This document shows, piece after piece, positions 1 to 64,000 of a stretch of 64,000 nucleotides of DNA. Where the stretch lies: assembly GCF_046105845.1 (NCBI RefSeq), contig NZ_CP151004.1; one strand, 5' to 3'. Below the pieces are notes generated by a model. That model ran no database searches. It saw only the letters and a list, made by a program, of their open reading frames with translations, and was not told where the DNA came from. Both the position numbers and the translations under genes were made by a program. This DNA comes from Escherichia coli. GTDB taxonomy: Bacteria > Pseudomonadota > Gammaproteobacteria > Enterobacterales > Enterobacteriaceae. How positions within the stretch are numbered: the stretch's first letter is position 1; each line of letters begins with the position of its first letter.

Positions 1-2
1 AA

Positions 3-2114
3 GGCATTCGCGGGCAGGATGAATTTGTTCGTGTGAGTTGGGATGAGGCGCTGGAGCTTATTCACCAACAACATAAACGCATTCGTGAGGCTTATGGTCC
101 GGCATCGATTTTTGCTGGTTCCTACGGCTGGCGTTCAAACGGCGTGCTGCATAAGGCCTCGACATTATTACAACGCTATATGGCGCTTGCAGGCGGTTAT
201 ACCGGGCATCTGGGGGATTATTCGACCGGTGCAGCACAGGCGATCATGCCGTATGTCGTGGGGGGCAGCGAAGTTTATCAACAGCAAACCAGTTGGCCGT
301 TGGTGCTGGAACATAGCGATGTCGTGGTGCTGTGGAGTGCTAACCCACTCAATACGCTGAAAATTGCGTGGAATGCATCCGATGAGCAGGGGCTTTCTTA
401 CTTTTCTGCACTGCGTGACAGCAGGAAAAAGCTGATCTGCATTGATCCAATGCGATCGGAAACCGTCGATTTCTTTGGCGATAAAATGGAGTGGGTGGCA
501 CCGCACATGGGCACCGATGTTGCGCTGATGCTGGGGATCGCCTATACGCTGGTGGAAAATGGTTGGCACGACGAAGCGTTTCTGGCGCGTTGCACCACAG
601 GTTATGCCGTCTTCGCCTCTTATTTGCTGGGCGAGAGTGACGGAATAGCCAAAACCGCCGAATGGGCGGCAGGGATTTGTGGGGTTAACGCAGAGAAAAT
701 CCGCGAGCTGGCGGCTCTTTTCCACCAAAACACGACCATGCTGATGGCTGGCTGGGGAATGCAGCGTCAACAGTTTGGTGAGCAAAAACATTGGATGATC
801 GTCACGCTGGCGGCAATGTTGGGGCAAATCGGCACACCCGGCGGCGGTTTTGGTCTTTCTTACCATTTTGCCAATGGTGGTAACCCCACGCGGCGTTCTG
901 CGGTGCTCTCTTCCATGCAGGGCAGCTTGCCTGGCGGCACCGATGCGGTGGATAAAATCCCTGTTGCCCGCATTGTTGAAGCACTGGAAAACCCCGGTGG
1001 CGCATATCAACATAACGGTATGGACCGACATTTCCCGGATATTCGTTTTATCTGGTGGGCGGGCGGTGCCAACTTTACTCATCATCAGGATACCAATCGC
1101 CTGATCCGTGCCTGGCAAAAACCGGAGCTGGTGGTGATCTCTGAATGCTTCTGGACGGCTGCGGCGAAACACGCGGATATCGTTCTGCCTGCGACCACTT
1201 CGTTTGAGCGTAATGATCTCACCATGACCGGCGATTACAGCAATCAGCATCTGGTGCCGATGAAACAAGTGGTGCCGCCACGTTATGAAGCGCGTAATGA
1301 TTTTGATGTCTTTGCCGAGTTGAGTGAACGTTGGGAGAAGGGCGGCTATGCGCGGTTTACGGAAGGAAAAAGTGAGCTGCAATGGCTGGAAACGTTTTAT
1401 AACGTTGCCCGGCAGCGCGGGGCAAGCCAGCAGGTTGAATTGCCGCCATTTGCTGAGTTCTGGCAAGCCAACCAGTTAATTGAGATGCCGGAAAACCCGG
1501 ACAGCGAGCGGTTTATTCGCTTCGCCGATTTTCGCCGCGATCCGCAGGCGCATCCATTAAAAACTGCCAGTGGTAAGATTGAAATCTTCTCGCAGCGTAT
1601 TGCCGATTACGCTTATCCGGATTGCCCTGGGCATCCAATGTGGCTGGAGCCGGACGAATGGCAGGGCAATGCCGAACCGGAACAGTTGCAGGTACTTTCT
1701 GCTCATCCGGCACATCGTCTGCATAGCCAGCTGAATTACAGTTCTCTGCGCGAATTGTACGCGGTGGCAAATCGTGAGCCTGTCACCATTCATCCTGACG
1801 ATGCCCAGGCGCGCGGCATACAAGATGGCGATATTGTTCGGTTGTGGAACGCACGCGGGCAAATTCTTGCCGGAGCGGTCATTAGCGAGGGAATTAAACC
1901 TGGCGTGATTTGTATTCATGAAGGGGCATGGCCGGATCTGGATTTAACCGCTGACGGTATTTGTAAAAACGGCGCGGTGAACGTTCTGACCAAAGATCTC
2001 CCCAGCTCGCGGCTGGGGAATGGCTGTGCGGGTAATACGGCGCTGGCATGGCTGGAAAAATACAACGGTCCGGAACTGACACTTACAGCGTTTGAACCAC
2101 CGGCCAGCTCATAA
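3..2114 (+). CDS. bisC: Biotin sulfoxide reductase, 5'-partial (gene begins upstream of the window); molybdopterin oxidoreductase family
   Basis: Open frame runs from position 3 with no stop to TAA at 2114; translation recognised as BisC C-terminal ~700 aa; the ORF-track start at 33 is an internal GTG. Confidence 0.93.
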
Positions 2115-2523
2115 TCCAGGTGGGTAGTTGGGTTTCATCCTGCCATGCGCAGTCGACAATGTGAAAACCCTGCGCATGGTAAAAATATATCGCCGGTTGA
2201 TTTTTTTGATAAACCTCCAGCATCAGATGGGGATGGCGCTGCTGCACATACTGCATTAGCGCCTTACCAATACCGCGTCTGACGGCCTTCGGTGCGACAA
2301 ACATTGCAGCCAGAAATCGGCCTTCCATAATGCTGACAAAACCGAGAAGCTTACCGTCTTCTTCCCAGACCCAGTTTTGCGCGTTGGCAAGATAGGCATC
2401 CCGCACCAGCGGAATGCAATCACGCCAGTAATTCGCTTTTATAAAGGGATGCCCCCAGGTTGTACTTTCCAGCCACAGTTCGAGGATCGCGGGGAGTTCT
2501 GAACGTTGCGCTTCCCGAATCAT
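2083..2523 (-). CDS. yiaC: GNAT-family N-acetyltransferase, 146 aa
   Basis: 146-aa ORF recognised as YiaC; 3' end overlaps the bisC 3' end by 32 nt (convergent); start overlaps the tag stop by 4 nt. Confidence 0.9.
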
Positions 2524-3083
2524 GGTTTATTTCCCGGATAGCAACAGCAGCCAACCACATGATCATTCACCAGCCCACATGCCTGCATAAAGGAGTAACA
2601 GATTGTGGTACCAACAAACTTAAAACCACGCTTTTTCAGGGCTTTAGATAGAGCGTCGGAGGCGGGCGTAGATGTAGGGATTTCGCTCAACGTTGTGGCT
2701 TGTGTCACCTGTGGTTGATGATTGACAAACGACCAGACAAAGTCGGCAAACGGTTCGCCGTTCTGTTCCATTTGCAGGTACGCCCGCGCATTACCAATAA
2801 TTGCCTGAATTTTCCCGCGATGGCGGATAATCCCGGCGTACTGTACCAGTCTTTCGACATCCTCTTCCTGCATTGCAGCCACCTTCACCGGATCGAACTG
2901 ATGAAAGCTGGCGCGATAGTTTTCGCGTTTTTTGAGGACGGTGATCCACGATAATCCAGCCTGCTGCCCTTCAAGGCAGATCATTTCGAACAGTTTTTTA
3001 CTGTCAGTTTCAGGCACGCCCCATTCATTATCATGGTAGGCAATATAAAGCGGGTCCTGACTCACCCAGCCGCAACGTTCCAT
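2520..3083 (-). CDS. tag: 3-methyladenine DNA glycosylase I, 187 aa
   Basis: ORF-track frame 2520..3320 trimmed to internal ATG (CAT on + strand at 3081-3083) giving MERCGWVSQDPLYIAYHDNEWG, the recognised Tag N-terminus. Confidence 0.92.
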   Translation of the reverse strand: MERCGWVSQDPLYIAYHDNEWGVPETDSKKLFEMICLEGQQAGLSWITVLKKRENYRASFHQFDPVKVAAMQEEDVERLVQYAGIIRHRGKIQAIIGNARAYLQMEQNGEPFADFVWSFVNHQPQVTQATTLSEIPTSTPASDALSKALKKRGFKFVGTTICYSFMQACGLVNDHVVGCCCYPGNKP

Positions 3084-3234
3084 ACTTTCCCTCGCTATGT
3101 ACCCGATCGTAAAAATTTCAGCCGCTTTTCTTGACGCATCGGTGAAAAAGTCAATATTTAATACAGGGCTACTATGCCCGATATCCTTCATACAATGACA
3201 ATAATATTGCCGAATTCGGCTCTTCCCTGGAGTC

Positions 3235-3939
3235 GTGTTAATGATCATAAAAAAAAGCGGTGGTCGCTGGCAGCTAAGCCTGCTGGCGAGTGTGGTAATC
3301 AGTGCCTTTTTTCTCAACACAGCTTACGCCTGGCAACAAGAATATATCGTTGATACGCAACCCGGACATTCCACAGAGCGTTACACCTGGGATAGCGATC
3401 ATCAACCTGATTACAACGATATTTTGTCGCAACGTATTCAAAGTAGCCAAAGGGCGCTGGGACTGGAAGTCAATCTGGCGGAAGAAACTCCTGTGGATGT
3501 GACCAGCAGTATGAGTATGGGCTGGAATTTTCCTTTATATGAGCAGGTTACAACCGGCCCGGTCGCGGCATTACATTACGATGGCACAACCACCTCGATG
3601 TATAACGAGTTTGGCGACAGTACTACCACGCTGGCCGATCCGTTATGGCATGCCAGCGTGAGTACCTTAGGCTGGCGTGTTGACTCCCGGCTTGGCGATC
3701 TCCGACCCTGGGCGCAAATCAGCTATAACCAGCAATTTGGCGAGAATATCTGGAAGGCGCAATCAGGCCTGAGCCGGATGACGGCGACAAACCAGAACGG
3801 CAACTGGCTGGATGTCACCGTAGGCGCTGATATGTTGCTCAATCAAAATATTGCTGCCTATGCTGCGCTATCTCAGGCAGAAAATACCACTAACAATAGC
3901 GACTATCTGTATACGATAGGGGTTAGTGCCAAATTTTAA
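3235..3939 (+). CDS. yhjY: Predicted outer-membrane beta-barrel protein, ~232-234 aa
   Basis: ORF with signal-peptide-like N-terminus and aromatic C-terminal residue (…GVSAKF); position and sequence match recalled YhjY. Confidence 0.85.
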   Translation: MLMIIKKSGGRWQLSLLASVVISAFFLNTAYAWQQEYIVDTQPGHSTERYTWDSDHQPDYNDILSQRIQSSQRALGLEVNLAEETPVDVTSSMSMGWNFPLYEQVTTGPVAALHYDGTTTSMYNEFGDSTTTLADPLWHASVSTLGWRVDSRLGDLRPWAQISYNQQFGENIWKAQSGLSRMTATNQNGNWLDVTVGADMLLNQNIAAYAALSQAENTTNNSDYLYTIGVSAKF

Positions 3940-4053
3940 CGTTATATATACAATTGAAACCATTGGATAACAACAGTTGTGGCGATAGTGGGTGCTAACT
4001 TACTAAATAATAAATTTGGTGAATAATTGTCGAGTCATTCATTCCTGAACTAA

Positions 4054-4084
4054 TGCATTTCATTCTGTTCTGATGGCATTTCAT
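4054..4084 (+). promoter_or_regulatory. Direct repeat tGCATTTCAT-N11-GGCATTTCAT, candidate YpdB (PyrR) response-regulator binding site in the yhjX promoter
   Basis: Two 10-bp near-identical direct repeats separated by 11 bp, ~85-115 bp upstream of the yhjX ATG; matches the recalled YpdB motif. Confidence 0.5.
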
Positions 4085-4167
4085 GCCGTTTTTCCCCAGG
4101 CATAAAGTGCACTTCGTTATGGTTGTCAGCAGAGATTTTTCCTTTTTATTACTGCAGGAATACTGCC

Positions 4168-5370
4168 ATGACACCTTCAAATTATCAGCGTACCCGCTGG
4201 TTGACACTCATCGGTACTATCATTACCCAGTTTGCCCTTGGGTCGGTTTATACCTGGAGCCTGTTTAACGGCGCGCTTTCTGCCAAGCTGGATGCGCCGG
4301 TAAGCCAGGTCGCTTTCTCTTTCGGCTTGTTAAGTCTGGGGCTGGCAATTTCATCTTCTGTTGCGGGGAAATTACAGGAACGTTTTGGCGTTAAACGCGT
4401 CACTATGGCTTCCGGCATTTTGCTGGGATTAGGCTTCTTCCTGACAGCGCATTCTGACAACCTGATGATGCTGTGGTTAAGCGCCGGTGTGCTGGTCGGT
4501 CTGGCGGATGGCGCGGGTTACCTACTGACGCTCTCTAACTGCGTGAAGTGGTTCCCGGAGCGTAAAGGTCTGATCTCCGCGTTCGCTATCGGTTCTTATG
4601 GTCTGGGTAGCCTGGGTTTCAAATTTATCGACACGCAGCTGCTGGAAACGGTGGGTCTGGAAAAAACTTTTGTGATTTGGGGAGCGATTGCGCTGGTGAT
4701 GATTGTTTTCGGCGCAACGTTAATGAAAGACGCACCAAAACAGGAAGTGAAAACCAGCAATGGTGTGGTGGAGAAAGATTACACGCTGGCAGAGTCGATG
4801 CGTAAACCGCAGTACTGGATGTTAGCGGTAATGTTCCTGACTGCCTGCATGAGCGGCCTGTACGTGATTGGGGTAGCGAAAGATATCGCCCAAAGTCTGG
4901 CACACCTTGATGTGGTTTCCGCAGCCAATGCAGTCACTGTTATTTCCATCGCCAACCTTTCAGGTCGTCTGGTTCTGGGGATACTGTCTGACAAAATCGC
5001 CCGAATCCGTGTTATCACCATTGGTCAGGTGATTTCGCTGGTGGGTATGGCGGCCCTGCTGTTTGCACCATTGAATGCAGTGACGTTCTTTGCAGCGATT
5101 GCCTGCGTGGCGTTTAACTTTGGCGGCACCATTACCGTTTTCCCGTCACTGGTCAGTGAGTTCTTCGGCCTCAATAACCTGGCGAAAAACTACGGTGTGA
5201 TTTATCTCGGTTTCGGTATCGGCAGCATTTGTGGGTCGATTATCGCCTCACTGTTTGGCGGCTTCTATGTGACCTTCTACGTGATTTTCGCCCTGCTGAT
5301 TCTGTCACTGGCGCTCTCTACGACGATTCGTCAGCCAGAGCAGAAAGTATTGCGTGAGGCACATATTTAG
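4168..5370 (+). CDS. yhjX: MFS transporter (oxalate/formate antiporter-like), pyruvate-inducible, ~400 aa
   Basis: ORF-track frame 4123..5370 trimmed to ATG at 4168 (MTPSNYQRTRWLTLIG…); multi-helix hydrophobic protein recognised as YhjX. Confidence 0.92.
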   Translation: MTPSNYQRTRWLTLIGTIITQFALGSVYTWSLFNGALSAKLDAPVSQVAFSFGLLSLGLAISSSVAGKLQERFGVKRVTMASGILLGLGFFLTAHSDNLMMLWLSAGVLVGLADGAGYLLTLSNCVKWFPERKGLISAFAIGSYGLGSLGFKFIDTQLLETVGLEKTFVIWGAIALVMIVFGATLMKDAPKQEVKTSNGVVEKDYTLAESMRKPQYWMLAVMFLTACMSGLYVIGVAKDIAQSLAHLDVVSAANAVTVISIANLSGRLVLGILSDKIARIRVITIGQVISLVGMAALLFAPLNAVTFFAAIACVAFNFGGTITVFPSLVSEFFGLNNLAKNYGVIYLGFGIGSICGSIIASLFGGFYVTFYVIFALLILSLALSTTIRQPEQKVLREAHI

Positions 5371-5689
5371 AAATATTTATCTACTAAAACAACAAAAGGG
5401 GAGAGGCGTAAGTATCTCCCTTTTTGTATTTTTTGAGTGTAAATAATACAGTGTTATTGATAATTTGAATAAATTATTGGTTTTCATTTTTAATTTATAT
5501 GGTTTTATTCCTAAAAATAAAATTCTGTCTTTTTCTGAGCTAGTAACTTGTTGATTTTTCCGTATATTTAATATGATTCAAAAATTAATATTTAGTAAAA
5601 ACAATTTTATTTTTTGACGCCATTTGTATAATCTGCGCCCGTTGTATAAACAACATCAAGCATATTTATCTATATAAATGGAGTTATAA

Positions 5690-6214
5690 ATGAAAAAGGT
5701 TCTGTTTGCCTTATCTGCGCTTGCGCTGACCTCTACTTCCGTATTCGCAGCTGATGCGGGCGACGGTACTATCAAATTTACCGGTGAGATTGTTGATGCC
5801 GCTTGTGTTGTGTCTCCGGACTCTCAAAAACAAGAAGTTGTTCTGGGCCAGGTGAACAAGTCTGTTTTTACTGCTATTGGTGATAAATCCACAGCAACGC
5901 CGTTCAAAATCAAACTGGAAAACTGTGATATCTCCTCTTTAAAAAATGTGGAAATCAGCTTTAACGGCGTTGGCGCTACAGGGAACGAGAAACTGGTTTC
6001 TGTAAGCACTGAACCAGGTGCTGCAAGTGGCGTAGGTATCGGTATTTATGATAACACCAATACCCTGGTTGACCTGAATTCTGGTAAATCTGCTACCGTT
6101 CTGAAAGAAGGCCAGACCGTTCTCTACTTCACCGCTAACTATGTCGCTACCGCCGATTCAGTAAGCACCGGTTACGGTAACGCCGAAGTCGACTTCAACC
6201 TGACTTACAATTAA
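5690..6214 (+). CDS. lpfA: Major fimbrial subunit of a long polar fimbriae-type chaperone-usher operon, 174 aa
   Basis: Signal peptide MKKVLFALSALALTSTSVFA, conserved fimbrial Cys pair, C-terminal EVDFNLTYN donor-strand motif; GGAG RBS upstream; resembles recalled LpfA of Salmonella/E. coli O157. Confidence 0.88.
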   Translation: MKKVLFALSALALTSTSVFAADAGDGTIKFTGEIVDAACVVSPDSQKQEVVLGQVNKSVFTAIGDKSTATPFKIKLENCDISSLKNVEISFNGVGATGNEKLVSVSTEPGAASGVGIGIYDNTNTLVDLNSGKSATVLKEGQTVLYFTANYVATADSVSTGYGNAEVDFNLTYN

Positions 6215-6297
6215 TCGCCCCTAACAGGACGATCATCTCTCAATGGCAACAGAGACTCTGTTGCCATTATTCACACCAATGACTCAGGGACCGAATC

Positions 6298-6984
6298 ATG
6301 AAACGTATTAGCCTTGCCGTGCTGGCACTTTTAATGACCGCACAACAGTGTTTTGCTGGTGGCGTAGCCTTAAGTACGACGCGTGTTATTTATGATGGCG
6401 GCAAGAAAGAAGCGTCGCTGACCGTTGAAAATCATAATAAAAATGAAGAGTTTTTGATCCAGTCATGGATTGATGACGTGAATGGTAATAAAAAAACGCC
6501 GTTCATTATTACACCGCCATTATTCAAACTTGATCCCGATAAAAATAACGTCTTACGTATCGTCAATATTGAAGATACCTTACCTAAAGATCGTGAATCC
6601 GTTTACTGGATTAATGTAAAAGCGATTCCTGCGAAAAGTGCTGAAAATGAAAATAAAAACGTCTTACAGATAGCCGTTCGCACCCGTCTGAAGTTGTTCT
6701 ATCGTCCAAAAGGTTTGCCGGGAAGCAACCTCGAGGCAATGAAACAGTTACGTTTCCAGCGTCAAAATAACCAAATTGTGGTTAACAACGACTCCGCTTA
6801 TAACCTGACCTTTAATCAGTTTTCCGTTAATGGACAAAAGATTGAACGGGCGGGAATGGTTCTCGCAAAAGGGACGTTAAACATTAACCTTCCAGCCGGT
6901 ACAGGCAACGCGAACGAAGTGAAATACAGCATTATTAATGATTTCGGTGTTGCCGGCGAAATGCTGATGAAGCCGATCAACTGA
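6298..6984 (+). CDS. lpfB: Periplasmic fimbrial chaperone (PapD-like), 228 aa
   Basis: Signal peptide plus PapD-family-like sequence (…RVIYDGGKKEASLTVEN…, …VRTRLKLFYRP…); sits between major subunit and usher. Confidence 0.88.
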   Translation: MKRISLAVLALLMTAQQCFAGGVALSTTRVIYDGGKKEASLTVENHNKNEEFLIQSWIDDVNGNKKTPFIITPPLFKLDPDKNNVLRIVNIEDTLPKDRESVYWINVKAIPAKSAENENKNVLQIAVRTRLKLFYRPKGLPGSNLEAMKQLRFQRQNNQIVVNNDSAYNLTFNQFSVNGQKIERAGMVLAKGTLNINLPAGTGNANEVKYSIINDFGVAGEMLMKPIN

Positions 6985-7007
6985 CCCTTTTACAAGGCGC
7001 TTTTACT

Positions 7008-9539
7008 ATGCATTGGATGCATTTACCTCTCTATCACTACAGAGCGCATTTTTCCTTCTCACTGCTGGCATTAACGATTGCCAGTTCGTTACCTGCGTAT
7101 GGCGGAAAATTTAACCCTAAATTTCTCGAAAACGTTCAGGGTATCGATCAACACATCGACTTGTCGGTATACGACTCACCTGTAGGCCAGCAAATACCCG
7201 GTAAATATCGGGTTTCGGTGTTTGTAAACGAAGAAAAAATGGCTTCCCGGACGCTGGATTTTAGTACCGCCAGCGAAGCGAAACGCAAAGCCAGCGGTGA
7301 GTCGCTTATGCCTTGCCTTAGCCGGGTGCAACTGGAAGAAATGGGCGTGCGCGTTGACAGCTTTCCGGCGCTGAAGATGTCGCCACCGGAAGCCTGTGTG
7401 GCGTTTGATGAAATCATTCCCCAAGCCACCAGCCGCTTTGATTTTAATACTCAGACGCTACATCTTTCCTTCCCACAAGCGGCAATGATGATGACCGCTC
7501 GCGGCACGGTTGATCCTTCTCGCTGGGATGAAGGAATACCTGCGCTGTTGCTTGATTACAGCTTTAGTGGCAGCAATGGACGCAATGAAGGTACAGGTTC
7601 ATCTTCAGATTCGACCAGTGACAGTTATTACCTGAACCTGCGCAGCGGTTTGAACGTCGGTCCGTGGCGTTTACGTAATAACAGTATCTGGAACCGTATC
7701 GATGGTCAAAACCAATGGGATAACGTTGGCACATCGTTAAACCGGGCGATTATTCCACTCAAGTCACAGATAACGCTGGGTGATACCGCCACACCTGGCG
7801 AGATTTTTGACAGTGTACAAATGCGCGGGGCGCTACTGGCATCCGACGATGAGATGTTGCCGGACAGCCAGCGTGGCTTTGCTCCGGTGGTGCGCGGCAT
7901 CGCCAAAAGCAACGCTGAAGTGAGTATCGAACAGAACGGCTATGTTATTTATCGTACCTTTGTTCAGCCGGGCGCATTTGAGATTAACGATCTCTACGCA
8001 ACCTCCGGCAGCGGCGACCTGACGGTAATCATTAAAGAAGCCGACGGAAGTGAACAACGTTTTATCCAGCCGTTTTCAGCGGTGGCGATTTTCCAGCGTG
8101 AAGGTTATCTGAAATACAGCCTGGCTGCCGGTGAGTATCGTGCGGGTAATTACGACAGCGATAAACCACATTTCGGGCAATTTACCGCCATGTATGGATT
8201 GCCGTGGGGGATGACCGCCTACGGTGGCGCATTGTTGTCGGCAGACTACAACGCTTTAGCGCTGGGGCTGGGGAAAAACTTCGGCACCATTGGCGCGGTA
8301 TCGGTGGATGTCACTCAGGCGAAAAGTCAGTTACGTAACAATGAAAAAGAGGAAGGCCAGTCTTATCGATTCCTCTATTCGAAAAGTTTTGATGGGGGCA
8401 CTGACCTGCGTCTGTTGGGCTACAAGTACTCAACCAGTGGCTATTACACCTTCCAGGAAGCAACTGATGTTCGCAGTGACGCCGACAGTGATTACCGTCG
8501 TTATCACAAGCGTAGCCAGATACAGGGCAACATTACCCAGCAACTGGGAGACTACGGCTCTGTTTATTTCAATATGACGCAGCAGGATTACTGGAACGTT
8601 GACGGTAAGGAAAACTCCTTAAGCGCCGGTTATCACGGTCATATTGGTCGGGTGAATTACAGTGTTGCCTATACCTGGACGAGAAGCCCGGAATGGGAAG
8701 AAGACGATCGCTTGTGGTCATTCAGTGTTTCAATCCCTCTGGGGGGCGCGTGGAGCAGTTATCGCATGACCACCGACCAGAATGGCAAGTCGTCGCAACA
8801 GGCCTCTGTCAGCGGAACGTTACTGGAAGATCGTAACCTGAACTATAACGTCCAGCAGGGTTACACCAGTAATGGCGTAGGCTACAGTGGCAGCGTCAAC
8901 ATGGGGTATATGGGAGGCTCTGGCAACATTGACGTGGGCTATAACTATTCCAAAGATAACCAACAGGTTAACTATGGCGTGCGCGGCGGTGTCATTGTTC
9001 ACAGTGAAGGTATAACGCTTTCGCAGCCCTTAGGTGAAAGCCTGGCAATTGTTTCTGCGCCGGGTGCGCGTGGTGGACATGTAGTAAATAGCAGCGGCGT
9101 TGAAGTTGACTGGATGGGCAACGCAGTGGTGCCTTATCTCACGCCATATCGTGAAACCATTGTGGAATTGCGCAGCGACACGCTGGGGCAAAACGTTGAA
9201 CTACAGGAAGCATTCCAGAAAGTCGTGCCAACGCGTGGTGCAGTTGTACGTTCCCGCTTTGATACCCGCGTCGGTTACCGTGTGCTGATGAGCTTAAAAC
9301 AGGCCAATGGCAACGCAGTACCGTTTGGTGCCACCGCAGCATTAATTGATGAGAGCAAACCTGCCAGCAGCATTGTGGGTGAAGAGGGACAGCTTTATAT
9401 CAGCGGGATGCCAGAAGAGGGCGAATTGCAGGTAAGCTGGGGGAACGAGCAGGCACAACGTTGCCGTGTGCCATTCCGCTTGCCAGAGAACAAGGACAAT
9501 TCGGGTATCGTGATGGTTAATGCGGTATGCGAGAAATAA
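7008..9539 (+). CDS. lpfC: Outer-membrane fimbrial usher, 843 aa, intact
   Basis: 843-aa uninterrupted ORF of usher size and composition; start may be at 7008 or the ATG at 7017. Confidence 0.88.
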   Translation: MHWMHLPLYHYRAHFSFSLLALTIASSLPAYGGKFNPKFLENVQGIDQHIDLSVYDSPVGQQIPGKYRVSVFVNEEKMASRTLDFSTASEAKRKASGESLMPCLSRVQLEEMGVRVDSFPALKMSPPEACVAFDEIIPQATSRFDFNTQTLHLSFPQAAMMMTARGTVDPSRWDEGIPALLLDYSFSGSNGRNEGTGSSSDSTSDSYYLNLRSGLNVGPWRLRNNSIWNRIDGQNQWDNVGTSLNRAIIPLKSQITLGDTATPGEIFDSVQMRGALLASDDEMLPDSQRGFAPVVRGIAKSNAEVSIEQNGYVIYRTFVQPGAFEINDLYATSGSGDLTVIIKEADGSEQRFIQPFSAVAIFQREGYLKYSLAAGEYRAGNYDSDKPHFGQFTAMYGLPWGMTAYGGALLSADYNALALGLGKNFGTIGAVSVDVTQAKSQLRNNEKEEGQSYRFLYSKSFDGGTDLRLLGYKYSTSGYYTFQEATDVRSDADSDYRRYHKRSQIQGNITQQLGDYGSVYFNMTQQDYWNVDGKENSLSAGYHGHIGRVNYSVAYTWTRSPEWEEDDRLWSFSVSIPLGGAWSSYRMTTDQNGKSSQQASVSGTLLEDRNLNYNVQQGYTSNGVGYSGSVNMGYMGGSGNIDVGYNYSKDNQQVNYGVRGGVIVHSEGITLSQPLGESLAIVSAPGARGGHVVNSSGVEVDWMGNAVVPYLTPYRETIVELRSDTLGQNVELQEAFQKVVPTRGAVVRSRFDTRVGYRVLMSLKQANGNAVPFGATAALIDESKPASSIVGEEGQLYISGMPEEGELQVSWGNEQAQRCRVPFRLPENKDNSGIVMVNAVCEK

Positions 9540-9543
9540 GGAT

Positions 9544-10599
9544 ATGCAGATGAAGAAGATATTTGCGAGTGCAATATTTTTTAGCGTAATTTTATTTTCA
9601 GAGGCACTTTACGCTGCAGATTGGGGACCATGTAAGATTGCTTTTGATGGTCCTCCATTCGATTATAGTTTCGATATCAGTCAGAGTATCCAGGAACCAA
9701 CTGAAAATAAGACTGGTAAAATATTAACGTCAACATGGAATTTGGGAACAAAGTACTCAGCATATTGTGAATGCCCTTCGAAGAATCCTGATGCCGGCAA
9801 ACCTACACTCTTTAAAGCTGATGTGAATTTGCAATCCGGGCATGCAACTGATTATTTCAAGGTTAATGATTTTTTAGACGTTACCACTAAGGTTTATGTG
9901 GTGTCATATGGTAATTGGCAAACTCCTTTTACGGATTTAAGTAACCGAACAACAGGTAAGGAGTGTGATCCGGATCATCCGGGAACAGGTTGGGCTACAG
10001 GAAGTAGAGGGGAGTTAAAACTATATATAGTTAAACCTTTTGTAGGACAACTTGATATACCTAAAACAGAAGTTGTGGCAATTTTTGGTACAAAGCAAGC
10101 GGGGGTTTATTATTCGACACCTTTATCAACAGTAAATATATTCGGTAATATAACTGTAACCCAAGGATGTGAACTTGCTGCGGGGACAACGCTTGAGATC
10201 CCCTTTGGCGAATATCAGGCTCATGACTTCAAAGGGCGTGCCGGACAACCGCCCCAGGGGGTACGAAAAATACAAAAAGAGTTAAGTTTTGACTGCAACA
10301 ATATTTCCGATGGAGTCAAAATCTATCTTAGCATTGAAGGTACTCCGAATACGGACTACCCCAGTGCAATCAGTTTGGGTAATTCAGATGTCGGCGCAGT
10401 TATTGAAGATGGGAAAGGCAATATCTTGAAGCCTAACGATAGCAATAGCTTATTGGAAATGGCTCCTGGTTCTCTGTATGACACGGTTAAGCGTACCGCG
10501 AAAACGACAATTACCGCCTACCCAGTCAGTACGAACGGGAAACTCCCCGCTGCAGGTGATTATAGCGGCATTGCTACCATACATGTCGAACTGGAGTAA
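9544..10599 (+). CDS. lpfD: Fimbrial minor subunit / putative tip adhesin, ~350 aa
   Basis: ORF following the usher with signal peptide MKKIFASAIFFSVILFSEALYA; start ambiguous (ATG 9544 or 9550; ORF track gives 9520, overlapping lpfC); visibly AT-rich. Confidence 0.8.
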   Translation: MQMKKIFASAIFFSVILFSEALYAADWGPCKIAFDGPPFDYSFDISQSIQEPTENKTGKILTSTWNLGTKYSAYCECPSKNPDAGKPTLFKADVNLQSGHATDYFKVNDFLDVTTKVYVVSYGNWQTPFTDLSNRTTGKECDPDHPGTGWATGSRGELKLYIVKPFVGQLDIPKTEVVAIFGTKQAGVYYSTPLSTVNIFGNITVTQGCELAAGTTLEIPFGEYQAHDFKGRAGQPPQGVRKIQKELSFDCNNISDGVKIYLSIEGTPNTDYPSAISLGNSDVGAVIEDGKGNILKPNDSNSLLEMAPGSLYDTVKRTAKTTITAYPVSTNGKLPAAGDYSGIATIHVELE

Positions 10600-10604
10600 C
10601 AGTC

Positions 10605-11126
10605 ATGAAGCGAACAATACTTGCGTTATGCCTGCTGCCTCTTTCCTTATCGACAATGGCGCTTACGGATTTGGGAGCGAAGGGTGATTTAAAATTCACT
10701 TTGCAGATCCGCCAGGGTGCCTGTGAACTGGTAAAAGACAATATTGAGGTAGACCTGGGAAGAGCGGTACTTAAACAGCCTGTAAGAATCGGAACAGAAC
10801 TTAATCCCACTACTTTTTCCATCGGTCTGAAAAACTGTAGCGAAGTTGTCAGGGCTTACGTCACCATGAATGGTACGCCCAATACGGACGATCCAAATCT
10901 TTTTGCGCTGGATGCGGGTGGCGCTACGGGCGTTGGGCTGAAAATCAAAACCGCTGCGGGAGTACAACAGTTCCCGGAAAATACGACACCGACGCCGATT
11001 GAGTTCGCGATTAACAGTGATGGCTCACATCAATTGAACTATATCGCCAGCTACGTGCCAATTCGCGCTGATGCAACCATTGGTCGCGCGGATGCAACGG
11101 TCGATTTTACCGTTCAGTACGAATAA
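10605..11126 (+). CDS. lpfE: Fimbrial minor subunit, 173 aa
   Basis: Signal peptide, fimbrial Cys pair, C-terminal …TVDFTVQYE motif; last gene of operon. Confidence 0.85.
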   Translation: MKRTILALCLLPLSLSTMALTDLGAKGDLKFTLQIRQGACELVKDNIEVDLGRAVLKQPVRIGTELNPTTFSIGLKNCSEVVRAYVTMNGTPNTDDPNLFALDAGGATGVGLKIKTAAGVQQFPENTTPTPIEFAINSDGSHQLNYIASYVPIRADATIGRADATVDFTVQYE

Positions 11127-11137
11127 TTTCGCTTCAC

Positions 11138-11161
11138 AGGGCTAGTTAACTAGCCCTTTTT
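11138..11161 (+). terminator. Rho-independent terminator downstream of lpfE
   Basis: Perfect palindrome AGGGCTAGTTAACTAGCCCT followed by TTTT. Confidence 0.7.
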
Positions 11162-11377
11162 ACTGCTTTGTGTAACACTAAAGTCCTTTTTCAAACTTGC
11201 ATTTTTGTAAATTTGTGCTTCATGCACACTCTTTCCCCACACTTTTTCCCTTTGCTGTGGTCTACTTAATCGCGCGTGTAGATTTTACTTATCTGACTAC
11301 CTCCGCACTTTTCCCCTGCCGGGCCTGAAAAGCCGTTAAGCAGGGTGTTATCACCTGTTTGTCCAGGGTTTGTTTGC

Positions 11378-13069
11378 ATGAGATACATCAAATCGATTAC
11401 ACAGCAGAAGCTGAGCTTTTTGCTTGCAATCTATATTGGCCTTTTTATGAATGGCGCGGTTTTTTACCGCCGCTTCGGCAGCTATGCGCACGATTTTACC
11501 GTCTGGAAAGGCATTTCTGCTGTTGTTGAACTGGCCGCCACCGTACTGGTGACCTTCTTTTTACTACGTCTTCTTTCGCTGTTTGGCCGCCGTAGCTGGC
11601 GTATTCTGGCGTCGCTGGTGGTGCTCTTTTCCGCAGGTGCCAGCTATTACATGACCTTCCTTAATGTGGTCATTGGTTATGGCATCATCGCTTCCGTCAT
11701 GACCACCGATATCGACCTGTCAAAAGAAGTTGTTGGTCTGAACTTTATTCTCTGGTTAATCGCCGTTAGCGCATTGCCTCTTATCCTTATCTGGAATAAC
11801 CGCTGTCGCTACACCTTGCTCCGACAACTGCGAACCCCAGGGCAGCGTATTCGCAGCCTGGCGGTCGTCGTACTGGCGGGTATTATGGTTTGGGCACCGA
11901 TTCGTTTGCTGGATATCCAGCAGAAGAAAGTGGAGAGGGCGACCGGTGTTGATTTGCCCAGCTATGGCGGTGTCGTAGCGAACTCTTATCTGCCATCAAA
12001 CTGGCTTTCTGCGTTGGGGCTGTATGCCTGGGCGCGGGTCGATGAATCTTCCGATAACAATTCATTGCTTAACCCGGCGAAGAAATTCACTTACCAGGCA
12101 CCGCAAAATGTTGATGACACTTATGTCGTGTTTATCATTGGTGAAACCACGCGTTGGGATCATATGGGCATTTTCGGCTATGAACGTAACACCACACCGA
12201 AGCTGGCCCAGGAGAAAAATCTGGCAGCGTTCCGTGGTTACTCCTGTGATACCGCAACCAAACTCTCACTGCGTTGCATGTTTGTACGACAGGGTGGGGC
12301 GGAAGATAATCCGCAGCGCACATTAAAAGAACAGAACATTTTCGCGGTATTGAAGCAGTTAGGATTCAGTTCTGATCTCTACGCTATGCAAAGCGAAATG
12401 TGGTTCTACAGCAACACGATGGCAGACAACATTGCTTATCGTGAGCAGATTGGTGCGGAGCCACGTAACCGTGGCAAGCCGGTAGATGATATGTTGCTGG
12501 TAGACGAAATGCAGCAATCGCTGGGGCGCAACCCGGATGGCAAGCATCTGATCATTTTGCATACCAAAGGTTCGCACTTTAACTACACCCAGCGTTACCC
12601 GCGCAGCTTTGCGCAGTGGAAGCCGGAATGTATTGGTGTTGATAGCGGCTGTACCAAAGCGCAGATGATCAACTCCTATGACAACTCGGTGACCTATGTG
12701 GATCACTTTATCTCCAGCGTGATTGATCAGGTTCGCGATAAGAAAGCGATTGTGTTCTACGCAGCTGACCACGGTGAGTCAATTAATGAACGCGAGCACC
12801 TGCACGGCACGCCGCGTGAACTGGCACCGCCGGAGCAGTTCCGCGTGCCGATGATGGTCTGGATGTCAGATAAATATCTGGAAAATCCGGTCAATGCGCA
12901 GGCATTTGCGCAGCTGAAAAAAGAAGCCGACATGAAAGTGCCACGCCGTCATGTAGAGCTGTACGACACCATCATGGGTTGTCTTGGCTATACTTCACCG
13001 GATGGTGGAATTAACGAAAACAACAACTGGTGCCACATCCCGCAGGCAAGAGAGGCGGCGGCTAACTAA
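11378..13069 (+). CDS. eptB: Kdo2-lipid A phosphoethanolamine transferase, 563 aa
   Basis: ORF-track frame 11345..13069 trimmed to ATG at 11378 ([14 protein letters not shown]…); N-terminal TM helices plus sulfatase-like domain recognised as EptB (YhjW). Confidence 0.92.
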
Positions 13070-13160
13070 GAGGCCTGCTGACTTTCTCGCCGATCAAAAG
13101 GCATTTTGCTATTAAGGGATTGACGAGGGCGTATCTGCGCAGTAAGATGCGCCCCGCATT

Positions 13161-13494
<334 letters not shown>

Positions 13495-13495
13495 C

Positions 13496-13584
13496 GTAGG
13501 CCTGATAAGACGCGCCAGCGTCGCTTCAGGCAACGGCACCGCACTTATTGTCGGATGCGGCGCGACCGCCTTATTCGACCTATA
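13496..13584. repeat. BIME: two REP (palindromic unit) elements in inverted orientation
   Basis: GTAGGCCTGATAAGACGCGCCAGCGTCGCTTCAGGC and GTCGGATGCGGCGCGACCGCCTTATTCGACCTAT resemble the E. coli REP consensus. Confidence 0.75.
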
Positions 13585-14148
13585 CACCATACATTTCCCT
13601 GCCAAATTTGCGCCCCATATCTCACTATCCATTAACGGATTTGTGACAGAAACCATTGCCTTTTTTTATATTTGCTTAAATCTTTTTTTGCGTTACTTAT
13701 GGCTGGCGCTGGCATTTTCCGCTGTGCGTTTTAGCGTTCATGGTATTAATCGCTCAGATATCCACCTTTTCCTCAGATTTTTTTCACTAAATGCATAAAA
13801 CTTAATCACCAATTGTTGCTAAATATTAAGCTGATTGTTCTGGTCATGTTGGAGTAGCACAAATTTCTCTGCTGCAAATAGCTGTTTGAAGTTTTTTTAA
13901 TCTTTGTTTGTGGATTCTCACCGTTGGTGTAAATCCCGGTTGGCTGTATTGACGTTTTCACATTCTGTTGACAGATTGTAGGTCACGAGGGGCATTTTAT
14001 GGAGGATCCGCACTGTTACACTGATGTTAATTAGTACGGCATCCCCACCTCATACGTTGACCCGACCGGGCAAAAAACAAAAAAGGTCAGGCAGCGACAA
14101 CCCACTGCAAAGGGTTAAAACAACAAACATCACAATTGGAGCAGAATA

Positions 14149-15756
14149 ATGCGTATTTCCTTGAAAAAGTCAGGGATGCTGAAGCTTGGTCTCAGCCTGG
14201 TGGCTATGACCGTCGCAGCAAGTGTTCAGGCTAAAACTCTGGTTTATTGCTCAGAAGGATCTCCGGAAGGGTTTAACCCGCAGTTGTTTACCTCCGGTAC
14301 TACCTATGACGCCTCTTCCGTGCCGCTTTATAACCGCCTGGTTGAATTTAAAATCGGCACCACCGAAGTAATCCCGGGCCTCGCTGAAAAGTGGGAAGTC
14401 AGCGAAGACGGTAAAACCTATACCTTCCATCTGCGTAAAGGTGTGAAGTGGCACGACAACAAAGAATTCAAACCGACGCGCGAACTGAACGCCGACGACG
14501 TGGTGTTCTCGTTCGATCGTCAGAAAAACGCGCAAAACCCGTACCATAAAGTTTCTGGCGGCAGCTACGAATACTTTGAAGGCATGGGCTTGCCGGAGCT
14601 GATCAGCGAAGTGAAAAAGGTGGACGACAACACTGTTCAGTTTGTGCTGACTCGACCGGAAGCGCCGTTCCTCGCTGACCTGGCAATGGACTTCGCCTCT
14701 ATTCTGTCAAAAGAATATGCTGACGCGATGATGAAAGCCGGTACACCGGAAAAACTGGACCTCAACCCAATCGGCACCGGTCCGTTCCAGTTACAGCAGT
14801 ACCAAAAAGATTCCCGTATCCGCTACAAAGCGTTTGATGGCTACTGGGGCACCAAACCGCAGATCGATACGCTGGTTTTCTCTATTACCCCTGATGCTTC
14901 CGTGCGTTACGCGAAATTGCAGAAGAATGAATGCCAGGTGATGCCGTACCCGAACCCGGCAGATATCGCTCGCATGAAGCAGGATAAATCCATCAATCTG
15001 ATGGAAATGCCGGGGCTTAACGTCGGCTATCTTTCATATAACGTGCAGAAAAAACCACTTGATGACGTGAAAGTTCGCCAGGCTCTGACCTACGCGGTGA
15101 ACAAAGACGCTATCATCAAAGCGGTTTATCAGGGCGCGGGCGTGGCAGCGAAAAACCTGATCCCGCCAACCATGTGGGGCTATAACGACGACGTTCAGGA
15201 CTACACCTACGATCCCGAAAAAGCGAAAGCCTTGCTGAAAGAAGCGGGCCTGGAAAAAGGCTTCTCCATCGACCTGTGGGCAATGCCGGTACAACGTCCG
15301 TATAACCCGAATGCTCGCCGCATGGCAGAGATGATTCAGGCAGACTGGGCGAAAGTGGGCGTGCAGGCCAAAATTGTCACTTACGAATGGGGTGAGTATC
15401 TCAAGCGTGCGAAAGATGGCGAGCATCAGACGGTAATGATGGGCTGGACTGGCGACAACGGGGATCCGGATAACTTCTTCGCCACCCTGTTCAGCTGCGC
15501 CGCCTCTGAACAAGGCTCCAACTACTCAAAATGGTGCTACAAACCGTTTGAAGATCTGATTCAACCGGCGCGTGCTACCGACGACCATAACAAACGCGTT
15601 GAACTGTACAAGCAAGCGCAGGTGGTGATGCACGATCAGGCTCCGGCACTGATCATCGCTCACTCCACCGTGTTTGAACCGGTACGCAAAGAAGTTAAAG
15701 GCTATGTGGTTGATCCATTAGGCAAACATCACTTCGAAAACGTCTCTATCGAATAA
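14149..15756 (+). CDS. dppA: Periplasmic dipeptide-binding protein, 535 aa
   Basis: Signal peptide plus family-5 solute-binding protein sequence recognised as DppA; long upstream leader. Confidence 0.96.
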   Translation: MRISLKKSGMLKLGLSLVAMTVAASVQAKTLVYCSEGSPEGFNPQLFTSGTTYDASSVPLYNRLVEFKIGTTEVIPGLAEKWEVSEDGKTYTFHLRKGVKWHDNKEFKPTRELNADDVVFSFDRQKNAQNPYHKVSGGSYEYFEGMGLPELISEVKKVDDNTVQFVLTRPEAPFLADLAMDFASILSKEYADAMMKAGTPEKLDLNPIGTGPFQLQQYQKDSRIRYKAFDGYWGTKPQIDTLVFSITPDASVRYAKLQKNECQVMPYPNPADIARMKQDKSINLMEMPGLNVGYLSYNVQKKPLDDVKVRQALTYAVNKDAIIKAVYQGAGVAAKNLIPPTMWGYNDDVQDYTYDPEKAKALLKEAGLEKGFSIDLWAMPVQRPYNPNARRMAEMIQADWAKVGVQAKIVTYEWGEYLKRAKDGEHQTVMMGWTGDNGDPDNFFATLFSCAASEQGSNYSKWCYKPFEDLIQPARATDDHNKRVELYKQAQVVMHDQAPALIIAHSTVFEPVRKEVKGYVVDPLGKHHFENVSIE

Positions 15757-15768
15757 TTAAAAGCCATA

Positions 15769-15805
15769 CCCGGTGGCGCTGTGCCTCTGCGTGCAGCGCC
15801 ATCCG
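15769..15805 (+). other. GC-rich stem-loop in the dppA-dppB intergenic region (no T-run)
   Basis: CCCGGTGGCGCTG…CAGCGCCATCCGG inverted repeat, 12-bp stem with one bulge. Confidence 0.5.
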
Positions 15806-15906
15806 GCAGCAATACTTCATTCCCTGCCCGACCTGGGCGGGAATTGATTTGTGAGCAATACAGACACGCAGTTCCAGGCTGCGGGTCACTACAGAGAATC
15901 CGGGTT

Positions 15907-16926
15907 ATGTTGCAGTTTATTCTCCGACGTTTGGGACTCGTCATCCCCACGTTTATCGGTATTACCCTTCTCACATTTGCCTTTGTCCACATGATCCCGG
16001 GCGATCCGGTGATGATCATGGCGGGCGAACGTGGGATCTCCCCAGAGCGTCACGCGCAGCTGCTGGCTGAACTCGGCTTAGATAAACCGATGTGGCAGCA
16101 GTATCTCCATTACATTTGGGGCGTAATGCACGGCGATTTAGGCATTTCAATGAAAAGCCGCATCCCGGTTTGGGAAGAGTTCGTGCCGCGCTTTCAGGCC
16201 ACGCTGGAGCTTGGTGTCTGCGCGATGATTTTTGCGACTGCGGTCGGTATTCCGGTTGGTGTGCTGGCTGCGGTTAAACGCGGTTCTATTTTTGATCACA
16301 CAGCGGTTGGCCTGGCGCTGACAGGTTATTCAATGCCTATCTTCTGGTGGGGCATGATGCTGATCATGCTGGTTTCGGTGCACTGGAACCTGACGCCCGT
16401 CTCCGGTCGCGTGAGCGACATGGTGTTCCTCGATGATTCCAATCCGTTAACCGGTTTTATGCTAATCGACACCGCCATCTGGGGTGAAGACGGTAACTTT
16501 ATCGATGCCGTCGCCCATATGATCCTGCCCGCTATTGTGCTGGGTACGATACCGCTGGCGGTCATTGTGCGTATGACACGCTCCTCGATGCTGGAAGTGC
16601 TGGGTGAAGATTACATCCGCACCGCGCGCGCCAAAGGGTTGACCCGCCTTAGGGTGATTATCGTCCACGCGCTGCGTAACGCGATGCTGCCGGTGGTGAC
16701 CGTTATCGGCCTGCAGGTGGGAACATTGCTGGCGGGGGCGATTCTGACCGAAACCATCTTCTCGTGGCCCGGTCTGGGGCGCTGGTTGATTGACGCACTG
16801 CAACGCCGCGACTATCCGGTAGTGCAGGGCGGCGTATTGCTGGTGGCGACGATGATTATCCTCGTCAACCTGCTGGTCGATCTGCTGTACGGCGTGGTGA
16901 ACCCGCGTATTCGTCATAAGAAGTAA
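15907..16926 (+). CDS. dppB: Dipeptide ABC transporter permease, 339 aa
   Basis: ORF-track frame 15781..16926 trimmed to ATG at 15907 (MLQFILRRLGLVIPTFIG…), the recognised DppB start. Confidence 0.95.
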   Translation: MLQFILRRLGLVIPTFIGITLLTFAFVHMIPGDPVMIMAGERGISPERHAQLLAELGLDKPMWQQYLHYIWGVMHGDLGISMKSRIPVWEEFVPRFQATLELGVCAMIFATAVGIPVGVLAAVKRGSIFDHTAVGLALTGYSMPIFWWGMMLIMLVSVHWNLTPVSGRVSDMVFLDDSNPLTGFMLIDTAIWGEDGNFIDAVAHMILPAIVLGTIPLAVIVRMTRSSMLEVLGEDYIRTARAKGLTRLRVIIVHALRNAMLPVVTVIGLQVGTLLAGAILTETIFSWPGLGRWLIDALQRRDYPVVQGGVLLVATMIILVNLLVDLLYGVVNPRIRHKK

Positions 16927-16935
16927 GGGGACATC

Positions 16936-17838
16936 ATGTCACAGGTTACTGAAAATAAAGTGATTAGCGCACCGGTGCCGATGACCCCGTTACAGGAGTT
17001 CTGGCACTATTTTAAACGCAACAAAGGCGCGGTCGTCGGGCTGGTTTACGTCGTCATCGTGCTGTTTATCGCGATCTTTGCCAACTGGATTGCACCCTAT
17101 AACCCGGCGGAACAGTTCCGCGATGCACTGCTCGCCCCGCCAGCCTGGCAGGAAGGCGGCAGCATGGCGCACTTGCTGGGCACCGATGACGTAGGCCGTG
17201 ATGTGCTGTCGCGTCTGATGTACGGTGCGCGATTGTCACTGCTGGTTGGCTGTCTGGTAGTGGTGTTATCGCTGATTATGGGCGTTATTCTCGGCCTGAT
17301 CGCCGGTTACTTCGGCGGCCTGGTCGATAACATCATCATGCGCGTGGTCGATATCATGCTGGCGCTGCCAAGTCTGCTGTTGGCACTGGTGCTGGTGGCG
17401 ATTTTCGGCCCGTCGATTGGTAACGCCGCGCTGGCACTGACCTTCGTTGCCTTGCCGCACTATGTGCGCTTAACACGCGCCGCCGTGCTGGTGGAGGTGA
17501 ATCGCGATTACGTTACCGCGTCTCGCGTGGCGGGTGCCGGGGCGATGCGCCAGATGTTTATAAACATCTTCCCGAACTGCCTTGCGCCTCTGATTGTTCA
17601 GGCGTCGCTCGGTTTCTCTAACGCCATTCTCGATATGGCTGCTCTTGGTTTCCTCGGCATGGGGGCGCAGCCGCCAACGCCGGAGTGGGGCACCATGCTC
17701 TCCGACGTGTTGCAGTTCGCGCAAAGCGCCTGGTGGGTCGTGACCTTCCCGGGTCTGGCGATCCTGCTGACGGTGCTGGCATTTAACCTGATGGGTGACG
17801 GTCTGCGTGACGCGCTCGATCCCAAACTGAAGCAGTAA
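16936..17838 (+). CDS. dppC: Dipeptide ABC transporter permease, 300 aa
   Basis: ORF recognised as DppC; ABC permease hydrophobic profile. Confidence 0.95.
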
Positions 17839-17848
17839 GAGGTTCGAG

Positions 17849-18828
<980 letters not shown>

Positions 18829-18832
<4 letters not shown>

Positions 18833-19833
18833 GTACGCAAGAGGCCACCTCGCAACAACCGCTGTTGCAGGCTATCGACCTGAAAAAACATTATCCGGTG
18901 AAGAAAGGTATGTTCGCACCGGAACGTCTGGTGAAGGCGCTGGATGGCGTTTCGTTTAACCTTGAACGTGGCAAAACGCTGGCAGTAGTAGGTGAATCTG
19001 GCTGCGGTAAATCGACCCTCGGTCGGTTGCTGACGATGATCGAAATGCCCACCGGTGGTGAGCTGTATTACCAGGGGCAGGATCTGCTCAAGCACGATCC
19101 GCAGGCGCAGAAGTTGCGTCGGCAGAAAATCCAGATCGTCTTTCAGAATCCCTATGGTTCGCTAAATCCGCGTAAAAAAGTTGGGCAAATTCTTGAAGAG
19201 CCGCTGCTTATTAATACCAGCTTAAGCAAAGAACAGCGTCGGGAAAAAGCCCTGTCGATGATGGCGAAAGTCGGCCTGAAAACCGAGCATTACGACCGCT
19301 ATCCGCATATGTTCTCCGGCGGTCAGCGTCAGCGTATCGCCATTGCCCGTGGTCTGATGCTCGACCCGGATGTGGTGATTGCCGATGAGCCGGTCTCCGC
19401 GCTGGACGTTTCAGTGCGTGCGCAGGTGCTGAATCTGATGATGGATTTGCAGCAGGAGTTGGGGCTGTCTTATGTCTTTATCTCGCACGACCTGTCAGTG
19501 GTTGAGCACATTGCCGATGAAGTGATGGTGATGTACCTGGGCCGCTGCGTGGAGAAGGGAACGAAGGACCAAATCTTCAATAACCCGCGTCATCCGTACA
19601 CTCAGGCGCTACTCTCCGCGACGCCGCGCCTGAACCCGGACGATCGCCGCGAGCGCATCAAGCTCACCGGTGAACTGCCAAGCCCGCTCAATCCACCGCC
19701 GGGCTGCGCGTTTAACGCCCGCTGTCGTCGGCGCTTCGGCCCCTGCACCCAGTTGCAGCCGCAGCTAAAAGACTACGGCGGTCAACTGGTAGCTTGTTTT
19801 GCTGTTGATCAGGATGAAAATCCGCAGCGTTAA
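18829..19833 (+). CDS. dppF: Dipeptide ABC transporter ATP-binding protein, 334 aa
   Basis: Walker [10 protein letters not shown], signature FSGGQRQR; start overlaps dppD stop by 4 nt (ATGA). Confidence 0.95.
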
Positions 19834-19838
19834 CTCAC

Positions 19839-19864
19839 AAAACCGGGGCCATGCGCTCCGGTTT
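19839..19864. terminator. Hairpin between convergent dppF and yhjV, probable bidirectional terminator
   Basis: AAAACCGG…CCGGTTT inverted repeat between the two stop codons. Confidence 0.5.
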
Positions 19865-21134
19865 ACTCAATCAGCTTCAACAGTGGCGACAAGCATAACA
19901 AAATGCCGTACAGCAGAATCAGCCAGGCTTTAAACCCGCGAAGTTTTTCCAGTTGTGCGACTTTATAGATCAGGAAAAATGGAATGAGGCACGACACAAT
20001 GCCATATAACGGGCTTCCCAACTGAAAGAACACCAGCACCGATACACGAAACGAAACCCAAATCGTCAACGTAATGACGATAAAAGCGCAGATCGCCAGA
20101 GTCAGCACGCGTGAGTTAATTTTCTTGGTATCAATAATTCGGCTTAACAGATTGAGAATAATGCCTTTAATGGCCTCGTGGAAACCGAGATAAATGCCAA
20201 AGAATGCGGTCAGTACGGCAAAGATATTCAGCACCGTAGAGGTGATATGAATGATATGCCCAGGGATCACCTGCGCGGCCAGTGCCAGTGCCGAGATATT
20301 TTGTTCAAAGGCAGAAACGGCTTCTTCGTGGCTAATTGAGAAGGTAAACGAAAAGGCAAAAAACAGTATCACCGCGATGAGCGTGATATAACTAATTCGG
20401 TGGGTACGCAGCGCGAGCCGGGTTGCCAGTACTTTATCCGCTTCCCGTTTACGATAGGCAATATTCATTGGGTTAAGTACCTGAATAAATACTGCAGAAA
20501 AGAAGCAAAATGGAATGGTAAGCAGGACATCGCGGAAAAAGACGGAGGCTTGCGGGAAGGCGGTTATATTGGCGAAATTCCAGTGCGGGATCATCGCAAA
20601 ACCGAACACGACAATAATCCCTACTTTGACCACCACCATTGGCCCAGAAATCTTAAACAGTAATCGTTCACCACCAGACGCAATCGCCACCAGTACGGCG
20701 AAAATAGCGACTTTATAAAGTAGAGATTGTGAAAGATCGGCATCGGTTAAACCGAAGGTTTTCAGGTACGAGGCGCTGTCGAAAACCACGGAGAGAGAGT
20801 AGATAAAAATCCCGTGGATAATCATCAAAAAGTAGATAACCCCGAGGAAAATTCCCCAGTTCTTCCCCAGGTAATGACTGATAATATCGGTGTAGTCATT
20901 ACAGGAATCGCTTTCAGAAAGGGTTTTTAAATAAATGTCCTGCACTACCCAGGTGGCAGGATAAGCAATGATCGCTGCGGTAATAAATACCCAAATTCCC
21001 TTCAAGCCAATTTGTACTGGCATCAGCACGGTTCCGGCACCAATCGCCATGCCTATACATAATAAAACCCAGCCGAAGTCGTAGCGTGTAAACGGCAATT
21101 TCTGATCGTGTTTCGGTAGTGTGTTGTGCTGCAT
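19863..21134 (-). CDS. yhjV: Amino-acid transporter family membrane protein (HAAAP-like), 423 aa
   Basis: ORF-track frame 19863..21197 trimmed to ATG (CAT on + strand at 21132-21134) giving [12 protein letters not shown]…; recognised as YhjV. Confidence 0.9.
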
Positions 21135-21492
21135 AAAGTCCTGTCCAGAAAGAAGTCGGCCTCGCAAAAATGAATAAACCCAGTTTCTCTTGCGCAACAG
21201 GTGGAGAAGTCGAATACGCAGTATGTAAAAAATGAGGCAACAGATTCACTGGGGAGGTCGCGAGGAGGCGCAATTCTACAAAATTGCGCATTTCACTACC
21301 AGTCTGGAGTCAGCCCGGATATGAACTGCAACTATTGCAAATAAAGAAATTAAGCTGGAAGGCATCACGCAATGAGGAAGATAGCCGGGTGCTGACAGTA
21401 AAAAGCAATCGTAAAATCAGCGGCAAGCCGGAAGGGTTCCGGTGAGGCGCAATGTTGCGGGGGCTTTATCCCTGGTGGCATTGGTTGCTGGA

Positions 21493-21559
21493 GAGAGAAA
21501 ACCCCCGCACGTTGCAGGTATGCACCTGACAACACCACGGGGGCTAATCTTGACTCTAG
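21493..21559 (-). ncRNA. rdlD: Rdl antisense sRNA, copy 1 (ends approximate)
   Basis: On the minus strand a CCCCCG…CGGGGG hairpin followed by UUUUCUCUC (intrinsic terminator) lies antisense to the ldr leader; boundaries inferred from the recalled ~66-nt Rdl length. Confidence 0.55.
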
Positions 21560-21609
21560 ACCACTCAAGAATAGCCGCGAAACGTTGTCATTACAACACA
21601 GGCGGCTAT

Positions 21610-21717
21610 ATGACGCTCGCAGAGCTGGGCATGGCCTTCTGGCATGATTTAGCGGCTCCGGTCATTGCTGGCATTCTTGCCAGCATGATCGTGAACTGGC
21701 TGAATAAGCGGAAGTAA
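21610..21717 (+). CDS. ldrD: Type I toxin Ldr, 35 aa (MTLAELGMAFWHDLAAPVIAGILASMIVNWLNKRK)
   Basis: 35-codon ORF encoding a hydrophobic peptide recognised as Ldr family; chromosomal position between yhjV and bcsG matches K-12 ldrD. Confidence 0.85.
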   Translation: MTLAELGMAFWHDLAAPVIAGILASMIVNWLNKRK

Positions 21718-21975
21718 CGTGTCAGACGGGCGTCAGGCTGCCGTAATGGCAATTTGCGTCCGGACCAGGCCGCAGGGATAAAACTCTGTGGCCTTTTTCG
21801 TAAGAAAAATGCAACGGTTGCAAGCGGATAATATTCTGCGGAATGCGCAGCACAGAGTGAAGAAGTGATGGATTCCGGAACAGAAAAACAGTCGTAGAAT
21901 CAGCGGCAAGCCGGAAGGGTTCCGGTGAGGCGCAATGTTGCGGGGGCTTAATCCCTGGTGGCATTGGTTGCTGGA

Positions 21976-22042
21976 GAGAGAAAACCCCCGCACGTTGCAG
22001 GTATGCACCTGACAACATCACGGGGGCTAATCTTGAACCCAA
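21976..22042 (-). ncRNA. Rdl antisense sRNA, copy 2 (ends approximate)
   Basis: Same hairpin plus U-tract as copy 1, 483 bp downstream. Confidence 0.5.
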
Positions 22043-22092
22043 ACAACTCAAGAATAGCCGCGAAACGTTGTCATTACAACTCAGGCGGCTAT

Positions 22093-22200
22093 ATGACGCT
22101 CGCAGAGCTGGGCATGGCCTTCTGGCATGATTTAGCGGCTCCGGTCATTGCTGGCATTCTTGCCAGTCTGATCGTGAACTGGCTGAATAAGCGGAAGTAA
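22093..22200 (+). CDS. Type I toxin Ldr, second tandem copy, 35 aa (MTLAELGMAFWHDLAAPVIAGILASLIVNWLNKRK)
   Basis: Paralogous 35-codon ORF; differs from copy 1 by one residue (M26L). Confidence 0.8.
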   Translation: MTLAELGMAFWHDLAAPVIAGILASLIVNWLNKRK

Positions 22201-22286
22201 CGTGTCATGCGGGCGTCAGGCTGCCGTAATGGCAATTTGCGCCCGGACCAGGCCGCAGGGGTGAAACTCTGCGGCCTTTTTCGTGC

Positions 22287-23966
22287 TTACTGCGGGTAAG
22301 GCACCCAGTCGCCGCCGTTCAGGCGAACGTACGGTTTATCCTGGTATTGAATAACTACTGCATTTGAGTTCTCTGAGACCGGTGCTGTTTGTGGCAACCC
22401 ACTGGTGAGTTTTTTCCAGTCAACATTGTCTTCGGTGAAAATCTTGCCATCAAGAACGCGAACCACCAGATCGGAGATAGCCAGGAAGCTGCTCGGTTGG
22501 TCGATGACAATCGGTGCCCCCTGATGTGGTGCCTTCATGCCGAAGAATTTCACCCCAACGGGGACGTCTGTGATAGACGGGCTAGGGATATCACGTAGGC
22601 CAGATACCTGCATTCTGTCGCCCTTCAGCGCGCCGCCGTGTTCCGGCACCACGACCACCATCACTTTACGACCCGATTTCTCCAGTTCAGTAAAGAAGGC
22701 GTCCAGTTCATCAAAGAATTTCTGCGCCCGTGCTTTGTAATCCGCTGTTTTGCTGACGCCCGGATAATGGTTGCCGTCATGCAGTGGAAGCGTGTTGTAG
22801 AACGTGGCACTACGGCTGTTTTTATCTTTTTCGGTAACGTCCAGCCAGCGGTTAAGCACGGCGGTATCGTCATAAACCGGCGAACCATCAAAGCCCAGCA
22901 AAATAACCGGCAGATTTGTTTGATCCATCAATTCGGTCTGCATGCCGCCATTTTCGCGAACTTCTTTCAAAAAACCGCCGAACTGGCCGTTATGTCCCAT
23001 CATCAGGTGCTGGGTAAAGCCCAGTTTCGACAGGTTATCAAACAGATAGCAGTCGTTATTTGCCGGTTGATACAGATTAGTGTGCGAAGTCTGCCCGCAG
23101 CTGGCGCGCAGTAAACGGATCGCTGCCGGGCCACTGTAGGAGGTGGCGGAGTTAAAGTTCTTGAACTCAATATCGAAATGCGACCACAGCGGATGCGACA
23201 TTAACCCGGCGGCTTCAATATCCGACCAGGAAAGCGAACAGATATTAATCACCAGTAGTTCAAATGGCTGAGCATCAGCGGGCAGCGAAGACGGGAAGGT
23301 CGATTTACGTTTCGCCTCCGCGTTATAGAAATTATTCAGCCAGGCGTTAAGGTTCGCCGTTGTTGGCGGTGCAGTTTGTGCGGGCATATCACCCACTACC
23401 GGTGCGCCACCCGTCGCCGCAACGGTTGCCGCTGCGTTACCACCCGTCGTTGTTACAGTGGTCGTCGGTTGACCGGCTGGCCACAAGGAGAAACTTGGTC
23501 CCGCCAGGGTAAGTACGTTCAGCCATAGCAGAATGGCAACCACAAAAACGGTAATGCGAATCCATTGTGACAGGAATAACCAGGCCACTAATAAAACAAA
23601 AATGGCCCCAATCATCTGCCAGTTAATAAAGCGTGTGACAAGGTCGATTAAATAATCGGTACTGAACCCCGCCACCTGCGAACCCTGGCTCATTATGCTT
23701 TCCGGGCCAGGCAACCAGGTGTCATGCCATAACAAAGCAAAGCCGATCGGCAGGGCAATCCAGTGGCGTAAGCGATGCAGGCTGTAGCGCGGAATGGGCA
23801 TCAGCAGAAACGCGGCAAACACCAGATTGAGGAGCGGATGGAAGTTAAGATATCCCGCCCACAACAGGCCGAACTTAACCAGAAAATAGAAGTTCCAGCC
23901 GGAAAGGCCGCGCCAGTATTGCCAGAGGGAAGAAGGCATGGCGGTATTTTGCGTAAATTGAGTCAT
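22287..23966 (-). CDS. bcsG: Cellulose biosynthesis protein BcsG (pEtN-cellulose transferase), 559 aa
   Basis: 559-aa ORF recognised as BcsG (YhjU); N-terminal TM region and alkaline-phosphatase-like C-terminal domain. Confidence 0.93.
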
Positions 23967-24154
23967 TTTTTGGTTGCCCTGGCTTTTTCCGTGCGGCGTA
24001 ACGTCCCGGCCGGTTTAACATAACGAGGTTTAGCAAAGAACAAACGTAAGGTGTCGCGAATGCGTCGCAAAGAGTGCCGCGCCAGATAGCCCAGCGGGAA
24101 AAATATCAGTGCGCAAACGACAATAATTTCAATGATATCGCTGATGGTCATCAT
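23963..24154 (-). CDS. bcsF: Cellulose biosynthesis protein BcsF, 63 aa
   Basis: 63-aa single-TM ORF ([27 protein letters not shown]…); overlaps bcsG start and bcsE stop by 4 nt each. Confidence 0.9.
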
Positions 24155-25722
24155 GATGAGCGCTCCACAGCATCATCTAACAGTCGCATTGGTTCTGGTA
24201 TTCGTCGCCAGTGGCGACCATCGTGCTCGGCATTAATGACCGGTTTAGAATTTTGCGTTAAAGGCAGCGGCATGCCCCATTGTTCTGGGGCAAGCAGGCG
24301 CATCTGCACCAGCTCGGCACTGATTTGATCATCTTCAAACCAGACCATACGGTTTGAGAAAATTTCGCCAGTCGGCAATGGGAAAATATGATTCAACGCG
24401 GTATCCAGATCGTTAATCCGACAGAATGAGAGAAACAGCACCAGCCGATTACCGCCAATAGTCATGATATCGCCGGTGCGGTTAGGGCGACACAGCGTCA
24501 GGGCTTGTTCAACGCGGATACCCGGTACCGGACGTAGGGCAACCAGAACGCCTTTACCGTGGGCAGGTAATAGAGGGTTATTCATCATGCTGTTGACGGC
24601 ATTACAGAACACATCCCACTTCTGGAAACCACGCAGTTTGAGCGGCTGGGTCATTGACAGCAAGGTAGTGATATCTTCCGGCACATAGCGACTAAACTTC
24701 TGCCCTTGCACGCTTTCGATCATCGTCAGACAGCGTGAGAGTGGCGCATTCCATGGGATAACCATATTTGCACCGCAGGCCAATAACAAACGTTCATCGG
24801 TGGCGCGTAGGCTAGCGGTATTTTCCCGTACGAGGATTTTCATCGCACTACCGCGCTGGCGACGCAGGGTATGAATGCTGCGGGCCAGTGGCTCGATTTG
24901 TGCATTTTGCTGTAAAGAAAAGACCACCGTCGCCGCCTGAGCGGTACGGGCTTCATTGAACAGGACTTCGTTATTGTTGAACAGTTGCCAGTGTTCCGAT
25001 AGCGGCGGCGCACCTTCCAGTACAGCAACATTACTCAGAATGCGTTTTTCGTCGCTGCGTGGTTGGATCTCCGCTTCTTCGCTTTGAACTAATGTCCAGA
25101 TACCCTTTTGTTGCTGAACGCTAAGCTGCTGACGGGCGCTGACCCCTTTTTCGTTGCACCAGAAGGCAATATCCAGCAAATGTTGGTCGCCCTGGAAACG
25201 CAAACTGGCAAGACCAAAAAGTGAACGGTATTCCTCAAGCAACAATGAAAATTGTTTATCGTTATTATTTCCGGGATTAATTACCAAAAGCGAACAATGG
25301 TTTAACCTGCTCCATTTATTCATTTTATCCAACCACGAGTGAAGCCGCTCGGCAGGAATGTTTTGCCATGCGTTATTTGCGCAAACAAGAATAAAAAGGT
25401 AATTATGGGGATCAATAGAACACTGCAAATCACGGGCCAAATAGTATAGACCTTTTTCATGATTTAGCATTGAAAATAATTTTATTTTTTCCGGCCCTTG
25501 AGAATCATCTAATTGAAAGATTTTCGCCGGATCGCTGTCCATGCTAATGACCGCGACGTGTGCGGTTTCAGCCTGGGATGCAATTGTTTGATTCGCCAGA
25601 CTGATAGCATCTTCATGGCGATCGACGTTAAACCACCAGACGCCGCCTGCTGGCATATGTCGCAGCTCATCCCATAATGATGAGATACCGATAGAGAATA
25701 CAGGGTCCACAATGTCCCTCAT
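24151..25722 (-). CDS. bcsE: Cellulose biosynthesis protein BcsE (c-di-GMP binding), 523 aa
   Basis: 523-aa ORF recognised as BcsE (YhjS); first gene of the bcsEFG operon, divergent from bcsR. Confidence 0.93.
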
Positions 25723-25993
25723 GTCATCATTTTGTCTGATTATCAGTTTACTAGCGAAAGCTAAGAAATAAACCTACCATTGAAATTAAAACTTATCAGA
25801 TTTAGCATGTGAATCAATTTAGCAGGTCACAAGACGTGTGATTTTAGTCTTTTCGTTTTTAACTTTTTTTGTTGCGTAACGGAAAGTCAAAAAGTGAGCA
25901 AATTCCCGTCTCGCCGTAAACAATAAACCGGCGAAATGCTAACGGTTAGAATTGTCTCATGAACGGTACGGTTATTTCATAGGGATCAAGCAA

Positions 25994-26182
25994 ATGAATA
26001 ACAATGAACCAGATACTCTGCCTGATCCCGCGATAGGCTATATCTTCCAGAATGATATTTTGGCGTTAAAGCAGGCATTTTCACTGCCTGATATTGATTA
26101 TGCCGATATTTCCCAACGCGAACAGTTGGCCGCGGCATTAAAACGCTGGCCGTTGCTGGCAGAGTTTGCGCAACAAAAGTAG
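25994..26182 (+). CDS. bcsR: Cellulose biosynthesis protein BcsR, 62 aa
   Basis: ORF-track frame 25952..26182 trimmed to ATG at 25994 (MNNNEPDTLPDPAIGYIFQ…). Confidence 0.88.
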   Translation: MNNNEPDTLPDPAIGYIFQNDILALKQAFSLPDIDYADISQREQLAAALKRWPLLAEFAQQK

Positions 26183-26193
26183 GGGATTGGTGA

Positions 26194-26946
26194 ATGGCCG
26201 TACTGGGATTGCAGGGGGTGCGGGGAGGCGTGGGGACAACAACCATCACCGCCGCATTAGCCTGGTCATTACAAATGTTGGGAGAAAATGTCCTGGTGGT
26301 CGATGCCTGCCCGGACAACTTGTTGCGCCTGTCATTTAACGTTGATTTTACCCACCGTCAGGGCTGGGCCAGAGCTATGCTGGATGACCAGGACTGGCGT
26401 GACGCCGGGTTGCGCTATACCTCGCAGCTCGATTTGCTGCCTTTTGGTCAGTTATCCATTGAAGAACAAGAAAATCCACAGCACTGGCAAACCCGGCTGA
26501 GCGATATTTGCTCCGGCTTACAGCAACTCAAAGCCAGCGGGCGTTACCATTGGATTTTAATCGACTTACCGCGTGATTCCTCGCAGATAACCCACCAGCT
26601 GCTGAGTTTGTGCGATCACTCGCTGGCAATCGTCAATGTGGATGCCAACTGCCATATCCGACTGCATCAGCAAGCGCTACCGGATGGCGCACATATTTTG
26701 ATTAATGACTTCCGTATCGGCAGTCAAGTTCAGGACGATATTTACCAGCTTTGGTTGCAAAGCCAGCGCCGATTACTGCCGATGCTCATTCATCGTGATG
26801 AAGCGATGGCTGAATGCCTGGCGGCTAAGCAACCAGTCGGTGAATACCGCAGTGATGCGCTGGCGGCTGAAGAGATACTGACGCTGGCTAACTGGTGCCT
26901 GTTGAACTATTCCGGGCTGAAAACGCCAGTCGGGAGTGCATCATGA
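26194..26946 (+). CDS. bcsQ: Cellulose biosynthesis protein BcsQ (ParA/MinD-like ATPase), 250 aa, intact
   Basis: Uninterrupted 250-codon ORF, MAVLGLQGVRGGVGTTT…; codon 6 is TTG (Leu) at 26209-26211. Confidence 0.92.
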   Translation: MAVLGLQGVRGGVGTTTITAALAWSLQMLGENVLVVDACPDNLLRLSFNVDFTHRQGWARAMLDDQDWRDAGLRYTSQLDLLPFGQLSIEEQENPQHWQTRLSDICSGLQQLKASGRYHWILIDLPRDSSQITHQLLSLCDHSLAIVNVDANCHIRLHQQALPDGAHILINDFRIGSQVQDDIYQLWLQSQRRLLPMLIHRDEAMAECLAAKQPVGEYRSDALAAEEILTLANWCLLNYSGLKTPVGSAS

Positions 26947-29561
26947 GTATCCTGACCCGGTGGTTGCTTATCCCGCCGGTCAACGCGCGGCTTATCGGGC
27001 GTTATCGCGATTATCGTCGTCACGGCGCGTCGGCTTTCAGCGCGACGCTCGGCTGTTTTTGGTTGATTCTGGCCTGGATTTTTATTCCGCTGGAGCACCC
27101 GCGCTGGCAGCGTATTCGCGCAGAACATAAAAACCTGTATCCGCATATCAACGCCTCCCGTCCGCGTCCGCTGGACCCGGTCCGTTATCTCATTCAAACA
27201 TGCTGGTTACTGATCGGTACATCGCGCAAAGAAACGCCGAAACCGCGCAGGCGGACATTTTCAGGTCTGCAGAATATTCGTGGACGTTACCATCAATGGA
27301 TGAACGAGCTGCCTGAGCGCGTTAGCCATAAAACACAGCATCTCGATGAGAAAAAAGAGCTCGGTCATTTGAGCGCCGGGGCGCGGCGGTTGATCCTCGG
27401 TATCATCGTCACCTTCTCGCTGATTCTGGCGTTAATCTGCGTTACCCAGCCGTTTAACCCGCTGGCGCAGTTTATCTTCCTGATGCTGCTGTGGGGTGTA
27501 GCGCTGATCGTACGGCGGATGCCGGGGCGCTTCTCGGCGCTAATGTTGATTGTGCTGTCGCTGACCGTTTCTTGCCGTTATATCTGGTGGCGCTACACCT
27601 CTACGCTGAACTGGGACGATCCGGTCAGCCTGGTGTGCGGGCTTATTCTGCTGTTCGCCGAAACGTACGCGTGGATTGTGCTGGTGCTCGGCTACTTCCA
27701 GGTAGTATGGCCGCTGAATCGTCAGCCGGTGCCATTGCCGAAAGATATGTCGTTGTGGCCGTCGGTGGATATCTTTGTCCCGACTTACAACGAAGATCTC
27801 AACGTGGTGAAAAATACCATTTACGCCTCGCTGGGTATCGACTGGCCGAAAGACAAGCTGAACATCTGGATCCTTGATGACGGCGGCAGGGAAGAGTTTC
27901 GCCAGTTTGCGCAAAACGTGGGGGTGAAATATATCGCCCGTACCACTCATGAACATGCGAAAGCGGGCAACATCAACAATGCGCTGAAATATGCCAAAGG
28001 CGAGTTCGTGTCGATTTTCGACTGCGACCACGTACCAACGCGATCGTTCCTGCAAATGACCATGGGCTGGTTCCTGAAAGAAAAACAGCTGGCGATGATG
28101 CAGACGCCGCACCACTTCTTCTCACCGGATCCGTTTGAACGCAACCTGGGGCGTTTTCGTAAAACACCGAACGAAGGCACGCTGTTCTATGGTCTGGTGC
28201 AGGATGGCAACGATATGTGGGACGCCACTTTCTTCTGCGGTTCCTGTGCGGTGATTCGCCGTAAGCCGCTGGATGAAATTGGCGGCATTGCTGTCGAAAC
28301 TGTGACTGAAGATGCGCATACTTCTCTGCGCCTGCACCGTCGTGGCTACACCTCTGCATATATGCGTATTCCGCAGGCGGCGGGGCTGGCGACCGAAAGT
28401 CTGTCGGCGCATATCGGTCAGCGTATTCGCTGGGCGCGCGGGATGGTGCAAATCTTCCGTCTCGATAACCCGCTCACCGGTAAAGGGCTGAAGTTTGCTC
28501 AGCGGCTATGTTACGTCAACGCCATGTTCCACTTCTTGTCGGGCATTCCACGGCTGATCTTCCTGACTGCGCCGCTGGCGTTCCTGCTGCTTCATGCCTA
28601 CATCATCTATGCGCCAGCGTTGATGATTGCCCTGTTCGTGCTGCCGCATATGATCCATGCCAGCCTGACCAACTCGAAGATCCAGGGCAAATATCGCCAC
28701 TCTTTCTGGAGTGAAATCTACGAAACGGTGCTGGCGTGGTATATCGCACCACCGACGCTGGTGGCGCTGATTAACCCGCACAAAGGCAAATTTAACGTTA
28801 CCGCCAAAGGTGGACTGGTGGAAGAAGAGTACGTCGACTGGGTGATCTCGCGGCCCTACATCTTCCTTGTTCTGCTCAACCTGGTGGGCGTTGCGGTAGG
28901 CATCTGGCGCTACTTCTATGGCCCGCCAACCGAGATGCTCACCGTGGTCGTCAGTATGGTGTGGGTATTCTACAACCTGATTGTTCTTGGCGGCGCAGTT
29001 GCGGTATCGGTAGAAAGCAAACAGGTACGCCGATCGCACCGCGTGGAGATGACGATGCCCGCGGCAATTGCCCGCGAAGATGGTCACCTCTTCTCGTGTA
29101 CCGTTCAGGATTTCTCCGACGGTGGTTTGGGGATCAAGATCAACGGTCAGGCGCAGATTCTGGAAGGGCAGAAAGTGAATCTGTTGCTTAAACGTGGTCA
29201 GCAGGAATACGTCTTCCCGACCCAGGTGGCGCGCGTGATGGGTAATGAAGTTGGGCTGAAATTAATGCCGCTCACCACCCAGCAACATATCGATTTTGTG
29301 CAGTGTACGTTTGCCCGTGCGGATACATGGGCGCTCTGGCAGGACAGCTATCCGGAAGATAAGCCGCTGGAAAGTCTGCTGGATATTCTGAAGCTCGGCT
29401 TCCGTGGCTACCGCCATCTGGCGGAGTTTGCGCCTTCTTCGGTGAAGGGCATATTCCGTGTGCTGACTTCTCTGGTTTCCTGGGTTGTATCGTTTATTCC
29501 GCGCCGCCCGGAGCGGAGCGAAACGGCACAACCATCGGATCAGGCTTTGGCTCAACAATGA
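26943..29561 (+). CDS. bcsA: Cellulose synthase catalytic subunit, 872 aa
   Basis: ORF-track frame 26895..29561 trimmed to ATG at 26943 (MSILTRWLLIPPVNARLIG…); GT2 motifs and C-terminal PilZ region recognised; start overlaps bcsQ stop. Confidence 0.95.
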   Translation: MSILTRWLLIPPVNARLIGRYRDYRRHGASAFSATLGCFWLILAWIFIPLEHPRWQRIRAEHKNLYPHINASRPRPLDPVRYLIQTCWLLIGTSRKETPKPRRRTFSGLQNIRGRYHQWMNELPERVSHKTQHLDEKKELGHLSAGARRLILGIIVTFSLILALICVTQPFNPLAQFIFLMLLWGVALIVRRMPGRFSALMLIVLSLTVSCRYIWWRYTSTLNWDDPVSLVCGLILLFAETYAWIVLVLGYFQVVWPLNRQPVPLPKDMSLWPSVDIFVPTYNEDLNVVKNTIYASLGIDWPKDKLNIWILDDGGREEFRQFAQNVGVKYIARTTHEHAKAGNINNALKYAKGEFVSIFDCDHVPTRSFLQMTMGWFLKEKQLAMMQTPHHFFSPDPFERNLGRFRKTPNEGTLFYGLVQDGNDMWDATFFCGSCAVIRRKPLDEIGGIAVETVTEDAHTSLRLHRRGYTSAYMRIPQAAGLATESLSAHIGQRIRWARGMVQIFRLDNPLTGKGLKFAQRLCYVNAMFHFLSGIPRLIFLTAPLAFLLLHAYIIYAPALMIALFVLPHMIHASLTNSKIQGKYRHSFWSEIYETVLAWYIAPPTLVALINPHKGKFNVTAKGGLVEEEYVDWVISRPYIFLVLLNLVGVAVGIWRYFYGPPTEMLTVVVSMVWVFYNLIVLGGAVAVSVESKQVRRSHRVEMTMPAAIAREDGHLFSCTVQDFSDGGLGIKINGQAQILEGQKVNLLLKRGQQEYVFPTQVARVMGNEVGLKLMPLTTQQHIDFVQCTFARADTWALWQDSYPEDKPLESLLDILKLGFRGYRHLAEFAPSSVKGIFRVLTSLVSWVVSFIPRRPERSETAQPSDQALAQQ

Positions 29562-29571
29562 TGATAACGCG

Positions 29572-31911
29572 ATGAAAAGAAAACTATTCTGGATTTGTGC
29601 AGTGGCTATGGGGATGAGTGCGTTCCCCTCTTTCATGACGCAGGCGACGCCAGCAACGCAACCACTGATCAATGCTGAGCCAGCTGTAGCCGCCCAGACG
29701 GAACAAAATCCGCAGGTGGGGCAAGTGATGCCGGGCGTGCAGGGCGCTGATGCGCCAGTCGTGGCGCAGAACGGTCCTTCGCGTGATGTGAAGCTGACCT
29801 TTGCGCAAATTGCGCCGCCGCCGGGCAGCATGGTGCTACGTGGCATTAACCCGAACGGCAGCATTGAGTTTGGTATGCGCAGCGATGAAGTGGTGACGAA
29901 GGCGATGCTCAACCTCGAATACACGCCATCGCCGTCTTTGCTACCTGTCCAGTCGCAGTTAAAGGTTTATCTCAATGATGAACTGATGGGCGTGCTGCCA
30001 GTGACCAAAGAACAGTTGGGTAAAAAAACGCTGGCGCAAATGCCCATTAACCCACTGTTTATTACCGACTTCAACCGTGTGCGGCTGGAGTTTGTCGGTC
30101 ATTATCAGGACGTGTGCGAAAACCCGGCCAGCACCACGCTTTGGCTGGATGTTGGGCGGAGCAGTGGACTGGATTTGACCTATCAGACCCTGAATGTGAA
30201 GAATGACCTGTCACACTTCCCGGTACCATTCTTTGACCCGCGTGATAACCGTACTAACACCTTGCCGATGGTCTTTGCGGGTGCGCCGGATGTCGGGCTG
30301 CAACAAGCATCTGCCATTGTCGCCTCGTGGTTTGGTTCGCGTTCTGGCTGGCGTGGGCAGAACTTCCCGGTGCTCTATAACCAATTGCCGGATCGCAATG
30401 CCATCGTTTTTGCCACCAATGACAAACTCCCGGATTTCCTGCGCGATCATCCGGCGGTAAAAGCCCCGGTGATTGAGATGATCAACCATCCGCAGAATCC
30501 TTACGTCAAACTGCTGGTGGTGTTTGGTCGTGACGACAAAGACCTGTTGCAGGCAGCGAAAGGTATCGCTCAGGGTAACATTCTGTTCCGTGGTGAAAGC
30601 GTGGTAGTGAATGAAGTGAAACCGCTGCTACCGCGTAAGCCCTACGATGCGCCGAACTGGGTGCGTACCGATCGTCCGGTCACCTTTGGTGAACTGAAAA
30701 CCTATGAAGAACAGTTGCAATCCAGCGGTCTTGAGCCAGCAGCGATTAATGTTTCGCTAAACCTGCCGCCAGATCTCTACCTGATGCGCAGTACCGGCAT
30801 TGATATGGATATTAATTACCGCTACACCATGCCGCCGGTGAAAGACAGTTCGCGGATGGATATCAGCCTGAATAACCAGTTCCTGCAATCATTCAATCTG
30901 AGCAGCAAACAGGAGGCGAACCGCCTGCTGCTGCGTATTCCGGTATTACAAGGTTTGCTGGATGGCAAAACGGATGTCTCTATTCCGGCGCTGAAACTGG
31001 GCGCGACCAACCAGCTGCGCTTCGACTTTGAGTATATGAACCCGATGCCGGGCGGTTCGGTGGATAACTGTATTACCTTCCAGCCGGTGCAGAATCATGT
31101 GGTGATTGGTGATGATTCCACCATCGACTTCTCGAAGTATTACCACTTCATCCCGATGCCGGATCTACGCGCCTTTGCTAACGCGGGCTTCCCGTTCAGC
31201 CGGATGGCGGATCTGTCGCAAACCATCACCGTGATGCCGAAAACGCCTAACGAAGCACAGATGGAAACCTTGCTGAATACTGTTGGTTTTATCGGCGCAC
31301 AGACGGGCTTCCCGGCGATTAATCTGACGGTGACCGATGATGGCAGCACCATTCAGGGCAAAGATGCCGACATCATGATCATCGGTGGTATCCCGGACAA
31401 ATTAAAAGACGACAAGCAGATCGACCTGCTGGTGCAGGCGACCGAAAGCTGGGTGAAAACGCCGATGCGCCAGACCCCGTTCCCCGGCATTGTTCCGGAC
31501 GAGAGCGATCGCGCGGCAGAAACCCAGTCAACGCTGACCTCTTCCGGTGCGATGGCGGCGGTGATTGGCTTCCAGTCGCCGTATAACGACCAGCGCAGCG
31601 TGATTGCGCTGCTGGCAGATAGCCCACGCGGTTATGAAATGCTTAACGATGCGGTGAACGATAGCGGCAAACGCGCCACCATGTTCGGTTCGGTCGCGGT
31701 GATCCGCGAGTCCGGTATCAATAGCCTACGCGTTGGCGACGTCTATTACGTTGGCCATCTGCCGTGGTTCGAACGCTTATGGTATGCGCTGGCAAACCAT
31801 CCGATTCTGCTGGCGGTGCTGGCGGCAATCAGCGTCGTGCTGCTGGCCTGGGTACTGTGGCGTCTGCTGCGTATTATCAGCCGTCGTCGTCTTAACCCGG
31901 ATAACGAGTAA
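29572..31911 (+). CDS. bcsB: Cellulose synthase periplasmic subunit, 779 aa
   Basis: ORF-track frame 29485..31911 trimmed to ATG at 29572 (MKRKLFWICAVAMGMSAFPSF…). Confidence 0.95.
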   Translation: MKRKLFWICAVAMGMSAFPSFMTQATPATQPLINAEPAVAAQTEQNPQVGQVMPGVQGADAPVVAQNGPSRDVKLTFAQIAPPPGSMVLRGINPNGSIEFGMRSDEVVTKAMLNLEYTPSPSLLPVQSQLKVYLNDELMGVLPVTKEQLGKKTLAQMPINPLFITDFNRVRLEFVGHYQDVCENPASTTLWLDVGRSSGLDLTYQTLNVKNDLSHFPVPFFDPRDNRTNTLPMVFAGAPDVGLQQASAIVASWFGSRSGWRGQNFPVLYNQLPDRNAIVFATNDKLPDFLRDHPAVKAPVIEMINHPQNPYVKLLVVFGRDDKDLLQAAKGIAQGNILFRGESVVVNEVKPLLPRKPYDAPNWVRTDRPVTFGELKTYEEQLQSSGLEPAAINVSLNLPPDLYLMRSTGIDMDINYRYTMPPVKDSSRMDISLNNQFLQSFNLSSKQEANRLLLRIPVLQGLLDGKTDVSIPALKLGATNQLRFDFEYMNPMPGGSVDNCITFQPVQNHVVIGDDSTIDFSKYYHFIPMPDLRAFANAGFPFSRMADLSQTITVMPKTPNEAQMETLLNTVGFIGAQTGFPAINLTVTDDGSTIQGKDADIMIIGGIPDKLKDDKQIDLLVQATESWVKTPMRQTPFPGIVPDESDRAAETQSTLTSSGAMAAVIGFQSPYNDQRSVIALLADSPRGYEMLNDAVNDSGKRATMFGSVAVIRESGINSLRVGDVYYVGHLPWFERLWYALANHPILLAVLAAISVVLLAWVLWRLLRIISRRRLNPDNE

Positions 31912-31917
31912 TTGAAG

Positions 31918-33024
31918 ATGAATGTGTTGCGTAGTGGACTCGTGACGATGCTGCTGCTGGCTGCCTTTAGTGTTCAGGCAGCCTGCAACTGGCCTGCCTG
32001 GGAGCAGTTCAAAAAGGATTACATCAGTCAGGAAGGGCGCGTCATTGACCCAAGTGACGCGCGTAAAATCACCACTTCCGAAGGGCAAAGTTACGGCATG
32101 TTCTTTGCCCTGGCGGCTAACGACCGTGCAGCTTTCGATAATATTCTCGACTGGACGCAGAACAATCTCGCTCAGGGTTCTTTAAAAGAACGTTTGCCCG
32201 CATGGCTGTGGGGCAAGAAAGAGAACAGTAAGTGGGAAGTGCTGGACAGCAATTCGGCCTCCGATGGTGATGTCTGGATGGCCTGGTCGTTGCTGGAGGC
32301 GGGGCGTTTGTGGAAAGAGCAGCGTTATACCGACATCGGCAGCGCGTTGTTAAAACGTATTGCGCGGGAGGAAGTGGTGACGGTGCCTGGGCTGGGTTCC
32401 ATGTTGTTGCCGGGCAAAGTGGGATTTGCAGAGGATAACAGCTGGCGTTTTAACCCCAGCTACCTGCCGCCGACGCTGGCGCAGTATTTCACCCGCTTTG
32501 GCGCGCCGTGGACTACGCTGCGCGAAACCAATCAACGTTTATTGCTGGAAACCGCCCCGAAAGGCTTTTCGCCAGACTGGGTGCGCTATGAGAAAGACAA
32601 AGGCTGGCAGCTAAAAGCCGAAAAAACATTGATCAGCAGCTACGACGCGATCCGCGTTTACATGTGGGTAGGCATGATGCCTGACAGCGATCCGCAAAAA
32701 GCGCGGATGCTCAACCGGTTTAAACCGATGGCGACATTCACCGAGAAAAACGGCTATCCGCCAGAAAAAGTGGATGTGGCTACGGGGAAAGCGCAGGGTA
32801 AAGGACCGGTCGGTTTTTCTGCCGCCATGCTGCCCTTTTTACAAAACCGCGATGCGCAGGCCGTTCAGCGCCAGCGCGTGGCCGATAACTTTCCCGGCAG
32901 CGATGCCTATTACAACTATGTGCTGACCCTGTTTGGACAAGGCTGGGATCAACACCGTTTCCGCTTCTCGACAAAAGGTGAGTTATTACCTGACTGGGGC
33001 CAGGAATGCGCAAATTCACACTAA
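31918..33024 (+). CDS. bcsZ: Endo-1,4-beta-glucanase (GH8), 368 aa
   Basis: ORF-track start at 31912 is TTG; ATG at 31918 gives [21 protein letters not shown]… signal peptide and the expected 368 aa. Confidence 0.93.
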
Positions 33025-36000
33025 ACATATTCACGCTTTCTCTCGGTCTGGCCGTCATGCCGATGGTCGAGGCAGCACCAACCGCTCAGCAACAGTTGCT
33101 GGAGCAAGTTCGGTTAGGCGAAGCGACCCATCGTGAAGACCTGGTGCAACAGTCGTTGTATCGTCTGGAACTTATTGATCCGAATAACCCGGACGTCGTT
33201 GCCGCCCGTTTCCGTTCTCTGTTACGTCAGGGCGATATTGATGGCGCGCAAAAACAGCTCGATCGGCTGTCGCAGTTAGCGCCGAGTTCAAATGCGTATA
33301 AATCGTCGCGGACCACAATGTTGCTTTCCACGCCGGATGGTCGTCAGGCACTGCAACAGGCAAGATTGCAGGCGACGACTGGTCATGCAGAAGAAGCTGT
33401 GGCGAGTTACAACAAACTGTTCAACGGTGCGCCGCCGGAAGGTGACATTGCCGTCGAGTACTGGAGTACGGTGGCGAAAATTCCGGCTCGCCGTGGCGAA
33501 GCGATTAATCAGCTAAAACGCATTAATGCGGATACGCCGGGCAATACGGGCCTGCAAAACAATCTGGCGCTATTGCTGTTTAGTAGCGATCGCCGTGACG
33601 AAGGCTTTGCCGTCCTGGAGCAGATGGCGAAATCGAACGCCGGGCGCGAAGGAGCCTCTAAAATCTGGTACGGGCAGATTAAAGATATGCCCGTCAGCGA
33701 TGCCAGTGTGTCGGCGCTGAAAAAATATCTCTCGATCTTTAGTGATGGCGATAGCGTAGCTGCGGCGCAATCGCAACTGGCAGAACAGCAAAAACAGCTG
33801 GCCGACCCTGCTTTCCGCGCTCGTGCGCAAGGTTTAGCGGCGGTGGACTCTGGTATGGCGGGTAAAGCCATTCCCGAACTACAACAGGCGGTGCGGGCGA
33901 ACCCGAAAGACAGTGAGGCACTGGGGGCGCTGGGCCAGGCGTATTCTCAGAAAGGCGATCGCGCCAATGCGGTGGCGAATCTGGAAAAAGCCCTCGCCCT
34001 GGATCCGCACAGCAGCAACAACGACAAATGGAACAGTCTCCTGAAAGTAAACCGCTACTGGCTGGCGATCCAGCAGGGCGATGCTGCGCTGAAAGCCAAT
34101 AATCCTGACCGGGCAGAACGCCTGTTCCAGCAGGCGCGCAATGTCGATAACACCGACAGCTATGCAGTGCTGGGGCTGGGTGATGTGGCGATGGCGCGCA
34201 AAGATTACCCTGCAGCCGGACGTTATTATCAGCAGACGCTACGGATGGACAGTAGCAACACTAACGCCGTGCGCGGTCTGGCGAATCTTTATCGCCAGCA
34301 ATCGCCGGAAAAAGCCGAAGCGTTTATCGCCTCGCTCTCTGCCAGCCAGCGGCGCAGCATTGATGATATCGAACGCAGCCTGCAAAATGACCGTTTGTCA
34401 CAGCAGGCAGAGGCACTGGAAAAACAGGGCAAATGGGCGCAGGCAGCAGCACTTCAGCGCCAGCGACTGGCGCTGGACCCCGGCAGTGTATGGATTACTT
34501 ACCGACTTTCACAGGATCTCTGGCAGGCCGGACAACGCAGCCAGGCCGATACGTTAATGCGTAATCTGGCGCAGCAGAAGCCGAACGACCCGGAGCAGGT
34601 TTACGCTTACGGGCTGTATCTCTCTGGCCATGACCAGGACAGAGCGGCGCTGGCGCATATCAACAGCCTGCCGCGCGCGCAGTGGAACAGCAATATTCAG
34701 GAGCTGGTTAATCGACTGCAAAGCGATCAGGTACTGGAAACCGCTAATCGCCTGCGAGAAAGCGGCAAAGAAGCTGAAGCGGAAGCGATGCTGCGCCAGC
34801 AACCACCTTCCACGCGCATAGACCTCACGCTGGCTGACTGGGCGCAACAACGACGTGATTACACCGCCGCCCGCACTGCATATCAGAATGTCCTGACGCG
34901 GGAGCCAGCTAACGCCGATGCCATTCTTGGTCTGACGGAAGTGGATATTGCTGCCGGTGACAAAGCGGCGGCACGTAGCCAGCTGGCGAAGCTGCCTGCC
35001 ACCAATAACGCCTCGCTGAACACTCAGCGGCGCGTGGCGCTGGCACAGGCGCAGCTTGGCGATACCGCAGCGGCGCAGCAGACGTTTAATAAGTTGATCC
35101 CGCAGGCAAAATCTCAGCCACCGTCGATGGAAAGCGCGATGGTGCTGCGCGACGGTGCGAAGTTTGAAGCGCAGGCGGGCGATCCAACGCAGGCGCTGGA
35201 AACCTACAAAGACGCCATGGTTGCATCCGGTGTGACCACGATGCGTCCACAGGATAACGACACCTTTACCCGACTGACCCGCAATGACGAGAAAGATGAC
35301 TGGCTGAAACGCGGCGTGCGCAGCGATGCGGCGGACCTCTATCGTCAGCAGGATCTTAACGTCACCCTCGAGCACGATTACTGGGGTTCGAGCGGCACCG
35401 GTGGTTACTCCGATCTGAAAGCGCACACCACCATGTTGCAGGTGGATGCGCCGTACTCTGACGGGCGGATGTTCTTTCGCAGTGATTTCGTCAATATGAA
35501 CGTCGGCAGTTTCTCCACTAATGCCGATGGCAAATGGGATGACAACTGGGGCACCTGTACATTACAGGACTGTAGCGGCAACCGCAGCCAGTCGGATTCC
35601 GGTGCCAGCGTGGCGGTCGGTTGGCGAAATGACGTCTGGAGCTGGGATATCGGCACCACGCCGATGGGCTTCAACGTGGTGGATGTGGTCGGCGGCATCA
35701 GTTACAGCGATGATATCGGGCCGCTGGGTTACACCGTTAACGCCCATCGTCGGCCCATCTCCAGTTCTTTGCTGGCCTTTGGTGGGCAAAAAGACTCTCC
35801 GAGCAATACCGGGAAAAAATGGGGCGGCGTGCGTGCCGACGGCGTGGGGCTAAGCCTGAGCTACGATAAAGGTGAAGCAAACGGCGTCTGGGCATCGCTT
35901 AGCGGTGACCAGTTAACCGGTAAAAATGTCGAAGATAACTGGCGCGTGCGCTGGATGACGGGCTATTACTATAAGATCATCAACCAGAATAATCGCCGTG

Positions 36001-36479
36001 TGACCATTGGTCTTAACAATATGATCTGGCATTACGACAAAGACCTGAGTGGCTACTCACTCGGTCAGGGCGGTTACTACAGCCCGCAGGAATACCTGTC
36101 GTTTGCCATACCGGTGATGTGGCGGGAGCGCACGGAAAACTGGTCGTGGGAGCTGGGGGCGTCTGGCTCGTGGTCGCATTCACGCACCAAAACCATGCCG
36201 CGTTATCCGCTGATGAATCTGATCCCGACCGACTGGCAGGAAGAAGCTGCGCGGCAATCGAACGATGGCGGCAGCAGTCAGGGCTTTGGCTACACGGCGC
36301 GGGCATTACTTGAACGACGTGTTACTTCCAACTGGTTTGTCGGCACGGCAATTGATATCCAGCAGGCGAAAGATTACGCACCCAGCCATTTCCTGCTCTA
36401 CGTACGTTATTCCGCCGCCGGATGGCAGGGTGACATGGATTTACCGCCGCAGCCGCTGATACCTTACGCCGACTGGTAA
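33006..36479 (+). CDS. bcsC: Cellulose synthase outer-membrane subunit (TPR repeats plus beta-barrel), 1157 aa
   Basis: 1157-aa ORF with signal peptide, recognised as BcsC; start overlaps bcsZ 3' end by 19 nt. Confidence 0.95.
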
Positions 36480-36560
36480 GTTTTCAGATAGCGCCTCTCT
36501 TAATGCCGCTGCGATCGGGTATACTCGGGCGGCAATCTGGGATTTCCGGGGGGAGACAAT

Positions 36561-38549
36561 TTGCGCGTAAGTCGCTCGTTAACAATCAAGCAGATGGCAA
36601 TGGTGGCAGCCGTTGTCCTGGTGTTCGTTTTTATTTTTTGCACCGTTTTGCTGTTCCATCTGGTCCAGCAGAATCGCTATAACACGGCTACGCAACTGGA
36701 AAGCATTGCTCGCTCTGTCCGCGAACCCTTATCTTCAGCTATTTTGAAAGGCGATATTCCCGAAGCGGAAGCTATTCTTGCCAGCATTAAACCGGCAGGC
36801 GTGGTCAGCCGTGCCGATGTAGTGCTGCCTAACCAGTTCCAGGCGCTGCGTAAAAGTTTTATTCCAGAGCGTCCGGTGCCGGTAATGGTTACTCGCATGT
36901 TTGAGCTACCGGTTCAAATCTCGCTGGGTGTCTACTCGCTCGAACGTCCGGCAAATCCGCAGCCAATTGCCTATCTGGTGCTACAGGCGGATTCCTTCCG
37001 CATGTATAAGTTCGTGATGAGCACCCTCTCAACGTTAGTGACCATTTACTTACTTTTGTCGTTAATATTGACGGTGGCGATTAGCTGGTGCATTAACCGC
37101 CTGATTTTGCATCCGTTACGCAATATTGCTCGCGAACTTAACGCCATCCCTGCCCAGGAGCTTGTTGGTCACCAACTGGCATTACCACGTCTGCATCAGG
37201 ACGATGAAATCGGTATGCTGGTGCGCAGTTACAACCTCAACCAGCAATTGCTGCAGCGCCATTATGAAGAACAGAACGAAAACGCGATGCGCTTCCCGGT
37301 GTCGGATTTGCCGAACAAAGCCTTGCTGATGGAGATGCTGGAGCAGGTTGTCGCGCGTAAACAAACCACCGCGCTGATGATCATCACCTGTGAAACCCTG
37401 CGTGATACTGCGGGCGTGCTGAAAGAGGCGCAACGAGAAATTCTGCTGCTGACGCTGGTGGAAAAACTCAAATCGGTACTGTCGCCACGTATGATCCTCG
37501 CGCAGATTAGTGGTTATGACTTTGCTGTCATTGCCAACGGGGTACAGGAACCGTGGCACGCAATCACTTTGGGTCAGCAAGTGCTCACTATCATGAGCGA
37601 GCGCCTGCCGATTGAACGTATTCAACTCCGTCCGCACTGTAGCATTGGCGTGGAGATGTTCTACGGCGATCTCACCGCCGAACAGCTTTACAGTCGCGCT
37701 ATTTCTGCGGCATTTACCGCTCGCCATAAAGGCAAGAATCAGATTCAGTTCTTTGATCCGCAGCAGATGGAAGCCGCCCAACAGCGGTTGACGGAAGAGA
37801 GCGATATCCTTAATGCACTGGAAAATCATCAGTTTGCGATTTGGTTACAGCCACAGGTCGAGATGACCAGCGGTAAACTGGTCAGTGCAGAAGTGTTACT
37901 GCGTATCCAGCAACCGGATGGCAGTTGGGATCTGCCGGATGGCTTAATCGATCGCATTGAGTGCTGTGGGCTGATGGTTACCGTCGGTCACTGGGTGCTG
38001 GAAGAGTCCTGTCGATTGCTTGCTGCCTGGCAAGAGCGCGGCATTATGCTGCCCTTGTCGGTAAACCTCTCAGCGCTGCAACTGATGCATCCAAATATGG
38101 TGGCGGATATGCTGGAACTGTTAACCCGCTATCGCATTCAGCCGGGAACACTGATTCTGGAAGTGACAGAAAGCCGACGTATTGACGACCCTCATGCTGC
38201 GGTGGCAATCCTCCGTCCGTTGCGTAATGCCGGAGTTCGGGTGGCGCTGGATGATTTCGGCATGGGCTATGCGGGGCTGCGTCAGCTGCAGCATATGAAA
38301 TCGTTGCCAATCGACGTACTGAAAATCGACAAAATGTTTGTTGAAGGTTTGCCGGAAGATAGCAGCATGATTGCTGCAATTATCATGCTGGCGCAGAGCC
38401 TGAACTTACAAATGATTGCCGAAGGCGTGGAGACTGAAGCACAACGCGACTGGCTGGCAAAAGCGGGCGTTGGTATTGCCCAGGGCTTCCTTTTTGCTCG
38501 CCCACTCCCTATTGAAATCTTCGAAGAGAGTTACCTGGAAGAAAAGTAG
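36561..38549 (+). CDS. pdeK: c-di-GMP phosphodiesterase (HAMP-GGDEF-EAL), ~650-662 aa
   Basis: ORF with N-terminal TM helix and C-terminal EAL domain, recognised as PdeK (YhjK); longest frame starts at TTG 36561, alternative ATGs 33-39 nt downstream. Confidence 0.9.
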
Positions 38550-38587
38550 CTACCCCAAACTGATTACAAAACTTTAAAAAGTGCTGG

Positions 38588-38608
38588 TTTGTGCGAGCCA
38601 GCTCAAAC
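38588..38608 (+). promoter_or_regulatory. Candidate CRP site upstream of dctA
   Basis: TTTGTGCGAGCCAGCTCAAA resembles the TGTGA-N6-TCACA CRP consensus, ~130 bp upstream of the dctA ATG. Confidence 0.35.
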
Positions 38609-38695
38609 TTTTTAACCTTTTTGTTTCAATTATGATCCAGGTACATTTCTGTGATGTTGTCTGGGTGTTATTTTAAGGCCGCAGGTACCCCATAA

Positions 38696-40018
<1,323 letters not shown>

Positions 40019-40032
40019 TCTCACCACTTATG

Positions 40033-40063
40033 CCCGCACTCCCTTCCCCGAGTGCGGGTGTTT
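40033..40063 (+). terminator. Rho-independent terminator of dctA
   Basis: CCCGCACTC-loop-GAGTGCGGG hairpin followed by TGTTT. Confidence 0.7.
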
Positions 40064-40237
40064 GCGCATAATTGACCCCTGTGCCTGAACTTACCACCTG
40101 GGTGAGTTCAGGTTTATTTCACTTCTTCCGTGACATTTTCATGTTCTTGCGGTCTAACACGAAGTGTTTTTAACGTCATTTAGACTGACCGACAACGGGC
40201 AGTTTTTTATTACCAGGATAGTTGATCAGGGGTTCAC

Positions 40238-41734
40238 ATGCAGGGCACAAAAATTCGACTTTTAGCGGGCGGTTTGCTGATGATGGCCACTGCTGGCTAT
40301 GTGCAGGCAGATGCGCTCCAGCCTGATCCAGCATGGCAACAGGGGACGCTTTCCAACGGTTTACAGTGGCAAGTGCTGACCACGCCCCAGCGTCCCAGCG
40401 ATCGTGTTGAAATTCGCCTGCTGGTTAATACCGGTTCGCTCGCCGAAAGTACACAACAGAGCGGTTACAGCCACGCCATCCCTCGTATTGCGTTAACGCA
40501 AAGCGGTGGCCTTGAAGCAGCACAGGCGCGTTCATTGTGGCAGCAGGGGATCGACCCTAAACGCCCGATGCCGCCGGTAATTGTCTCTTATGACACCACG
40601 CTGTTTAATCTGAGTTTGCCCAATAACCGTAACGACTTGCTGAAAGAAGCGCTCTCTTATCTGGCAAATGCCACTGGCAAACTGACTATCACGCCAGAAA
40701 CCATCAACCACGCGCTGCAAAGTCAGGACATGGTGGCAACCTGGCCTGCCGATACTAAAGAGGGCTGGTGGCGCTATCGTCTGAAAGGATCAACCTTGTT
40801 AGGTCACGATCCTGCCGATCCGCTGAAACAACCCGTTGAAGCGGAAAAGATTAAAGATTTCTATCAGAAATGGTACACCCCGGATGCAATGACGCTGCTG
40901 GTGGTGGGAAACGTGGATGCGCGCTCGGTCGTCGACCAAATCAATAAAACGTTTGGCGAACTGAAAGGCAAACGTGAAACACCGGCTCCGGTGCCGACGC
41001 TTTCTCCGCTGCGTGCGGAAGCGGTGAGTATTATGACTGACGCGGTGCGTCAGGACCGGTTATCAATCATGTGGGATACGCCGTGGCAGCCGATTCGTGA
41101 ATCAGCCGCACTGCTGCGCTACTGGCGTGCGGACCTGGCCCGTGAGGCGCTGTTCTGGCATGTTCAGCAAGCGTTAAGCGCCAGTAACAGCAAAGATATC
41201 GGTCTTGGATTTGACTGTCGTGTGCTGTATCTGCGTGCGCAGTGTGCCATTAACATCGAATCACCAAACGACAAGCTGAGCAGCAACCTTAATCTGGTGG
41301 CGCGTGAACTGGCGAAGGTTCGCGATAAAGGTCTGCCGGAAGAAGAGTTCAATGCGTTAGTGGCGCAAAAGAAACTGGAGCTGCAGAAACTGTTTGCCGC
41401 CTATGCGCGAGCTGATACCGATATTCTGATGGGGCAGCGGATGCGTTCGTTGCAAAATCAGGTCGTCGATATCGCGCCGGAGCAATATCAGAAACTGCGT
41501 CAGGATTTCCTTAACAGCCTGACGGTGGAGATGTTAAATCAGGATCTGCGTCAGCAGTTGTCGAATGATATGGCGTTAATACTGCTGCAGCCGAAAGGCG
41601 AGCCGGAATTTAACATGAAAGCGTTGCAGGCGGCCTGGGATCAAATCATGACCCCATCTACTGCCGCTGCGACCACCTCTGTCGCCACGGATGACGTTCA
41701 TCCTGAAGTGACGGATATTCCACCCGCACAGTAA
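40238..41734 (+). CDS. yhjJ: Predicted periplasmic M16-family zinc protease-like protein, 498 aa
   Basis: 498-aa ORF with signal peptide, recognised as YhjJ. Confidence 0.9.
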   Translation: MQGTKIRLLAGGLLMMATAGYVQADALQPDPAWQQGTLSNGLQWQVLTTPQRPSDRVEIRLLVNTGSLAESTQQSGYSHAIPRIALTQSGGLEAAQARSLWQQGIDPKRPMPPVIVSYDTTLFNLSLPNNRNDLLKEALSYLANATGKLTITPETINHALQSQDMVATWPADTKEGWWRYRLKGSTLLGHDPADPLKQPVEAEKIKDFYQKWYTPDAMTLLVVGNVDARSVVDQINKTFGELKGKRETPAPVPTLSPLRAEAVSIMTDAVRQDRLSIMWDTPWQPIRESAALLRYWRADLAREALFWHVQQALSASNSKDIGLGFDCRVLYLRAQCAINIESPNDKLSSNLNLVARELAKVRDKGLPEEEFNALVAQKKLELQKLFAAYARADTDILMGQRMRSLQNQVVDIAPEQYQKLRQDFLNSLTVEMLNQDLRQQLSNDMALILLQPKGEPEFNMKALQAAWDQIMTPSTAAATTSVATDDVHPEVTDIPPAQ

Positions 41735-41829
41735 TGTCTGATGGTGATGAGTTAGCACAACCATCAGGTATTTATGGATGAGCTGGATAGAGGGGTAACA
41801 CTTTATCCAGCCTTTTGCATATGCTGCTT

Positions 41830-42759
41830 TTACGCCGGCATCGCCTCACGCGGGATAATCGCGCCGCGATACTGAATAACGGTACTTGCGGTCAGGTGCC
41901 CGCGTTTCGCCGCATTTTCCGCACTGCCGCCCGTCAAACGTACCGCCAGATAACCGGCACTGAAAGAGTCGCCAGCTGCGGTGGTATCGATCACTTTTTC
42001 TTTCGGCAGTTTCACCGCCGGAACATCCACTAACCCTTCGCCAGCAATGGACACCAGGCAAGAATCCGCCCCGCGTTTCACCACCACTTCTTTCACGCCC
42101 GCGTTATGGGTACGTGCAATGACGTCTTCCACCGGCTGTTGACCCCACAGAGCGTCTTCATCGTCCAGCGTCAGGAAGGCGATATCCGTGCATTCCAGCA
42201 TTTGCTGGTACACCTGCTGTGTCTCTTCTTTGCTGGCCCACAGGCGCGGACGATAGTTATTGTCGAAAATTACTTTTCCGCCGTTGGCGCGGCATTCGCG
42301 CAACAAAGAAAGCAGTTTCTCGCGGCTGGTCGGGCTTAAGATCGCCAGGCTAATCCCGCTCAGGTAGAGATAATCGAAATTCGCCAGCTCTTCGCAAATC
42401 GCCGCAGATTGCTCGCTCTCCAGCCAGAATTTGGCGGCGGCTTCGTTACGCCAGTAGTAGAACGTACGTTCGCCGGTGCTGTCGGTTTCAATGTAGTAAA
42501 GGCCCGGCAGACGGTTTTCCATCCGTTGGGTCAGGGAAGTATCAACGTTCTCGCCGTGCCAGGCGTCCAGCATCTGCTGGCTAAAACTGTCCGTTCCCAG
42601 CGCCGTTACGTAATGAACGGTTAATTCCGCAGGATCGACCTGACGGGCGATATAGACGGAAGTGTTCAGGGTATCGCCGCCGAAACCGCGCTTAACGTCC
42701 GCGCCTTTCTCGGAAAGCTCAATCATGCATTCGCCAATCACGGCAATCTTTTTGGACAT
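41830..42759 (-). CDS. kdgK: 2-dehydro-3-deoxygluconokinase, 309 aa
   Basis: ORF-track frame 41830..43107 trimmed to internal ATG at 42759 giving MSKKIAVIGECMIELSEKGADVKRGFGGDTLNTSVYIARQ…; PfkB-family kinase. Confidence 0.93.
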   Translation of the reverse strand: MSKKIAVIGECMIELSEKGADVKRGFGGDTLNTSVYIARQVDPAELTVHYVTALGTDSFSQQMLDAWHGENVDTSLTQRMENRLPGLYYIETDSTGERTFYYWRNEAAAKFWLESEQSAAICEELANFDYLYLSGISLAILSPTSREKLLSLLRECRANGGKVIFDNNYRPRLWASKEETQQVYQQMLECTDIAFLTLDDEDALWGQQPVEDVIARTHNAGVKEVVVKRGADSCLVSIAGEGLVDVPAVKLPKEKVIDTTAAGDSFSAGYLAVRLTGGSAENAAKRGHLTASTVIQYRGAIIPREAMPA

Positions 42760-42824
42760 AGTCGTGAACCTGATCTGTAAAAAATTAGCGTTAGTTTGCG
42801 CTGTGGTGGTTTGCTGGTCAACCA

Positions 42825-42841
42825 TATTAAAACAGTGTTCC
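42825..42841. promoter_or_regulatory. Candidate KdgR operator in the kdgK promoter
   Basis: ATTAAAACAGTGTTCCA matches 15 of 17 positions of the recalled KdgR box AATRAAAYRNYRTTTYA, ~70 bp upstream of kdgK. Confidence 0.35.
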
Positions 42842-42990
42842 ATTATTTTTTTGAGCCAGAACGTATTCCTGAAAGATTCCGTTGTGGAGTGGGGAAATTT
42901 ACCCCGGCCAGGCGGTAAAGTTCTGCCCTTGCGCGCCGATAATCTTTGTCGAGTCCGGGCAGCATCACTTTTAAACACAGGACATCTTTG

Positions 42991-43758
42991 ATGATAAGGC
43001 AGGTTATCCAGCGAATAAGCAACCCTGAAGCAAGCATCGAGAGCTTGCAGGAACGGCGTTTTTGGTTGCAGTGTGAGCGTGCTTACACCTGGCAGCCGAT
43101 CTATCAAACATGCGGACGGTTAATGGCCGTGGAGCTATTAACGGTGGTCACACATCCCTTGACCCCTTCGCAACGCCTGCCGCCGGATCGCTATTTTACT
43201 GAAATCACCGTCAGCCATCGGATGGAGGTTGTGAAAGAGCAGATTGATTTGCTGGCGCAAAAAGCCGACTTCTTTATAGAGCACGGCCTGCTGGCATCGG
43301 TCAATATTGATGGCCCTACGCTCATCGCCCTGCGTCAGCAACCAAAAATCCTGCGCCAGATTGAGCGTCTTCCCTGGCTGCGTTTCGAACTGGTGGAGCA
43401 TATCCGTCTGCCGAAAGATTCAACCTTTGCCTCGATGTGTGAATTTGGCCCGCTGTGGCTGGATGATTTTGGTACCGGGATGGCAAATTTCTCTGCACTA
43501 AGTGAAGTGCGTTATGACTACATCAAAATCGCGCGAGAACTGTTTGTGATGCTGCGTCAGTCGCCGGAAGGCCGCACGCTCTTTTCTCAGCTTTTACATC
43601 TCATGAATCGCTATTGTCGCGGGGTGATTGTCGAGGGCGTAGAAACGCCGGAAGAGTGGCGTGATGTTCAGAACTCGCCCGCATTCGCCGCACAAGGCTG
43701 GTTTCTTTCACGCCCGGCACCGATAGAAACGCTGAATACGGCGGTTTTGGCGCTATAA
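42991..43758 (+). CDS. pdeH: c-di-GMP phosphodiesterase (EAL-only), 255 aa
   Basis: ORF-track frame 42946..43758 trimmed to ATG at 42991 (MIRQVIQRISNPEASIESLQ…); recognised as PdeH (YhjH). Confidence 0.93.
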   Translation: MIRQVIQRISNPEASIESLQERRFWLQCERAYTWQPIYQTCGRLMAVELLTVVTHPLTPSQRLPPDRYFTEITVSHRMEVVKEQIDLLAQKADFFIEHGLLASVNIDGPTLIALRQQPKILRQIERLPWLRFELVEHIRLPKDSTFASMCEFGPLWLDDFGTGMANFSALSEVRYDYIKIARELFVMLRQSPEGRTLFSQLLHLMNRYCRGVIVEGVETPEEWRDVQNSPAFAAQGWFLSRPAPIETLNTAVLAL

Positions 43759-43827
43759 GCTGCCTCATTTTCCGCCTGGCTGGACTATCTTTAGGACTGG
43801 CACAGGAAGAATATGAGGAAGCGAACG

Positions 43828-45888
43828 ATGAGCAAGGCAGGCAAAATAACCGCTGCGATTTCAGGGGCTTTCTTGTTGTTGATTGTCGTGGCGATCATTT
43901 TGATTGCAACTTTTGATTGGAATCGACTCAAACCGACCATCAACCAGAAAGTCTCTGCGGAGTTGAATCGTCCGTTCGCTATCCGTGGCGATCTGGGCGT
44001 CGTGTGGGAGCGACAAAAACAAGAAACTGGCTGGCGCAGCTGGGTGCCGTGGCCCCATATACACGCGGAAGACATCATTCTCGGCAACCCACCAGATATT
44101 CCCGAAGTCACAATGGTGCATTTGCCACGCGTAGAGGCAACACTGGCCCCGCTGGCGCTGCTGACCAAAACGGTCTGGTTGCCGTGGATCAAGCTCGAAA
44201 AGCCCGACGCACGCCTGATTCGCCTCTCAGAAAAGAACAATAACTGGACCTTTAATCTCGCCAACGATGATAACAAAGACGCGACTGCAAAGCCGTCGGC
44301 ATGGTCGTTTCGGCTGGATAATATTCTGTTCGATCAAGGGCGGATCGCCATTGATGACAAAGTAAGCAAAGCGGATCTGGAAATTTTTGTCGATCCGTTA
44401 GGCAAGGCGCTGCCGTTCAGCGAAGTTACTGGATCGAAAGGTAAAGCGGATAAAGAAAAGGTGGGTGATTACGTTTTTGGCCTGAAGGCGCAGGGACGTT
44501 ATAACGGTGAACCGCTCACGGGTACGGGAAAAATAGGCGGTATGCTGGCGCTGCGTGGCGAAGGGACGCCGTTTCCGGTACAGGCTGATTTCCGCTCTGG
44601 TAACACCCGTGTTGCTTTTGATGGCGTTGTGAATGACCCAATGAAGATGGGTGGTGTCGATTTACGGCTTAAATTTTCTGGCGATTCGCTGGGTGATCTC
44701 TATGAACTGACGGGCGTTCTGCTGCCCGATACCCCGCCGTTTGAAACGGATGGTCGGCTGGTAGCGAAAATCGACACTGAAAAATCGTCGGTCTTTGATT
44801 ATCGCGGTTTTAATGGGCGCATTGGCGATAGCGATATCCACGGTTCTCTGGTCTACACCACCGGCAAGCCACGACCAAAACTAGAAGGTGATGTCGAGTC
44901 GCGGCAATTGCGGCTGGCGGACCTGGGACCGTTGATTGGCGTTGATTCCGGGAAAGGAGCTGAAAAGTCGAAACGGTCTGAACAGAAGAAGGGTGAAAAA
45001 AGCATTCAGCCTGCGGGCAAAGTGCTGCCTTATGACCGCTTCGAAACCGATAAATGGGACGTCATGGATGCCGATGTTCACTTCAAAGGGCGGCGCATTG
45101 AGCATGGCAGTAGCCTGCCGATTAGCGATCTTTCTACTCATATCATCCTCAAAAATGCTGACCTGCGCCTGCAACCGCTGAAATTTGGCATGGCGGGCGG
45201 CAGCATTGCGGCGAATATTCATCTGGAAGGTGATAAAAAACCGATGCAGGGGCGGGCAGATATTCAGGCCCGTCGGCTGAAACTGAAAGAACTGATGCCC
45301 GATGTGGAACTGATGCAGAAGACGCTGGGGGAAATGAACGGTGACGCGGAACTACGCGGTAGCGGTAACTCGGTGGCGGCGCTTCTAGGCAACAGTAACG
45401 GCAACCTGAAACTGTTGATGAATGACGGGCTGGTGAGCCGCAACCTGATGGAGATTGTCGGGCTGAATGTCGGTAACTACATTGTCGGTGCGATATTTGG
45501 TGACGATGAGGTGCGGGTGAACTGTGCGGCGGCGAATCTGGATATTGCCAACGGCGTGGCGCGTCCGCAGATTTTTGCTTTTGATACTGAGAATGCGTTG
45601 ATCAATGTTACCGGCACGGCAAGTTTTGCTTCGGAGCAACTGGATTTGACTATCGATCCAGAAAGTAAAGGGATTCGGATTATCACGCTGCGTTCGCCGC
45701 TGTATGTGCGTGGGACGTTTAAAAATCCGCAGGCTGGGGTAAAAGCCGGACCGTTGATTGCTCGCGGAGCCGTCGCGGCGGCACTGGCAACGCTGGTAAC
45801 ACCAGCGGCGGCGTTACTGGCGCTGATCTCACCTTCCGAAGGGGAGGCTAATCAGTGTCGGACGATTTTGTCGCAGATGAAGAAGTGA
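43828..45888 (+). CDS. yhjG: AsmA-family inner-membrane-anchored protein, 686 aa
   Basis: ORF-track frame 43813..45888 trimmed to ATG at 43828 (MSKAGKITAAISGAFLLLIVVAIIL…). Confidence 0.9.
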   Translation: MSKAGKITAAISGAFLLLIVVAIILIATFDWNRLKPTINQKVSAELNRPFAIRGDLGVVWERQKQETGWRSWVPWPHIHAEDIILGNPPDIPEVTMVHLPRVEATLAPLALLTKTVWLPWIKLEKPDARLIRLSEKNNNWTFNLANDDNKDATAKPSAWSFRLDNILFDQGRIAIDDKVSKADLEIFVDPLGKALPFSEVTGSKGKADKEKVGDYVFGLKAQGRYNGEPLTGTGKIGGMLALRGEGTPFPVQADFRSGNTRVAFDGVVNDPMKMGGVDLRLKFSGDSLGDLYELTGVLLPDTPPFETDGRLVAKIDTEKSSVFDYRGFNGRIGDSDIHGSLVYTTGKPRPKLEGDVESRQLRLADLGPLIGVDSGKGAEKSKRSEQKKGEKSIQPAGKVLPYDRFETDKWDVMDADVHFKGRRIEHGSSLPISDLSTHIILKNADLRLQPLKFGMAGGSIAANIHLEGDKKPMQGRADIQARRLKLKELMPDVELMQKTLGEMNGDAELRGSGNSVAALLGNSNGNLKLLMNDGLVSRNLMEIVGLNVGNYIVGAIFGDDEVRVNCAAANLDIANGVARPQIFAFDTENALINVTGTASFASEQLDLTIDPESKGIRIITLRSPLYVRGTFKNPQAGVKAGPLIARGAVAAALATLVTPAAALLALISPSEGEANQCRTILSQMKK

Positions 45889-45931
45889 TGAGGTTGGATT
45901 GTGTTTGTTGGTGAGTTCGGGAGCAGCGTGT

Positions 45932-45969
45932 TCCCCTCACCCTAACCCTCTCCCCAAAGGGGCGAGGGG
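45932..45969 (+). repeat. GC-rich palindromic intergenic repeat, copy A
   Basis: CCCCTCACCCTAACCCTCTCCCCAAAGGGGCGAGGGGA. Confidence 0.7.
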
Positions 45970-46067
45970 ACTGTTTTGTGCGTGTTGAAACAACGAGTAC
46001 CGCTTTTCCGTTCACTTTCTGGGGGGAGGGCTGTTATGTTCGCGATATAACATCTCGCTCCGCTTTT

Positions 46068-46106
46068 CTCCCTCTCCCTTTCAGGGAGAGGGCCGGGGTG
46101 AGGGTG
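46068..46106 (-). repeat. GC-rich palindromic intergenic repeat, copy B (inverted relative to A)
   Basis: TCCCTCTCCCTTTCAGGGAGAGGGCCGGGGTGAGGGTGG is the reverse complement of the copy A motif. Confidence 0.7.
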
Positions 46107-46122
46107 GCAGCCCGCACGATAC

Positions 46123-47445
46123 TTACAACGACTGATGTCGTGTCTCATGGGTCAGCAGCAGGGCGATTAAGGTCAAGCCAGCCATCGCCGCCAGATATAA
46201 CCCCACCGCACCTAACCCGTAGTTAGTCTGCAACCAGGCTGCGATATACGGCGCAACGGAAGCCCCGAGAATCGACGCTACGTTGTAAGAGAACGATGCT
46301 CCGGTGTAACGCACTTCTGTCGGGAACAGCTCTGGTAACAGCGCGCCCATCGGCCCGAAGGTCAGTCCCATCAGACTTAACCCCAGCAGCAGGAAGGCAA
46401 AAACCAGAATCGGGTTGCCAGAACCGAGCAGAGGGTTAAAGGCGAACAGCGCGAACAGGATGATCAGCGTGGTGATGATTACCATGCTTTTACGGCGACC
46501 AAAGGCATCAGCCAGTAATCCGGCGACTGGCACCATCACGCCAAAACCAATCACTGCCATCATCAGCATCCACAATACTTCGTTACGCGGCAGGCCAAGC
46601 CCAACTGGCGCGGCGGCGGTACTAAAGGTCATAGAGTAGACCGTCATGATGTAAAACAGCGTATAGGTTGCCAGCATGATGAAGGTACCGAGCACCGTGA
46701 CGCGTACGTGTTTGGTCAGCAGCGTACCCAGCGGGATCTTCACCTGCTTTTTCGCTTTAGCGACTTTCTCAAACACCGGCGACTCATGCAGCGACACGCG
46801 AACATACAGGCCGATAATGACCAGCACCGCCGAGAAGATAAACGGCACGCGCCAACCCCAGCTCATAAACTGCTCGTCGGTCAGTAGCCAGGAAAGCAGT
46901 AAGAAAGTGCCGTTGGCAAAGAAGAAGCCAATCGGTGCGCCCAGCTGCGGGAAGGAGCCGTACAATGCACGTTTGCGCGGTGGGGCGTTTTCAGTCGCCA
47001 GCAGCGCCGCGCCGCCCCATTCACCGCCTAAGCCCAGACCCTGACCAAATCGAGCCAGTGCCAGCAGCAGCGGGGCGAAAATACCAATCGTGGCATAGCC
47101 CGGCAGCAGACCAATCACCACGGTCGAAATCCCCATCGTTAGCAACGAGGCGACCAGCGTCGCTTTACGCCCAACACGATCGCCAAAATGACCAAAGACG
47201 GCAGAGCCAATAGGGCGCGCGACGAAGGCGATGGCGAAAGTGGCAAGCGACTGTAGCGTTGCTGCCGTAGGATCGCCCTGCGGGAAGAAGATATGCGGAA
47301 ACACAATAACGGCCGCAGTGGCGTAAATATAAAAGTCGAAGAACTCAATGGCCGTGCCAATGAGAGAGGCGACAAGGACTTTATTACGCGAGTTGATCGG
47401 CGTGTATTCTTGCTCGTGGTCGAGTGTTGTGGCTGTTGCTTGCAT
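46123..47445 (-). CDS. yhjE: MFS transporter (metabolite:H+ symporter family), 440 aa
   Basis: 440-aa multi-TM ORF recognised as YhjE. Confidence 0.92.
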   Translation of the reverse strand: MQATATTLDHEQEYTPINSRNKVLVASLIGTAIEFFDFYIYATAAVIVFPHIFFPQGDPTAATLQSLATFAIAFVARPIGSAVFGHFGDRVGRKATLVASLLTMGISTVVIGLLPGYATIGIFAPLLLALARFGQGLGLGGEWGGAALLATENAPPRKRALYGSFPQLGAPIGFFFANGTFLLLSWLLTDEQFMSWGWRVPFIFSAVLVIIGLYVRVSLHESPVFEKVAKAKKQVKIPLGTLLTKHVRVTVLGTFIMLATYTLFYIMTVYSMTFSTAAAPVGLGLPRNEVLWMLMMAVIGFGVMVPVAGLLADAFGRRKSMVIITTLIILFALFAFNPLLGSGNPILVFAFLLLGLSLMGLTFGPMGALLPELFPTEVRYTGASFSYNVASILGASVAPYIAAWLQTNYGLGAVGLYLAAMAGLTLIALLLTHETRHQSL

Positions 47446-47760
47446 AATCTTTTCTTATTTTTTGGCTAACGAATAGCCATATTACGCACAGCAAAAGTGA
47501 TATTTCAATGTGTAACAAATCGCGGAAATAGTCAAAAATCAGGCAAAAAGGGGATAATGTTTAGGCCAGTGATTTTTCTTCTATGAAATGCTTCACATAA
47601 TTTTATAAATGGTGGATAAAACTGGTTTCAGGTTAAATAAAAGTTACCAACTGGATTTATATGCTGGGGTTATGAGTTGGAATGAAATTGTTTGCTCCTG
47701 AAGAGATGTAGTTTCAGGTGGTTATGTGCATGTCATTGCCTGGTCTCTGGCTGGCTTGTA

Positions 47761-47799
47761 CCCCCTCACCCTAATCCTCTCCCCGAAGGGGCGAGGGGA
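47761..47799 (+). repeat. GC-rich palindromic intergenic repeat, copy C
   Basis: CCCCCTCACCCTAATCCTCTCCCCGAAGGGGCGAGGGGA, ~90% identical to copy A. Confidence 0.7.
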
Positions 47800-47836
47800 T
47801 CGACCGTGCGTTTATCAGGCATTATAAACCAATGAA

Positions 47837-48850
47837 TTACCGCTGCGTTTTCCCCGGCATTCGCGGGTCGTCTTTATATTCGGCGGTGGCAATCCACGCC
47901 GCGCAAAACAGCGTCAAACGGGCGAAGAAGTAGAAAAACGCCATCAGCCCCAGCACGGAACCAAATGCTGCGCCAGAGGGGGATTTCATCAGCGATGGCA
48001 GGGTGTAGGTCATCACGATTTTAATCACTTCAAAACCAATCGCAGCCAGAAATGTTCCGCGAATCAGGGCTTTTTTGCGCGGACGGTGGCGCGGTAACCG
48101 CCAGAAGATCCAGAAGAAAAGCAGATAGTTGGCGAAGATGGAAATCGCCAGGCCAATCAACCGCCACGTCGGTTTCAGCCACTCAATGCTGTTCAGGTGC
48201 AGGGCGCTAATAATCATTTGCTGCGCCGAACCGGCAACCGAGGTGATCGAAAGCGTCACAATCAGTGCAATCAACAAACCAATCAGCGAAATAAAATCAC
48301 GCAGATATTTTACCCAGAACTTCTCCTGATCTTGCGGCGAGCGTTCCCAGACATCGCGTGACTGGGCGCGAATCGCTTCACGCAGGTTACCCATCCAGTT
48401 GATGCCGGAATAAAGCGCCACCGCCAGGCCGACAAGCCCTACGGTAGTACGCTGCTGAACGGCGGTGTTAATGGTGTTTTTCAACGTGGCGGCTAGCGTC
48501 GGATCGCTGATGTTTTGCAGAATTTTGTCGAAGATATCCTGTAGCAACATCGGATGGGAGGCCAGCACAAAGCCCCCTGCGGCAAACGACACCATCAAAA
48601 TCGGGATCATCGATAAAAATGAGAAATAGGTGATAGCCGCACCAAACTGGTTACCCAGCCGATCGTTAAAGCGCTCTGTTGCGCGAATCAGGTGCGCAAT
48701 AACCGGTTGGCGTTGGACTTTTTCGGCAGTGGTGGTGACGGTTTCCAGCGCCTGGCTAACTTTGCCGCCTTTCTCGCTATTATCCAACTGCTTAATCGGC
48801 TCGTGCTCCAGATCCTGGGTGGGACGTTTGATCTCGTTTTCCTGCGTCAT
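47837..48850 (-). CDS. yhjD: Inner-membrane protein of the YihY/virulence-factor BrkB family, 337 aa
   Basis: 337-aa ORF recognised as YhjD. Confidence 0.9.
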   Translation of the reverse strand: MTQENEIKRPTQDLEHEPIKQLDNSEKGGKVSQALETVTTTAEKVQRQPVIAHLIRATERFNDRLGNQFGAAITYFSFLSMIPILMVSFAAGGFVLASHPMLLQDIFDKILQNISDPTLAATLKNTINTAVQQRTTVGLVGLAVALYSGINWMGNLREAIRAQSRDVWERSPQDQEKFWVKYLRDFISLIGLLIALIVTLSITSVAGSAQQMIISALHLNSIEWLKPTWRLIGLAISIFANYLLFFWIFWRLPRHRPRKKALIRGTFLAAIGFEVIKIVMTYTLPSLMKSPSGAAFGSVLGLMAFFYFFARLTLFCAAWIATAEYKDDPRMPGKTQR

Positions 48851-48898
48851 CCGCTCTTTTGTCCTTCTGTCGTGGTCATTCTTAAAAAGTATAGTCGG

Positions 48899-49798
48899 TC
48901 AGTCCAGGTGCTCTTTCATTACGCCAGCCAGCCACTGCATAAACAGGTTTACACGCCGGGAAAGCTCCCGACGCTGCGGATAAATCAGCGAAAGGGAGAG
49001 CGGCTCGGCACGGTAGCCAGGCAACACTTCAATAAGCCGCCCGGCACGCAGGGCTTCGCGCACGGCAATGCGCGGGATCTGAATAATCCCCAGACCGGCA
49101 AGACCGGCGGCGAGATAGTTTTCGCGACTGTTTACCGTCAACATGCCGCCAGACTTAAACCACTGGACGCCATTAACGCTGGCAACCTCAAAACCTAACG
49201 GATGTACACCCAGGTGCGGTGTGTAGCGCACTATTGCGTGCGAAGTCAGATCGTCGGGGCTTTGAGGATAACCAAAGCGCGTCAGATAGTGCGGACTGGC
49301 ACAGTTGACCATGGTCAGTTTGCCGAGGGGACGGGCGATAACGCCATTTTCCGGTAACGCGCCAGTGCGTATCACGCAATCAAAACCATCGTGAAGAATA
49401 TCTACCGGACGGTCATGGCTACTCAGCTCCAGCTCAATTCCCGGATGCAGATAGAGAAATTCCGACAGACGCGGCAGTAACAGGCTTTTCGCGATTCCTG
49501 GCGGGATGTCGATGCGTAATTTACCGCTGATACTGGTGGCATCCTGTTGAAACAGACCGTCCAGTTCGTTGAGATTACTCAACACATCTTTTGCCCGTTG
49601 ATAATAGGTCATGCCTTCTGGCGTGAGTTTGACCCGCCGCGTGGTGCGCTGGAGAAGCTGGGTGCCAAGTTGATGTTCCAGTGCCTGTATCTGGCGCGAA
49701 ACACTTCCCTTTGGCAAAGCAAAGAAATCCGCCGCGCGGGAAAAACTTTCCAGCTCCGCGACTTTGATGAACAACTGCATTGCGTGAATTTTATCCAT
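48899..49798 (-). CDS. yhjC: LysR-family transcriptional regulator, 299 aa
   Basis: ORF-track frame 48899..49870 trimmed to ATG at 49798 (MDKIHAMQLFIKVAELESFSRAADFF…, LysR HTH region). Confidence 0.9.
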   Translation of the reverse strand: MDKIHAMQLFIKVAELESFSRAADFFALPKGSVSRQIQALEHQLGTQLLQRTTRRVKLTPEGMTYYQRAKDVLSNLNELDGLFQQDATSISGKLRIDIPPGIAKSLLLPRLSEFLYLHPGIELELSSHDRPVDILHDGFDCVIRTGALPENGVIARPLGKLTMVNCASPHYLTRFGYPQSPDDLTSHAIVRYTPHLGVHPLGFEVASVNGVQWFKSGGMLTVNSRENYLAAGLAGLGIIQIPRIAVREALRAGRLIEVLPGYRAEPLSLSLIYPQRRELSRRVNLFMQWLAGVMKEHLD

Positions 49799-50316
49799 TT
49801 CTTTGACCGATTGTTGTTCACAGCGAAACAGTAACGCGCATATCGCATTGTTTATTGTTTTTTCTAACATCTAATGCCGGGTTTCACAATGTTGTCATGA
49901 CGAATGTAGCGATTTCTCAGCAGGAAAATGGCGGAATAGCTTTATGAGAAGGTGAATCCCCTTAAACAGAGCGTATTTTTCAGCGATTCCCTTTAAAGTG
50001 AACAGAGGACGTATTGGCTATTTGTGCTTATTTTTGTCTCATTGCCATTTGTTATTTTTGCTTGTGGTCGCGGAGTTTCATTTTTAATTGCATGCGTACT
50101 AACCATCAATATAAGGAAATCCTCAAAATTGTTTTAAATAGTGCCCTCGACATGTAATTTCAGGCGTTTAGCTGTAACTATTTATATCGGTAACTATTTT
50201 CTACGCGTCATCTCTGTAGAATGGCTACCGCCAAATGGCGAATTCTTATTTTTTCTCGCGGGTAATACCCTTCCACTACTTAAGTCTTTTTAACGTATTC
50301 AGGTGGAGATTCAGTT

Positions 50317-50919
50317 ATGCAAATAGTCATGTTTGACAGGCAGTCAATATTTATTCATGGAATGAAAATCAGTTTACAGCAGCGTATTCCAGGAGTGAGT
50401 ATTCAGGGGGCCAGTCAGGCAGATGAGTTATGGCAAAAGCTGGAAAGTTACCCTGAAGCCTTAGTGATGCTCGATGGCGATCAGGATGGTGAGTTTTGCT
50501 ACTGGTTGCTGCAAAAAACCGTGGTGCAATTTCCTGAGATTAAGGTGTTAATCACGGCGACGGATTGCAATAAACGGTGGTTACAGGAAGTTATCCATTT
50601 TAATGTGCTGGCCATTGTGCCTCGTGATTCAACCGTTGAGACATTTGCGTTGGCGGTAAATAGTGCGGCGATGGGGATGATGTTTCTGCCGGGAGACTGG
50701 CGAACGACGCCGGAAAAGGACATTAAAGATCTCAAATCGTTAAGCGCCCGCCAGCGGGAGATTTTAACCATGTTAGCGGCGGGCGAATCAAATAAGGAGA
50801 TCGGCAGGGCGCTGAATATCAGTACCGGAACGGTAAAAGCGCATCTGGAATCCCTGTATCGCCGTCTGGAAGTGAAAAATCGCACCCAGGCGGCAATGAT
50901 GTTAAATATCTCCTCCTGA
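50317..50919 (+). CDS. yhjB: LuxR/FixJ-family response-regulator-like protein, 200 aa
   Basis: 200-aa ORF with C-terminal LuxR-type HTH (…LSARQREILTMLAAGESNKEIGRALNISTGTVKAHL…). Confidence 0.9.
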   Translation: MQIVMFDRQSIFIHGMKISLQQRIPGVSIQGASQADELWQKLESYPEALVMLDGDQDGEFCYWLLQKTVVQFPEIKVLITATDCNKRWLQEVIHFNVLAIVPRDSTVETFALAVNSAAMGMMFLPGDWRTTPEKDIKDLKSLSARQREILTMLAAGESNKEIGRALNISTGTVKAHLESLYRRLEVKNRTQAAMMLNISS

Positions 50920-50930
50920 AGAGGATAATT

Positions 50931-50967
50931 TTACAGCCAGCAGGAAGTTAGCGGCTGGCTGTAAAAA
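50931..50967. terminator. Bidirectional hairpin terminator between convergent yhjB and treF
   Basis: TTACAGCCAGC…GCTGGCTGTAA perfect 11-bp inverted repeat flanked by A/T runs. Confidence 0.6.
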
Positions 50968-50969
50968 TA

Positions 50970-52649
<1,680 letters not shown>

Positions 52650-52905
52650 TTATCGGGCTTTTCTTTAAGGGTAGTCATTCGCTCCGCCTGGTGGGCGACA
52701 AAGCGTGCGGTGGATCACGTTTATTAACCTGTCAAAAAATATAACGCACTAATATCCATGGAATTTATAAAAATACAGATTTCGTGTTGTTTTTCATTTT
52801 CAGAACATTCAATCCTACTCTCGCCGCAATCATGATATGCCATTCCTGATCTGGATAATAGGCATAGGCTATCTTATTGATAGTTTATATTCATGTAATT
52901 GATTG

Positions 52906-52919
52906 ATTCCTATCAAAAA
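52906..52919 (+). promoter_or_regulatory. Candidate FNR box upstream of yhjA
   Basis: TTGAT-TCCT-ATCAA is a perfect match to the FNR consensus TTGAT-N4-ATCAA, ~110 bp upstream of the yhjA ATG. Confidence 0.5.
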
Positions 52920-53023
52920 GCGTATCTCCCTGTTTTTTATGATGGCTTTGTCTCGCAGAGACGTTTGCAGCATTCTGGAAAATTTTCTGGGTCACAATAA
53001 CTCACCACCGTGAGGGAAGAATA

Positions 53024-54421
53024 ATGAAAATGGTCTCACGTATTACCGCGATCGGCCTGGCTGGCGTCGCGATTTGCTATTTAGGGTTATCTGGTTATGT
53101 GTGGTACCACGATAATAAACGCAGTAAACAGGCTGATGTTCAGGCATCTGCTGTCAGTGAAAATAATCAGGTTTTAGGCTTTCTCCGCGAAAAAGGATGC
53201 GACTATTGCCACACGCCTTCGGCAGAATTACCCGCCTATTATTATATTCCTGGCGCGAAACAGTTGATGGATTACGACATTAAGCTCGGATATAAATCTT
53301 TTAACCTCGAGGCCGTGCGTGCGGCTCTGCTGGCTGATAAACCTGTTTCGCAAAGCGATCTGAATAAGATTGAATGGGTGATGCAGTATGAAACTATGCC
53401 ACCAACGCGTTATACCGCGCTACACTGGGCGGGTAAGGTGAGTGATGAAGAGCGGGCGGAAATACTGGCCTGGATTGCAAAACAGCGCGCAGAATATTAC
53501 GCCAGTAATGATACTGCTCCGGAGCATCGCAATGAACCGGTGCAGCCCATCCCGCAAAAACTGCCTACCGATGCGCAAAAAGTGGCGTTGGGCTTTGCGC
53601 TGTATCACGATCCCCGTTTATCGGCTGATAGCACCATTTCATGCGCTCATTGCCATGCGTTGAATGCGGGGGGCGTCGATGGCAGAAAAACATCGATTGG
53701 TGTTGGTGGCGCAGTTGGGCCGATTAACGCGCCGACGGTATTTAACTCAGTATTTAACGTTGAGCAGTTCTGGGATGGTCGTGCGGCAACATTGCAGGAT
53801 CAGGCTGGTGGACCGCCGTTGAACCCGATTGAAATGGCGTCGAAATCCTGGGACGAAATTATTGCTAAGCTGGAAAAAGATCCGCAGCTTAAAGCTCAGT
53901 TCCTCGAAGTCTATCCGCAAGGTTTCAGTGGCGAAAATATTACTGATGCCATTGCTGAATTTGAGAAAACATTAATTACGCCGGATTCCCCATTTGATAA
54001 ATGGTTGCGTGGAGATGAGAATGCGCTGACGGCACAACAGAAAAAAGGCTATCAATTATTTAAAGATAATAAATGTGCAACTTGTCATGGTGGTATTATT
54101 CTCGGCGGACGTTCCTTCGAACCGTTGGGGCTGAAAAAAGACTTTAATTTTGGTGAAATTACGGCGGCGGATATTGGTCGTATGAATGTGACTAAAGAAG
54201 AGCGCGATAAATTGCGTCAGAAAGTACCCGGTTTACGTAACGTTGCACTAACGGCACCGTACTTCCATCGCGGTGATGTGCCGACGCTGGACGGGGCGGT
54301 GAAACTGATGTTGCGCTATCAGGTAGGCAAAGAGCTGCCGCAGGAGGATGTGGATGATATCGTAGCTTTCCTGCACAGTCTGAACGGGGTTTACACGCCG
54401 TATATGCAGGATAAACAATAA
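53024..54421 (+). CDS. yhjA: Di-haem cytochrome c peroxidase, 465 aa
   Basis: 465-aa ORF with haem-binding motifs CxxCH (CDYCH, CAHCH, CATCH); recognised as YhjA/Ccp. Confidence 0.93.
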   Translation: MKMVSRITAIGLAGVAICYLGLSGYVWYHDNKRSKQADVQASAVSENNQVLGFLREKGCDYCHTPSAELPAYYYIPGAKQLMDYDIKLGYKSFNLEAVRAALLADKPVSQSDLNKIEWVMQYETMPPTRYTALHWAGKVSDEERAEILAWIAKQRAEYYASNDTAPEHRNEPVQPIPQKLPTDAQKVALGFALYHDPRLSADSTISCAHCHALNAGGVDGRKTSIGVGGAVGPINAPTVFNSVFNVEQFWDGRAATLQDQAGGPPLNPIEMASKSWDEIIAKLEKDPQLKAQFLEVYPQGFSGENITDAIAEFEKTLITPDSPFDKWLRGDENALTAQQKKGYQLFKDNKCATCHGGIILGGRSFEPLGLKKDFNFGEITAADIGRMNVTKEERDKLRQKVPGLRNVALTAPYFHRGDVPTLDGAVKLMLRYQVGKELPQEDVDDIVAFLHSLNGVYTPYMQDKQ

Positions 54422-54431
54422 TTAATTTAAT

Positions 54432-54462
54432 CGCCCGAACAGGAATGTTCGGGTGATTTTTA
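54432..54462 (+). terminator. Rho-independent terminator of yhjA
   Basis: CCCGAACA-GGAA-TGTTCGGG hairpin followed by TGATTTTTA. Confidence 0.7.
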
Positions 54463-54532
54463 TTGCGATAATAAAGTCTGTTTTTAATATTATCATGTTA
54501 AATGTTTATATTATAAAAAGTCGTTTTTCTGC

Positions 54533-54552
54533 TTAGGATTTTGTTATTTAAA
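54533..54552 (+). promoter_or_regulatory. GAD box (GadE binding site) in the gadA promoter
   Basis: TTAGGATTTTGTTATTTAAA matches the recalled 20-bp GAD box, ~80 bp upstream of the gadA ATG. Confidence 0.65.
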
Positions 54553-54631
54553 TTAAGCCTGTAATGCCTTGCTTCCATTGCGGATAAATCCTACTTTTTT
54601 ATTGCCTTCAAATAAATTTAAGGAGTTCGAA

Positions 54632-56032
54632 ATGGACCAGAAGCTGTTAACGGATTTCCGCTCAGAACTACTCGATTCACGTTTTGGCGCAAAGGCCATT
54701 TCTACTATCGCGGAGTCAAAACGATTTCCGCTGCATGAAATGCGCGATGATGTCGCATTCCAGATTATCAATGATGAATTATATCTTGATGGCAACGCTC
54801 GTCAGAACCTGGCCACTTTCTGCCAGACCTGGGACGACGAAAATGTCCACAAGTTGATGGATTTATCCATTAACAAAAACTGGATCGACAAAGAAGAATA
54901 TCCGCAATCTGCAGCCATCGACCTGCGTTGCGTAAACATGGTTGCCGATCTGTGGCATGCGCCTGCGCCGAAAAATGGTCAGGCCGTTGGCACCAACACC
55001 ATTGGTTCTTCCGAGGCCTGTATGCTCGGCGGGATGGCGATGAAATGGCGTTGGCGCAAGCGTATGGAAGCTGCAGGCAAACCGACCAACAAACCAAACC
55101 TGGTGTGCGGTCCGGTACAAATCTGCTGGCATAAATTCGCCCGCTACTGGGATGTGGAGCTGCGTGAGATCCCTATGCGCCCCGGTCAGTTGTTTATGGA
55201 CCCGAAACGCATGATTGAAGCCTGCGACGAAAACACCATCGGCGTGGTGCCGACTTTCGGCGTGACCTACACCGGTAACTATGAGTTCCCGCAACCGCTG
55301 CACGATGCGCTGGATAAATTCCAGGCCGACACCGGTATCGACATCGACATGCACATCGACGCCGCCAGCGGTGGCTTCCTGGCACCGTTCGTCGCCCCGG
55401 ATATCGTCTGGGACTTCCGCCTGCCGCGTGTGAAATCGATCAGTGCTTCAGGCCATAAATTCGGTCTGGCTCCGCTGGGCTGCGGCTGGGTTATCTGGCG
55501 TGATGAAGAAGCGCTGCCGCAGGAACTGGTGTTCAACGTTGACTATCTCGGTGGTCAGATAGGGACTTTCGCCATCAACTTCTCCCGCCCGGCGGGTCAG
55601 GTAATTGCACAGTACTATGAATTCCTGCGCCTCGGTCGTGAAGGCTATACCAAAGTACAGAACGCCTCTTACCAGGTTGCCGCTTATCTGGCGGATGAAA
55701 TCGCCAAACTGGGGCCGTATGAGTTCATCTGTACCGGTCGCCCGGACGAAGGCATCCCGGCGGTTTGCTTCAAACTGAAAGATGGTGAAGATCCGGGATA
55801 CACCCTCTACGACCTCTCTGAACGTCTGCGTCTGCGCGGCTGGCAGGTTCCGGCCTTCACTCTCGGCGGTGAAGCCACCGACATCGTGGTGATGCGCATT
55901 ATGTGTCGTCGCGGCTTCGAAATGGACTTTGCTGAACTGTTGCTGGAAGACTACAAAGCCTCCCTGAAATATCTCAGCGATCACCCGAAACTGCAGGGTA
56001 TTGCCCAGCAGAACAGCTTTAAACACACCTGA
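54632..56032 (+). CDS. gadA: Glutamate decarboxylase alpha (PLP-dependent), 466 aa
   Basis: ORF-track frame 54569..56032 trimmed to ATG at 54632 ([23 protein letters not shown]…); AGGAG RBS; adjacent to gadX, so gadA rather than gadB. Confidence 0.96.
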
Positions 56033-56050
56033 TAACATAACGTTGTAAAA

Positions 56051-56098
56051 ACCGAATGCCCAACCTTTAAAAAACAGTTGGGCATTCGGTTGCTTATT
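56051..56098 (+). terminator. Hairpin terminator downstream of gadA
   Basis: ACCGAATGCCCAAC…GTTGGGCATTCGGT perfect 14-bp inverted repeat followed by TGCTTATT. Confidence 0.65.
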
Positions 56099-56400
56099 AA
56101 TCGCAATAATATATTGGCTGTCTATTCATCGTGTTGATAAGATATATGTTATATGAATGTTTATTAAATGTAGCAATTATATTTAATGTAACAAAAAGGG
56201 ATTATTTGCTTACTATTAATTTCCCTGCGTTCTTATACACGTTTTTGTATTATAAATCCAGTCATCCTGCCCGTAGAACATCACACATTATCATCCTGTT
56301 TTCCCGCTTCGTTTAAATTTATTTATCAATCAATTTGACTTAAGAGGGCGGCGTGCTACATTAATAAACAGTAATATGTTTATGTAATATTAAGCCAACT

Positions 56401-57225
56401 ATGCAATCACTACATGGGAATTGTCTAATTGCGTACGCAAGACATAAATATATTCTCACCATGGTTAATGGTGAATATCGCTATTTTAATGGCGGTGATC
56501 TGGTTTTTGCGGATGCAAGCCAAATTCAAGTGGATAAGTGTGTTGAGAATTTCGTATTAGTTTCAAGAGACACGCTTTCATTATTTCTCCCGATGCTCAA
56601 GGAGGAGGCATTAAAACTTCATGCACATAAAAAAGTTCCTGCATTACTCGTTCATCACTGTACCAGAGATATTCCTGTTTTTCAGGAAGTTGCGCAACTA
56701 TCGCAGAATAAGAATCTTCGCTATGCAGAAATGCTACGTAAAAGGGCATTAATCTTTGCGTTGTTATCTGTTTTTCTTGAGGATACGCAGTTTATACCGT
56801 TACTTCTGAACGTGTTGCAACCGAACATGCGAACACGAGTTTGTACGGTCATCAATAATAATATCGCCCATGAGTGGACATTAGCCCGAATCGCTAGCGA
56901 ATTGTTGATGAGTCCAAGCCTGTTAAAGAAAAAATTGCGCGAAGAAGGTACGTCATATTCACAGTTGCTTACTGAGTGTAGAATGCAGCGTGCTTTACAA
57001 CTTATTGTTATATATGGTGTTTCAATTAAGCGAGTTGCAGTATCCTGTGGATATCACAGCGTGTCGTATTTCATTTACGTTTTTCGAAATTATTATGGGA
57101 TGACGCCCACAGAGTATCAGGAGCGATCGGCGCAGGAATTACCGAACTGTGGCTCGGCGGCAAGTATGGCTGCGCAAGGGAATTTTTACGGCACTGACCG
57201 TTCTGCGGAAGGAATAAGATTATAG
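56401..57225 (+). CDS. gadX: AraC-family acid-resistance regulator, 274 aa
   Basis: 274-aa ORF with C-terminal AraC HTH, recognised as GadX. Confidence 0.95.
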   Translation: MQSLHGNCLIAYARHKYILTMVNGEYRYFNGGDLVFADASQIQVDKCVENFVLVSRDTLSLFLPMLKEEALKLHAHKKVPALLVHHCTRDIPVFQEVAQLSQNKNLRYAEMLRKRALIFALLSVFLEDTQFIPLLLNVLQPNMRTRVCTVINNNIAHEWTLARIASELLMSPSLLKKKLREEGTSYSQLLTECRMQRALQLIVIYGVSIKRVAVSCGYHSVSYFIYVFRNYYGMTPTEYQERSAQELPNCGSAASMAAQGNFYGTDRSAEGIRL

Positions 57226-57241
57226 AGTTTTACTCAGACAT

Positions 57242-57347
57242 AAAAAAAACCCGGCATAGGGGACCGGGAAGAGGATAGTCTGCCGTCTCCAGACTAATAA
57301 ACCGTTATAACACTCCCTGTTGGCACGGGAAACTTTGTGCTCTCAGT
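57242..57347 (-). ncRNA. gadY: GadY small RNA (antisense to the gadX 3' UTR)
   Basis: Minus-strand sequence ACTGAGAGCACAAAGTTTCCCGTGCCAACAGGGAGTGTTATAACGGTTTATTAGTCTGGAGACGGCAGACTATCCTCTTCCCGGTCCCCTATGCCGGGTTTTTTTT matches recalled GadY and ends in a hairpin plus U8 terminator. Confidence 0.85.
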
Positions 57348-57593
57348 AAGTTAAATATAACTTTTACTGGAAATAAGATCAGCCATTTTTTTATAAACAT
57401 AAGCTATACGCTGTGCGAAAATATATTCGTGCTGCATTTACTTATTATCAATTAACTGTTATGCAAAACTACTTTGTGGATAAATTTTGGTCCTACCAAA
57501 TCTGGCAGTTTTTGCGCTAAGAAACAGTCTGGCATCATTTCATTAGTATACTGAAATTGAAATAATCGCAGTAATGAAATATAAGGGATAGTC

Positions 57594-58322
57594 ATGACTC
57601 ATGTCTGCTCGGTGATCCTCGTTCGTCGTTCATTCGATATTTATCATGAACAGCAAAAAATATCGTTGCACAACGAGAGTATCCTGTTACTGGATAAAAA
57701 TTTGGCAGACGATTTTACGTTTTGTTCACCGGATACGCGACGACTGGATATCGATGAGCTGACAGTTTGCCATTACTTACAAAATATTCGTCAGATACCA
57801 CGCAATTTAGGGTTACATAGCAAAGACCGTCTGTTAATTAACCAGTCACCCCCCATGCCGCTGGTGACGGCGATTTTTGATAGTTTCAATGACTCTGGGG
57901 TAAATTCGCCGATACTGAGCAAAATGCTCTATCTTTCCTGTTTATCGATGTTTTCTCATAAGAAAGAACTGATCCCCTTACTTTTCAATAGTATCAGTAC
58001 TGTTTCAGGAAAAGTTGAACGCCTTATTAGCTTTGATATCGCTAAACGTTGGTATCTGCGCGATATCGCGGAAAGAATGTATACCAGCGAGAGTCTCATC
58101 AAAAAAAAGTTGCAGGATGAAAATACCTGTTTCAGTAAAATATTACTCGCCTCCAGGATGTCGATGGCCAGACGATTACTCGAGTTACGTCAAATTCCTC
58201 TGCATACTATTGCGGAAAAATGTGGCTATAGCAGTACGTCGTACTTTATAAACACATTTCGACAATATTATGGTGTAACGCCACATCAGTTTGCGCAACA
58301 TTCGCCAGGTACCTTTTCCTGA
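57594..58322 (+). CDS. gadW: AraC-family acid-resistance regulator, 242 aa
   Basis: 242-aa ORF with C-terminal AraC HTH, recognised as GadW. Confidence 0.95.
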   Translation: MTHVCSVILVRRSFDIYHEQQKISLHNESILLLDKNLADDFTFCSPDTRRLDIDELTVCHYLQNIRQIPRNLGLHSKDRLLINQSPPMPLVTAIFDSFNDSGVNSPILSKMLYLSCLSMFSHKKELIPLLFNSISTVSGKVERLISFDIAKRWYLRDIAERMYTSESLIKKKLQDENTCFSKILLASRMSMARRLLELRQIPLHTIAEKCGYSSTSYFINTFRQYYGVTPHQFAQHSPGTFS

Positions 58323-58466
58323 CATATTTTGCATTTGAATATTGGTCAGGATCTCACACCTGCTTCATGTGAAACTCTTCCCTGATGATTTCTGCCGGGC
58401 TACCGGCTAGTTCTCTTTCGCAGTTTGCCAGGCGGTATAGGTATTTTCAGGAGGAAAAGACTCGGC

Positions 58467-58748
58467 ATGTTTGGGATTATTAAGCTGACAATTCATACGA
58501 TTACGGGAATGTGGGTCAGTATTGTGTTGTTTAAATTGATGACGAATGGCTGGAGTGGTTTCTACTTTCAGTGCTGTGTACTAAGCCTGGTATTCCTGAC
58601 GGTTAGCTGGTTGTTGAGTGGTGAATGGTTAGCAGGAAAGAGTAAGGCTGAATCCTCACGTTCAACCTTACTCTCATTTACACGTTACGCTTTTTTAAAG
58701 CGGGCAAAGAGATGTTCCACTACAACGAAAAAGACCGGAACGAAGTAA
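58467..58748 (+). CDS. Hypothetical 93-aa hydrophobic small protein (candidate only)
   Basis: ATG at 58467 preceded by AGGAGG at 58449-58454 (12-nt spacer, longer than optimal); two hydrophobic segments; last 64 nt overlap the mdtF 3' end on the opposite strand. Confidence 0.2.
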
Positions 58749-61700
58749 ATTGCCAGCACTGTTGCGGCAAACATCCCGCCCATCACGCCGGTACCTACCG
58801 CGTTTTGCGCGCCAGAACCGGCACCATGACTGATAACCAGCGGCAGCACGCCGAGAATAAAGGCCAGAGAGGTCATCAGGATTGGGCGTAAACGCATTCG
58901 CGCCGCTTCGATGATCGCCTCTATCGGCGTTTTCCCTTCTTTCTGCATCATCTCAACGGCAAATTCGACAATCAGGATGGCGTTTTTGGCGGAAAGCCCG
59001 ATGGTGGTCAGCAAACCAACCTGGAAGTAGACGTCATTACTTAAGCCGCGTAGATCGGTGGCCAGTAATGCGCCAACGACGCCTAACGGTACAACCAACA
59101 TCACCGAGAACGGAATTGACCAGCTCTCATAAAGTGCGGCGAGGGCGAGGAACACCACGACCAGTGAAATGGCATACAGCGCGGGAGCCTGGTTTGAGGA
59201 TAACGCTTCCTGATACGACAGTCCGGTCCATGAGTAGCCGACGCCTGCCGGAAGTTTAGCGACCAGGTCTGCCATAAATTTCATGGCGTCACCGGTACTT
59301 TTCCCGGCCGCCGCTTCACCTAAAATCTCCATTGACGGGATGCCGTTGTAGCGTTCCAGTCGCGGTGAACCATAGGTCCATTCGGTAGACGAATAGGCAG
59401 AAAGCGGTGCCATCGTGCCAGAGGCGTTGCGTACATACCACTGGTTGATGTTATCCGGCAACATACGGAACGGCGTGCCTGCCTGGACATACACTTTTTT
59501 CACCCGCCCCTGGTTGAGGAAGTCGTTCACGTAGCTGCTGCCGAAGGCGGTGGAAATTGTCTGGTTGATATCAGACAGCGCCACACCCATTGCCTCGGCT
59601 TTCGCGGCGTTGACGTTCACTTTGAACATCGGTGTATCTTCCAGGCCGTTCGGGCGTACCCCGGTGACTTGATTCGGTGATTGCGCTGCCAGTGATAATA
59701 GCTCGTTTCGCGCCTGGGTCAGTTTTTCGTGCCCCAGGTTGCCGTTGTCCAGCAGTTCCATATCAAAACCTGACGCGGTACCCAGTTCAGCCACCGCAGG
59801 TAAGTTGAACGGGAAGACGACGGCTTTATTGATACTGCTTAACGCAATCATTGCCCGCTGAATGATCGCGGTAACCGAGTTTTCCTCACCGACACGTTCA
59901 GACCACGGTTTGAGGCTGATAAACGCCAGACCGTTGTTTTGCCCCTGGCCGCTGAAGCCAAAGCCGCCAACGGTAAACACCGACTGAACATTATCTTTCT
60001 CTTTAGTCAGATAATAATCCGTCACCTGTTGCAGCACTTTCGTGGTGTTAACCATGGTGGCACCGGAAGGTAACTGCGCGGTGGTCATAAATACCCCCTG
60101 ATCCTCTTCTGGTAAGAAAGAGGTCGGCGTACGCAGGAACAGCACCGCCATCCCGGCGCAAATCAGCAGGTAGACCACCATGTAGCGACCGGTACAACGC
60201 AACAGCGAGCGGGTGCTATCGGTATAGTGCTGAGTTGATTTTTCAAACAGCGTGTTGAAGCGTGCGAACAGGGCGTTAGGTTTATGACCGCCTTCCGGCG
60301 CGGCTTTCAGAATGGTGGCGCACAGGGCAGGAGTCAGGCTCATTGCCACAAATACTGAAAGCAGCATGGAGGAGATCAGCGTGATGGAGAACTGGCGGTA
60401 GATCTCCCCGGTTGCACCGCTCATAAAGGCCATCGGCATAAACACTGCGGAAAGAACAACGGCAATCCCGACCAGCGCACGTTGGATCTGCCCCATCGAT
60501 TTATGCGTTGCTTCCTTCGGCGGTAGCTTATCTTCCGCAATGACACGCTCGACGTTCTCCACCACCACGATGGCGTCATCCACCAGTAACCCTATCGCCA
60601 GCACCATCCCGAACATAGTTAACGTGTTGATGGTGAAACCGACCGCCGACAAGATCGCAAACGTCCCGAGAATAACCACCGGTACGGCAATCGTCGGGAT
60701 GATTGTGGCACGGAAATTCTGCAAAAACAGATACATGACTAGGAAGACGAGGATGATAGCCTCAACCAGTGTTTTAAAAACTTCCTGAATAGAAATTTCG
60801 ATAAACGGCGTGGTGTCGTAAGGATAAACCGTCTTCAGACTTGCGGGGAAATAGGCTGATAAGCGGTTCAGCTCCTCTTTGACTGCCCGCGAGGTATCCA
60901 GGGCGTTTGCTCCGGTAGCCAGTTTGATGGCGATCCCGGCAGCAGGTTTGCCGTTATAGCGCGCCACGGTGGAATAATCTTCCGCTCCAAGTTCGACGCG
61001 GGCGACATCACGCAGCAGCACTTGCGAACCATCTTGCTGAACTTTCAACAGGATTTTGCCAAATTCTTCCGGCGTTTGCAGACGCGTCTGCACAATGATC
61101 GAGGCGTTTAGTTGCTGGTCTGCCGCCTGTGGCATGCCACCCAGTTGACCACCAGAAATCTGGTTGTTCTGCACCTTAATCTGGGAAATAACATCGGAAG
61201 GTACCAGATTGTATTTATTGAGTTTTTGCGGGTCCAGCCAGATACGCATGGCGTACTCGGAACCAAAGAGCTGTACGCTACCAACGCCCGCGGTACGGCT
61301 TAGCGGGTCTTTGATATTAGACGCTACATAGTCCGCGATATCGTACTGGTTGAGGCTGCCGTTATCAGAAATAAACGCCGCTACCATCAGGATATTACTG
61401 CTCGACTTATCGACGCTAATCCCCTGCTGCTGCACCGCTTCAGGTAATGAAGGCATAGCGAGTTGCAGTTTATTTTGCACCTGAACCTGTGCGATATCAG
61501 GAGATGTCCCAGTCTCGAAGGTCAGAGTGATAGAGGCATTGCCCGCCGCATCACTGGTTGAAGACATGTACATCAGGCCATCAAGCCCATTCATATTTTG
61601 CTCAATCACCTGAGTGACCGAGTCTTCTACCGTTTGCGCATCGGCACCTGGATAGGTAGCGCTGACGGTAATGGTCGGTGGCGCAATCTGCGGATACTGC

Positions 61701-61798
61701 GCAACCGGTAAGTTCATGATCGCCAGACCGCCTGCAAGCATCATAATAATGGCAAGTACCCAGGCAAAAACCGGGCGATCAATAAAATAGTTAGCCAT
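58685..61798 (-). CDS. mdtF: RND multidrug efflux transporter, 1037 aa
   Basis: 1037-aa ORF recognised as MdtF (AcrB family). Confidence 0.96.
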
Positions 61799-61822
61799 GA
61801 AAGTCCCCTTAAGCCTGCAACG

Positions 61823-62980
61823 TTATTGTTTCGATTCGGTGCTGGCGTTTTCCTGGCTGGAGGAAATTGCTCGTGCTTTGATACCCGGACGAATGCGTTG
61901 CAAACCGGAAACGATCACCCGATCGCCAGCCTGCAAGCCAGAGGTTACAACCCACTGGTCGCCGATGGCTTTGCTGGCTTCGATTTCGCGTAGCTGCACG
62001 ACATTGTCTTTATCCAGAATGAGCGCCGTTGCTTTACCCTGGGCGTTGTGGGTGACGCCTTCCTGCGGCACCAGTAATACATTCTGGCGGCTACCTTCAT
62101 CCACTAATGCCGTAACGTACATGCCAGGCAGCAAGTCACCATTTGGGTTGGGGAAAATCGCCCGTAACGTCACGGAGCCCGTGGTTTCATCCACCGTCGG
62201 GTCGGAGAATTTCAGCGTGCCGGTCTGGCTGTAACGTTTACCATTTTCCAGATTGAGCTGTACTGGCGTACTGCCCTGAACCTGTTTGATTTGCCCACTG
62301 GCGACCTCTTCTTTCATACGCAAGAAATCCTGCACCGACTGCGTGAGATCGACATAAATCGGGTCCAGACGTTGTACGGTAACCAGCGAATCTGCCTGAT
62401 TAGCGGTAACGAGTGCGCCGACGGTCACCGACGATTTCCCGCTGACGCCCGTAATCGGCGAGGTGACATTCGCGTATTGCAAATTGATCGTCGCCTGTTC
62501 AACAGCCGCTTTGGCGACGGTGACATTGGCTTCTGCTTCATTCAGCTGGGTGCGCGCGGTGTCGTAATCCTGACGGCTAACGTAGTTGGTCTTCAGCAAC
62601 GATGCCTGGCGGTTAAAGGTGATGCGGGCATTGCTGGCGGTAGAGAGCGCTTTCGCCAGCGTGCCTTTGGCGGAGTTCAGCTCGGCCTGTAAAGGTGCAG
62701 GATCAATCTGATACAGCGAATCGCCCTGGTTCACTTTATCGCCTTCGATAAAGTTGCGTTTAATGATAATACCGCCCACCTGGGGACGTATCTCGGCAAC
62801 TTCATAAGGAACGGTTCTACCGGGCAATTCGCTCAATACATTGACCGAACCGGGGGAGAGTGTGACGACACCGACCTCAGGCGTCATGGCGGCAGCGTTT
62901 TCCGCCGATTTGTCATCGCAGGCGGTGAGCATCGCGCCGCAGAATAACAACGGTATTAACAGCTTTCTTCTTCTGTTCAT
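61823..62980 (-). CDS. mdtE: RND efflux membrane-fusion (periplasmic adaptor) lipoprotein, 385 aa
   Basis: 385-aa ORF with lipoprotein signal (…GAMLTAC), recognised as MdtE. Confidence 0.96.
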   Translation of the reverse strand: MNRRRKLLIPLLFCGAMLTACDDKSAENAAAMTPEVGVVTLSPGSVNVLSELPGRTVPYEVAEIRPQVGGIIIKRNFIEGDKVNQGDSLYQIDPAPLQAELNSAKGTLAKALSTASNARITFNRQASLLKTNYVSRQDYDTARTQLNEAEANVTVAKAAVEQATINLQYANVTSPITGVSGKSSVTVGALVTANQADSLVTVQRLDPIYVDLTQSVQDFLRMKEEVASGQIKQVQGSTPVQLNLENGKRYSQTGTLKFSDPTVDETTGSVTLRAIFPNPNGDLLPGMYVTALVDEGSRQNVLLVPQEGVTHNAQGKATALILDKDNVVQLREIEASKAIGDQWVVTSGLQAGDRVIVSGLQRIRPGIKARAISSSQENASTESKQ

Positions 62981-63318
62981 TTTAGTCCCTGAAAATTCTT
63001 GAGAAATAACGGTTCTTTAAATTGCGCGCGAGGAGAGATATGAGGGATTTACAGACCAGCGGCGTAGTGGGGTTGTCAGCCAGTAAGGTGGGATACAGGC
63101 ATAGTGATCGACATGGTGAGGTCAACGACAAAAAAAATGTTGCCGTTCTGCCAACAGTTCCTGCCAGCATTCGGGCAACGAAGGGTTCTACTGGTGGATA
63201 CATATACCAGGGGAATAAAGTCGTTTTAACCTCTCCTTTAGTAATCACCGGGGGTAATGAAATCAGCATCTGCATCCCTCGTCATGCCAGCCATCAATTT
63301 CAGTTGCTTATGTCCTGA

Positions 63319-63846
63319 CTAAAAATAAGATGTGATACCCAGGGTGACGATGTCGCTCATACGTCTTAGTTTCAGCTTGTACATAATGTTGAATTTCTGA
63401 ATCTTTAATGTTTGTTGCGAAATATTGAGCGTCGACGTGATATTGCTTTCATTTTTATTTTTCAGAATCAGTTGCATAATTTTGAACTGATTATGTGAAA
63501 AACATAATTGTGAATTCTTATGGGGCAAGTGTTTACCATAAGTAATCTCAAGAAGATTTTTGATACTTTCTTTGCGGCTGACAAAATAAATAGGCGCTTT
63601 AGCTTTTAGTTTACTGATGTGATAAGGTGCCAAAACAATAATTCTCTCGGCATCTAATTTCTCCAGAAATTTAATCGCTTCTTCATCAAGGATATGATTG
63701 TGATAGGTATCAATGATAACCTTGAAGGGTTTATTACCTACTTTTTTGATCTCTGACAGGGAATTGATTTTTATCATTTCGTGATTATCTTTCAACTGCC
63801 AAAAGCCCTGTAAAAGAAAAGAATCTTTCGTCATGAGAAAAATCAT
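63319..63846 (-). CDS. gadE: LuxR-family acid-resistance activator, 175 aa
   Basis: ORF-track frame 63319..63924 trimmed to ATG (CAT on + strand at 63844-63846) giving MIFLMTKDSFLLQGFWQLKD…; C-terminal LuxR HTH. Confidence 0.92.
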   Translation of the reverse strand: MIFLMTKDSFLLQGFWQLKDNHEMIKINSLSEIKKVGNKPFKVIIDTYHNHILDEEAIKFLEKLDAERIIVLAPYHISKLKAKAPIYFVSRKESIKNLLEITYGKHLPHKNSQLCFSHNQFKIMQLILKNKNESNITSTLNISQQTLKIQKFNIMYKLKLRRMSDIVTLGITSYF

Positions 63847-64000
63847 AACTTGCTCCTTAGCCGTTATCGTTTCGAACATGTCATCCTTTTCATTATTTAC
63901 ATCCTTGTCCGAATCGTTGTTCAATATAGTAAACGCCTATAAGAACTTTGCCCTTCGTGAACTAATACGTCTATTAACACTAATCAATGCTTCAGATTTA

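Follow-up and report, generated by a model that had tools for sequence, protein, structure and literature searches.

The convergent genes bisC and yiaC of Escherichia coli overlap by 32 nt at their 3' ends

Convergent genes that overlap at their 3' ends have been catalogued in E. coli, where 58 cases were counted and the phase designated (123:132) is the commonest, making up 46% of the overlaps longer than 4 bp (Lillo and Krakauer, 2007, PMC2174442). The pair formed by bisC and yiaC is no different in kind and is one of these 58. Like the other members of the class, the two genes lie on opposite strands and share their 3' ends over less than 50 nt in phase (123:132), any terminator must sit in the coding sequence of the partner, and their origin fits the stop-codon-mutation model (PMC2174442). 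The pair also appears by name, as yiaC-bisC, in Table 1 of the ExcludonFinder study, among the 165 convergent excludons of MG1655 (PMC12288877). However, what defines a classical excludon is that the expression of the two genes is mutually exclusive and that decay depends on RNase III, and yiaC-bisC is likened to them by transcript overlap alone. Moreover, the listed excludons mostly overlap in their UTRs, with a mean intergenic distance of 95 nt (PMC12288877), whereas bisC and yiaC overlap in their coding sequences. The suppression by Rho of antisense transcription and 3' readthrough (Adams et al., 2021, PMC7815308) is also comparable, as a BCM-sensitive region follows an untranslated tract with more C than G; the 3' region of yiaC is an ordinary example of it, known at a resolution of ~800 nt. 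Bidirectional intrinsic terminators resemble the locus in that convergent genes without a spacer have a stem-loop near each stop, but bisC and yiaC lack a single hairpin flanked by A and U tracts, and the two hairpins described below (A and B) lie each inside the other gene. The overlap is ordinary in kind and has been both annotated and catalogued before. What is added here is its fine structure, i.e., the partition of constraint between the two frames, the mutually embedded stop codons and a toggle between 32 and 38 nt that depends on a synonymous Leu codon. We consider that two functional genes overlap here tail to tail in a genuine and old arrangement that is maintained passively, with a probability of about 0.85.

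The coordinates of all features are collected in Table 1 and refer to the window, i.e., the whole stretch of 64,000 nt of E. coli DNA that was analysed. The start of bisC is located upstream of the window, within which its ORF reads from 33 to 2114 and finishes with ...GCC AGC TCA TAA. The TAA stop of yiaC is the complement of a TTA triplet and, in the phase found, positions 1, 2 and 3 of the bisC codons face positions 1, 3 and 2 of the yiaC codons. At its other end, the start of yiaC overlaps the stop of tag (ATGA at 2520-2523). An identical 32-nt overlap is annotated by RefSeq in seven E. coli records (N3, a K-12 derivative, MG1655, UTI89, AR435 and two further strains); in MG1655 the coordinates are 3713652-3714092 for yiaC and 3714061-3716394 for bisC. 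The window is colinear with strain N3 only up to ~5.5 kb. The convergent overlap of 32 nt had been noticed in a sequence-only reading, and it is borne out by the ORFs, the stops and the RefSeq coordinates. That reading had equated it with the last 10 codons of each gene, which is right if the stop is counted: per gene, the shared segment comprises nine full sense codons, the stop and 2 nt of the tenth sense codon.

Table 1. Features of the bisC/yiaC locus (window positions).
Feature	Position	Strand	Basis or remark
bisC, biotin sulfoxide reductase, 3' 2114 nt of the gene	1..2114	+	ORF, RefSeq of closest strain, Pfam, PDB homologues
yiaC, GNAT lysine acetyltransferase, 146 aa	2083..2523	-	ORF, RefSeq, Pfam, AF2 model
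tag, 3-methyladenine DNA glycosylase I, upstream partner of yiaC	2520..3083	-	sequence, RefSeq
Dual-coding overlap, 32 nt	2083..2114	both	ORF list and sequence; phase (123:132)
yiaC stop codon	2083..2085	-	inside BisC codons Leu768-Thr769 (cTT Aca)
bisC stop codon	2112..2114	+	inside yiaC codons Ile137-Met138 (ATT ATG)
Untranslated 3' extension of tag-yiaC RNA, antisense to bisC	1810..2082	-	C-rich, G-poor; published Rho region
Hairpin A, G+C-rich stem of 8-9 bp, then AUCUUUGG	1998..2020	-	candidate terminator or 3'-end-protecting stem of tag-yiaC
Hairpin B, perfect 10-bp inverted repeat, 17-nt loop	2143..2179	+	weak candidate bisC 3' stem-loop

Both ORFs are real protein-coding genes, as indicated by Pfam, PDB homologues, the AF2 model and the published activity of YiaC as a lysine acetyl- and lactyl-transferase (PMC6199490, PMC9636275). 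BisC contains the Pfam domains Molybdopterin and Molydop_binding and matches the structures of DMSO and TMAO reductases near full length (E 2e-279, PDB). YiaC is a GNAT acetyltransferase by Pfam, with PDB homologues at E 2e-12, a paralogue of similar length (YjaB, 2KCW) and an AF2 model with a pLDDT of 94.7. The alternative that the overlap is an annotation artefact, i.e., that one of the proteins ends earlier or one ORF is no real gene, is effectively refuted. Nothing was found in its favour; the Pfam domains merely stop short of both C-termini and leave the tails uncovered, Molydop_binding ending 36 residues before the end of BisC and GNAT reaching residue 123 of the 146 of YiaC. However, the tail of BisC has homologues in the resolved C-termini of reductase chains, aligning to the extreme C-terminus of DorA 1EU1 (...EKYAGAPVTVTVFDTPK, residue 778 of 780) and also to that of TMAO reductase 7L5I, and its motif LTAFEPP is common to distant DMSO/TMAO reductases. 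The C-terminal segment ...EKY-GP-L-LTAF(D/E)PP is ancestral in the DMSO-reductase family. In YiaC, the motif W-I-M-x-W falls in the confidently predicted last strand (residues 133-140), with W136, M138 and W140 invariant among 20 YiaC sequences; residues 141-146 are modelled by AF2 as a low-confidence coil (block mean pLDDT 58, and below 50 for 144-146). Both stops keep their positions across genera, and at none of the loci examined is there an earlier in-frame stop.

Across 5421 E. coli genomes the sequence of the overlap is essentially invariant. In 4848 of them there is no difference over the 47 nt from 2072 to 2118, and the one variant sampled among the remaining 573 (C2082G, two records) lies outside the overlap; the two stops, whose conservation across E. 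coli had been suggested as a check, are intact in these 4848 genomes and in the two records. Five further Escherichia lineages have an overlap of exactly 32 nt, as do Salmonella, Citrobacter, a Raoultella/Klebsiella-type contig, Enterobacter and Pseudescherichia, and it is 38 nt in Kosakonia, Lelliottia and Phytobacter, where yiaC ends 6 nt later. The sequence-only reading had contemplated that one of the ORFs might terminate earlier in related genomes, but neither is shorter at any locus examined, the one departure being the longer yiaC of these three genera. In total, the arrangement is conserved in at least nine genera. The pairing of tag with yiaC is kept in every genus examined, including Dickeya, in which a downstream bisC is absent. 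A contig scan with the YiaC protein gave Escherichia only (five loci), and the other genera were reached by protein search together with exact-sequence contig look-ups. When 555 nt were compared over 11 taxa, the overlap came out as the most conserved 32-nt segment of DNA; with both stop positions also kept across genera, its conservation is more than chance.

The sequence-only reading further held that the overlap constrains the C-termini of both proteins. The third codon positions support it in both genes, with the qualification that the constraint is asymmetric and partitioned. Across genera, third-position identity in yiaC is 0.92 inside the overlap vs 0.48 elsewhere in the gene, and in bisC it is 0.74 vs 0.56. 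From 2083 to ~2105 the BisC frame dominates and the YiaC tail tracks the synonymous sites of BisC, while from ~2104 to 2115 it is the YiaC frame that dominates. The LTAFEPP motif of BisC faces, on the other strand, the codons for the final six residues of YiaC, a stretch predicted to be disordered, and the last beta-strand of YiaC, with the sequence WIMSW, is encoded opposite the variable last three residues and the stop of BisC. Therefore, the constrained stretches of each protein face the unconstrained tail of the partner. The stops are themselves interlocked. A synonymous change from ATT to ATC in yiaC converts the bisC stop from TAA to TGA, and both versions are found in different genera. 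In the other direction, the BisC Leu codons CTT and CTC give yiaC a TAA and a TGA stop, respectively (the latter is the case of Enterobacter), and CTG abolishes the stop. With CTG, the codon present in Kosakonia, Lelliottia and Phytobacter, yiaC extends 6 nt to the previous Leu-Thr, generating the 38-nt overlap. With each stop held inside codons that the partner conserves, the geometry is fixed at 32 nt or, with CTG for Leu, at 38 nt.

Regarding the origin of this arrangement, tag-yiaC occurs without an adjacent bisC in Dickeya and in one further outgroup lineage. There the tails of YiaC have a similar length and an unrelated sequence, so that the 3' end of yiaC has probably been replaced by sequence antisense to bisC. 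The replacement would have taken place when the two genes became neighbours, through an event of the stop-loss or deletion type. This scenario is based on two outgroup lineages, and in it gain and loss of bisC are inseparable.

The two genes leave no DNA between them, and so the 3' end of each mRNA has to fall within the partner. The sense/antisense pair of 3' ends that had been deduced from the sequence is a logical consequence, provided that transcription of both genes proceeds beyond their stops. It has published support in the ExcludonFinder entry (PMC12288877) and in a Rho-dependent termination region, classed as 'antisense bisC', that is found 252 nt beyond the stop of yiaC (PMC7815308, Supplementary file 2). 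The peak of this region, defined on one strand and with the resolution given above, is at MG1655 3714344 (+), equivalent to ~1831 of the window. The downstream/upstream reads were 23/90 in untreated cells vs 112/60 with BCM (Rho score 7.3, p 5.5e-14), low counts for a locus that had 90 reads in 800 nt (PMC7815308). Beyond the yiaC stop the C/G ratio of the minus strand is 1.0-2.0 from 2082 to 1810, with the maximum of 2.0 at 1978-1888. The tag-yiaC RNA would run on into sequence antisense to bisC and Rho would end it ~250 nt past the stop, and the default reading is that the resulting 3' sense/antisense pair is a passive by-product. In principle, an internal promoter, instead of readthrough from tag-yiaC, could give rise to the Rho-sensitive RNA antisense to bisC. 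No curated Term-seq 3' end is listed on either strand of MG1655 3,713,200-3,714,399 (PMC7815308), where low expression may hide one, and neither gene is mentioned in the SMRT-Cappable-seq supplements. A comparison of Rfam covariance models with positions 1500-3400 gave no match at E <= 1. On both strands the RNA of the overlap lacks structure (z +1.1 and +0.4) and the two hairpins of the locus are separate, and on these grounds a shared bidirectional terminator was rejected.

Hairpin A is found 63 nt 3' of the yiaC stop, within the bisC codons for LPSSRLGN. It has six G-C pairs in the stem and a dG of -15.7 kcal/mol for 26 nt, and it qualifies as a G+C-rich stem-loop. None of 20000 synonymous recodings was as stable, and among 686 segments scored along bisC it is the most extreme (z -4.3). 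Such an unusually optimised structure hints that at least one RNA feature is under selection here, and the hairpin may terminate the tag-yiaC RNA or protect its 3' end. The opposite reading, to which we give even odds, is that hairpin A is no 3' element of yiaC and either arises incidentally from the palindromic pattern L-P-S-S-R-L-G-N or serves the mRNA or translation of bisC. The covariation is not significant (one compensatory pair, with 104 of 500 shuffles reaching the observed pairing), and the U tract of AUCUUUGG is weak, as the tail AUCUUUGGUC barely passes the threshold of 5 T in 8 used in the terminator scan, which gave three sites vs 2.1 in shuffles. In addition, no curated Term-seq 3' end is listed at MG1655 3,714,1xx, within the interval 3,713,800-3,714,399 (PMC7815308, Supplementary files 1 and 3), and the pairing of the stem is disrupted in both Pseudescherichia and the Raoultella-type locus. 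Against an incidental structure, the stem is built from the less frequent codons CTC, CCC and GGG, third-position conservation is raised around it (1983-2021), and its distance from the yiaC stop and its orientation, in which the yiaC strand carries the U-rich side, fit a 3' element. Hairpin B lies inside yiaC, 29 nt 3' of the bisC stop, without a U tract. It has a z of -4.9 against shuffles but only -2.2 vs synonymous recoding, with other segments of the 134 scored doing better, and it was rejected as strong evidence of a selected structure; its covariation is not significant either.

Two more elaborate views would give the overlap a function. In one of them it is a selected regulatory device, a convergent excludon conserved because RNA pairing or polymerase collision makes the expression of the two genes mutually antagonistic. 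The transcripts overlap in at least 50% of 58 RNA-seq sets (PMC12288877), Rho holds down antisense RNA over the 3' end of bisC (PMC7815308), and the breadth of genera that keep the arrangement and the stability of hairpin A above all its synonymous alternatives can be read in the same sense. However, the conservation is fully accounted for by purifying selection on the two proteins, each stop being locked into codons of the partner, and ExcludonFinder scores any transcript overlap, which is automatic for overlapping coding sequences. The literature consulted yielded no anticorrelation of expression, RNase III data or phenotype, and the few reads at the locus also speak against this view, which we regard as improbable. 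Improbable too is a set of termination signals conserved as a module within the coding sequences, in which hairpin A, kept by selection on synonymous sites of bisC, would act as terminator or 3' protector of tag-yiaC and hairpin B, its counterpart, would act for bisC, setting the reach of each RNA into the other. Through Rho activity or through its own translation, one gene of such a module would adjust the other, and an alkylation-repair/acyl-transferase operon would become coupled to a sulfoxide reductase.

The passively maintained overlap that we favour has practical consequences. The 3' end of either bisC or yiaC cannot be deleted, tagged or recoded without altering the other gene. In the engineered RefSeq strain BE104, the bisC deletion scar keeps the last 40 nt of bisC, so that yiaC stays whole. 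Because YiaC is under study as a lysine acetyl- and lactyl-transferase, the phenotypes of yiaC and bisC knock-outs need to be checked for damage to the neighbour and for lost 3' signals. From the evolutionary point of view, the locus is a small and clear example of a convergent overlap that persists for long at little cost, with the constrained end of each protein facing the disordered tail of its partner and each stop fixed by the partner's conserved codons.

The genes bisC (biotin sulfoxide reductase) and yiaC (a GNAT lysine acetyltransferase) converge and share 32 nt; in each gene the stretch comprises the stop, the nine sense codons before it and two bases of the tenth. The sequence-only reading had described this overlap, and it is borne out by the stops of both ORFs and by RefSeq, which annotates the identical 32 nt in strain N3, a K-12 derivative, MG1655 (yiaC 3713652-3714092 +; bisC 3714061-3716394 -), UTI89, AR435 and two further strains. 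The window is chromosomal E. coli DNA, 99.9% identical to N3 over an 801-nt stretch. We found a 91-nt stretch spanning the overlap in 5421 of 5426 complete E. coli genomes, 4848 of which carry positions 2072-2118 (47 nt) without any difference. Among the remaining 573 we sampled a single variant, C2082G (in two records), which falls just beyond the overlap and keeps both stops. The check suggested for that reading, conservation of the stops across E. coli, came out in its favor. YiaC matches GNAT families and aligns with the NMR structure solved for its paralogue YjaB; its AlphaFold model has a mean pLDDT of 94.7, and published work shows that the enzyme transfers acetyl and lactyl groups (PMC6199490, PMC9636275). 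In BisC, Molybdopterin and Molydop_binding domains are recognized, and the protein aligns near full length with solved DMSO and TMAO reductases (E down to 2e-279).

Features at and around the bisC/yiaC overlap (window positions)
Feature	Position	Strand	Remarks
bisC, 3' part	33..2114	+	ends TCA TAA, stop at 2112-2114
yiaC, 146 aa	2083..2523	-	stop is the complement of TTA at 2083-2085
Overlap	2083-2114		
Hairpin A	1998-2020	-	63 nt past yiaC stop, within bisC codons L-P-S-S-R-L-G-N, then AUCUUUGG
Hairpin B	2143-2179	+	perfect 10-bp stem, 29 nt past bisC stop
Rho peak (via MG1655 coordinates)	~1831		252 nt past yiaC stop
Inverted repeat inside yiaC	2227-2271		imperfect, 20 nt, 75% complementary
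tag stop/yiaC start	2520-2523		ATGA, 4-nt co-directional overlap of classic type
Antisense ORF inside bisC	168-1466	-	432 aa
yhjX-like ORF	4123-5370		
Fimbrial operon	5690-11126	+	five co-directional ORFs: Fimbrial, PapD, Usher, Fimbrial, Fimbrial

Codon positions 1/2/3 of bisC face positions 1/3/2 of yiaC. Measured as mean pairwise identity per column (11 taxa, 555 nt compared), conservation at yiaC third positions, which are bisC second positions, was 0.92 within the overlap vs. 0.48 outside, and at bisC third positions (yiaC second) 0.74 vs. 0.56, bearing out the claim that the overlap constrains both C-termini; yiaC second positions scored 0.74 within vs. 0.82 outside. The overlap ranks first in conservation among 32-nt windows of the 555 nt, and it contains the run over which bisC third positions are best conserved within the last 600 nt of the gene. 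Changes in the overlap were mostly synonymous for bisC and non-synonymous for yiaC (ACA/ACG/ACC giving L/P/R, CCA/CCG giving V/A), which means that the BisC frame dominates at 2083-~2105, where silent sites of the YiaC tail are less free, and amino-acid-determining sites more free. The BisC tail aligns with the extreme C-terminus of Rhodobacter DMSO reductase (...EKYAGAPVTVTVFDTPK, residue 778 of 780) and likewise with that of a TMAO reductase, and is an ancestral piece of the fold rather than an extension. The final strand of the YiaC model comprises residues 133-140 (LPTWIMSW), followed by low-confidence coil (141-146, PVVQTL). Together, BisC tail homology and this strand/coil boundary indicate that each conserved end faces the variable tail of the other protein: the conserved BisC LTAF(D/E)PP lies opposite the predicted disordered YiaC tail, and the conserved YiaC W-I-M-x-W faces the variable BisC A-(S/N)-(S/P/A)-stop. 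In the YiaC tail, the invariant Q-T is simply the BisC A-F codons read in reverse.

The arrangement extends well beyond E. coli. The overlap is exactly 32 nt in five other Escherichia lineages (E. albertii, E. whittamii and three others), with residue changes in both tails, and also 32 nt in Salmonella, Citrobacter amalonaticus, a Raoultella/Klebsiella-type contig, Enterobacter ludwigii and Pseudescherichia (YiaC about 60% identical in the last); in Kosakonia, Lelliottia and Phytobacter it is 38 nt, yiaC being longer by two codons. In Dickeya and a second outgroup lineage (41% identity) glyQS-tag-yiaC is present, bisC is not downstream and yiaC is followed by 470-550 nt of non-coding DNA; the YiaC tails there are unrelated (...HWQDQELLASVMS and ...SYQKTPFTD). 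The overlap therefore accompanies the adjacency of bisC and dates back at least to the common ancestor of the Enterobacteriaceae genera compared. In E. coli and in its closest relative, Escherichia sp. MOD1-EC7003, YiaC ends ...W-PVV-QTL and BisC has ...AFE...; the counterparts in most other genera are W-QAD-QTP and ...AFD.... These differences inside the overlap, at 2095-2103 (yiaC residues 141-143, BisC E772), therefore represent several linked substitutions specific to that lineage. One YiaC homologue of 143 aa (P0064) ends ...PTWIMSWEAG, three residues short of the others; its overlap would be about 23 nt, provided that bisC adjoins.

Each stop is embedded in codons of the partner. That of bisC lies in yiaC ATT ATG (Ile137-Met138), where a synonymous ATT/ATC change gives TAA or TGA, both observed. 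That of yiaC lies in BisC CTT ACA (Leu768-Thr769): CTT gives TAA and CTC (Enterobacter) TGA, while CTG gives no stop and yiaC goes on to end in the first Leu-Thr of the LTLT repeat, the 38-nt state. These embedded stops and the split of constraint account for the stability of the geometry, with no need to assume a selected advantage of overlapping.

There is no intergenic DNA, and each transcript must therefore end inside the opposite gene. The proposed sense/antisense pairing of the 3' ends agrees with published data: yiaC-bisC is among 165 convergent transcript overlaps present in at least half of 58 MG1655 RNA-seq sets (ExcludonFinder, PMC12288877), and a Rho termination region of class “antisense bisC” peaks at MG1655 3714344 (+) (score 7.3, p = 5.5e-14), with upstream/downstream reads of 90/23 untreated and 60/112 under bicyclomycin (Adams et al., 2021, PMC7815308, Supplementary file 2). 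The minus-strand RNA from 2082 to ~1810 is rich in C and poor in G (C/G up to 2.0), a composition expected of RNA leading into a Rho termination site. The curated Term-seq tables of PMC7815308 list no 3' end at the locus on either strand, the site of hairpin A included. A shared bidirectional terminator was rejected because the overlap itself is unstructured, and Rfam gave no match at the locus. The stability of hairpin A (-15.7 kcal/mol) was matched by none of 20000 synonymous recodings with local codon usage (mean -5.4); no other of the 686 bisC windows deviates as strongly (z -4.3), and third-position conservation rises to 0.65-0.70 at 1983-2021 vs. 0.50. Its U tract is weak, its stem is disrupted in two genera and no significant covariation was detected; it is a candidate terminator or exonuclease barrier of tag-yiaC, and we give this role about even odds. 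Hairpin B stands out vs. shuffles (z -4.9) and is unremarkable vs. synonymous recoding (z -2.2), with neither U tract nor covariation found. The inverted repeat inside yiaC was the top window of that gene in the recoding test (z about -2.7, both strands).

Upstream, the called overlap of yiaC with tag (3-methyladenine DNA glycosylase I) is 23 nt in other genera (Kosakonia 20 nt), where tag has 192-193 aa vs. 187. The antisense ORF inside bisC is most likely a shadow ORF and not a gene, because its codon position 1 faces bisC position 3, a phase in which antisense stops need sense TTA, CTA or TCA. Beyond the yhjX-like ORF, the chaperone-usher fimbrial operon forms a block of roughly 5.7 kb missing from the same site in N3 and K-12. 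The block may resemble the lpf (long polar fimbriae) island, which lies between yhjX and yhjW/eptB. Opposite ~41.8 kb, N3 has small hypothetical genes totalling about 2.2 kb (36092-38261 of its record), one of them immunity-protein-like, that are missing from the window; the last gene of this set and kdgK overlap convergently in N3, by 29 nt.

Both the overlap, through annotation, and the transcript overlap, through the literature, were already known, and the sequence-only interpretation was right in substance. Lillo & Krakauer (2007, PMC2174442) put the number of convergent overlaps in E. coli at 58, found phase (123:132) commonest (46% of overlaps >4 bp), noted that terminators of such genes must sit in the partner's coding sequence and judged the phase frequencies compatible with an origin via stop-codon mutation; bisC/yiaC, in this same phase, is an ordinary member of the class. 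Its listing by transcript overlap is a separate criterion from the functional sense of excludon, reciprocal expression plus RNase III. Our additions are modest: how far back the conservation reaches, how constraint is shared out between the ancestral end of BisC and a disordered YiaC tail, the mutually embedded stops with a synonymous Leu codon as 32/38-nt switch, and the candidate hairpin inside bisC. The overlap also bears on knock-out design, as illustrated by E. coli BE104 (positions 1417-1508 of its record), in which an engineered bisC deletion with an FRT scar retains the last 40 nt of bisC and leaves the yiaC stop and tail intact.

Follow-up and report, generated by a model that had tools for sequence, protein, structure and literature searches.

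The YpdB operator of yhjX and related LytTR operators

The closest described counterpart of the site analysed here is the YpdB operator in the yhjX promoter (PyhjX) of E. coli K-12 MG1655. The primary footprint and mutagenesis data for the yhjX promoter are reportedly those of Fried et al. 2013. A 58-bp K-12 PyhjX fragment, CGCGTCATTCATTCCTGAACTAAGGCATTTCATTCCGTTCTGATGGCATTTCATGCCG, spans all the nucleotides that are protected from DNase I, and two binding sites, A and B, were defined by SPR (Behr 2016, PMC4847170). With the phosphomimetic protein YpdB-D53E, the values obtained were about 1.2 nM with slow kinetics for the A-site and about 21 nM with fast kinetics for the B-site, and when site A was inactivated all binding was lost (Behr 2016, PMC4847170). 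Flanking nucleotides also affected expression, and a mechanism named 'AB-BA' was proposed in which the sites are filled in sequence, site B serves to recruit RNA polymerase, and clearance is rapid (Behr 2016, PMC4847170). General LytTR operators, namely those of AgrA at P2/P3, the VirR boxes, and the PlnC/D repeats, also have repeats of 9-11 nt that are 11-13 nt apart, and in them monomeric LytTR domains bind on a single helix face a short distance upstream of a weak core promoter; however, LytTR regulators are without a common consensus (Behr 2016). Another related operator is that of BtsR (YehT) at yjiY/btsT, which belongs to the sister pyruvate-sensing LytS/LytTR system and also consists of direct repeats.

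The repeat pair in the yhjX promoter of this strain

The window, that is the whole stretch of 64 kb of E. coli DNA that was analysed, carries a pair of direct repeats in the 228-bp gap between yhjY (3235-3939) and yhjX (ATG at 4168, stop at 5370), both of which are on the + strand. Sequence and RefSeq comparison identify yhjX (4168-5370) as the gene for a 400-aa MFS transporter, which the site would control. On the + strand, TGCATTTCAT at 4054-4063 is separated by the 11-nt spacer tctgttctgat (4064-4074) from GGCATTTCAT at 4075-4084. The downstream copy, site B, agrees with the 10-nt motif GGCATTTCAT at 10 of 10 positions and the upstream copy, site A, at 9 of 10, with T at position 1. When a repeat search was carried out, the repeat unit grew to 15 nt, covering 4055-4069 and 4076-4090, with 87% identity and a start-to-start distance of 21 bp. 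There are 84 nt between the end of the second repeat and the ATG of yhjX, and the distance in K-12 is equal. The window has a single occurrence of the phased pair GCATTTCAT-N11-GGCATTTCAT, and 100 dinucleotide-preserving shuffles gave no occurrence at all. The 9-mer taken alone with up to one mismatch gave 22 matches in the window compared to 24.6 expected and is thus not enriched. Since the single 9-mer is at chance level and the pair is not recovered in any of the shuffles, the non-randomness resides in the phased pair.

The preliminary description had given these coordinates, the repeat sequences, and the 11-bp spacing correctly, and it had matched them to the binding architecture of YpdB. 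The published site bears this out because the K-12 oligonucleotide ...CTAAGGCATTTCATTCCGTTCTGATGGCATTTCATGCCG has the same 11-nt spacing (Behr 2016, PMC4847170). That YpdB is PyrR was also right, the pair YpdA/YpdB being now named PyrS/PyrR (PMC7730263). It had proposed a comparison with the published YpdB footprint, and when this was done the 58-bp K-12 PyhjX fragment aligned to 4031-4088 on the + strand of the window with 55 of 58 nucleotides identical; the mismatches are at 4033 (C>A), 4054 (G>T), and 4066 (C>T), and the published motif does not differ from the one described. Repeats of 10 nt with a spacer of 11 nt are within the range known for LytTR operators in general, and the direct repeat, the 11-bp spacer, and the orthology to the DNase I-protected fragment of K-12 are the features of the YpdB/PyrR operator. 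The likeness to general LytTR operators extends to the predicted binding of monomeric LytTR domains to one helix face just upstream of a weak core promoter; in contrast to them, the repeat sequence is specific to the YpdB group. With the K-12 MG1655 operator the site shares the locus, the two repeats, the 11-bp spacer, the distance to the ATG, and also an upstream element, GTCATTCATTCC, and differs from it by the three substitutions and by having the lpf island instead of the yhjX-eptB spacer 3' of yhjX. Judged by this comparison of sequences, the site at 4054-4084 is the already known YpdB/PyrR operator of yhjX.

Site A, which is the published high-affinity site that is filled first, would cover 4054-4066 on the + strand in its extended form TGCATTTCATTCT, and site B, the published low-affinity site that is cooperatively filled after A, would cover 4075-4087 on the same strand in its extended form GGCATTTCATGCC; both assignments combine sequence, the published work, and conservation. 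It is established for K-12 in published papers that extracellular pyruvate activates the kinase YpdA. As in K-12, activated YpdB would then occupy the upstream site A first (here 4054-4063, or to 4066 in the extended form) and would help a second YpdB monomer onto site B (4075-4084, or to 4087). The complex on A and B would recruit RNA polymerase, giving a pulse of yhjX transcription that is followed by clearance. From their conservation, the half-sites would be two helical turns apart and would lie just upstream of a weak -35. We are confident in the prediction that this known K-12 mechanism, with A filled first, then B, and a pulse of yhjX, would hold in this strain.

The gene context agrees with that of other E. 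coli strains. The YhjX protein of the window is 99.5% identical to the K-12-like protein, and RefSeq genomes have the same genes annotated around the site, namely bisC, yiaC, tag, yhjY, yhjX, and eptB. The intergenic region has no indels when compared to a K-12-like genome, Nissle 1917, UTI89, 32A22CPO009 (NZ_CM151361.1), and the lpf-positive JNE151685, and the region was found in 5,400 of 5,426 complete E. coli genomes. In the K-12-like genome the coordinates are 2.50 Mb for ypdABC and 3.71 Mb for yhjX, and because these are about 1.2 Mb apart ypdAB would fall outside the 64-kb window. The name that RefSeq/PGAP gives to YhjX in many genomes is 'L-lactate MFS transporter'.

Conservation in Enterobacteriaceae and the extent of the half-site

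An exact-pattern scan for GCATTTCAT-N12-GCATTTCAT was carried out with one genome per species, and about 80 of the 120 matches listed were unrelated chance matches in other taxa. Among the matches listed, the pair was found 74-89 nt upstream of the ATG of a yhjX orthologue in at least 27 enterobacterial species representatives with YhjX proteins that are 82-99% identical. The genera listed are Escherichia, Citrobacter, Enterobacter, Leclercia, Lelliottia, Kosakonia, Pseudescherichia, Phytobacter, Pluralibacter, Silvania, Cedecea, Shimwellia, and Mangrovibacter, and one more site beyond the 27 ended at the edge of the locus. The 9-mers are invariant by construction of the pattern and the flanking columns were left free. 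Among these free columns, the TCC that follows site A, the GCC that follows site B, and the TTTT of 4089-4092 were invariant in the 27 species listed, and the spacer at 4067-4074 varied freely. From this contrast between invariant unconstrained flanks and a variable mid-spacer, we infer that each half-site is effectively about 13 nt long, KGCATTTCATKCC. In the same 27 species, site A begins with G in 19 and with T in 8, and site B begins with G in 8 and with T in 19.

The substitutions at 4033, 4054, and 4066

A4033 and T4054 are common to B2 strains such as Nissle 1917 and UTI89. At 4054 on the + strand, T replaces the G that K-12 has at position 1 of site A. By genome counts this T is a common natural allele: of 5,426 complete E. 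coli genomes, 1,654 contain the 39-mer 4027-4065 exactly as in the window, and 3,616 contain its K-12 form with G. Strain UTI89 carries this TGCATTTCAT allele but has C at the position of 4066. The chromosomal yhjX transcript of UTI89 surges on induction in the wild type and not in a btsS ypdB double mutant (PMC9765748). Since UTI89, with the T allele, shows induction of yhjX that depends on btsS/ypdB, the T4054 allele is compatible with function. It is expected, then, that the operator of this strain would work, T4054 being a frequent functional allele and the lpf island being located at the 3' end of yhjX.

The substitution at 4066 is of a different kind. It is a private C>T on the + strand, at the third base past the site-A 10-mer, and C is present there in all 5,400 of the E. 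coli genomes in which the region was found and in the site-A sequences of the other enterobacterial and Paenibacillus species examined. The exact 66-mer 4030-4095 was found in none of the 5,426 complete E. coli genomes, the best match having one mismatch, and a spacer-centred 36-mer likewise gave no match in these genomes, in a search where a genome with T4066 would have given an exact word of at least 33 nt. The allele of the window, T4054 together with T4066, was in no contig in a metagenome scan. The T at 4066 may be a rare natural variant of the operator or a sequencing error in the source.

Because T4066 replaces the invariant last C of the A-site half-site KGCATTTCATKCC, a weakened A-site is a live possibility. 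If so, the operator would be present but attenuated, and induction by pyruvate would be reduced or would need more activated YpdB. This is the only serious alternative, and it concerns the strength of the site and not its identity; we consider it rather unlikely, at perhaps the level where it is worth keeping in mind. The position, a flank base that is the final C in KGCATTTCATKCC, is C at site A in all 27 enterobacterial species listed, in five of five Paenibacillus, and in Chromobacterium, and the next eight spacer positions vary. The lack of T4066 in all the complete E. coli genomes and metagenome contigs points in the same direction, as do the published findings that inactivation of site A abolishes binding and that flanks influence expression (Behr 2016, PMC4847170). 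However, 4066 is not part of the published 10-nt motif, the flanks differ in distant systems, being gta in Clostridium and Romboutsia and cta in Limosilactobacillus, one B-site of Paenibacillus has the flank gcg, and the T may, as said above, come from an error in the source. A PDB search gave no YpdB-DNA complex by which contacts at position 13 could be judged. The strain thus provides a natural variant with which the reach of the YpdB half-site past the published 10-mer could be tested.

Binding by BtsR or a chance repeat

A second alternative is that the repeats are bound mainly by the other LytTR regulator, BtsR (YehT), and not by YpdB, and this we regard as very improbable. The BtsR operator at yjiY/btsT differs from the present site in having another motif and a 13-bp spacer, and it is absent at the yhjX promoter. 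The BtsR motif is said to be ACC[G/A]CT[C/T]A-N13, according to Kraxenberger 2012. A search for this motif in 3940-4167 gave no match even with three mismatches allowed, and the four weak matches elsewhere in the window are at chance level. The target promoter of BtsR, PyjiY, served as the control fragment in the work on YpdB (Behr 2016, PMC4847170). What speaks for BtsR is that the two pyruvate-sensing systems are interconnected and that in UPEC the kinase BtsS signals to YpdB, but this cross-talk is at the level of the kinase and YpdB is still the partner that binds DNA (PMC9765748).

That the pair is a chance direct repeat without function would fit the chance-level frequency of single 9-mer matches, but it can practically be dismissed since the pair was not recovered in the shuffles, is the orthologue of an experimentally footprinted site, and recurs with the same gene context in different genera and phyla, so that conservation and the published footprint already refute it.

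Other elements of the promoter

Upstream of the YpdB operator lies the element GTCATTCATTCC (4034-4045, + strand), which is inside the published DNase I-protected fragment and nearly invariant across the Enterobacteriaceae listed. Its positions G4034, T4038, T4039, A4041, T4042, C4044, and C4045 were invariant in the 27 species listed, in columns that were unconstrained by the search pattern. The CATTCC end of GTCATTCATTCC precedes the matching CATTCt end of site A by 21 bp. The element therefore looks like a degenerate third repeat that is one T short and in 21-bp phase with A and B. In the literature examined, GTCATTCATTCC was not found as a named site.

A motif search with alignment also revealed an inverted copy of the extended half-site, TGCACTTTATGCC, with two mismatches, at 4099-4111 on the - strand between site B and the predicted -10; about 8.5 matches of this kind with two mismatches are expected in the whole window. 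In the alignment, seven species, among them Kosakonia and Pseudescherichia, have this inverted copy as a perfect GGCATGAAATGC, and Leclercia and Lelliottia lack it. It is outside the published footprint fragment.

A scan with the sigma-70 consensus gave no strong promoter and no -35/-10 pair between site B and the ATG, and this is expected because the promoter would be activator-dependent. Since the scan found no promoter, the -10 was taken from conservation across species. The predicted -10 hexamer is TATGGT at 4118-4123 on the + strand, in which T and A (4118-4119) are invariant and the final T4123 is nearly invariant in an alignment of 30 sequences. Five Paenibacillus promoters have TATAAT at an equal distance from site B. 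Conservation would place the transcription start at 4130-4131 on the + strand, 7-8 nt past the -10 and within the invariant CAG at 4130-4132; a literature search did not find a mapped yhjX transcription start. If +1 is at 4131, site B would extend from -56 to -44 and site A from -77 to -65.

Two other candidates in this region were rejected. An alternative -10, TAAAGT/CATAAA at 4102-4109, is in columns that are not conserved, and an inverted repeat formed by 4041-4054 and 4148-4161, which is 86% complementary with 93 nt between the arms, was considered to be due to chance.

Around the Shine-Dalgarno sequence there is a conserved TGCAGGA...CTGCC at 4153-4167, possibly a small hairpin with GGA in the loop, the energy of which is non-significant (z -0.6). 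It is similar to a CsrA-type binding hairpin. The yhjX gene is under CsrA control.

The repeat pair outside the Enterobacteriaceae

The same scan showed that an identical repeat pair is present on the same strand, 6-457 nt downstream of genes for a LytS-type kinase and a LytTR regulator, in at least 11 non-enterobacterial loci. In the five species of Paenibacillus listed, the kinase shares 63% identity with E. coli YpdA and the regulator 61% with E. coli YpdB, and the site is followed by a YhjX-like MFS gene with 47% identity. The corresponding values for kinase and regulator are 59% and 57% in Clostridium arbusti, 56% and 60% in Chromobacterium subtsugae, and 52% and 53% in Romboutsia weinsteinii, where a gene of the CstA family is downstream. 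A CstA-family gene is also downstream in a Spirochaeta MAG, with 35% identity, and an LrgA-family gene is downstream in the two species of Limosilactobacillus listed, with 32-35% identity. Among the loci listed, an MFS target gene is present in Paenibacillus only. Since the pair adjoins genes for YpdB-like LytTR regulators in at least 11 non-enterobacterial loci, the motif is linked to the YpdB family of regulators.

These modules, in the order ypdA, ypdB, repeat pair, and transporter gene, share with E. coli the core GCATTTCAT-N12-GCATTTCAT with G or T before each repeat, and in Paenibacillus, Clostridium arbusti, Romboutsia, and Chromobacterium the regulators are 52-61% identical to E. coli YpdB. 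They differ from E. coli in that the site directly follows the regulator gene and kinase, regulator, and target are contiguous, whereas ypdABC and yhjX of E. coli are far apart on the chromosome. The comparison points to a joint transfer of regulator and operator between phyla. We lean, by a small measure, towards a joint interpretation in which the operator is fixed and travels with YpdAB-type LytS/LytTR modules across phyla and the arrangement in Enterobacteriaceae is derived, the target and its operator having become separated from the regulator genes. As parts of this same interpretation, close relatives of YpdB would use the core KGCATTTCAT with a repeat period of 21 bp and a KCC flank; the operator would precede three unrelated families of transporters, MFS YhjX, CstA, and LrgA, each with members that have been implicated in the transport of pyruvate; and the C>T at 4066 of the window would be a rare natural operator variant.

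The published survey was limited to gamma-proteobacteria (PMC5552118). In the literature searched, no paper was found that connects YpdA to Paenibacillus, and none besides Behr 2016 that connects the motif to LytTR regulators; nor did a description of these modules come up there. From our comparison, conservation of the YpdB operator seems to extend well past the surveyed gamma-proteobacteria, and the operator seems to precede different families of pyruvate transporters; if this is true, targets of uncharacterised LytS/LytTR systems would be predictable from sequence. For the window itself little is at stake, the site being a textbook-level regulatory site that is untouched by the lpf island.

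The lpf island downstream of yhjX

From homology breakpoints, the lpfABCDE island was placed at 5365-11138 on the + strand. From yhjY across the promoter and as far as codon 399 of yhjX, the sequence is homologous to lpf-less E. coli without a break; this homology ends at 5364, and homology to the yhjX-eptB spacer of K-12 resumes at 11139 with the conserved hairpin GGGCTAGTTAACTAGCCCTTTTT. The island replaces 96 bp of K-12 sequence that include the last three codons of yhjX. YhjX therefore ends in ...REAHI (400 aa) in the window and in the lpf-positive JNE151685, and in ...REAHGSL (402 aa) in K-12. The preliminary description had put the operator immediately next to the lpf insertion point, and this was wrong because 1,281 bp separate the operator from the near edge of the island, which is downstream at the opposite, 3' end of yhjX. 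Its concern whether the insertion had left the regulation of yhjX intact can be answered in the affirmative as far as the promoter goes, which is undisturbed with an intergenic region free of indels and homology unbroken to the island. Since the island is at the 3' end of the gene and homology is unbroken through the promoter, the insertion cannot have altered regulation at the promoter. What the insertion did alter are the last codons of YhjX and the context of the downstream terminator.

Directly past the yhjX stop, the island carries a hairpin followed by a U-run at 5392-5427 on the + strand, which folding predicts as a likely terminator; its energy is -21 kcal/mol (z -6.1), and none of 200 shuffles was as stable. 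This hairpin probably stops transcripts from PyhjX before lpfA. The native K-12 terminator hairpin of yhjX, GGGCTAGTTAACTAGCCCTTTTT (11139-11161), is now 3' of lpfE. At the nucleotide level the island is a mosaic when compared to the closest of the 5,426 complete genomes, with identities of 99.4% for lpfD, 93.3% for lpfA, and 87.9% for lpfE; the core genes that flank the island have up to 99% identity to other strains.

Other features of the window

Two tandem matches to the rdlD antitoxin sRNA are present on the - strand at 21496-21561 and 21979-22044, in an ldr/rdl type I toxin-antitoxin locus. By analogy with K-12, a single ldrD/rdlD copy would have been expected there. Rfam also identified a tRNA at 13161-13234, which by synteny is tRNA-Pro, RtT at 13272-13405, naRNA4 at 13499-13580, GadY at 57237-57350, and ES205 at 63130-63201.

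Follow-up and report, generated by a model that had tools for sequence, protein, structure and literature searches.

The 64,000-nt window analysed here, a stretch of an Escherichia coli genome (RefSeq assembly GCF_046105845.1, contig NZ_CP151004.1), very probably carries, between yhjX and eptB, the locus for long polar fimbriae as an intact lpf1 operon. Five same-strand (+) reading frames in the order lpfA-lpfB-lpfC-lpfD-lpfE extend from position 5690 to 11126, where a first-pass annotation, made without database searches, had placed them. The operon is a known, catalogued E. coli locus at its usual site, rare only in its tip-adhesin and minor-subunit alleles; the earlier opinion that it represents a known accessory-locus type and not a new system agrees with the literature (PMC3559732, PMC3032704, PMC5357955). 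The exact proteins of the window have already been deposited under their correct names, and 13.2 kb of identical DNA is public. The features of the locus and its flanks are listed below.

4168–5370, plus strand: yhjX (MFS transporter), left flank; 400-aa form ending ...REAHI before the stop; Pfam MFS_1; annotated yhjX in relatives.
5371–5689, plus strand: yhjX–lpfA regulatory spacer, 319 bp; distal variant part up to about 5561, then a proximal conserved part.
5392–5427, plus strand: hairpin with T-run just 3′ of the yhjX stop (MFE −21 kcal/mol, z = −6.1, 0/200 shuffles as stable).
5690–6214, plus strand: lpfA, major fimbrial subunit, 174 aa; NCBIfam LpfA equivalog and Pfam Fimbrial.
6242–6268, plus strand: perfect 12-bp hairpin in the lpfA–lpfB spacer (fold z = −3.3, 0/200 shuffles as stable).
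6298–6984, plus strand: lpfB, periplasmic chaperone, 228 aa; NCBIfam LpfB and Pfam PapD_N, PapD_C.
7008–9539, plus strand: lpfC, outer-membrane usher, 843 aa, uninterrupted; NCBIfam LpfC and Pfam PapC_N, Usher, PapC_C.
9550–10599, plus strand: lpfD, two-domain tip adhesin, 349 aa; NCBIfam LpfD, match to PDB 5AFO.
10605–11126, plus strand: lpfE, minor subunit, rare allele, 173 aa; NCBIfam LpfE.
11138–11162, plus strand: Rho-independent terminator, hairpin and TTTTT (stem-loop 11138–11157, 8 pairs, 4-nt loop); the K-12 alignment resumes at 11139.
11378–13069, plus strand: eptB (also called yhjW; Kdo2-lipid A phosphoethanolamine transferase), right flank; Pfam Sulfatase and EptA_B_N; 99% aa identity to annotated EptB.

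The lpfABCDE identity proposed in the first pass is borne out by the curated NCBIfam models (NF011756, NF011755, NF011754, NF011753 and NF011752), the cut-offs of which are exceeded by all five proteins: LpfA scores 328.8 bits (cut-off 221), LpfB 467.6 (360), LpfC 1821.8 (1271), LpfD 474.7 (412) and LpfE 290.4 (169). For each protein, the matching Lpf model gives the top score and other fimbrial models stay below their own cut-offs; the best non-Lpf model for LpfE is the FimF adaptor. Pfam matches describe a PapD-like two-domain chaperone (PapD_N 1–125 of 126, PapD_C 1–60 of 63) and a full-length three-domain usher (PapC_N 1–145 of 146, Usher 1–549 of 549, PapC_C 1–66 of 66), the combination by which a chaperone–usher system is recognised. 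The usher is indeed the single uninterrupted frame of 843 codons noted earlier, as attested by the ORF list, the full-length Pfam domains and an NCBIfam match over model positions 1–842 of 842. The Pfam Fimbrial domain is present in LpfA and LpfE, and in LpfD is restricted to the C-terminal half. The N-termini of the subunits have a hydrophobic core followed by an A-x-A-like site; in LpfA, which has one Cys pair, the signal peptide ends in ...SVFA, ahead of ADAG. Gene order and strand are those of the annotated lpfABCDE of RefSeq genomes, in which the homologues are named lpfA to lpfE. We infer that the lpf1 locus corresponds to the “Lpf-like” type of Wurpel et al. 2013, matched there to Salmonella lpfABCDE, from the respective ordering in that paper and its remark on an extra 3′ subunit gene (PMC3559732).

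The two distal genes carry what is unusual in this operon. The lpfD frame extends mechanically over 9520–10599 (359 aa), but translation more likely starts at 9550 (349 aa), because AAGGA precedes that start by 7 nt and the mature protein then begins with ADWGPC, in register with residue 1 of chain A of PDB entry 5AFO. LpfD matches this entry with E = 4.6e-140 and 64% identity, its mature residues 23–349 aligning end to end with the chain; the two-domain adhesin layout is the same, with 49% identity in the N-terminal receptor domain and 80% in the C-terminal pilin domain. The chain was named just “FIMBRIAE” by its depositors and we take it, in view of the Coppens et al. 2015 reference listed in PMC5357955, to be LpfD of the AIEC strain LF82. 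The class of N-terminal domain present in the window is rare, occurring in 5 of 5,426 complete E. coli genomes, and LpfE is also of an uncommon type, with only eight sequences in its 90% cluster and 87–88% aa identity to other O26-type LpfE. Since the N-terminal domain is just 49% identical to that of the one structurally studied LpfD, its ligand specificity would not be transferable from 5AFO, nor would its receptor be inferable. That its target in the host, ligand or tissue, differs from those of previously studied Lpf adhesins is a tentative idea, more easily doubted than defended; if true, the yhjX–eptB site would be a cassette slot through which adhesin specificity and regulation are swapped between lineages, even genera.

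The regulatory spacer upstream of lpfA is composite. Its proximal part holds ATTTGTATAATC, invariant among all aligned lpf1 types (six upstream regions), with TATAAT at 5627–5632, and a Shine–Dalgarno-like GGAG ahead of the lpfA ATG; this ribosome binding site is, like the proximal promoter motif, invariant across the lpf1 types. Between 5371 and about 5561, the distal part forms a distinct variant, with about 57% identity to the corresponding segment in relatives: the megablast alignments of all relatives begin only at about 5562, and a BLAST search with 5371–5580 against the 5,426 complete E. coli genomes gave no match, for which the low-complexity filter might partly account. The same distal variant occurs in public draft assemblies that specify the same LpfA. 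A scan for the generic sigma-70 consensus revealed no enrichment (7 sites versus 9 expected from shuffled sequence) and passed over the invariant TATAAT, because there is no −35 element at standard spacing; transcription nevertheless probably starts near this motif, whose invariance is the one indication of it. No GATC (Dam site) exists between 4576 and 6230, and a search for an invertible switch upstream of the operon yielded merely short AT-rich inverted repeats in 24%-GC DNA, unaccompanied by a recombinase gene. A Pap-like Dam/Lrp switch or a fimS-like phase switch was rejected on these grounds. The hairpin between lpfA and lpfB is a candidate intercistronic element, stabilising the mRNA or attenuating transcription and so raising the LpfA:LpfB ratio, by analogy with other chaperone–usher operons. 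An Rfam scan of 3500–14500 found no known RNA family within the operon; proK, RtT and naRNA4 all lie beyond eptB.

With all domains at full length, the operon appears capable of fimbrial assembly, as the first-pass annotation had supposed. Family membership and established chaperone–usher biology suggest how. The five proteins, with predicted N-terminal signal peptides, would be exported via the Sec pathway; LpfB would keep the subunits in the periplasm by donor-strand complementation, and LpfC would serve as the outer-membrane assembly pore. LpfD would be inserted first, at the tip, LpfE would act as a minor or adaptor subunit, and LpfA would polymerise into the shaft. Transcription would end at a re-used core terminator (11138–11162). 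The upstream spacer, at 24% GC, is of the kind of DNA that H-NS may be expected to silence, and O157 lpf1 is reportedly under H-NS and Ler control, according to studies in the reference list of a paper on EHEC Lpf. By analogy, the fimbria is probably off in laboratory conditions and induced in the gut. In EHEC, lpf is induced under simulated stomach and small-intestine conditions and Lpf targets M cells and Peyer’s patches, the latter also being cited for Salmonella and AIEC (PMC5357955).

It is rather unlikely, yet the most serious of the alternatives, that the operon is intact but cryptic, that is, permanently silenced (e.g., by H-NS, if Ler or another counter-silencer is lacking), decaying and without a role in adhesion. 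By its title, as cited in PMC3032704, Tatsuno et al. 2006 reported EPEC lpf to play no part in adherence; the operon is interrupted by IS600 in some relatives, the regulatory region is extremely AT-rich, and papers on H-NS and Ler at O157 lpf1 appear in the reference list of PMC5357955. Decay is nonetheless hard to reconcile with five full-length reading frames, free of frameshift or IS, or with a proximal promoter motif and ribosome binding site kept invariant across the lpf1 types. LpfB and LpfC, moreover, are 97–99% identical in protein to their O26-type counterparts at 95–98% nucleotide identity, which suggests purifying selection, and the induction of EHEC lpf under simulated gastrointestinal conditions argues against permanent silence. 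A strain with an intact, probably functional lpf1 and an uncommon adhesin domain thus remains the preferred reading.

The insertion site can be defined by alignment with K-12. In MG1655, yhjX and eptB are neighbours, separated by 323 bp in which there is no fimbrial gene; the site is empty there, as noted in the first pass. The window has 5,774 bp (5365–11138) in place of 96 bp in K-12, with breakpoints at 5364/5365 (left) and 11138/11139 (right); the limits of 5371–11170 initially assigned to the segment have to be corrected accordingly. On the left, the break falls within the last codons of yhjX, of which the last two lie inside the non-K-12 segment: YhjX is 400 aa long and ends in EAH(I/A) in every genome with lpf directly after yhjX, while the K-12 protein has 402 aa (ending EAHGSL). 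On the right, it coincides with a hairpin terminator that K-12 also has. The palindromic terminator ascribed to the operon does exist, as a hairpin with TTTTT, but it is not accessory DNA: K-12 has the same element as its core yhjX terminator, and here, with compensatory changes in the stem, it ends the lpf operon. The hairpin at 5392–5427, an equivalent of which was found in all lpf1 types, is likely to be the yhjX terminator in lpf-carrying genomes, situated within the accessory segment.

Horizontal acquisition, suggested in the first pass, is supported by the composition of lpfD and by the patchy presence of the locus, but the occurrence of the same gene order in other genera and the published antiquity of the locus favour loss. 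In its strong form, the proposal that a recent horizontal island was inserted at an originally empty yhjX–eptB site, with K-12 in the pre-insertion state, is improbable. The segment 5365–11138 has 46.1% GC versus 51.5% in its surroundings. As surmised by eye, lpfD is more AT-rich (41.8% GC; 38.6% and a GC3 of 27.9% in the N-terminal domain) than the flanking genes (50.5–51.6% GC, GC3 58–61%), and the upstream region, correctly described as AT-rich and some 320 bp long, has 23.8% GC over its 319 bp. Low GC is, on the other hand, typical of adhesin domains and regulatory DNA in fimbrial loci, whatever their age, and lpfC is core-like at 51.3% GC. Occupation of the site in just about 22% of complete E. 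coli genomes also speaks for acquisition, as does the O157-type cassette, the closest relative of which, in a Pseudocitrobacter MAG (contig CAJYVI010000071.1), shares 93% nucleotide identity with it versus 75–84% in the flanks, which would point to transfer between genera provided that the contig is correctly binned.

A mobile genomic island would be expected to bring an integrase or transposase, direct repeats or att sites, or a tRNA insertion point. The ORF list and Pfam reveal no integrase, transposase or recombinase among the ORFs of 5365–11138, nor any ORF other than lpfA-E with such a role; flanking direct repeats or att repeats are absent from the junctions, and so are tRNA genes, the nearest (proK, 13161–13237) being 2 kb off, past eptB. 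A scan of genome contigs returned five loci, none from Salmonella. The order yhjX-lpfABCDE-eptB is found in Enterobacter sichuanensis and in a Pseudocitrobacter MAG; in Enterobacter quasihormaechei, only yhjX-lpfABCDE is visible because the locus stops within lpfE, and in E. albertii lpfCDE-eptB-dppA is present on a contig that starts inside lpfC, conserving the order as far as it reaches. For Salmonella, the corresponding E. coli locus is reported to have the identical position and to go back to the Escherichia/Salmonella ancestor, the synteny being given as “data not shown” (PMC3559732). The left break is likewise telling: it lies inside yhjX, and the 400-aa YhjX is common across genera with lpf, which makes the 402-aa K-12 form the odd one.

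The empty K-12 site is therefore more likely the product of loss than the pre-insertion state, given the yhjX-lpf-eptB order in other genera and the published ancestral locus. In the empty-site genomes, exactly 823 bp separate the flank matches in every genome among the matches listed. When the 96-bp K-12 filler was compared by blastn-short with eleven cassettes, six of them from E. coli and five from other genera, nothing rose above chance and no deletion scar emerged; the evidence for loss is therefore the synteny in outgroups and the C-terminus of YhjX. The locus would accordingly be old at yhjX–eptB within Enterobacteriaceae, and most E. coli, including K-12, would share a single “empty” haplotype, arisen most likely by deletion. 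Occupied sites may have diversified as cassettes, entire or in part, were replaced by homologous recombination; on this model, the window has a backbone of the O26-like type, combined with rare forms of the LpfD receptor domain and of LpfE and with a distal regulatory segment that is distinct. It would make a clear case of a supposed “accessory island”, missing from K-12, that is in fact an old locus which most E. coli have lost and which cassette replacement has diversified, and it cautions that low GC and absence from K-12 need not mean recent acquisition.

Mislabelling of a different chaperone–usher family as Lpf (Stg/lpf2 of the glmS–pstS site, type 1 Fim/Sfm, Stf or Yad) is exceedingly improbable and was rejected: Lpf, a gamma-1 fimbria, is related to type 1 (PMC3032704, Table 5) and FimA/I/F, FimC, FimD and FimH models do appear as secondary matches, but these score far below their cut-offs (FimC 198 bits versus 327, FimD 780 versus 975, FimH 89 versus 472; StfD 94 versus 447), all five proteins pass the cut-off of the matching Lpf model, and the operon is located at yhjX–eptB, not glmS–pstS.

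As a colonisation factor of EHEC, EPEC, AIEC and Salmonella, Lpf has been studied extensively, and its position at yhjX–eptB and its antiquity have been published. The founding member of the family, lpfABCDE of Salmonella enterica, is much more divergent in sequence. Salmonella lpf has phase-variable expression and a Peyer’s-patch phenotype in the mouse, properties established for the Salmonella alleles; upstream of the operon in the window, neither Dam sites nor an invertible switch are seen. LpfD is 42–47% identical to proteins named LpfD in Salmonella and Enterobacter, and the B1-type cluster has 44–77% aa identity to Salmonella lpf (PMC3032704).

Within E. coli, three lpf1 types occupy the yhjX–eptB site, in 696, 422 and 78 of the 5,426 complete genomes, with 35–70% protein identity between one another. 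Judged by its sequence, the window operon is of the O26/B1-like type, the one carried by 696 genomes, and not of the O157:H7 type. The latter (O-island 141, lpfA1-3) shares site, five-gene order and family, with aa identities of 69.5% (LpfA), 64.0% (LpfB), 68.7% (LpfC), 34.9% (LpfD) and 42.4% (LpfE); the adjoining yhjX genes have 86.7% nucleotide identity. In O157:H7, the yhjX–eptB locus goes by the name of O-island 141 (OI-141), and direct inspection of an O157:H7 genome located the lpf operon at the same chromosomal site. This O157 operon is the reference for experimental work on M-cell and Peyer’s-patch targeting (PMC5357955). Early descriptions reportedly had its usher split (lpfCC′), unlike the single frame in the window.

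The lpfA1 typing scheme reportedly goes back to Torres et al. 2009 and distinguishes alleles lpfA1-1 to 1-5. The primers compared were those for lpfA1-1, against which the lpfA of the window has 10 and 7 mismatches, and those for lpfA1-3, with 5 and 4, so that it matches neither set; it has 93% nucleotide identity to lpfA of O26 strain 11368. O26:H11 is presumably a member of the EHEC2 clonal group, and lpfA1-2 has been assigned to EHEC2 (PMC3417533).

The lpf1 operon of O26:H11/phylogroup B1 (lpfA1-2 type; strain 11368, and E. coli W lpfA1-E1) has the same site, gene order and gene lengths as the one in the window, and the proximal promoter region is the same. Identity to the O26-type proteins is 91.4% for LpfA, 97.8% for LpfB and 99.2% for LpfC, and 87% for LpfE; LpfD has 64.6%, with 47% in the receptor domain at its N-terminus and 86% in the pilin domain, and in the upstream spacer the 190 bp farthest from lpfA are unrelated in sequence (about 57%). 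The nearest relative among complete genomes is JNE151685, with 95.5% nucleotide identity over 97% of the region; together with Ec-U9-1, Ec-U10 and Ec-U14-2, it carries the same rare LpfD class (98.6% aa and 99.4% nucleotide identity in LpfD). Its LpfA (90.2% aa, 93% nt) and LpfE (88.5% aa, 87% nt) differ from those in the window, as does the distal upstream segment (about 57% nt), and the two operons are, therefore, different mosaics.

Within positions 5690-11126 of the window, we found five open reading frames on the same strand. They are listed here with their surroundings; each protein was scored in bits against its matching curated NCBIfam Lpf model (cut-off in brackets).

Genes of the long polar fimbria (lpf1) operon and adjoining sequence
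5' spacer of lpfA: 319 bp, 23.8% GC
lpfA: 174 codons, 45.9% GC; fimbrial subunit (Pfam); 329 bits (221)
lpfB: 228 codons, 41.8% GC; PapD-type chaperone, both domains (Pfam); 468 bits (360)
lpfC: 843 codons, 51.3% GC; usher, with PapC_N, Usher and PapC_C complete (Pfam); 1822 bits (1271)
lpfD: 349 codons, or 359 from the first possible start, 41.8% GC (N-terminal domain 38.6%, GC3 27.9%); pilin domain in the C-terminal half only (Pfam); 475 bits (412)
lpfE: 173 codons, 48.7% GC; fimbrial subunit (Pfam); 290 bits (169)
Flanking frames: MFS transporter and sulfatase-family phosphoethanolamine transferase (Pfam), annotated yhjX and eptB in near-identical RefSeq DNA; 50.5-51.6% GC, GC3 58-61%

All five proteins score above their Lpf cut-offs, and the first-pass annotation of this stretch as an lpfABCDE operon is correct; the AT-rich spacer, AT-rich lpfD, terminator and flanking genes that it described are likewise all present. 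A different fimbrial family, such as Stf or Yad, is dismissed because the Fim, Bcf, Sti, Stf, Std, Saf and other fimbrial models scored well under their own cut-offs. LpfD aligns end to end with the PDB chain 5AFO (E = 4.6e-140), which its depositors named only “FIMBRIAE” and which we take to be LpfD of AIEC LF82, in line with the Coppens et al. 2015 reference cited in PMC5357955. Since the first residues of 5AFO, ADWGPC, correspond to the window LpfD from residue 23, numbered from the ATG at 9550, and an AAGGA lies 7 nt upstream of that ATG, lpfD probably starts at 9550 rather than at 9520.

The site is empty in K-12 MG1655, as the first-pass annotation stated: yhjX adjoins eptB there, with 323 bp between them. 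The alignment to K-12 ends at 5364, twelve bases 5' of the K-12 yhjX stop, and restarts at 11139, the first base of the terminator hairpin; hence, 5,774 bp in the window (5365-11138) replace 96 bp of K-12, and the boundaries 5371-11170 proposed earlier have to be redrawn. The palindromic terminator does exist (11138-11162; 8 pairs, then TTTTT), but K-12 homology resumes at the hairpin, which therefore lies outside the accessory DNA. With a stem of GGGCCA/TGGCCC in K-12 and GGGCTA/TAGCCC in the window (compensatory changes), it is, on this alignment, K-12's own yhjX terminator: core DNA reused 3' of lpfE. In the window, yhjX has a strong hairpin of its own inside the accessory DNA (5392-5427; z = -6.1), and YhjX is 400 aa long, ending EAHI*, versus 402 aa, ending EAHGSL*, in K-12. 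Downstream of eptB, we noted proK (tRNA-Pro CGG; 13161-13237), one RtT element (13272-13405) and then, on the minus strand, a naRNA4/REP-type element (13499-13580). Strains differ in RtT copy number: JNE151685 has two annotated copies, O26 11368 and TUM22764 one each. Alignments fail across the 13161-13600 region.

Instead of the suggested horizontal acquisition into an empty site, we favour an ancient locus that most E. coli have lost and that cassette exchange has diversified. A scan with the LpfC profile, one genome per prokaryotic species, returned five loci. The order yhjX-lpfABCDE-eptB is found in Enterobacter sichuanensis and in an uncultured Pseudocitrobacter MAG; the Enterobacter quasihormaechei locus (yhjX-lpfABCDE) stops inside lpfE, which leaves eptB out of view, and the E. 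albertii contig begins inside lpfC (lpfCDE-eptB-dppA). In Enterobacter sp. kpr-6 (locus positions 4739-16713), the operon is shifted by one gene and follows eptB (yhjX-eptB-lpfABCDE-dppA); YhjX of this strain has another C-terminus (404 aa). Wherever lpf directly follows yhjX, in both genus groups, YhjX has 400 aa and ends EAH(I/A)*, the K-12 ending being the exception. Wurpel et al. described an E. coli type corresponding to Salmonella Lpf at the identical locus position (PMC3559732), and the junctions lack mobility genes, flanking repeats and tRNA. On these grounds (outgroup gene order, YhjX ending, published position and bare junctions), we interpret the empty site of K-12 as the outcome of one old loss, even though its 96-bp filler contains no recognisable remnant of, or detectable homology to, the lpf cassettes. 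The empty-site genomes among the matches listed (H6-H27) all have flank matches exactly 823 bp apart and appear to share one haplotype with K-12's filler, rather than to represent many independent deletions.

Three deeply divergent lpf1 cassettes occupy this one site in E. coli, together in about 22% of 5,426 complete genomes. Counting genomes in which at least 80% of the query was covered, the O26-like type of the window occurs in 696, the O157:H7 (OI-141) type in 422 and the AREA_486 type, which published lpfA1-1 primers match with 1-2 mismatches, in 78; the yhjX-eptB position was confirmed on one representative per type and is assumed for the other genomes. By amino acid identity (LpfA to LpfE), the window cassette is O26-like (91.4, 97.8, 99.2, 64.6 and 87.4% to O26 strain 11368) and not O157-like (69.5, 64.0, 68.7, 34.9 and 42.4%). 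In the AREA_486-type genome NZ_CM142666.1 (2514835-2521587), an IS600 element (IS3 family) interrupts the operon, an example of locus decay.

Horizontal transfer does occur at the site, to judge from sequence comparisons, as the replacement of one lpf cassette by another, because the E. coli types diverge more from each other (LpfC identity 68-70%) than the window type does from two Enterobacter species (73-74%). It is further argued by the O157-type operon, which is 93.1% identical in nucleotide sequence to that of the Pseudocitrobacter MAG (O157:H7 TR01 locus 3428-8925 versus MAG locus 8593-14083; LpfC 98% aa), whereas identity drops to 75-84% in the flanking yhjX, eptB and dppA. Either the cassette passed between genera fairly recently, into the same conserved site, or the contig is mis-binned. 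Cassette replacement is also indicated by the yhjX next to the O157 cassette (TR01 1898-3100), only 86.7% identical in nucleotides to that of the window (4168-5370); other yhjX pairs reach about 96-97%, and eptB about 97%. At its C-terminus, O157 YhjX (CVIFALLII...QQK) is similar to its Enterobacter and Pseudocitrobacter counterparts, and cassette-linked divergence appears to spill into this flanking core gene. In E. albertii NBRC 107761 (4408-6096, 7180-8784), EptB is only 78% identical (aa) to the window protein versus 99.6% for DppA, about 1 kb further on; lpf and eptB seem to lie within a recombination tract imported from another genus.

A 24%-GC spacer is typical of H-NS-bound DNA, and the upstream region is a predicted H-NS target; H-NS repression and Ler counter-silencing have reportedly been seen for O157 lpf1, in papers cited by PMC5357955. 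The element ATTTGTATAATC (TATAAT at 5627-5632) is invariant in all aligned lpf1 types, the ribosome-binding site is conserved, and a candidate promoter may be placed there. The lpfA-lpfB spacer contains a perfect hairpin of 12 bp (6242-6268; z = -3.3), which may increase the amount of major subunit relative to the assembly proteins. The upstream region shows neither a Dam-site nor an invertible-switch architecture. The 1.65 kb of 4576-6230 (yhjX 3' end, regulatory spacer and lpfA) contain zero GATC (Dam) sites; over the whole window, GATC is slightly above shuffled sequence (260 versus 229 ± 13).

The genes are intact, their domains complete, signal peptides present and the products members of the Lpf family. 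By analogy with established chaperone-usher biology, the subunits would be exported via the Sec pathway and capped by LpfB through donor-strand complementation, and LpfC would catalyse ordered donor-strand exchange at the outer membrane. LpfD would be incorporated first, as tip adhesin; LpfE, for which the next-best non-Lpf model is FimF, would serve as minor or adaptor subunit, and LpfA would form the shaft. In EHEC, lpf was shown to be induced in conditions of the stomach and small intestine, and Lpf to take part in M-cell translocation and Peyer's-patch interaction (PMC5357955).

The window allele is a mosaic containing rare parts. Among complete genomes, JNE151685 comes closest, with 95.5% identity across the operon; by gene, nucleotide identity is uneven, ranging from lpfD (99.4%) through lpfB (97.8%), lpfC (95.8%) and lpfA (93.3%) to lpfE (87.4%). 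In the upstream spacer, the distal 190 bp are only about 57% identical to every relative and had no BLAST match in any complete E. coli genome; draft assemblies with the same LpfA conserve them. The class of the LpfD N-terminal receptor-binding domain occurs in 5 of the 5,426 complete genomes; this domain is 47% identical to that of O26 LpfD and 49% to 5AFO, versus 86% and 80% for the pilin domain. Among 5.8 billion protein clusters, the window LpfD falls in one of 17 sequences (99% identity), followed by relatives at 76% and 73%, by several further E. coli classes at 58-65% and by proteins labelled as LpfD of Salmonella or Enterobacter (42-47%). Elsewhere, the window consists of E. coli core genes in syntenic order (yiaC, tag, yhjY, dpp, bcs ... 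gadA, mdtF). Compared with the 5,426 complete RefSeq genomes of E. coli, its best match reaches no more than 98.5-99.0%, and the source lineage is therefore poorly represented among them.

The exact sequences of all five proteins are already in NCBI as E. coli LpfA to LpfE (5 to 36 contigs each), and positions 1-13214 are 100% identical to contig DBAMWG010000004.1 of GCA_044249515.1. The operon is thus a known system, at a known site, with sequences already public; what is mildly new is confined to the rare class of the LpfD adhesin domain, a putative receptor-binding domain.

Follow-up and report, generated by a model that had tools for sequence, protein, structure and literature searches.

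The window analyzed here is a 64,000-nucleotide stretch of the Escherichia coli chromosome that includes the dpp operon in the order dppA, dppB, dppC, dppD and dppF (open reading frame list), with reading frames matching RefSeq-annotated E. coli records at up to 100% identity. Given the dppB start codon at 15907, the spacer between dppA and dppB extends from 15757 to 15906 and comprises 150 nt. The features of this spacer and of the two flanking genes are listed below.

14149-15756, + strand: dppA coding sequence (periplasmic dipeptide-binding protein), stop codon TAA at 15754-15756; from the open reading frame list and RefSeq records that are 100% identical.
15765-15769, + strand: CATAC, the insertion site of a BIME, empty in the window (short allele); from alignment and a junction query.
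15770-15806, + strand: hairpin 1, apparent relic of a REP pair and proposed 3'-exonuclease barrier; from folding, REP-pair alignment and genome search.
15808, + strand: base equivalent to the dominant K-12 RNA 3' end (MG1655 3705889, minus strand); from Supplementary file 1 of Adams et al. 2021, mapped via NC_000913.3.
15809-15818, + strand: A/U-rich linker GCAAUACUUC between hairpin 1 and hairpin 2, unpaired in the predicted folds and a candidate endonuclease entry site.
15819-15854, + strand: hairpin 2 (15819-15845) followed by a U-rich tail, UUGAUUUGUG, terminator-like; from terminator scan and folding.
15847-15906, + strand: conserved dppB leader with the UGAGCAAU box, hairpin 3 (15863-15887) and the dppB ribosome-binding region; from an alignment of 69 sequences.
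15907-16926, + strand: dppB coding sequence (permease), ATG at 15907; RefSeq coding sequence start, translation beginning MLQFILRRLGL.

An Rfam search of positions 13000-17000 (E up to 10) identified no family in the dppA-dppB spacer; the only matches were tRNA-Pro, RtT and a BIME of the naRNA4 type, all located upstream of dppA. Specifically, tRNA-Pro (proK), RtT and the naRNA4-like BIME, which scores on both strands, are found at 13161-13583 between eptB and the dppA promoter region. A promoter scan did not call any internal dppB promoter in the spacer. It should be noted that the dppA 5' UTR contains a very abundant 3' end of the class "orphan" at MG1655 position 3707800, with scores of 804,330 and 3,491,085 and no significant Rho score (Adams et al., PMC7815308). 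This position corresponds to approximately 14054 in the window, about 95 nt before the dppA ATG at 14149, in a region where the window carries a 1-nt deletion compared with MG1655 (CCTCATACG vs CCTCATAACG). The 3707800 end could represent a 5' UTR-derived fragment tied to GcvB control.

The preliminary description of this DNA had proposed a 12-bp GC-rich inverted repeat just after the dppA stop codon that is not followed by a U-tract, and both features are borne out. Inverted arms of 13 nt each were located at 15769-15781 and 15794-15806 (85% complementary without gaps), and folding yields a 12-bp core with a single bulge (U15802) in which 10 of the 12 pairs are G-C. Two segments make up this core, one of 4 bp (C15770-G15773 with C15803-G15806) and one of 8 bp (U15774-G15781 with C15794-A15801). 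Three additional apical pairs, U15782.G15793, G15783.U15792 and C15784-G15791, extend it to a 15-bp stem, formed by a 5' arm at 15770-15784 and a 3' arm at 15791-15806 and closed by the 6-nt loop CUCUGC (15785-15790). The folding energy is -27.3 kcal/mol (z = -3.54), none of 200 dinucleotide shuffles was as stable, and no other 40-nt stretch on the + strand of the 64-kb window, sampled in 3-nt steps, reaches -27.3 kcal/mol or below. The stability of hairpin 1 is thus not a product of chance. In the short allele represented by the window, the dppA stop codon and the stem are separated by 13 nt. On its 3' side the next bases are CAGCAAUACUUC, containing no U-tract, and the terminator scan made no call at this position.

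Of 5426 complete E. coli genomes, 5421 contain hairpin 1, and in 4783 the identity is at least 99%. A blastn search with the 50-nt region around it (word size 11, E up to 10) gave a median of one matching location in each E. coli genome. Within Escherichia the stem hardly varies, and the variants that do occur are mostly compatible with the structure, for example C15777U, which results in a G.U pair, and one strain with three changed apical pairs that are still able to pair; E. albertii carries one stem-disrupting A.C mismatch. A multi-copy E. coli repeat was considered and ruled out based on the single copy per genome and on the REP-tail 14-mer, which is not enriched in the window.

The origin of hairpin 1 can be traced by comparison with the dppA loci of 80 further species representatives, nearly all of them Enterobacteriaceae, whose spacers were extracted and aligned. 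At the corresponding site, an inverted pair of canonical REPs occurs in, among others, Trabulsiella, Leclercia, Pseudenterobacter, Pluralibacter, Lelliottia and Superficieibacter, as exemplified by GCCGGGTGGCGCTACGCTTGCACTGGCCTAC-AAATC-GTAGGCCGGGTAAGCGTAGCGCCACCCGGCAGCAGTGCTTTAT with its center GGCCTAC...GTAGGCC. In E. coli, the sequence CATACCCGGTGGCGCTGTGCCTCTGC/GTGCAGCGCCATCCGGCAGCAATACTTCAT corresponds to the outer ends of this arrangement, left for the first REP and right for the second, and to both flanks, while approximately 27 nt of the center are absent, including both GTAG heads. Salmonella and Citrobacter carry forms intermediate between the REP pair and the E. coli hairpin. Fourteen loci have the REP head motif directly downstream of dppA; in two loci a second copy is located elsewhere. 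Judged by these alignments, hairpin 1 is what remains of a REP pair that has lost its center and whose outer halves are now paired with one another. Like a REP, it is an extragenic imperfect palindrome of ~35-40 nt located 3' of a gene (a 37-nt stem-loop at 15770-15806), and its descent from REPs is supported by its alignment, in both location and sequence, with genuine REPs. No GTAG(G)/CTAC head is present in or beside hairpin 1, the REP tail AGCGCCATCCGGCA being the only REP part kept, and instead of many dispersed copies per genome there is one. Because it fails on head motif and copy number, hairpin 1 is referred to as REP-derived rather than as a REP. Within the window, the REP-head pattern is confined to the BIME at 13496-13583, and the K-12 RefSeq record has no annotated REP features.

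Among 79 distinct enterobacterial dppA-dppB spacers, all contain a hairpin of -20.7 kcal/mol or lower between the dppA stop codon and the conserved box preceding dppB, with a median of -36.6 kcal/mol. A crude motif count divides the palindromes in these spacers into roughly 32 that are REP-like and 45 of the CCCTCTCC/GGGAGAGG type. Since these palindromes belong to different families, it appears that structure rather than sequence was kept after dppA. A constant hairpin of varying sequence family fits selection for structure as well as a hot spot for palindrome insertion. One member of the comparison set (L063), on a contig titled Chryseobacterium sp. 18061, has a dppA of enterobacterial type (91% identity) as well as enterobacterial REPs, and this contig is probably a contamination or mislabelled assembly.

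Many E. coli genomes match the hairpin 1 region in two pieces. Alignment revealed that a 157-bp BIME is located immediately 5' of hairpin 1 in these genomes, consisting of two inverted REPs around an IHF-type spacer and flanked by CATAC direct repeats (positions 470-626 of locus L001; also L084). Based on a 49-nt junction query, the short, empty allele is carried by 2167 of 5426 complete E. coli genomes (about 40%), the window included. O157:H7 is an example of a short-allele strain, aligning with the window at 99.8% as one uninterrupted match. The long allele is found in about 60% of E. coli genomes, among them K-12, and also in E. albertii. The short form looks ancestral, given that outgroup genera do not contain the BIME. 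However, a 5-bp direct repeat is unusual for REP or BIME insertion and the two alleles could alternatively be related by precise deletion. In the long allele, hairpin 1 is moved from 13 nt to about 170 nt past the dppA stop codon and lies behind two REPs.

RNA 3' ends of MG1655 have been mapped by Term-seq in LB at OD 0.4, LB at OD 2.0 and M63 (Adams et al. 2021, PMC7815308), and Supplementary file 1 of that study, which spans the three growth conditions, lists a dominant 3' end of the class "orphan" at 3705889 on the minus strand. It has three entries, two of which have read scores of 46,345 and 209,104, and no other 3' end at 37058xx or 37059xx is listed in the file. In NC_000913.3, position 3705889 is the A in ...CAGCGCCAUCCGGC-A|GCAAUAC, which is equivalent to window position 15808, two bases beyond the final pair of the hairpin 1 stem. 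The Term-seq check suggested in the preliminary description therefore speaks for its reading and returns an in vivo 3' end of the upstream message at the base of this stable stem-loop, as recorded in K-12, a strain with the long spacer allele and its 157-bp BIME 5' of hairpin 1, whereas the window carries the short allele. The published end lies at ...CCGGCA, in non-U sequence, and not within a U-rich tract adjoining a stem as at an intrinsic terminator. The table retains only the strongest peak per 100 bp, and an additional end at hairpin 2 may exist unlisted. Supplementary file 2 of the same study reports a bicyclomycin-sensitive (Rho) region at 3705667 with a Rho score of 2.06 and a significance of 3.6e-5 (PMC7815308). 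This region is located about 123 nt inside dppB and about 220 nt downstream of hairpin 1, and no Rho score is listed for 3705889 itself. RNAs terminated by Rho are as a rule trimmed back by 3'-5' exonucleases (PMC7815308). With regard to other datasets, a Salmonella RNase E map lists only the 5' UTR for dppA and no site in the spacer, and the TERMITe dataset contains no dpp entry.

We propose that hairpin 1 acts as a barrier to 3' exonucleases that defines a stable, monocistronic dppA mRNA, a reading to which we assign a probability of roughly 0.7. Transcripts initiated at the dppA promoter would run into the spacer or into dppB and would then be broken or ended downstream. Candidate events that could feed this process are Rho action in early dppB, an endonucleolytic cut, for example by RNase E, in the A/U-rich linker, and weak termination at hairpin 2. 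The resulting RNAs would be trimmed by 3'-to-5' exonucleases until these are stopped by the -27 kcal/mol stem, yielding a stable dppA-only mRNA that ends 2 nt past the stem. As an outcome, dppA message would exceed dppBCDF message to an extent that may depend on hairpin 1, which fits the need for a binding protein in excess over its membrane transporter. The preliminary description had left open whether the hairpin is a stabilizer or a partial terminator; the position of the 3' end at the stem base and the missing U-tract both favor the former over the latter. For the same two reasons we favor trimming over termination as the probable origin of the end. Exonucleases arriving from dppB would meet hairpins 3 and 2 first, so that a dominant end at hairpin 1 presupposes a cut between hairpins 1 and 2, which is the simplest route, or else only weak blocking by hairpins 2 and 3. 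Counting against a stabilizer is the recent report that REPs do not uniformly lengthen mRNA half-lives (bioRxiv 10.64898/2026.03.23.713779). An Hfq-bound or 3' UTR-derived small RNA was also considered but received no support: Salmonella Hfq co-immunoprecipitation reads cluster at the dppA 5' end, and a search of RIL-seq data and literature text turned up no dppA 3' UTR or dppA-dppB RNA.

The remainder of the spacer contains the dppB leader and two further hairpins, neither of which appears in the preliminary description. Hairpin 2, located 13 nt downstream of hairpin 1, has a folding energy of about -15 to -16 kcal/mol (z = -2.81) and ranks first among the terminator-like sites of the 7 kb scanned, although its U-tract is poor and interrupted; it is possibly a weak intrinsic attenuator. 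Its base, TTCCC/GGGAA, is kept across E. coli strains with base pairs preserved. The apical half is highly polymorphic among E. coli, with variants such as CCCGACCUGGG, UCCGAUAAGGG, UCCCACAAGGG and ACCGGCACGGG, and has suffered a 9-nt deletion in Escherichia sp. E1V33. Nearly all genera have a hairpin whose end lies 1-12 nt upstream of the conserved AUUUGUGAGCAAUAC box, and in Klebsiella and Raoultella this is the only hairpin. Pseudescherichia and related genera (L065, L076, L079, L063, L080) do not have hairpin 2. In these loci the REP pair directly adjoins the conserved box at its U-rich start (GUUAGAUUUGUG or CAGUUGUG) and itself fills the terminator-like position.

The 60-nt dppB leader shows 83% mean column identity across the 69 aligned sequences and its box is invariant in the Enterobacteriaceae sampled. 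Its hairpin (hairpin 3, -12.7 kcal/mol) has a CCAGGC-type loop, and three of five consensus pairs show changes on both sides, as in Atlantibacter, where GACG/CGUC is replaced by AUCC/GGGA. Possible roles of the leader include a signal for translation or processing and a target for a small RNA. For most of the species examined, folding predicts that the dppB start region (UCCGGGUUAUG, window 15897-15936) base-pairs with dppB codons ~6-10 (CGACGUUUGGGA). Such pairing would weaken translation initiation of dppB and could expose the RNA to Rho, which fits the published Rho region in early dppB. A long-range pairing of CAUACCCGG (15765-15773) with the dppB start CCGGGUUAUG (15900-15909) appears in the minimum free energy fold of the spacer and was rejected, being of only partial probability and not conserved; in most species the dppB start forms local pairs with early dppB codons.

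Hairpin 2 could alternatively be the real attenuator between dppA and dppB, in which case hairpin 1 would be an incidental relic, the K-12 end a decay intermediate, and the ratio of dppA to dppBCDF message would not be affected by hairpin 1. Its rank in the terminator scan and the near-universal presence of a hairpin before the box are both in keeping with this idea, and the Term-seq table, by dropping peaks less than 100 bp from a stronger one, would leave an end at hairpin 2 unlisted. However, its U-tract is of low quality, all three entries of the three-condition file place the strongest 3' end of this 100-bp neighborhood at hairpin 1, and an RNA ending at hairpin 2 would be self-protected and should escape trimming back to hairpin 1. 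Among E. coli strains, hairpin 1 also varies less than does the apical part of hairpin 2. Overall, we consider this explanation unlikely.

A second explanation would have hairpin 1 itself stop transcription by pausing RNA polymerase, with termination there assisted by factors (Rho, NusG or NusA), so that the mapped end is a primary product. A 3' end only 2 nt from the stem is what such a stop might produce, a Rho-sensitive region is reported nearby, and some REPs act as partial Rho-dependent terminators without poly-U (bioRxiv 10.64898/2026.03.23.713779). Yet hairpin 1 is not followed by a U-tract, and the peak of the Rho region is not at the hairpin but inside dppB, about 220 nt away in the downstream direction. 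Further, Rho would find little free RNA for loading upstream of the hairpin, namely 13 nt in the short allele or ~170 nt, most of it structured, in the long allele, and REP fragments of 2-4 hairpins showed no Rho dependence in the study of REP325 (bioRxiv 10.64898/2026.03.23.713779). Taken together, these points make a transcription stop at hairpin 1 distinctly improbable.

The position of the stem relative to the dppA stop codon differs between the two alleles and may itself be of consequence. REPs near a stop codon reportedly stall ribosomes and reduce protein output, and by analogy the stem of the short allele, at less than 15 nt past the stop and shifted out of this range by the BIME in the long allele, might stall the terminating ribosome and lead to mRNA cleavage, trans-translation and lower DppA levels, an effect that would be compatible with an exonuclease barrier but is very unlikely, as DppA is abundant and a built-in brake unexpected, and as strains with the long allele, 60% of the total, would not experience the effect although the hairpin is equally conserved in them. 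Because the short-allele stem falls within the 15-nt range reported to stall terminating ribosomes, the BIME polymorphism might be imagined to serve as a natural expression switch between E. coli strains, an idea that we regard as doubtful. If true, the amount of DppA, or its ratio to DppBCDF, would vary from strain to strain with promoter and coding sequence unchanged.

The proposed exonuclease barrier has counterparts in other operons. The REPs between malE and malF are said to stabilize the upstream message. Like malE-malF, hisJ-hisQ is a classical case of a REP/BIME stabilizer between binding-protein and permease genes. Hairpin 1 shares with both systems a GC-rich palindrome without a U-tract that follows the gene for a periplasmic binding protein in an ABC importer operon. 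In each, the upstream message ends at the stem and the proposed role is the same, namely protection against 3' exonucleases resulting in more binding-protein message. Unlike the malE-malF and hisJ-hisQ REPs, hairpin 1 is non-canonical in that it contains no GTAG/CTAC head, is found in single copy and consists of two outer half-REPs.

REP325, located between yjdM and yjdN, is reported to stabilize yjdM and also to limit read-through into yjdN, partly via Rho, and tandem gene pairs containing REPs show higher upstream/downstream expression ratios with variable effects on half-life (bioRxiv 10.64898/2026.03.23.713779). Both REP325 and hairpin 1 are 3' UTR-associated elements between tandem genes, and the pairing of stabilization with limited read-through matches the combination of a 3' end at hairpin 1 and a nearby bicyclomycin-sensitive region. 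REP325, however, comprises 12 canonical hairpins and has been characterized by deletion, while dppA-dppB carries a single relic hairpin, joined by a two-REP BIME in the long allele, and is known from sequence and Term-seq. Processed 3' ends of Rho-dependent transcripts have been described in which a stem-loop without a U-tract marks the mature end, termination taking place downstream and being followed by trimming (Dar & Sorek 2018, PMC6061677). Hairpin 1 resembles these ends in being a stable stem-loop without a U-tract at a mature 3' end, and downstream termination with trimming is proposed here as well; it differs in that two other hairpins are situated between it and the Rho region and in that the role of Rho is putative. 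With intrinsic terminators, hairpin 1 has in common a GC-rich stem-loop at an RNA 3' end but not the U-tract, whereas hairpin 2 resembles this class, if weakly.

Hairpin 1 is an uncatalogued element of a long-known kind, representing an ordinary way to favor a binding protein over its transporter. It accounts for an unannotated "orphan" 3' end in the published E. coli Term-seq table. The 40/60 polymorphism of the adjacent BIME constitutes a natural experiment on REP effects. More broadly, the dppA-dppB spacer may be an example of an ABC importer operon that makes more binding-protein than transporter message by means of a single-copy relic of mobile palindromes kept as an RNA end-point.

Follow-up and report, generated by a model that had tools for sequence, protein, structure and literature searches.

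BcsQ in described cellulose loci

The 'de-domesticated' K-12 strain AR3110, reportedly described by Serra, Richter and Hengge in 2013, makes both cellulose and phosphoethanolamine cellulose (pEtN-cellulose) experimentally. K-12 derivatives carry the change 17T>A in bcsQ, by which codon 6 is turned from TTG to TAG, and repair of this change restores cellulose (PMC5944007). AR3110 is W3110 changed only at bcsQ codon 6, from TAG to TTG, and is cellulose-proficient (PMC7397504, PMC5014196). Since this one change was sufficient, the remaining eight bcs genes of K-12 must be present as working alleles.

The BcsQ protein of E. coli (YhjQ; PDB 6YAR, 6YBU, 6YBB) has been crystallised; it is an NTPase of the SIMIBI/MinD fold whose Walker A motif is deviant and whose residue 39 is a cysteine (Abidi et al. 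2021, PMC7840130). With ATP bound, it pairs with BcsR in BcsR2Q2 'tango' dimers; it also binds BcsE and contacts BcsA, cellulose secretion absolutely needs it, and mutation of N152, R156 and N171 led to progressively lower calcofluor binding (PMC7840130). Cellulose synthesis specifically requires DgcC, which supplies c-di-GMP under the control of CsgD and RpoS, and is opposed by PdeK, a local c-di-GMP sink (PMC7397504). Both the K-12 SNP and its repair have been published, as has the role of BcsQ, and the finding presented below is a known one.

The locus described here lies in a stretch of 64,000 nucleotides from an E. coli chromosome, referred to as the window. It has the TTG at codon 6, the gene order and the lengths of all nine bcs genes in common with AR3110, and its bcsQ differs from that of AR3110 in being a natural allele of another lineage.

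The bcsQ gene and its codon 6

In the window, bcsQ (26194..26946, plus strand) is an intact gene of 250 codons encoding the SIMIBI/MinD-like ATPase subunit essential for cellulose secretion. Its 5' end reads ATG GCC GTA CTG GGA TTG CAG GGG GTG, and the 250-aa frame starting from ATG is translated without an internal stop. The comparison with K-12 MG1655 was carried out over NC_000913.3 3680000-3705000, where the counterpart (3695233-3695985) is annotated as 'pseudogene bcsQ b3534'. Both genes are of equal length and align without gaps, with 737 of 753 nucleotides identical and 16 different. Nucleotide 17 is T in the window and A in K-12, so that codon 6 (26209..26211, plus strand) is TTG (Leu) in the window versus TAG (stop) in NC_000913.3; the K-12-type null allele, which owes its TAG to 17T>A, is therefore not the one carried here. 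Beyond codon 6, three amino acid changes were observed, with D65, H119 and S129 in the window corresponding to G, Q and A in K-12.

The first-pass annotation of this DNA, made from the sequence alone, had recorded an intact bcsQ with TTG at codon 6 and had stated that K-12 carries a TAG there. The open reading frame, its translation and the direct alignment with K-12 bear out the first point, and the K-12 stop codon was seen in NC_000913.3 as well as in the published descriptions (PMC5944007, PMC7397504, PMC5014196), which disposes of the chance, raised in that annotation, that K-12 might itself have TTG at this codon. The further statement that the TAG inactivates bcsQ in K-12 agrees with the pseudogene annotation and with the published repair by which cellulose was restored.

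BcsQ of the window was assigned to its family by NCBIfam NF007460 and TIGR03371 and by Pfam PF06564 (CBP_BcsQ). The equivalog NF007460 was matched over residues 1-250 of 250 with 537.5 bits (cut-off 399), and TIGR03371 with 297.4 bits (cut-off 157.85). The crystallised BcsQ, also 250 aa long, aligns from end to end and differs by five substitutions, the window having D65 for G, H119 for Q, S129 for A, D172 for N and A249 for K. D172 is also present in K-12, whereas D65, H119 and S129 are the differences from K-12 given above, and none of the five substitutions falls at a residue mutagenised in PMC7840130. Because of the full-length NF007460 match and the match to the crystallised protein, bcsQ is not a chance open reading frame. 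The deviant P-loop QGVRGGVGTTT, a deviant Walker A motif without the MinD-type lysines, and C39, a cysteine at the position of the catalytic aspartate, were both found in the window protein, and the dimer and ATP-pocket residues N152, R156 and N171 are all kept; each of these features is shared with the crystallised BcsQ. The gene context is likewise as expected, with bcsR directly before and bcsA directly after bcsQ, and the gene of the crystallised protein also follows bcsR and overlaps the start of bcsA. From its near-identity to the crystallised protein, the window BcsQ would be predicted to form BcsR2Q2 in an ATP-dependent manner and to serve in secretion.

The K-12 stop at codon 6 lies upstream of the P-loop, and it would therefore be expected to remove the whole of BcsQ; a restart at the in-frame GTG of codon 9 would lose the first eight residues, which precede the P-loop. 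As to bcsA, its ATG overlaps the bcsQ stop in the tetranucleotide ATGA (26943-26946), an arrangement which fits translational coupling. The overlap offers a plausible route by which an early stop in bcsQ could exert a polar effect on bcsA; a demonstration that the K-12 TAG is polar on bcsA was not found in the accessible literature.

The frequency of both alleles was determined in 5426 complete E. coli genomes with 41-nt queries centred on the SNP, for which every 28-nt megablast seed spans codon 6. The TTG allele was matched in 4891 of these genomes (~90%), in 3578 of them at 100% identity, while the TAG allele was matched in 349, all at 100% identity. A 61-mer around the site was matched in 5247 genomes, and the two alleles together account for 5240 of these. 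Among the TAG matches listed (120 of 349), all were consistent with K-12 laboratory derivatives: most were named MG1655, W3110-type, DH5alpha, DH1, J53, HB101, BW25113, C600, XL1-Blue, MC4100 or TG1, and the others were O16:H48 or had chromosomes of 4.46-4.79 Mb. Intact bcsQ is thus the norm in E. coli, and the TAG is a loss of the K-12 lineage that is absent from the window. Because it occurs in ~90% of genomes, an intact bcsQ is not a distinguishing feature of this strain.

These counts also bear on whether the TTG could be an assembly or sequencing error in a genome whose true codon 6 is a stop. Nothing was found in favour of such an error. The TTG 41-mer is present without mismatch in the 3578 genomes mentioned above, the surrounding 3.9-kb tract is identical to that of the independent complete genome AST215, and the exact BcsQ protein occurs on at least 1000 contigs. 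The error was considered and rejected, having next to no chance of being correct, and the TTG is taken as the true codon.

Some of the TAG genomes are labelled with natural sources, namely Coffea arabica (ecMN1F), chicken (THN257), mouse gut (O16:H48 PG2018) and Homo sapiens. Their sizes of 4.6-4.7 Mb suggest that they are K-12 derivatives or transconjugant recipients and not wild isolates. In addition, the 61 nt around the bcsQ start went unmatched in ~180 of the 5426 complete genomes, as would be expected if these had lost the bcs region by deletion. A deletion of this kind was reported for strain HS.

A BcsQ nonsense mutation common to ST167, ST617 and ST744 has been described (PMC10881479). 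The presence of the K-12 TAG in natural isolates of the ST10 complex was considered and rejected, given that the listed TAG matches (120 of 349) were all consistent with K-12 derivatives. The ST167-type mutation probably sits at another codon, since the TAG 41-mer was matched in only 349 genomes and the listed ones are K-12-like.

Integrity of the remaining bcs genes

The window contains the complete E. coli-like (type II) Bcs set of nine subunits, composed of bcsRQABZC and the divergent bcsEFG. On the plus strand, bcsQ is preceded by bcsR (yhjR; 25994..26182), encoding the BcsQ-stabilising partner of 62 aa with one nucleotide and one amino acid difference from K-12 (NF040717 BcsR, 75.8 bits, cut-off 46). 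It is followed on the same strand by bcsA (26943..29561; 872 aa, catalytic cellulose synthase; 3 aa different from K-12; NF008558, 1792.8 bits), bcsB (29572..31911; 779 aa, periplasmic partner of the synthase; 8 aa different; NF008325, 1383.7 bits), bcsZ (31918..33024; 368 aa, periplasmic endoglucanase; 3 aa different; NF008305, 595.6 bits) and bcsC (33006..36479; 1157 aa, TPR and outer-membrane channel subunit; 12 aa different; full length with NF008520 at 2193.8 bits). The minus strand carries bcsE (24151..25722; 523 aa, c-di-GMP-binding regulator; 6 aa different; NF011619, 1184.7 bits), bcsF (23963..24154; 63 aa; nucleotide-identical to K-12; TIGR03493, 116.4 bits) and bcsG (22287..23966; 559 aa, cellulose phosphoethanolamine transferase; 4 aa different; TIGR03368, 818.7 bits). 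All nine Bcs proteins exceed the curated NCBIfam cut-offs, eight of the models being equivalogs and that of BcsR being of the 'exception' type.

The nine bcs genes and pdeK align with K-12 from the first to the last base with zero gaps, and internal stops and frameshifts, which were sought in these ten genes of the window by alignment with K-12, were not found. Nucleotide identity of the nine bcs genes to K-12 ranges from 96.5% to 100%, being lowest in bcsC and complete in bcsF, and the amino acid differences add up to 37 over the eight Bcs proteins other than BcsQ (0-12 each). The three differences in BcsA all fall in the N-terminal 105 residues, and the protein has kept its GT2 motifs (DCD at 360, FFCGS at 430, TED at 455 and QRIRW at 493) as well as the c-di-GMP-binding PilZ motif RxxxR (RRSHR at 696). 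BcsG is intact, with the differences L58I, F79L, S344T and E489D from K-12. The first-pass annotation had described bcsRQABZC and bcsEFG as full length and had allowed for a frameshift missed in bcsA or bcsB; the former holds for all nine genes, which are colinear with K-12 and free of internal stops, and both bcsA and bcsB are gap-free in the alignment.

The divergent intergenic control region between bcsE and bcsR (25723..25993, 271 nt) is identical to that of AST215 and has four point differences from K-12, with no insertion and no regulatory lesion seen in the comparison of these 271 nt. In a scan for promoter and terminator consensus sequences around bcsR-bcsQ, hits were no more numerous than those obtained with shuffled sequence.

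All nine exact Bcs proteins are already present in public assemblies. The exact BcsR, BcsQ, BcsA, BcsZ and BcsF were each found on at least 1000 public contigs, while the alleles of BcsB, BcsC, BcsG and BcsE are rare (10, 6, 6 and 3 public contigs, respectively). Lineage-specific substitutions, shared with neither K-12 nor AST215, are BcsB R286L, BcsE R128H, N206K, N378S, D453E and S491N, and seven in BcsC. One of the rare missense alleles, i.e., the five changes in BcsE, the seven in BcsC, BcsB R286L or BcsG F79L, might weaken or abolish synthesis or the pEtN modification, and missense changes in BcsB, BcsC and BcsQ have indeed been proposed as the cause in negative strains (PMC5944007). The rarity of these alleles, on only 3-10 public contigs, and their divergence from K-12 and AST215 would fit such an effect. 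However, the changes are mostly conservative, the motifs that were checked (catalytic and PilZ motifs of BcsA, ATP pocket of BcsQ) are free of them, and the full-length scores are far above the equivalog cut-offs, which makes a disabling missense allele very unlikely.

Taken with codon 6, the window almost certainly holds an ordinary wild-type E. coli allele of bcsQ within a complete and undisrupted type II cellulose locus (bcsRQABZC and divergent bcsEFG). With a sense codon at position 6, the full 250-aa BcsQ could be made and ribosomes would run on to the ATGA overlap with bcsA, the downstream and divergent genes being intact. For near-identical proteins, published structural and genetic work has shown that the ATP-bound BcsR2Q2 complexes dock, together with BcsE, at the cytosolic side of BcsA. 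Judged from its gene content, the locus would be genetically competent for pEtN-cellulose when DgcC supplies c-di-GMP under CsgD/RpoS control.

The structural genes for pEtN-cellulose are uninterrupted, and the strain is thus not cellulose-negative for the reason that applies to K-12, which is useful to know when strains are picked for biofilm work. Of 76 common sequence types, 74 were found to have loss-of-function mutations in bcs genes, and in 14 of these >80% of strains were affected (PMC10881479). Because such losses are frequent in many E. coli lineages, a fully intact locus of nine genes is mildly informative, though not novel.

Cellulose phenotype and c-di-GMP control

An intact locus is no guarantee of a cellulose phenotype, because BL21 and H10407 are negative despite a full bcs set and because the genes for CsgD, DgcC and RpoS (csgD, dgcC, rpoS) lie outside the window. 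In BL21 and H10407, all bcs genes are without a premature stop, yet both strains are calcofluor-negative, and among phylogroup-A strains one of six was calcofluor-positive (PMC5944007).

No more than 17 kb from the cellulose locus are two c-di-GMP phosphodiesterase genes, which bear on its activity in vivo. These are pdeK (hmsP; 36561..38549, plus strand), encoding the cellulose-synthase-linked enzyme of 662 aa, which is intact and gap-free with 5 aa different from K-12, and pdeH (yhjH; 42991-43758, plus strand), which is intact and encodes 255 aa from ATG.

The strain could therefore have intact reading frames and nevertheless be cellulose-negative under standard conditions, either through control from outside (csgD, dgcC/adrA, rpoS, dgcQ) or through a drain of c-di-GMP by PdeK and PdeH. 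The low share of calcofluor-positive phylogroup-A strains, the two negative strains without premature bcs stops (PMC5944007), the need for DgcC together with the opposing action of PdeK (PMC7397504), and the presence of intact pdeK and pdeH in the window all speak for this. On the other hand, the 271-nt bcsE-bcsR control region is without a visible lesion, and a negative phenotype, which is a real possibility but not the expected outcome, would limit only what can be said of the phenotype. The reading of the locus itself as undisrupted is not contradicted by it.

Comparison with AST215 and neighbouring regions

By its colinearity with AST215 (NZ_AP043621.1), the window spans the E. coli chromosome from bisC to gadE and is overall ~98.6-98.9% identical to that genome, in which the bcs locus has the same annotation and gene order. 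The 3.9-kb segment from 25341 to 29248, which takes in the end of bcsE, then the control region with bcsR and bcsQ, and the greater part of bcsA, is 100% identical in both, whereas the flanks of this segment differ by ~1-1.4%, with roughly 6-47 differences per kb. Given the identity of the tract to AST215 and the ~1% difference of its flanks, the pattern in the alignment suggests that 25341-29248 was acquired recently through homologous recombination spanning the core of the cellulose locus. That imports of this kind mend or replace disrupted bcsQ or bcsA alleles in nature, running counter to the repeated loss of cellulose genes, is a speculative extension which is quite unlikely to be correct.

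A long polar fimbriae operon, lpfABCDE, is located at 5365-11138 between yhjX and eptB, and its five reading frames (5690-6214, 6298-6984, 7008-9539, 9520-10599 and 10605-11126, all on the plus strand) are intact. AST215, which is the closest complete genome for the bcs region, is without this operon between eptB and yhjX. Among the 5426 complete E. coli genomes, the best match to the operon has only 95.5% identity, and at least 80% of it is covered in only 696 of them; by these matches the lpf allele of the window looks unusually divergent.

The intergenic region between yhjG and yhjE (45891-46123) does not align with AST215, being ~230 nt long in the window versus ~180 nt in AST215, and its flanks are ~98.6% identical. 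In addition, the stretch between yhjV and bcsG (~21395-22284) holds a tandem pair of Ldr-type type I toxin units, as opposed to the one ldrD/rdlD of K-12. AST215 likewise has two copies, and when it was compared with the window the units of the pair cross-matched at 95-96%.

Follow-up and report, generated by a model that had tools for sequence, protein, structure and literature searches.

We have high confidence that pdeK (yhjK; hmsP in PGAP), the gene of a cellulose-linked c-di-GMP phosphodiesterase, is translated from a UUG codon at position 36561, and that its product is a protein of 662 amino acids. Positions refer to the window, the whole stretch of Escherichia coli DNA that was analysed, which is 64,000 nucleotides long. 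A first-pass annotation of this DNA had listed three candidate starts, the TTG at 36561 and the ATG codons at residues 12 and 14, with products of 662, about 651 and 649 aa, respectively. All three codons are present in the raw sequence, and the lengths are correct. The same annotation treated the choice between them as an open uncertainty, but the TTG is backed by ribosome profiling published in 2016, by the curated K-12 record, by RefSeq and by the ortholog comparison described below. The TTG is already known as the start of pdeK and is an ordinary annotation point; as such the question matters little, since the databases already carry the right start. Historically the ambiguity was real: the 2006 K-12 annotation used ATG14, giving 649 aa (PMC4909307).

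The start codon and its Shine-Dalgarno site

The complete pdeK coding sequence, 662 codons plus stop, occupies positions 36561..38549 on the + strand, as supported by the open reading frame (ORF) list, RefSeq, Pfam and NCBIfam. It is opened by the TTG at 36561–36563, which is the first ATG, GTG or TTG codon past the upstream in-frame stop, with 19 open codons between the two. Inspection of the sequence places in-frame ATGs at 36594–36596 (codon 12; 651 aa if used as the start) and 36600–36602 (codon 14; 649 aa), and codons 15 (36603) and 21 (36621) are further in-frame GTGs. The gene 5ʹ of pdeK is bcsC (33006..36479, + strand, from the ORF list and the RefSeq annotation of identical DNA), whose stop codon ends 81 nt ahead of the pdeK start, and the downstream neighbour is dctA (38732..). 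A 59-aa ATG ORF in another frame (36503..36682, + strand, +2 frame) overlaps the start region; in a search of the supplement to the profiling study described below, it did not appear alongside yhjK. We also considered, and rejected, a start upstream of 36561: the TTG is the first start-type codon after the in-frame stop, and several species have a stop five codons upstream.

The local sequence is shared very widely. Positions 36380–36760 are 100% identical to K-12 MG1655 and were found in 5,421 of 5,426 complete E. coli genomes. PGAP/RefSeq records open the coding sequence at the position matching 36561, with a length of 1989 nt, and the curated NC_000913.3 record for pdeK (b3529; 3683630..3685618; NP_417986.4) likewise gives 1989 nt and a TTG start.

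Immediately ahead of the TTG, six Gs followed by AGA form the Shine-Dalgarno site GGGGGGAGA (36548..36556, + strand), whose GGAG core (36552–36555) lies 5 nt ahead of the start codon. The assignment draws on the sequence itself, on the predicted duplex with the anti-Shine-Dalgarno at the 3ʹ end of 16S rRNA, and on conservation between species. The predicted duplex energy of -9.4 kcal/mol compares with a window-wide mean of -2.5 kcal/mol, and 1% of positions lie at or below -9. This site is the sole feature near the candidate starts that exceeds chance. Scanning 36300–36800 yielded no σ70-like promoter or terminator, and the bcsC-pdeK spacer together with the 5ʹ coding region (36480–36640) folds at -46.6 kcal/mol (z = -0.06 relative to shuffled sequences), giving no sign of regulatory structure. 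A 9-bp hairpin, GGCAAUGGU-GGCA-GCCGUUGUC (36596–36617), is predicted from the sequence of this window; it encloses ATG14 and GTG15.

The first-pass annotation had named ribosome profiling as the kind of data that would decide the start, and such data, published in 2016, favour the TTG. Nakahigashi et al. trapped initiating ribosomes in E. coli with tetracycline (TetRP) and screened every in-frame NUG codon lying no more than 60 nt from a start of the 2006 annotation (PMC4909307). Row 51 of their Supplementary Table S2 assigns yhjK a new initiation site at 3683641 (U00096.2), a shift of -39 nt to a TTG codon; read depth at this TTG was 37.6, 53.1 and 21.1 in the three samples, against zero in each of them at ATG14, the start of the 2006 annotation (PMC4909307). 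The new site shows zero difference from the 2014 re-annotation, and Table S3 of the study replaces the 2006 coding sequence (3681653..3683602, 649 aa) with 3681653..3683641 (PMC4909307). ATG12 was called neither as a new nor as a second start, whereas a “2nd initiation candidate”, given with no read depth, is listed at +21 from ATG14, which is the GTG at codon 21 (PMC4909307). The N-terminal peptide column of Table S2 is blank for yhjK, and the gene falls outside the set validated with lacZ fusions, its confirmation column reading “6. nt” (PMC4909307).

Other start-site resources did not add to this. The TRAINSPOTTER N-terminomics supplements, INRI-seq and Giess et al. 2017 contain no match to yhjK, pdeK or b3529, and these names are not mentioned in the text of the retapamulin Ribo-RET preprint. 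Searches for literature on conserved TTG starts, and for papers pairing yhjK with “start codon”, returned nothing relevant. N-terminal proteomics, the other check named in the first-pass annotation, is poorly suited to this start because tryptic digestion would cleave the protein after Arg2 or Arg5, right at its true N-terminus.

Conservation of the start codon and the N-terminal tail

We collected 80 pdeK loci by scanning a single genome for each species, across Escherichia, Citrobacter, Salmonella, Klebsiella, Enterobacter, Kluyvera and other Enterobacteriaceae. The loci are 73–98% identical over the first 300 aa, and 78 distinct sequences were compared. Every one of the 78 keeps the TTG start. 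At codons 2–11 the amino acid is fixed in all 78, with two to five synonymous codons in use per position, and throughout the 13 codons ahead of ATG14 the first and second codon positions are fixed while the third positions are free, which is the pattern of translated sequence. Upstream of the Shine-Dalgarno site there is no conserved frame, with 10–27 different codons per position among the 78. Frame-specific conservation ends exactly at the TTG and begins at codon 2; the substitution pattern is that of purifying selection at the amino-acid level, starting exactly at pdeK codon 2. The ribosome-binding signal is retained together with the start codon: GGAG is found at -16..-4 in 76 of the 78 sequences, 5–9 nt from the start codon, and in 66 the spacing is 7 nt. 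Four of the loci (L055, L056, L073 and L078) have an in-frame stop five codons upstream of the TTG and no start-type codon between the two.

TIKQMAMV was among the six peptide patterns by which the 80 loci were gathered, and this introduces a mild ascertainment bias. A tail-free search controls for this bias. Residues 36–238 alone were used as the query against 1.84 billion representative proteins, and the matches carry exactly 35 residues ahead of the domain, opening with MRV[SR]RSLTIKQM.

The same elements are found beyond these 78 sequences. We examined 12 loci of distant pdeK orthologs, at 31–62% identity, from Pectobacterium, Sodalis, Baumannia and metagenomic contigs. Both the TTG and GGAG are retained in ten of the 12 (L083–L088, L090, L092, L094 and L095). 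In the other loci the start differs: L093 has a GTG at the start position, with a TGA two codons upstream, and L089 has a TTA there and, four codons upstream of that, a new ATG. Public automatic gene calls often begin at Met12 or Met14, as in the MTAVSAV... forms in Pectobacterium and Brenneria.

The NCBIfam model of the family also describes the longer protein. The 662-aa form scores 779 bits against the NCBIfam HmsP equivalog NF008807.1, for which the cut-off is 733 bits; the second-best family reaches 267 bits and stays far under its own cut-off. The alignment of the 662-aa form covers model positions 1–663, whereas the 649-aa form aligns from position 14 and scores 756.8 bits, a loss of 22 bits.

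Codons 1–13 (36561..36599, + strand), the cytoplasmic N-terminal tail specific to the 662-aa form, are the longest invariant run of the whole protein, ranking first among 650 windows of 13 residues in 74 distinct full-length orthologs. The tail is nearly unchanged in homologs whose GAPES3 regions are only 31–50% identical. The orthologs in Pectobacterium and Brenneria (proteins P0064–P0120) are short, at only about 381–394 aa, with GAPES3, HAMP and a weak GGDEF domain (for example L083 601-1785, in P. carotovorum), and they have no EAL domain ahead of the downstream dctA-like gene. Judged by these sequences, the “phosphodiesterase” of this lineage has apparently shed its catalytic domain and kept the tail, the TTG and the Shine-Dalgarno site.

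Alternative starts

Translation might instead begin at ATG14 (36600..36602, + strand), with the upstream 39 nt serving as a 5ʹ UTR. ATG is the canonical start codon, this one was the annotated start in U00096.2, and the resulting 649-aa numbering persists in the principal functional work on PdeK (PMC7397504). We nonetheless reject ATG14 as extremely improbable, on the strength of the TetRP data, duplex energies and conservation. The codon has a TetRP depth of zero in all three samples (PMC4909307), and it sits within the predicted 9-bp stem. The anti-Shine-Dalgarno duplex over the 20 nt before it is predicted at -2.2 kcal/mol here and at a mean of -2.0 kcal/mol over the 78 species. The codon itself is not conserved, being ATA or ACG in three of the 78 sequences and encoding A, T, V, I or L in distant orthologs, whereas the 13 codons that precede it evolve like translated sequence. 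In favour of a start at ATG12 (36594..36596, + strand; 651 aa), Met12 is shared by all 78 Enterobacteriaceae sequences and is almost invariant among distant orthologs, and as an ATG it is chosen by some public automatic gene calls in Pectobacterium and Brenneria. Against this, the duplex energy is -0.4 kcal/mol here and averages +0.65 kcal/mol over the 78 species, none of which has a Shine-Dalgarno site before codon 12 or codon 14. The codon went uncalled in a screen of in-frame NUG codons within 60 nt (PMC4909307), and codons 2–11 ahead of it are under strict selection at the amino-acid level. Moreover, locus L094 has Ile in place of Met12, and no Met14, yet retains the TTG and the tail. We regard ATG12 as an internal Met codon that has only the slightest chance of being the main start.

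Could the UUG be the main start of two, with a minor truncated form initiating at ATG12 or at GTG21 (36621..36623, + strand, within the first transmembrane helix)? The TetRP table gives GTG21 as its second candidate, and the same study reports many genes with two starts (PMC4909307). There is also a weak Shine-Dalgarno-like match ahead of GTG21 (-4.9 kcal/mol), and the near-invariant Met12 is compatible with a minor internal start, though it is not evidence for one. However, the GTG21 candidate comes with no read depth, and tetracycline profiling probably also traps some ribosomes in early elongation. Codon 21 is GTG in 47 of the 78 species and CTG, TTG, GCG or others elsewhere, and a product begun there, with about 15 residues of the first transmembrane helix and no charged tail, would probably be non-functional. 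The comparison of these species lends no support to a minor product from either codon. We consider dual initiation unlikely. Codon 20 is ATG in most species and CTG in E. coli.

The preferred reading thus remains initiation at the UUG, to which TetRP depth, ortholog invariance and database annotation all point. We propose that the anti-Shine-Dalgarno of the 30S subunit would pair with the site at 36548–36556, setting the UUG in the P site, and that initiator tRNA would decode the UUG as fMet to begin the 662-aa protein. ATG12 and ATG14 would then be read as ordinary internal methionine codons.

The tail, the weak start codon and known systems

The domain order of the pdeK product is that expected for PdeK/YhjK/HmsP: a first transmembrane helix, a periplasmic GAPES3 domain, a second transmembrane helix, HAMP, a degenerate GGDEF domain and EAL. 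Pfam places GAPES3 at residues 36–155, HAMP at 178–231, GGDEF at 247–394 (a weak match of 41.6 bits) and EAL at 415–648, and there is an EVL motif at residues 444–446. Kyte-Doolittle analysis detects hydrophobic segments at about residues 13–35 and 150–184. The former is the first transmembrane helix (36597..36665, + strand), an assignment that also agrees with the helix in the AlphaFold model and with the start of GAPES3. The first-pass annotation was right that the choice of start alters the cytoplasmic tail ahead of this helix: residues 1–12 contain three Lys/Arg residues and no Asp or Glu, and give way to the hydrophobic core at about residue 13. In the AlphaFold model a single helix spans residues 7–62 and runs on through the first transmembrane segment (mean pLDDT 85, with residues 1–4 below 50); as a monomer model, it carries no information on contacts of the tail. 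No solved structure in the PDB covers residues 1–225.

What is the functional significance of a conserved tail behind a UUG codon? Positive charge on the cytoplasmic side of the membrane favours an N-in orientation (the positive-inside rule). With its three positive charges and its lack of acidic residues, the tail should therefore favour N-in, placing GAPES3 in the periplasm. Under this proposal, the first 11–12 residues would form a short cytoplasmic tail that leads straight into the first transmembrane helix and fixes the topology, with the GAPES3 sensor periplasmic and HAMP, the degenerate GGDEF domain and EAL cytoplasmic. The tail charges thus probably set the topology of PdeK. A periplasmic GAPES3 domain agrees with the published domain description, and the cytoplasmic part of K-12 PdeK has c-di-GMP phosphodiesterase activity in vitro (PMC7397504).

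The start codon may matter for a separate reason. UUG is a weak start codon, less efficient than AUG. The TTG is kept in all 78 Enterobacteriaceae sequences and in ten of the 12 distant loci, even though ATG and GTG, each one substitution away, would also serve as starts. Such retention suggests that weak initiation and low dosage are under selection. We infer that the UUG holds PdeK abundance low, and that it is conserved for this reason. Strict conservation of the UUG suggests that PdeK dosage is tuned in translation, which is relevant to the idea of PdeK as a local c-di-GMP sink beside cellulose synthase. More tentatively, the tail may be a functional unit, perhaps a sequence-specific juxtamembrane motif on the cytoplasmic side that signalling or docking to the cellulose synthase complex requires, with the weak UUG under selection to hold this local c-di-GMP sink at a low copy number; we judge this reading to be less likely than not. 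If it is true, experiments based on the 649-aa form used PdeK without its most conserved element.

There is a practical caution here, because functional studies of PdeK still follow the obsolete 649-aa start (PMC7397504). Richter et al. (2020) number PdeK by the 649-aa form of the annotation before 2014, in which the cytoplasmic part is 148–649, the substitutions are E431A/V432A and the periplasmic-loop deletion is 26–136 (PMC7397504). E431 and V432 of that numbering are E444 and V445 in the 662-aa protein. Constructs built on the 649-aa annotation might lack the conserved tail. A construct cloned from a Met12 or Met14 start would be missing the three positive charges before the first transmembrane helix and the 13 most conserved residues of the protein.

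Other features of the window lie around the bcs cluster and beyond. The window carries an intact bcsQ ORF of 250 aa (26194–26946) with Leu (TTG) at codon 6. In K-12, bcsQ is interrupted at codon 6 by a TAG stop, which eliminates cellulose production (PMC7397504). The window therefore derives from an E. coli strain other than K-12, one that is proficient in cellulose production. The rdlD antitoxin RNA is present in two tandem copies on the - strand, at 21496–21561 and 21979–22044 (Rfam RF01813; 87 and 90 bits), which indicates a duplicated ldr/rdl toxin-antitoxin module adjoining the bcs cluster. Further Rfam matches in the window are GadY (57237–57350), ES205, RtT beside a tRNA (13161–13405) and naRNA4.

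The nearest known counterpart of this gene is pdeK (yhjK, b3529) of K-12 MG1655. The two have the same flanks (bcsC upstream and dctA downstream), coding sequence length, TTG start, Shine-Dalgarno site and domain order. They differ at 40 nucleotides and five residues (M113L, Q199K, E365A, Q408K and E599G, with the window residue first). As an initiation site, yhjK resembles ftsH, potA, rfaQ and yedI, for each of which TetRP likewise moved the start from an ATG to an upstream or nearby UUG. Unlike that of yhjK, the starts of these four genes were also verified by lacZ fusions and start-codon mutations; what all five share is a non-AUG start, preceded by a Shine-Dalgarno site, that is seen as a tetracycline-trapped initiation peak. 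As a protein, PdeK exceeds the cut-off of the equivalog family “biofilm formation regulator HmsP”, which is named for the Yersinia pestis phosphodiesterase. In Yersinia, the partner of HmsP is the Hms polysaccharide system. The partner system of E. coli PdeK, in contrast, is the pEtN-cellulose synthase, through contacts with BcsB and DgcC (PMC7397504).
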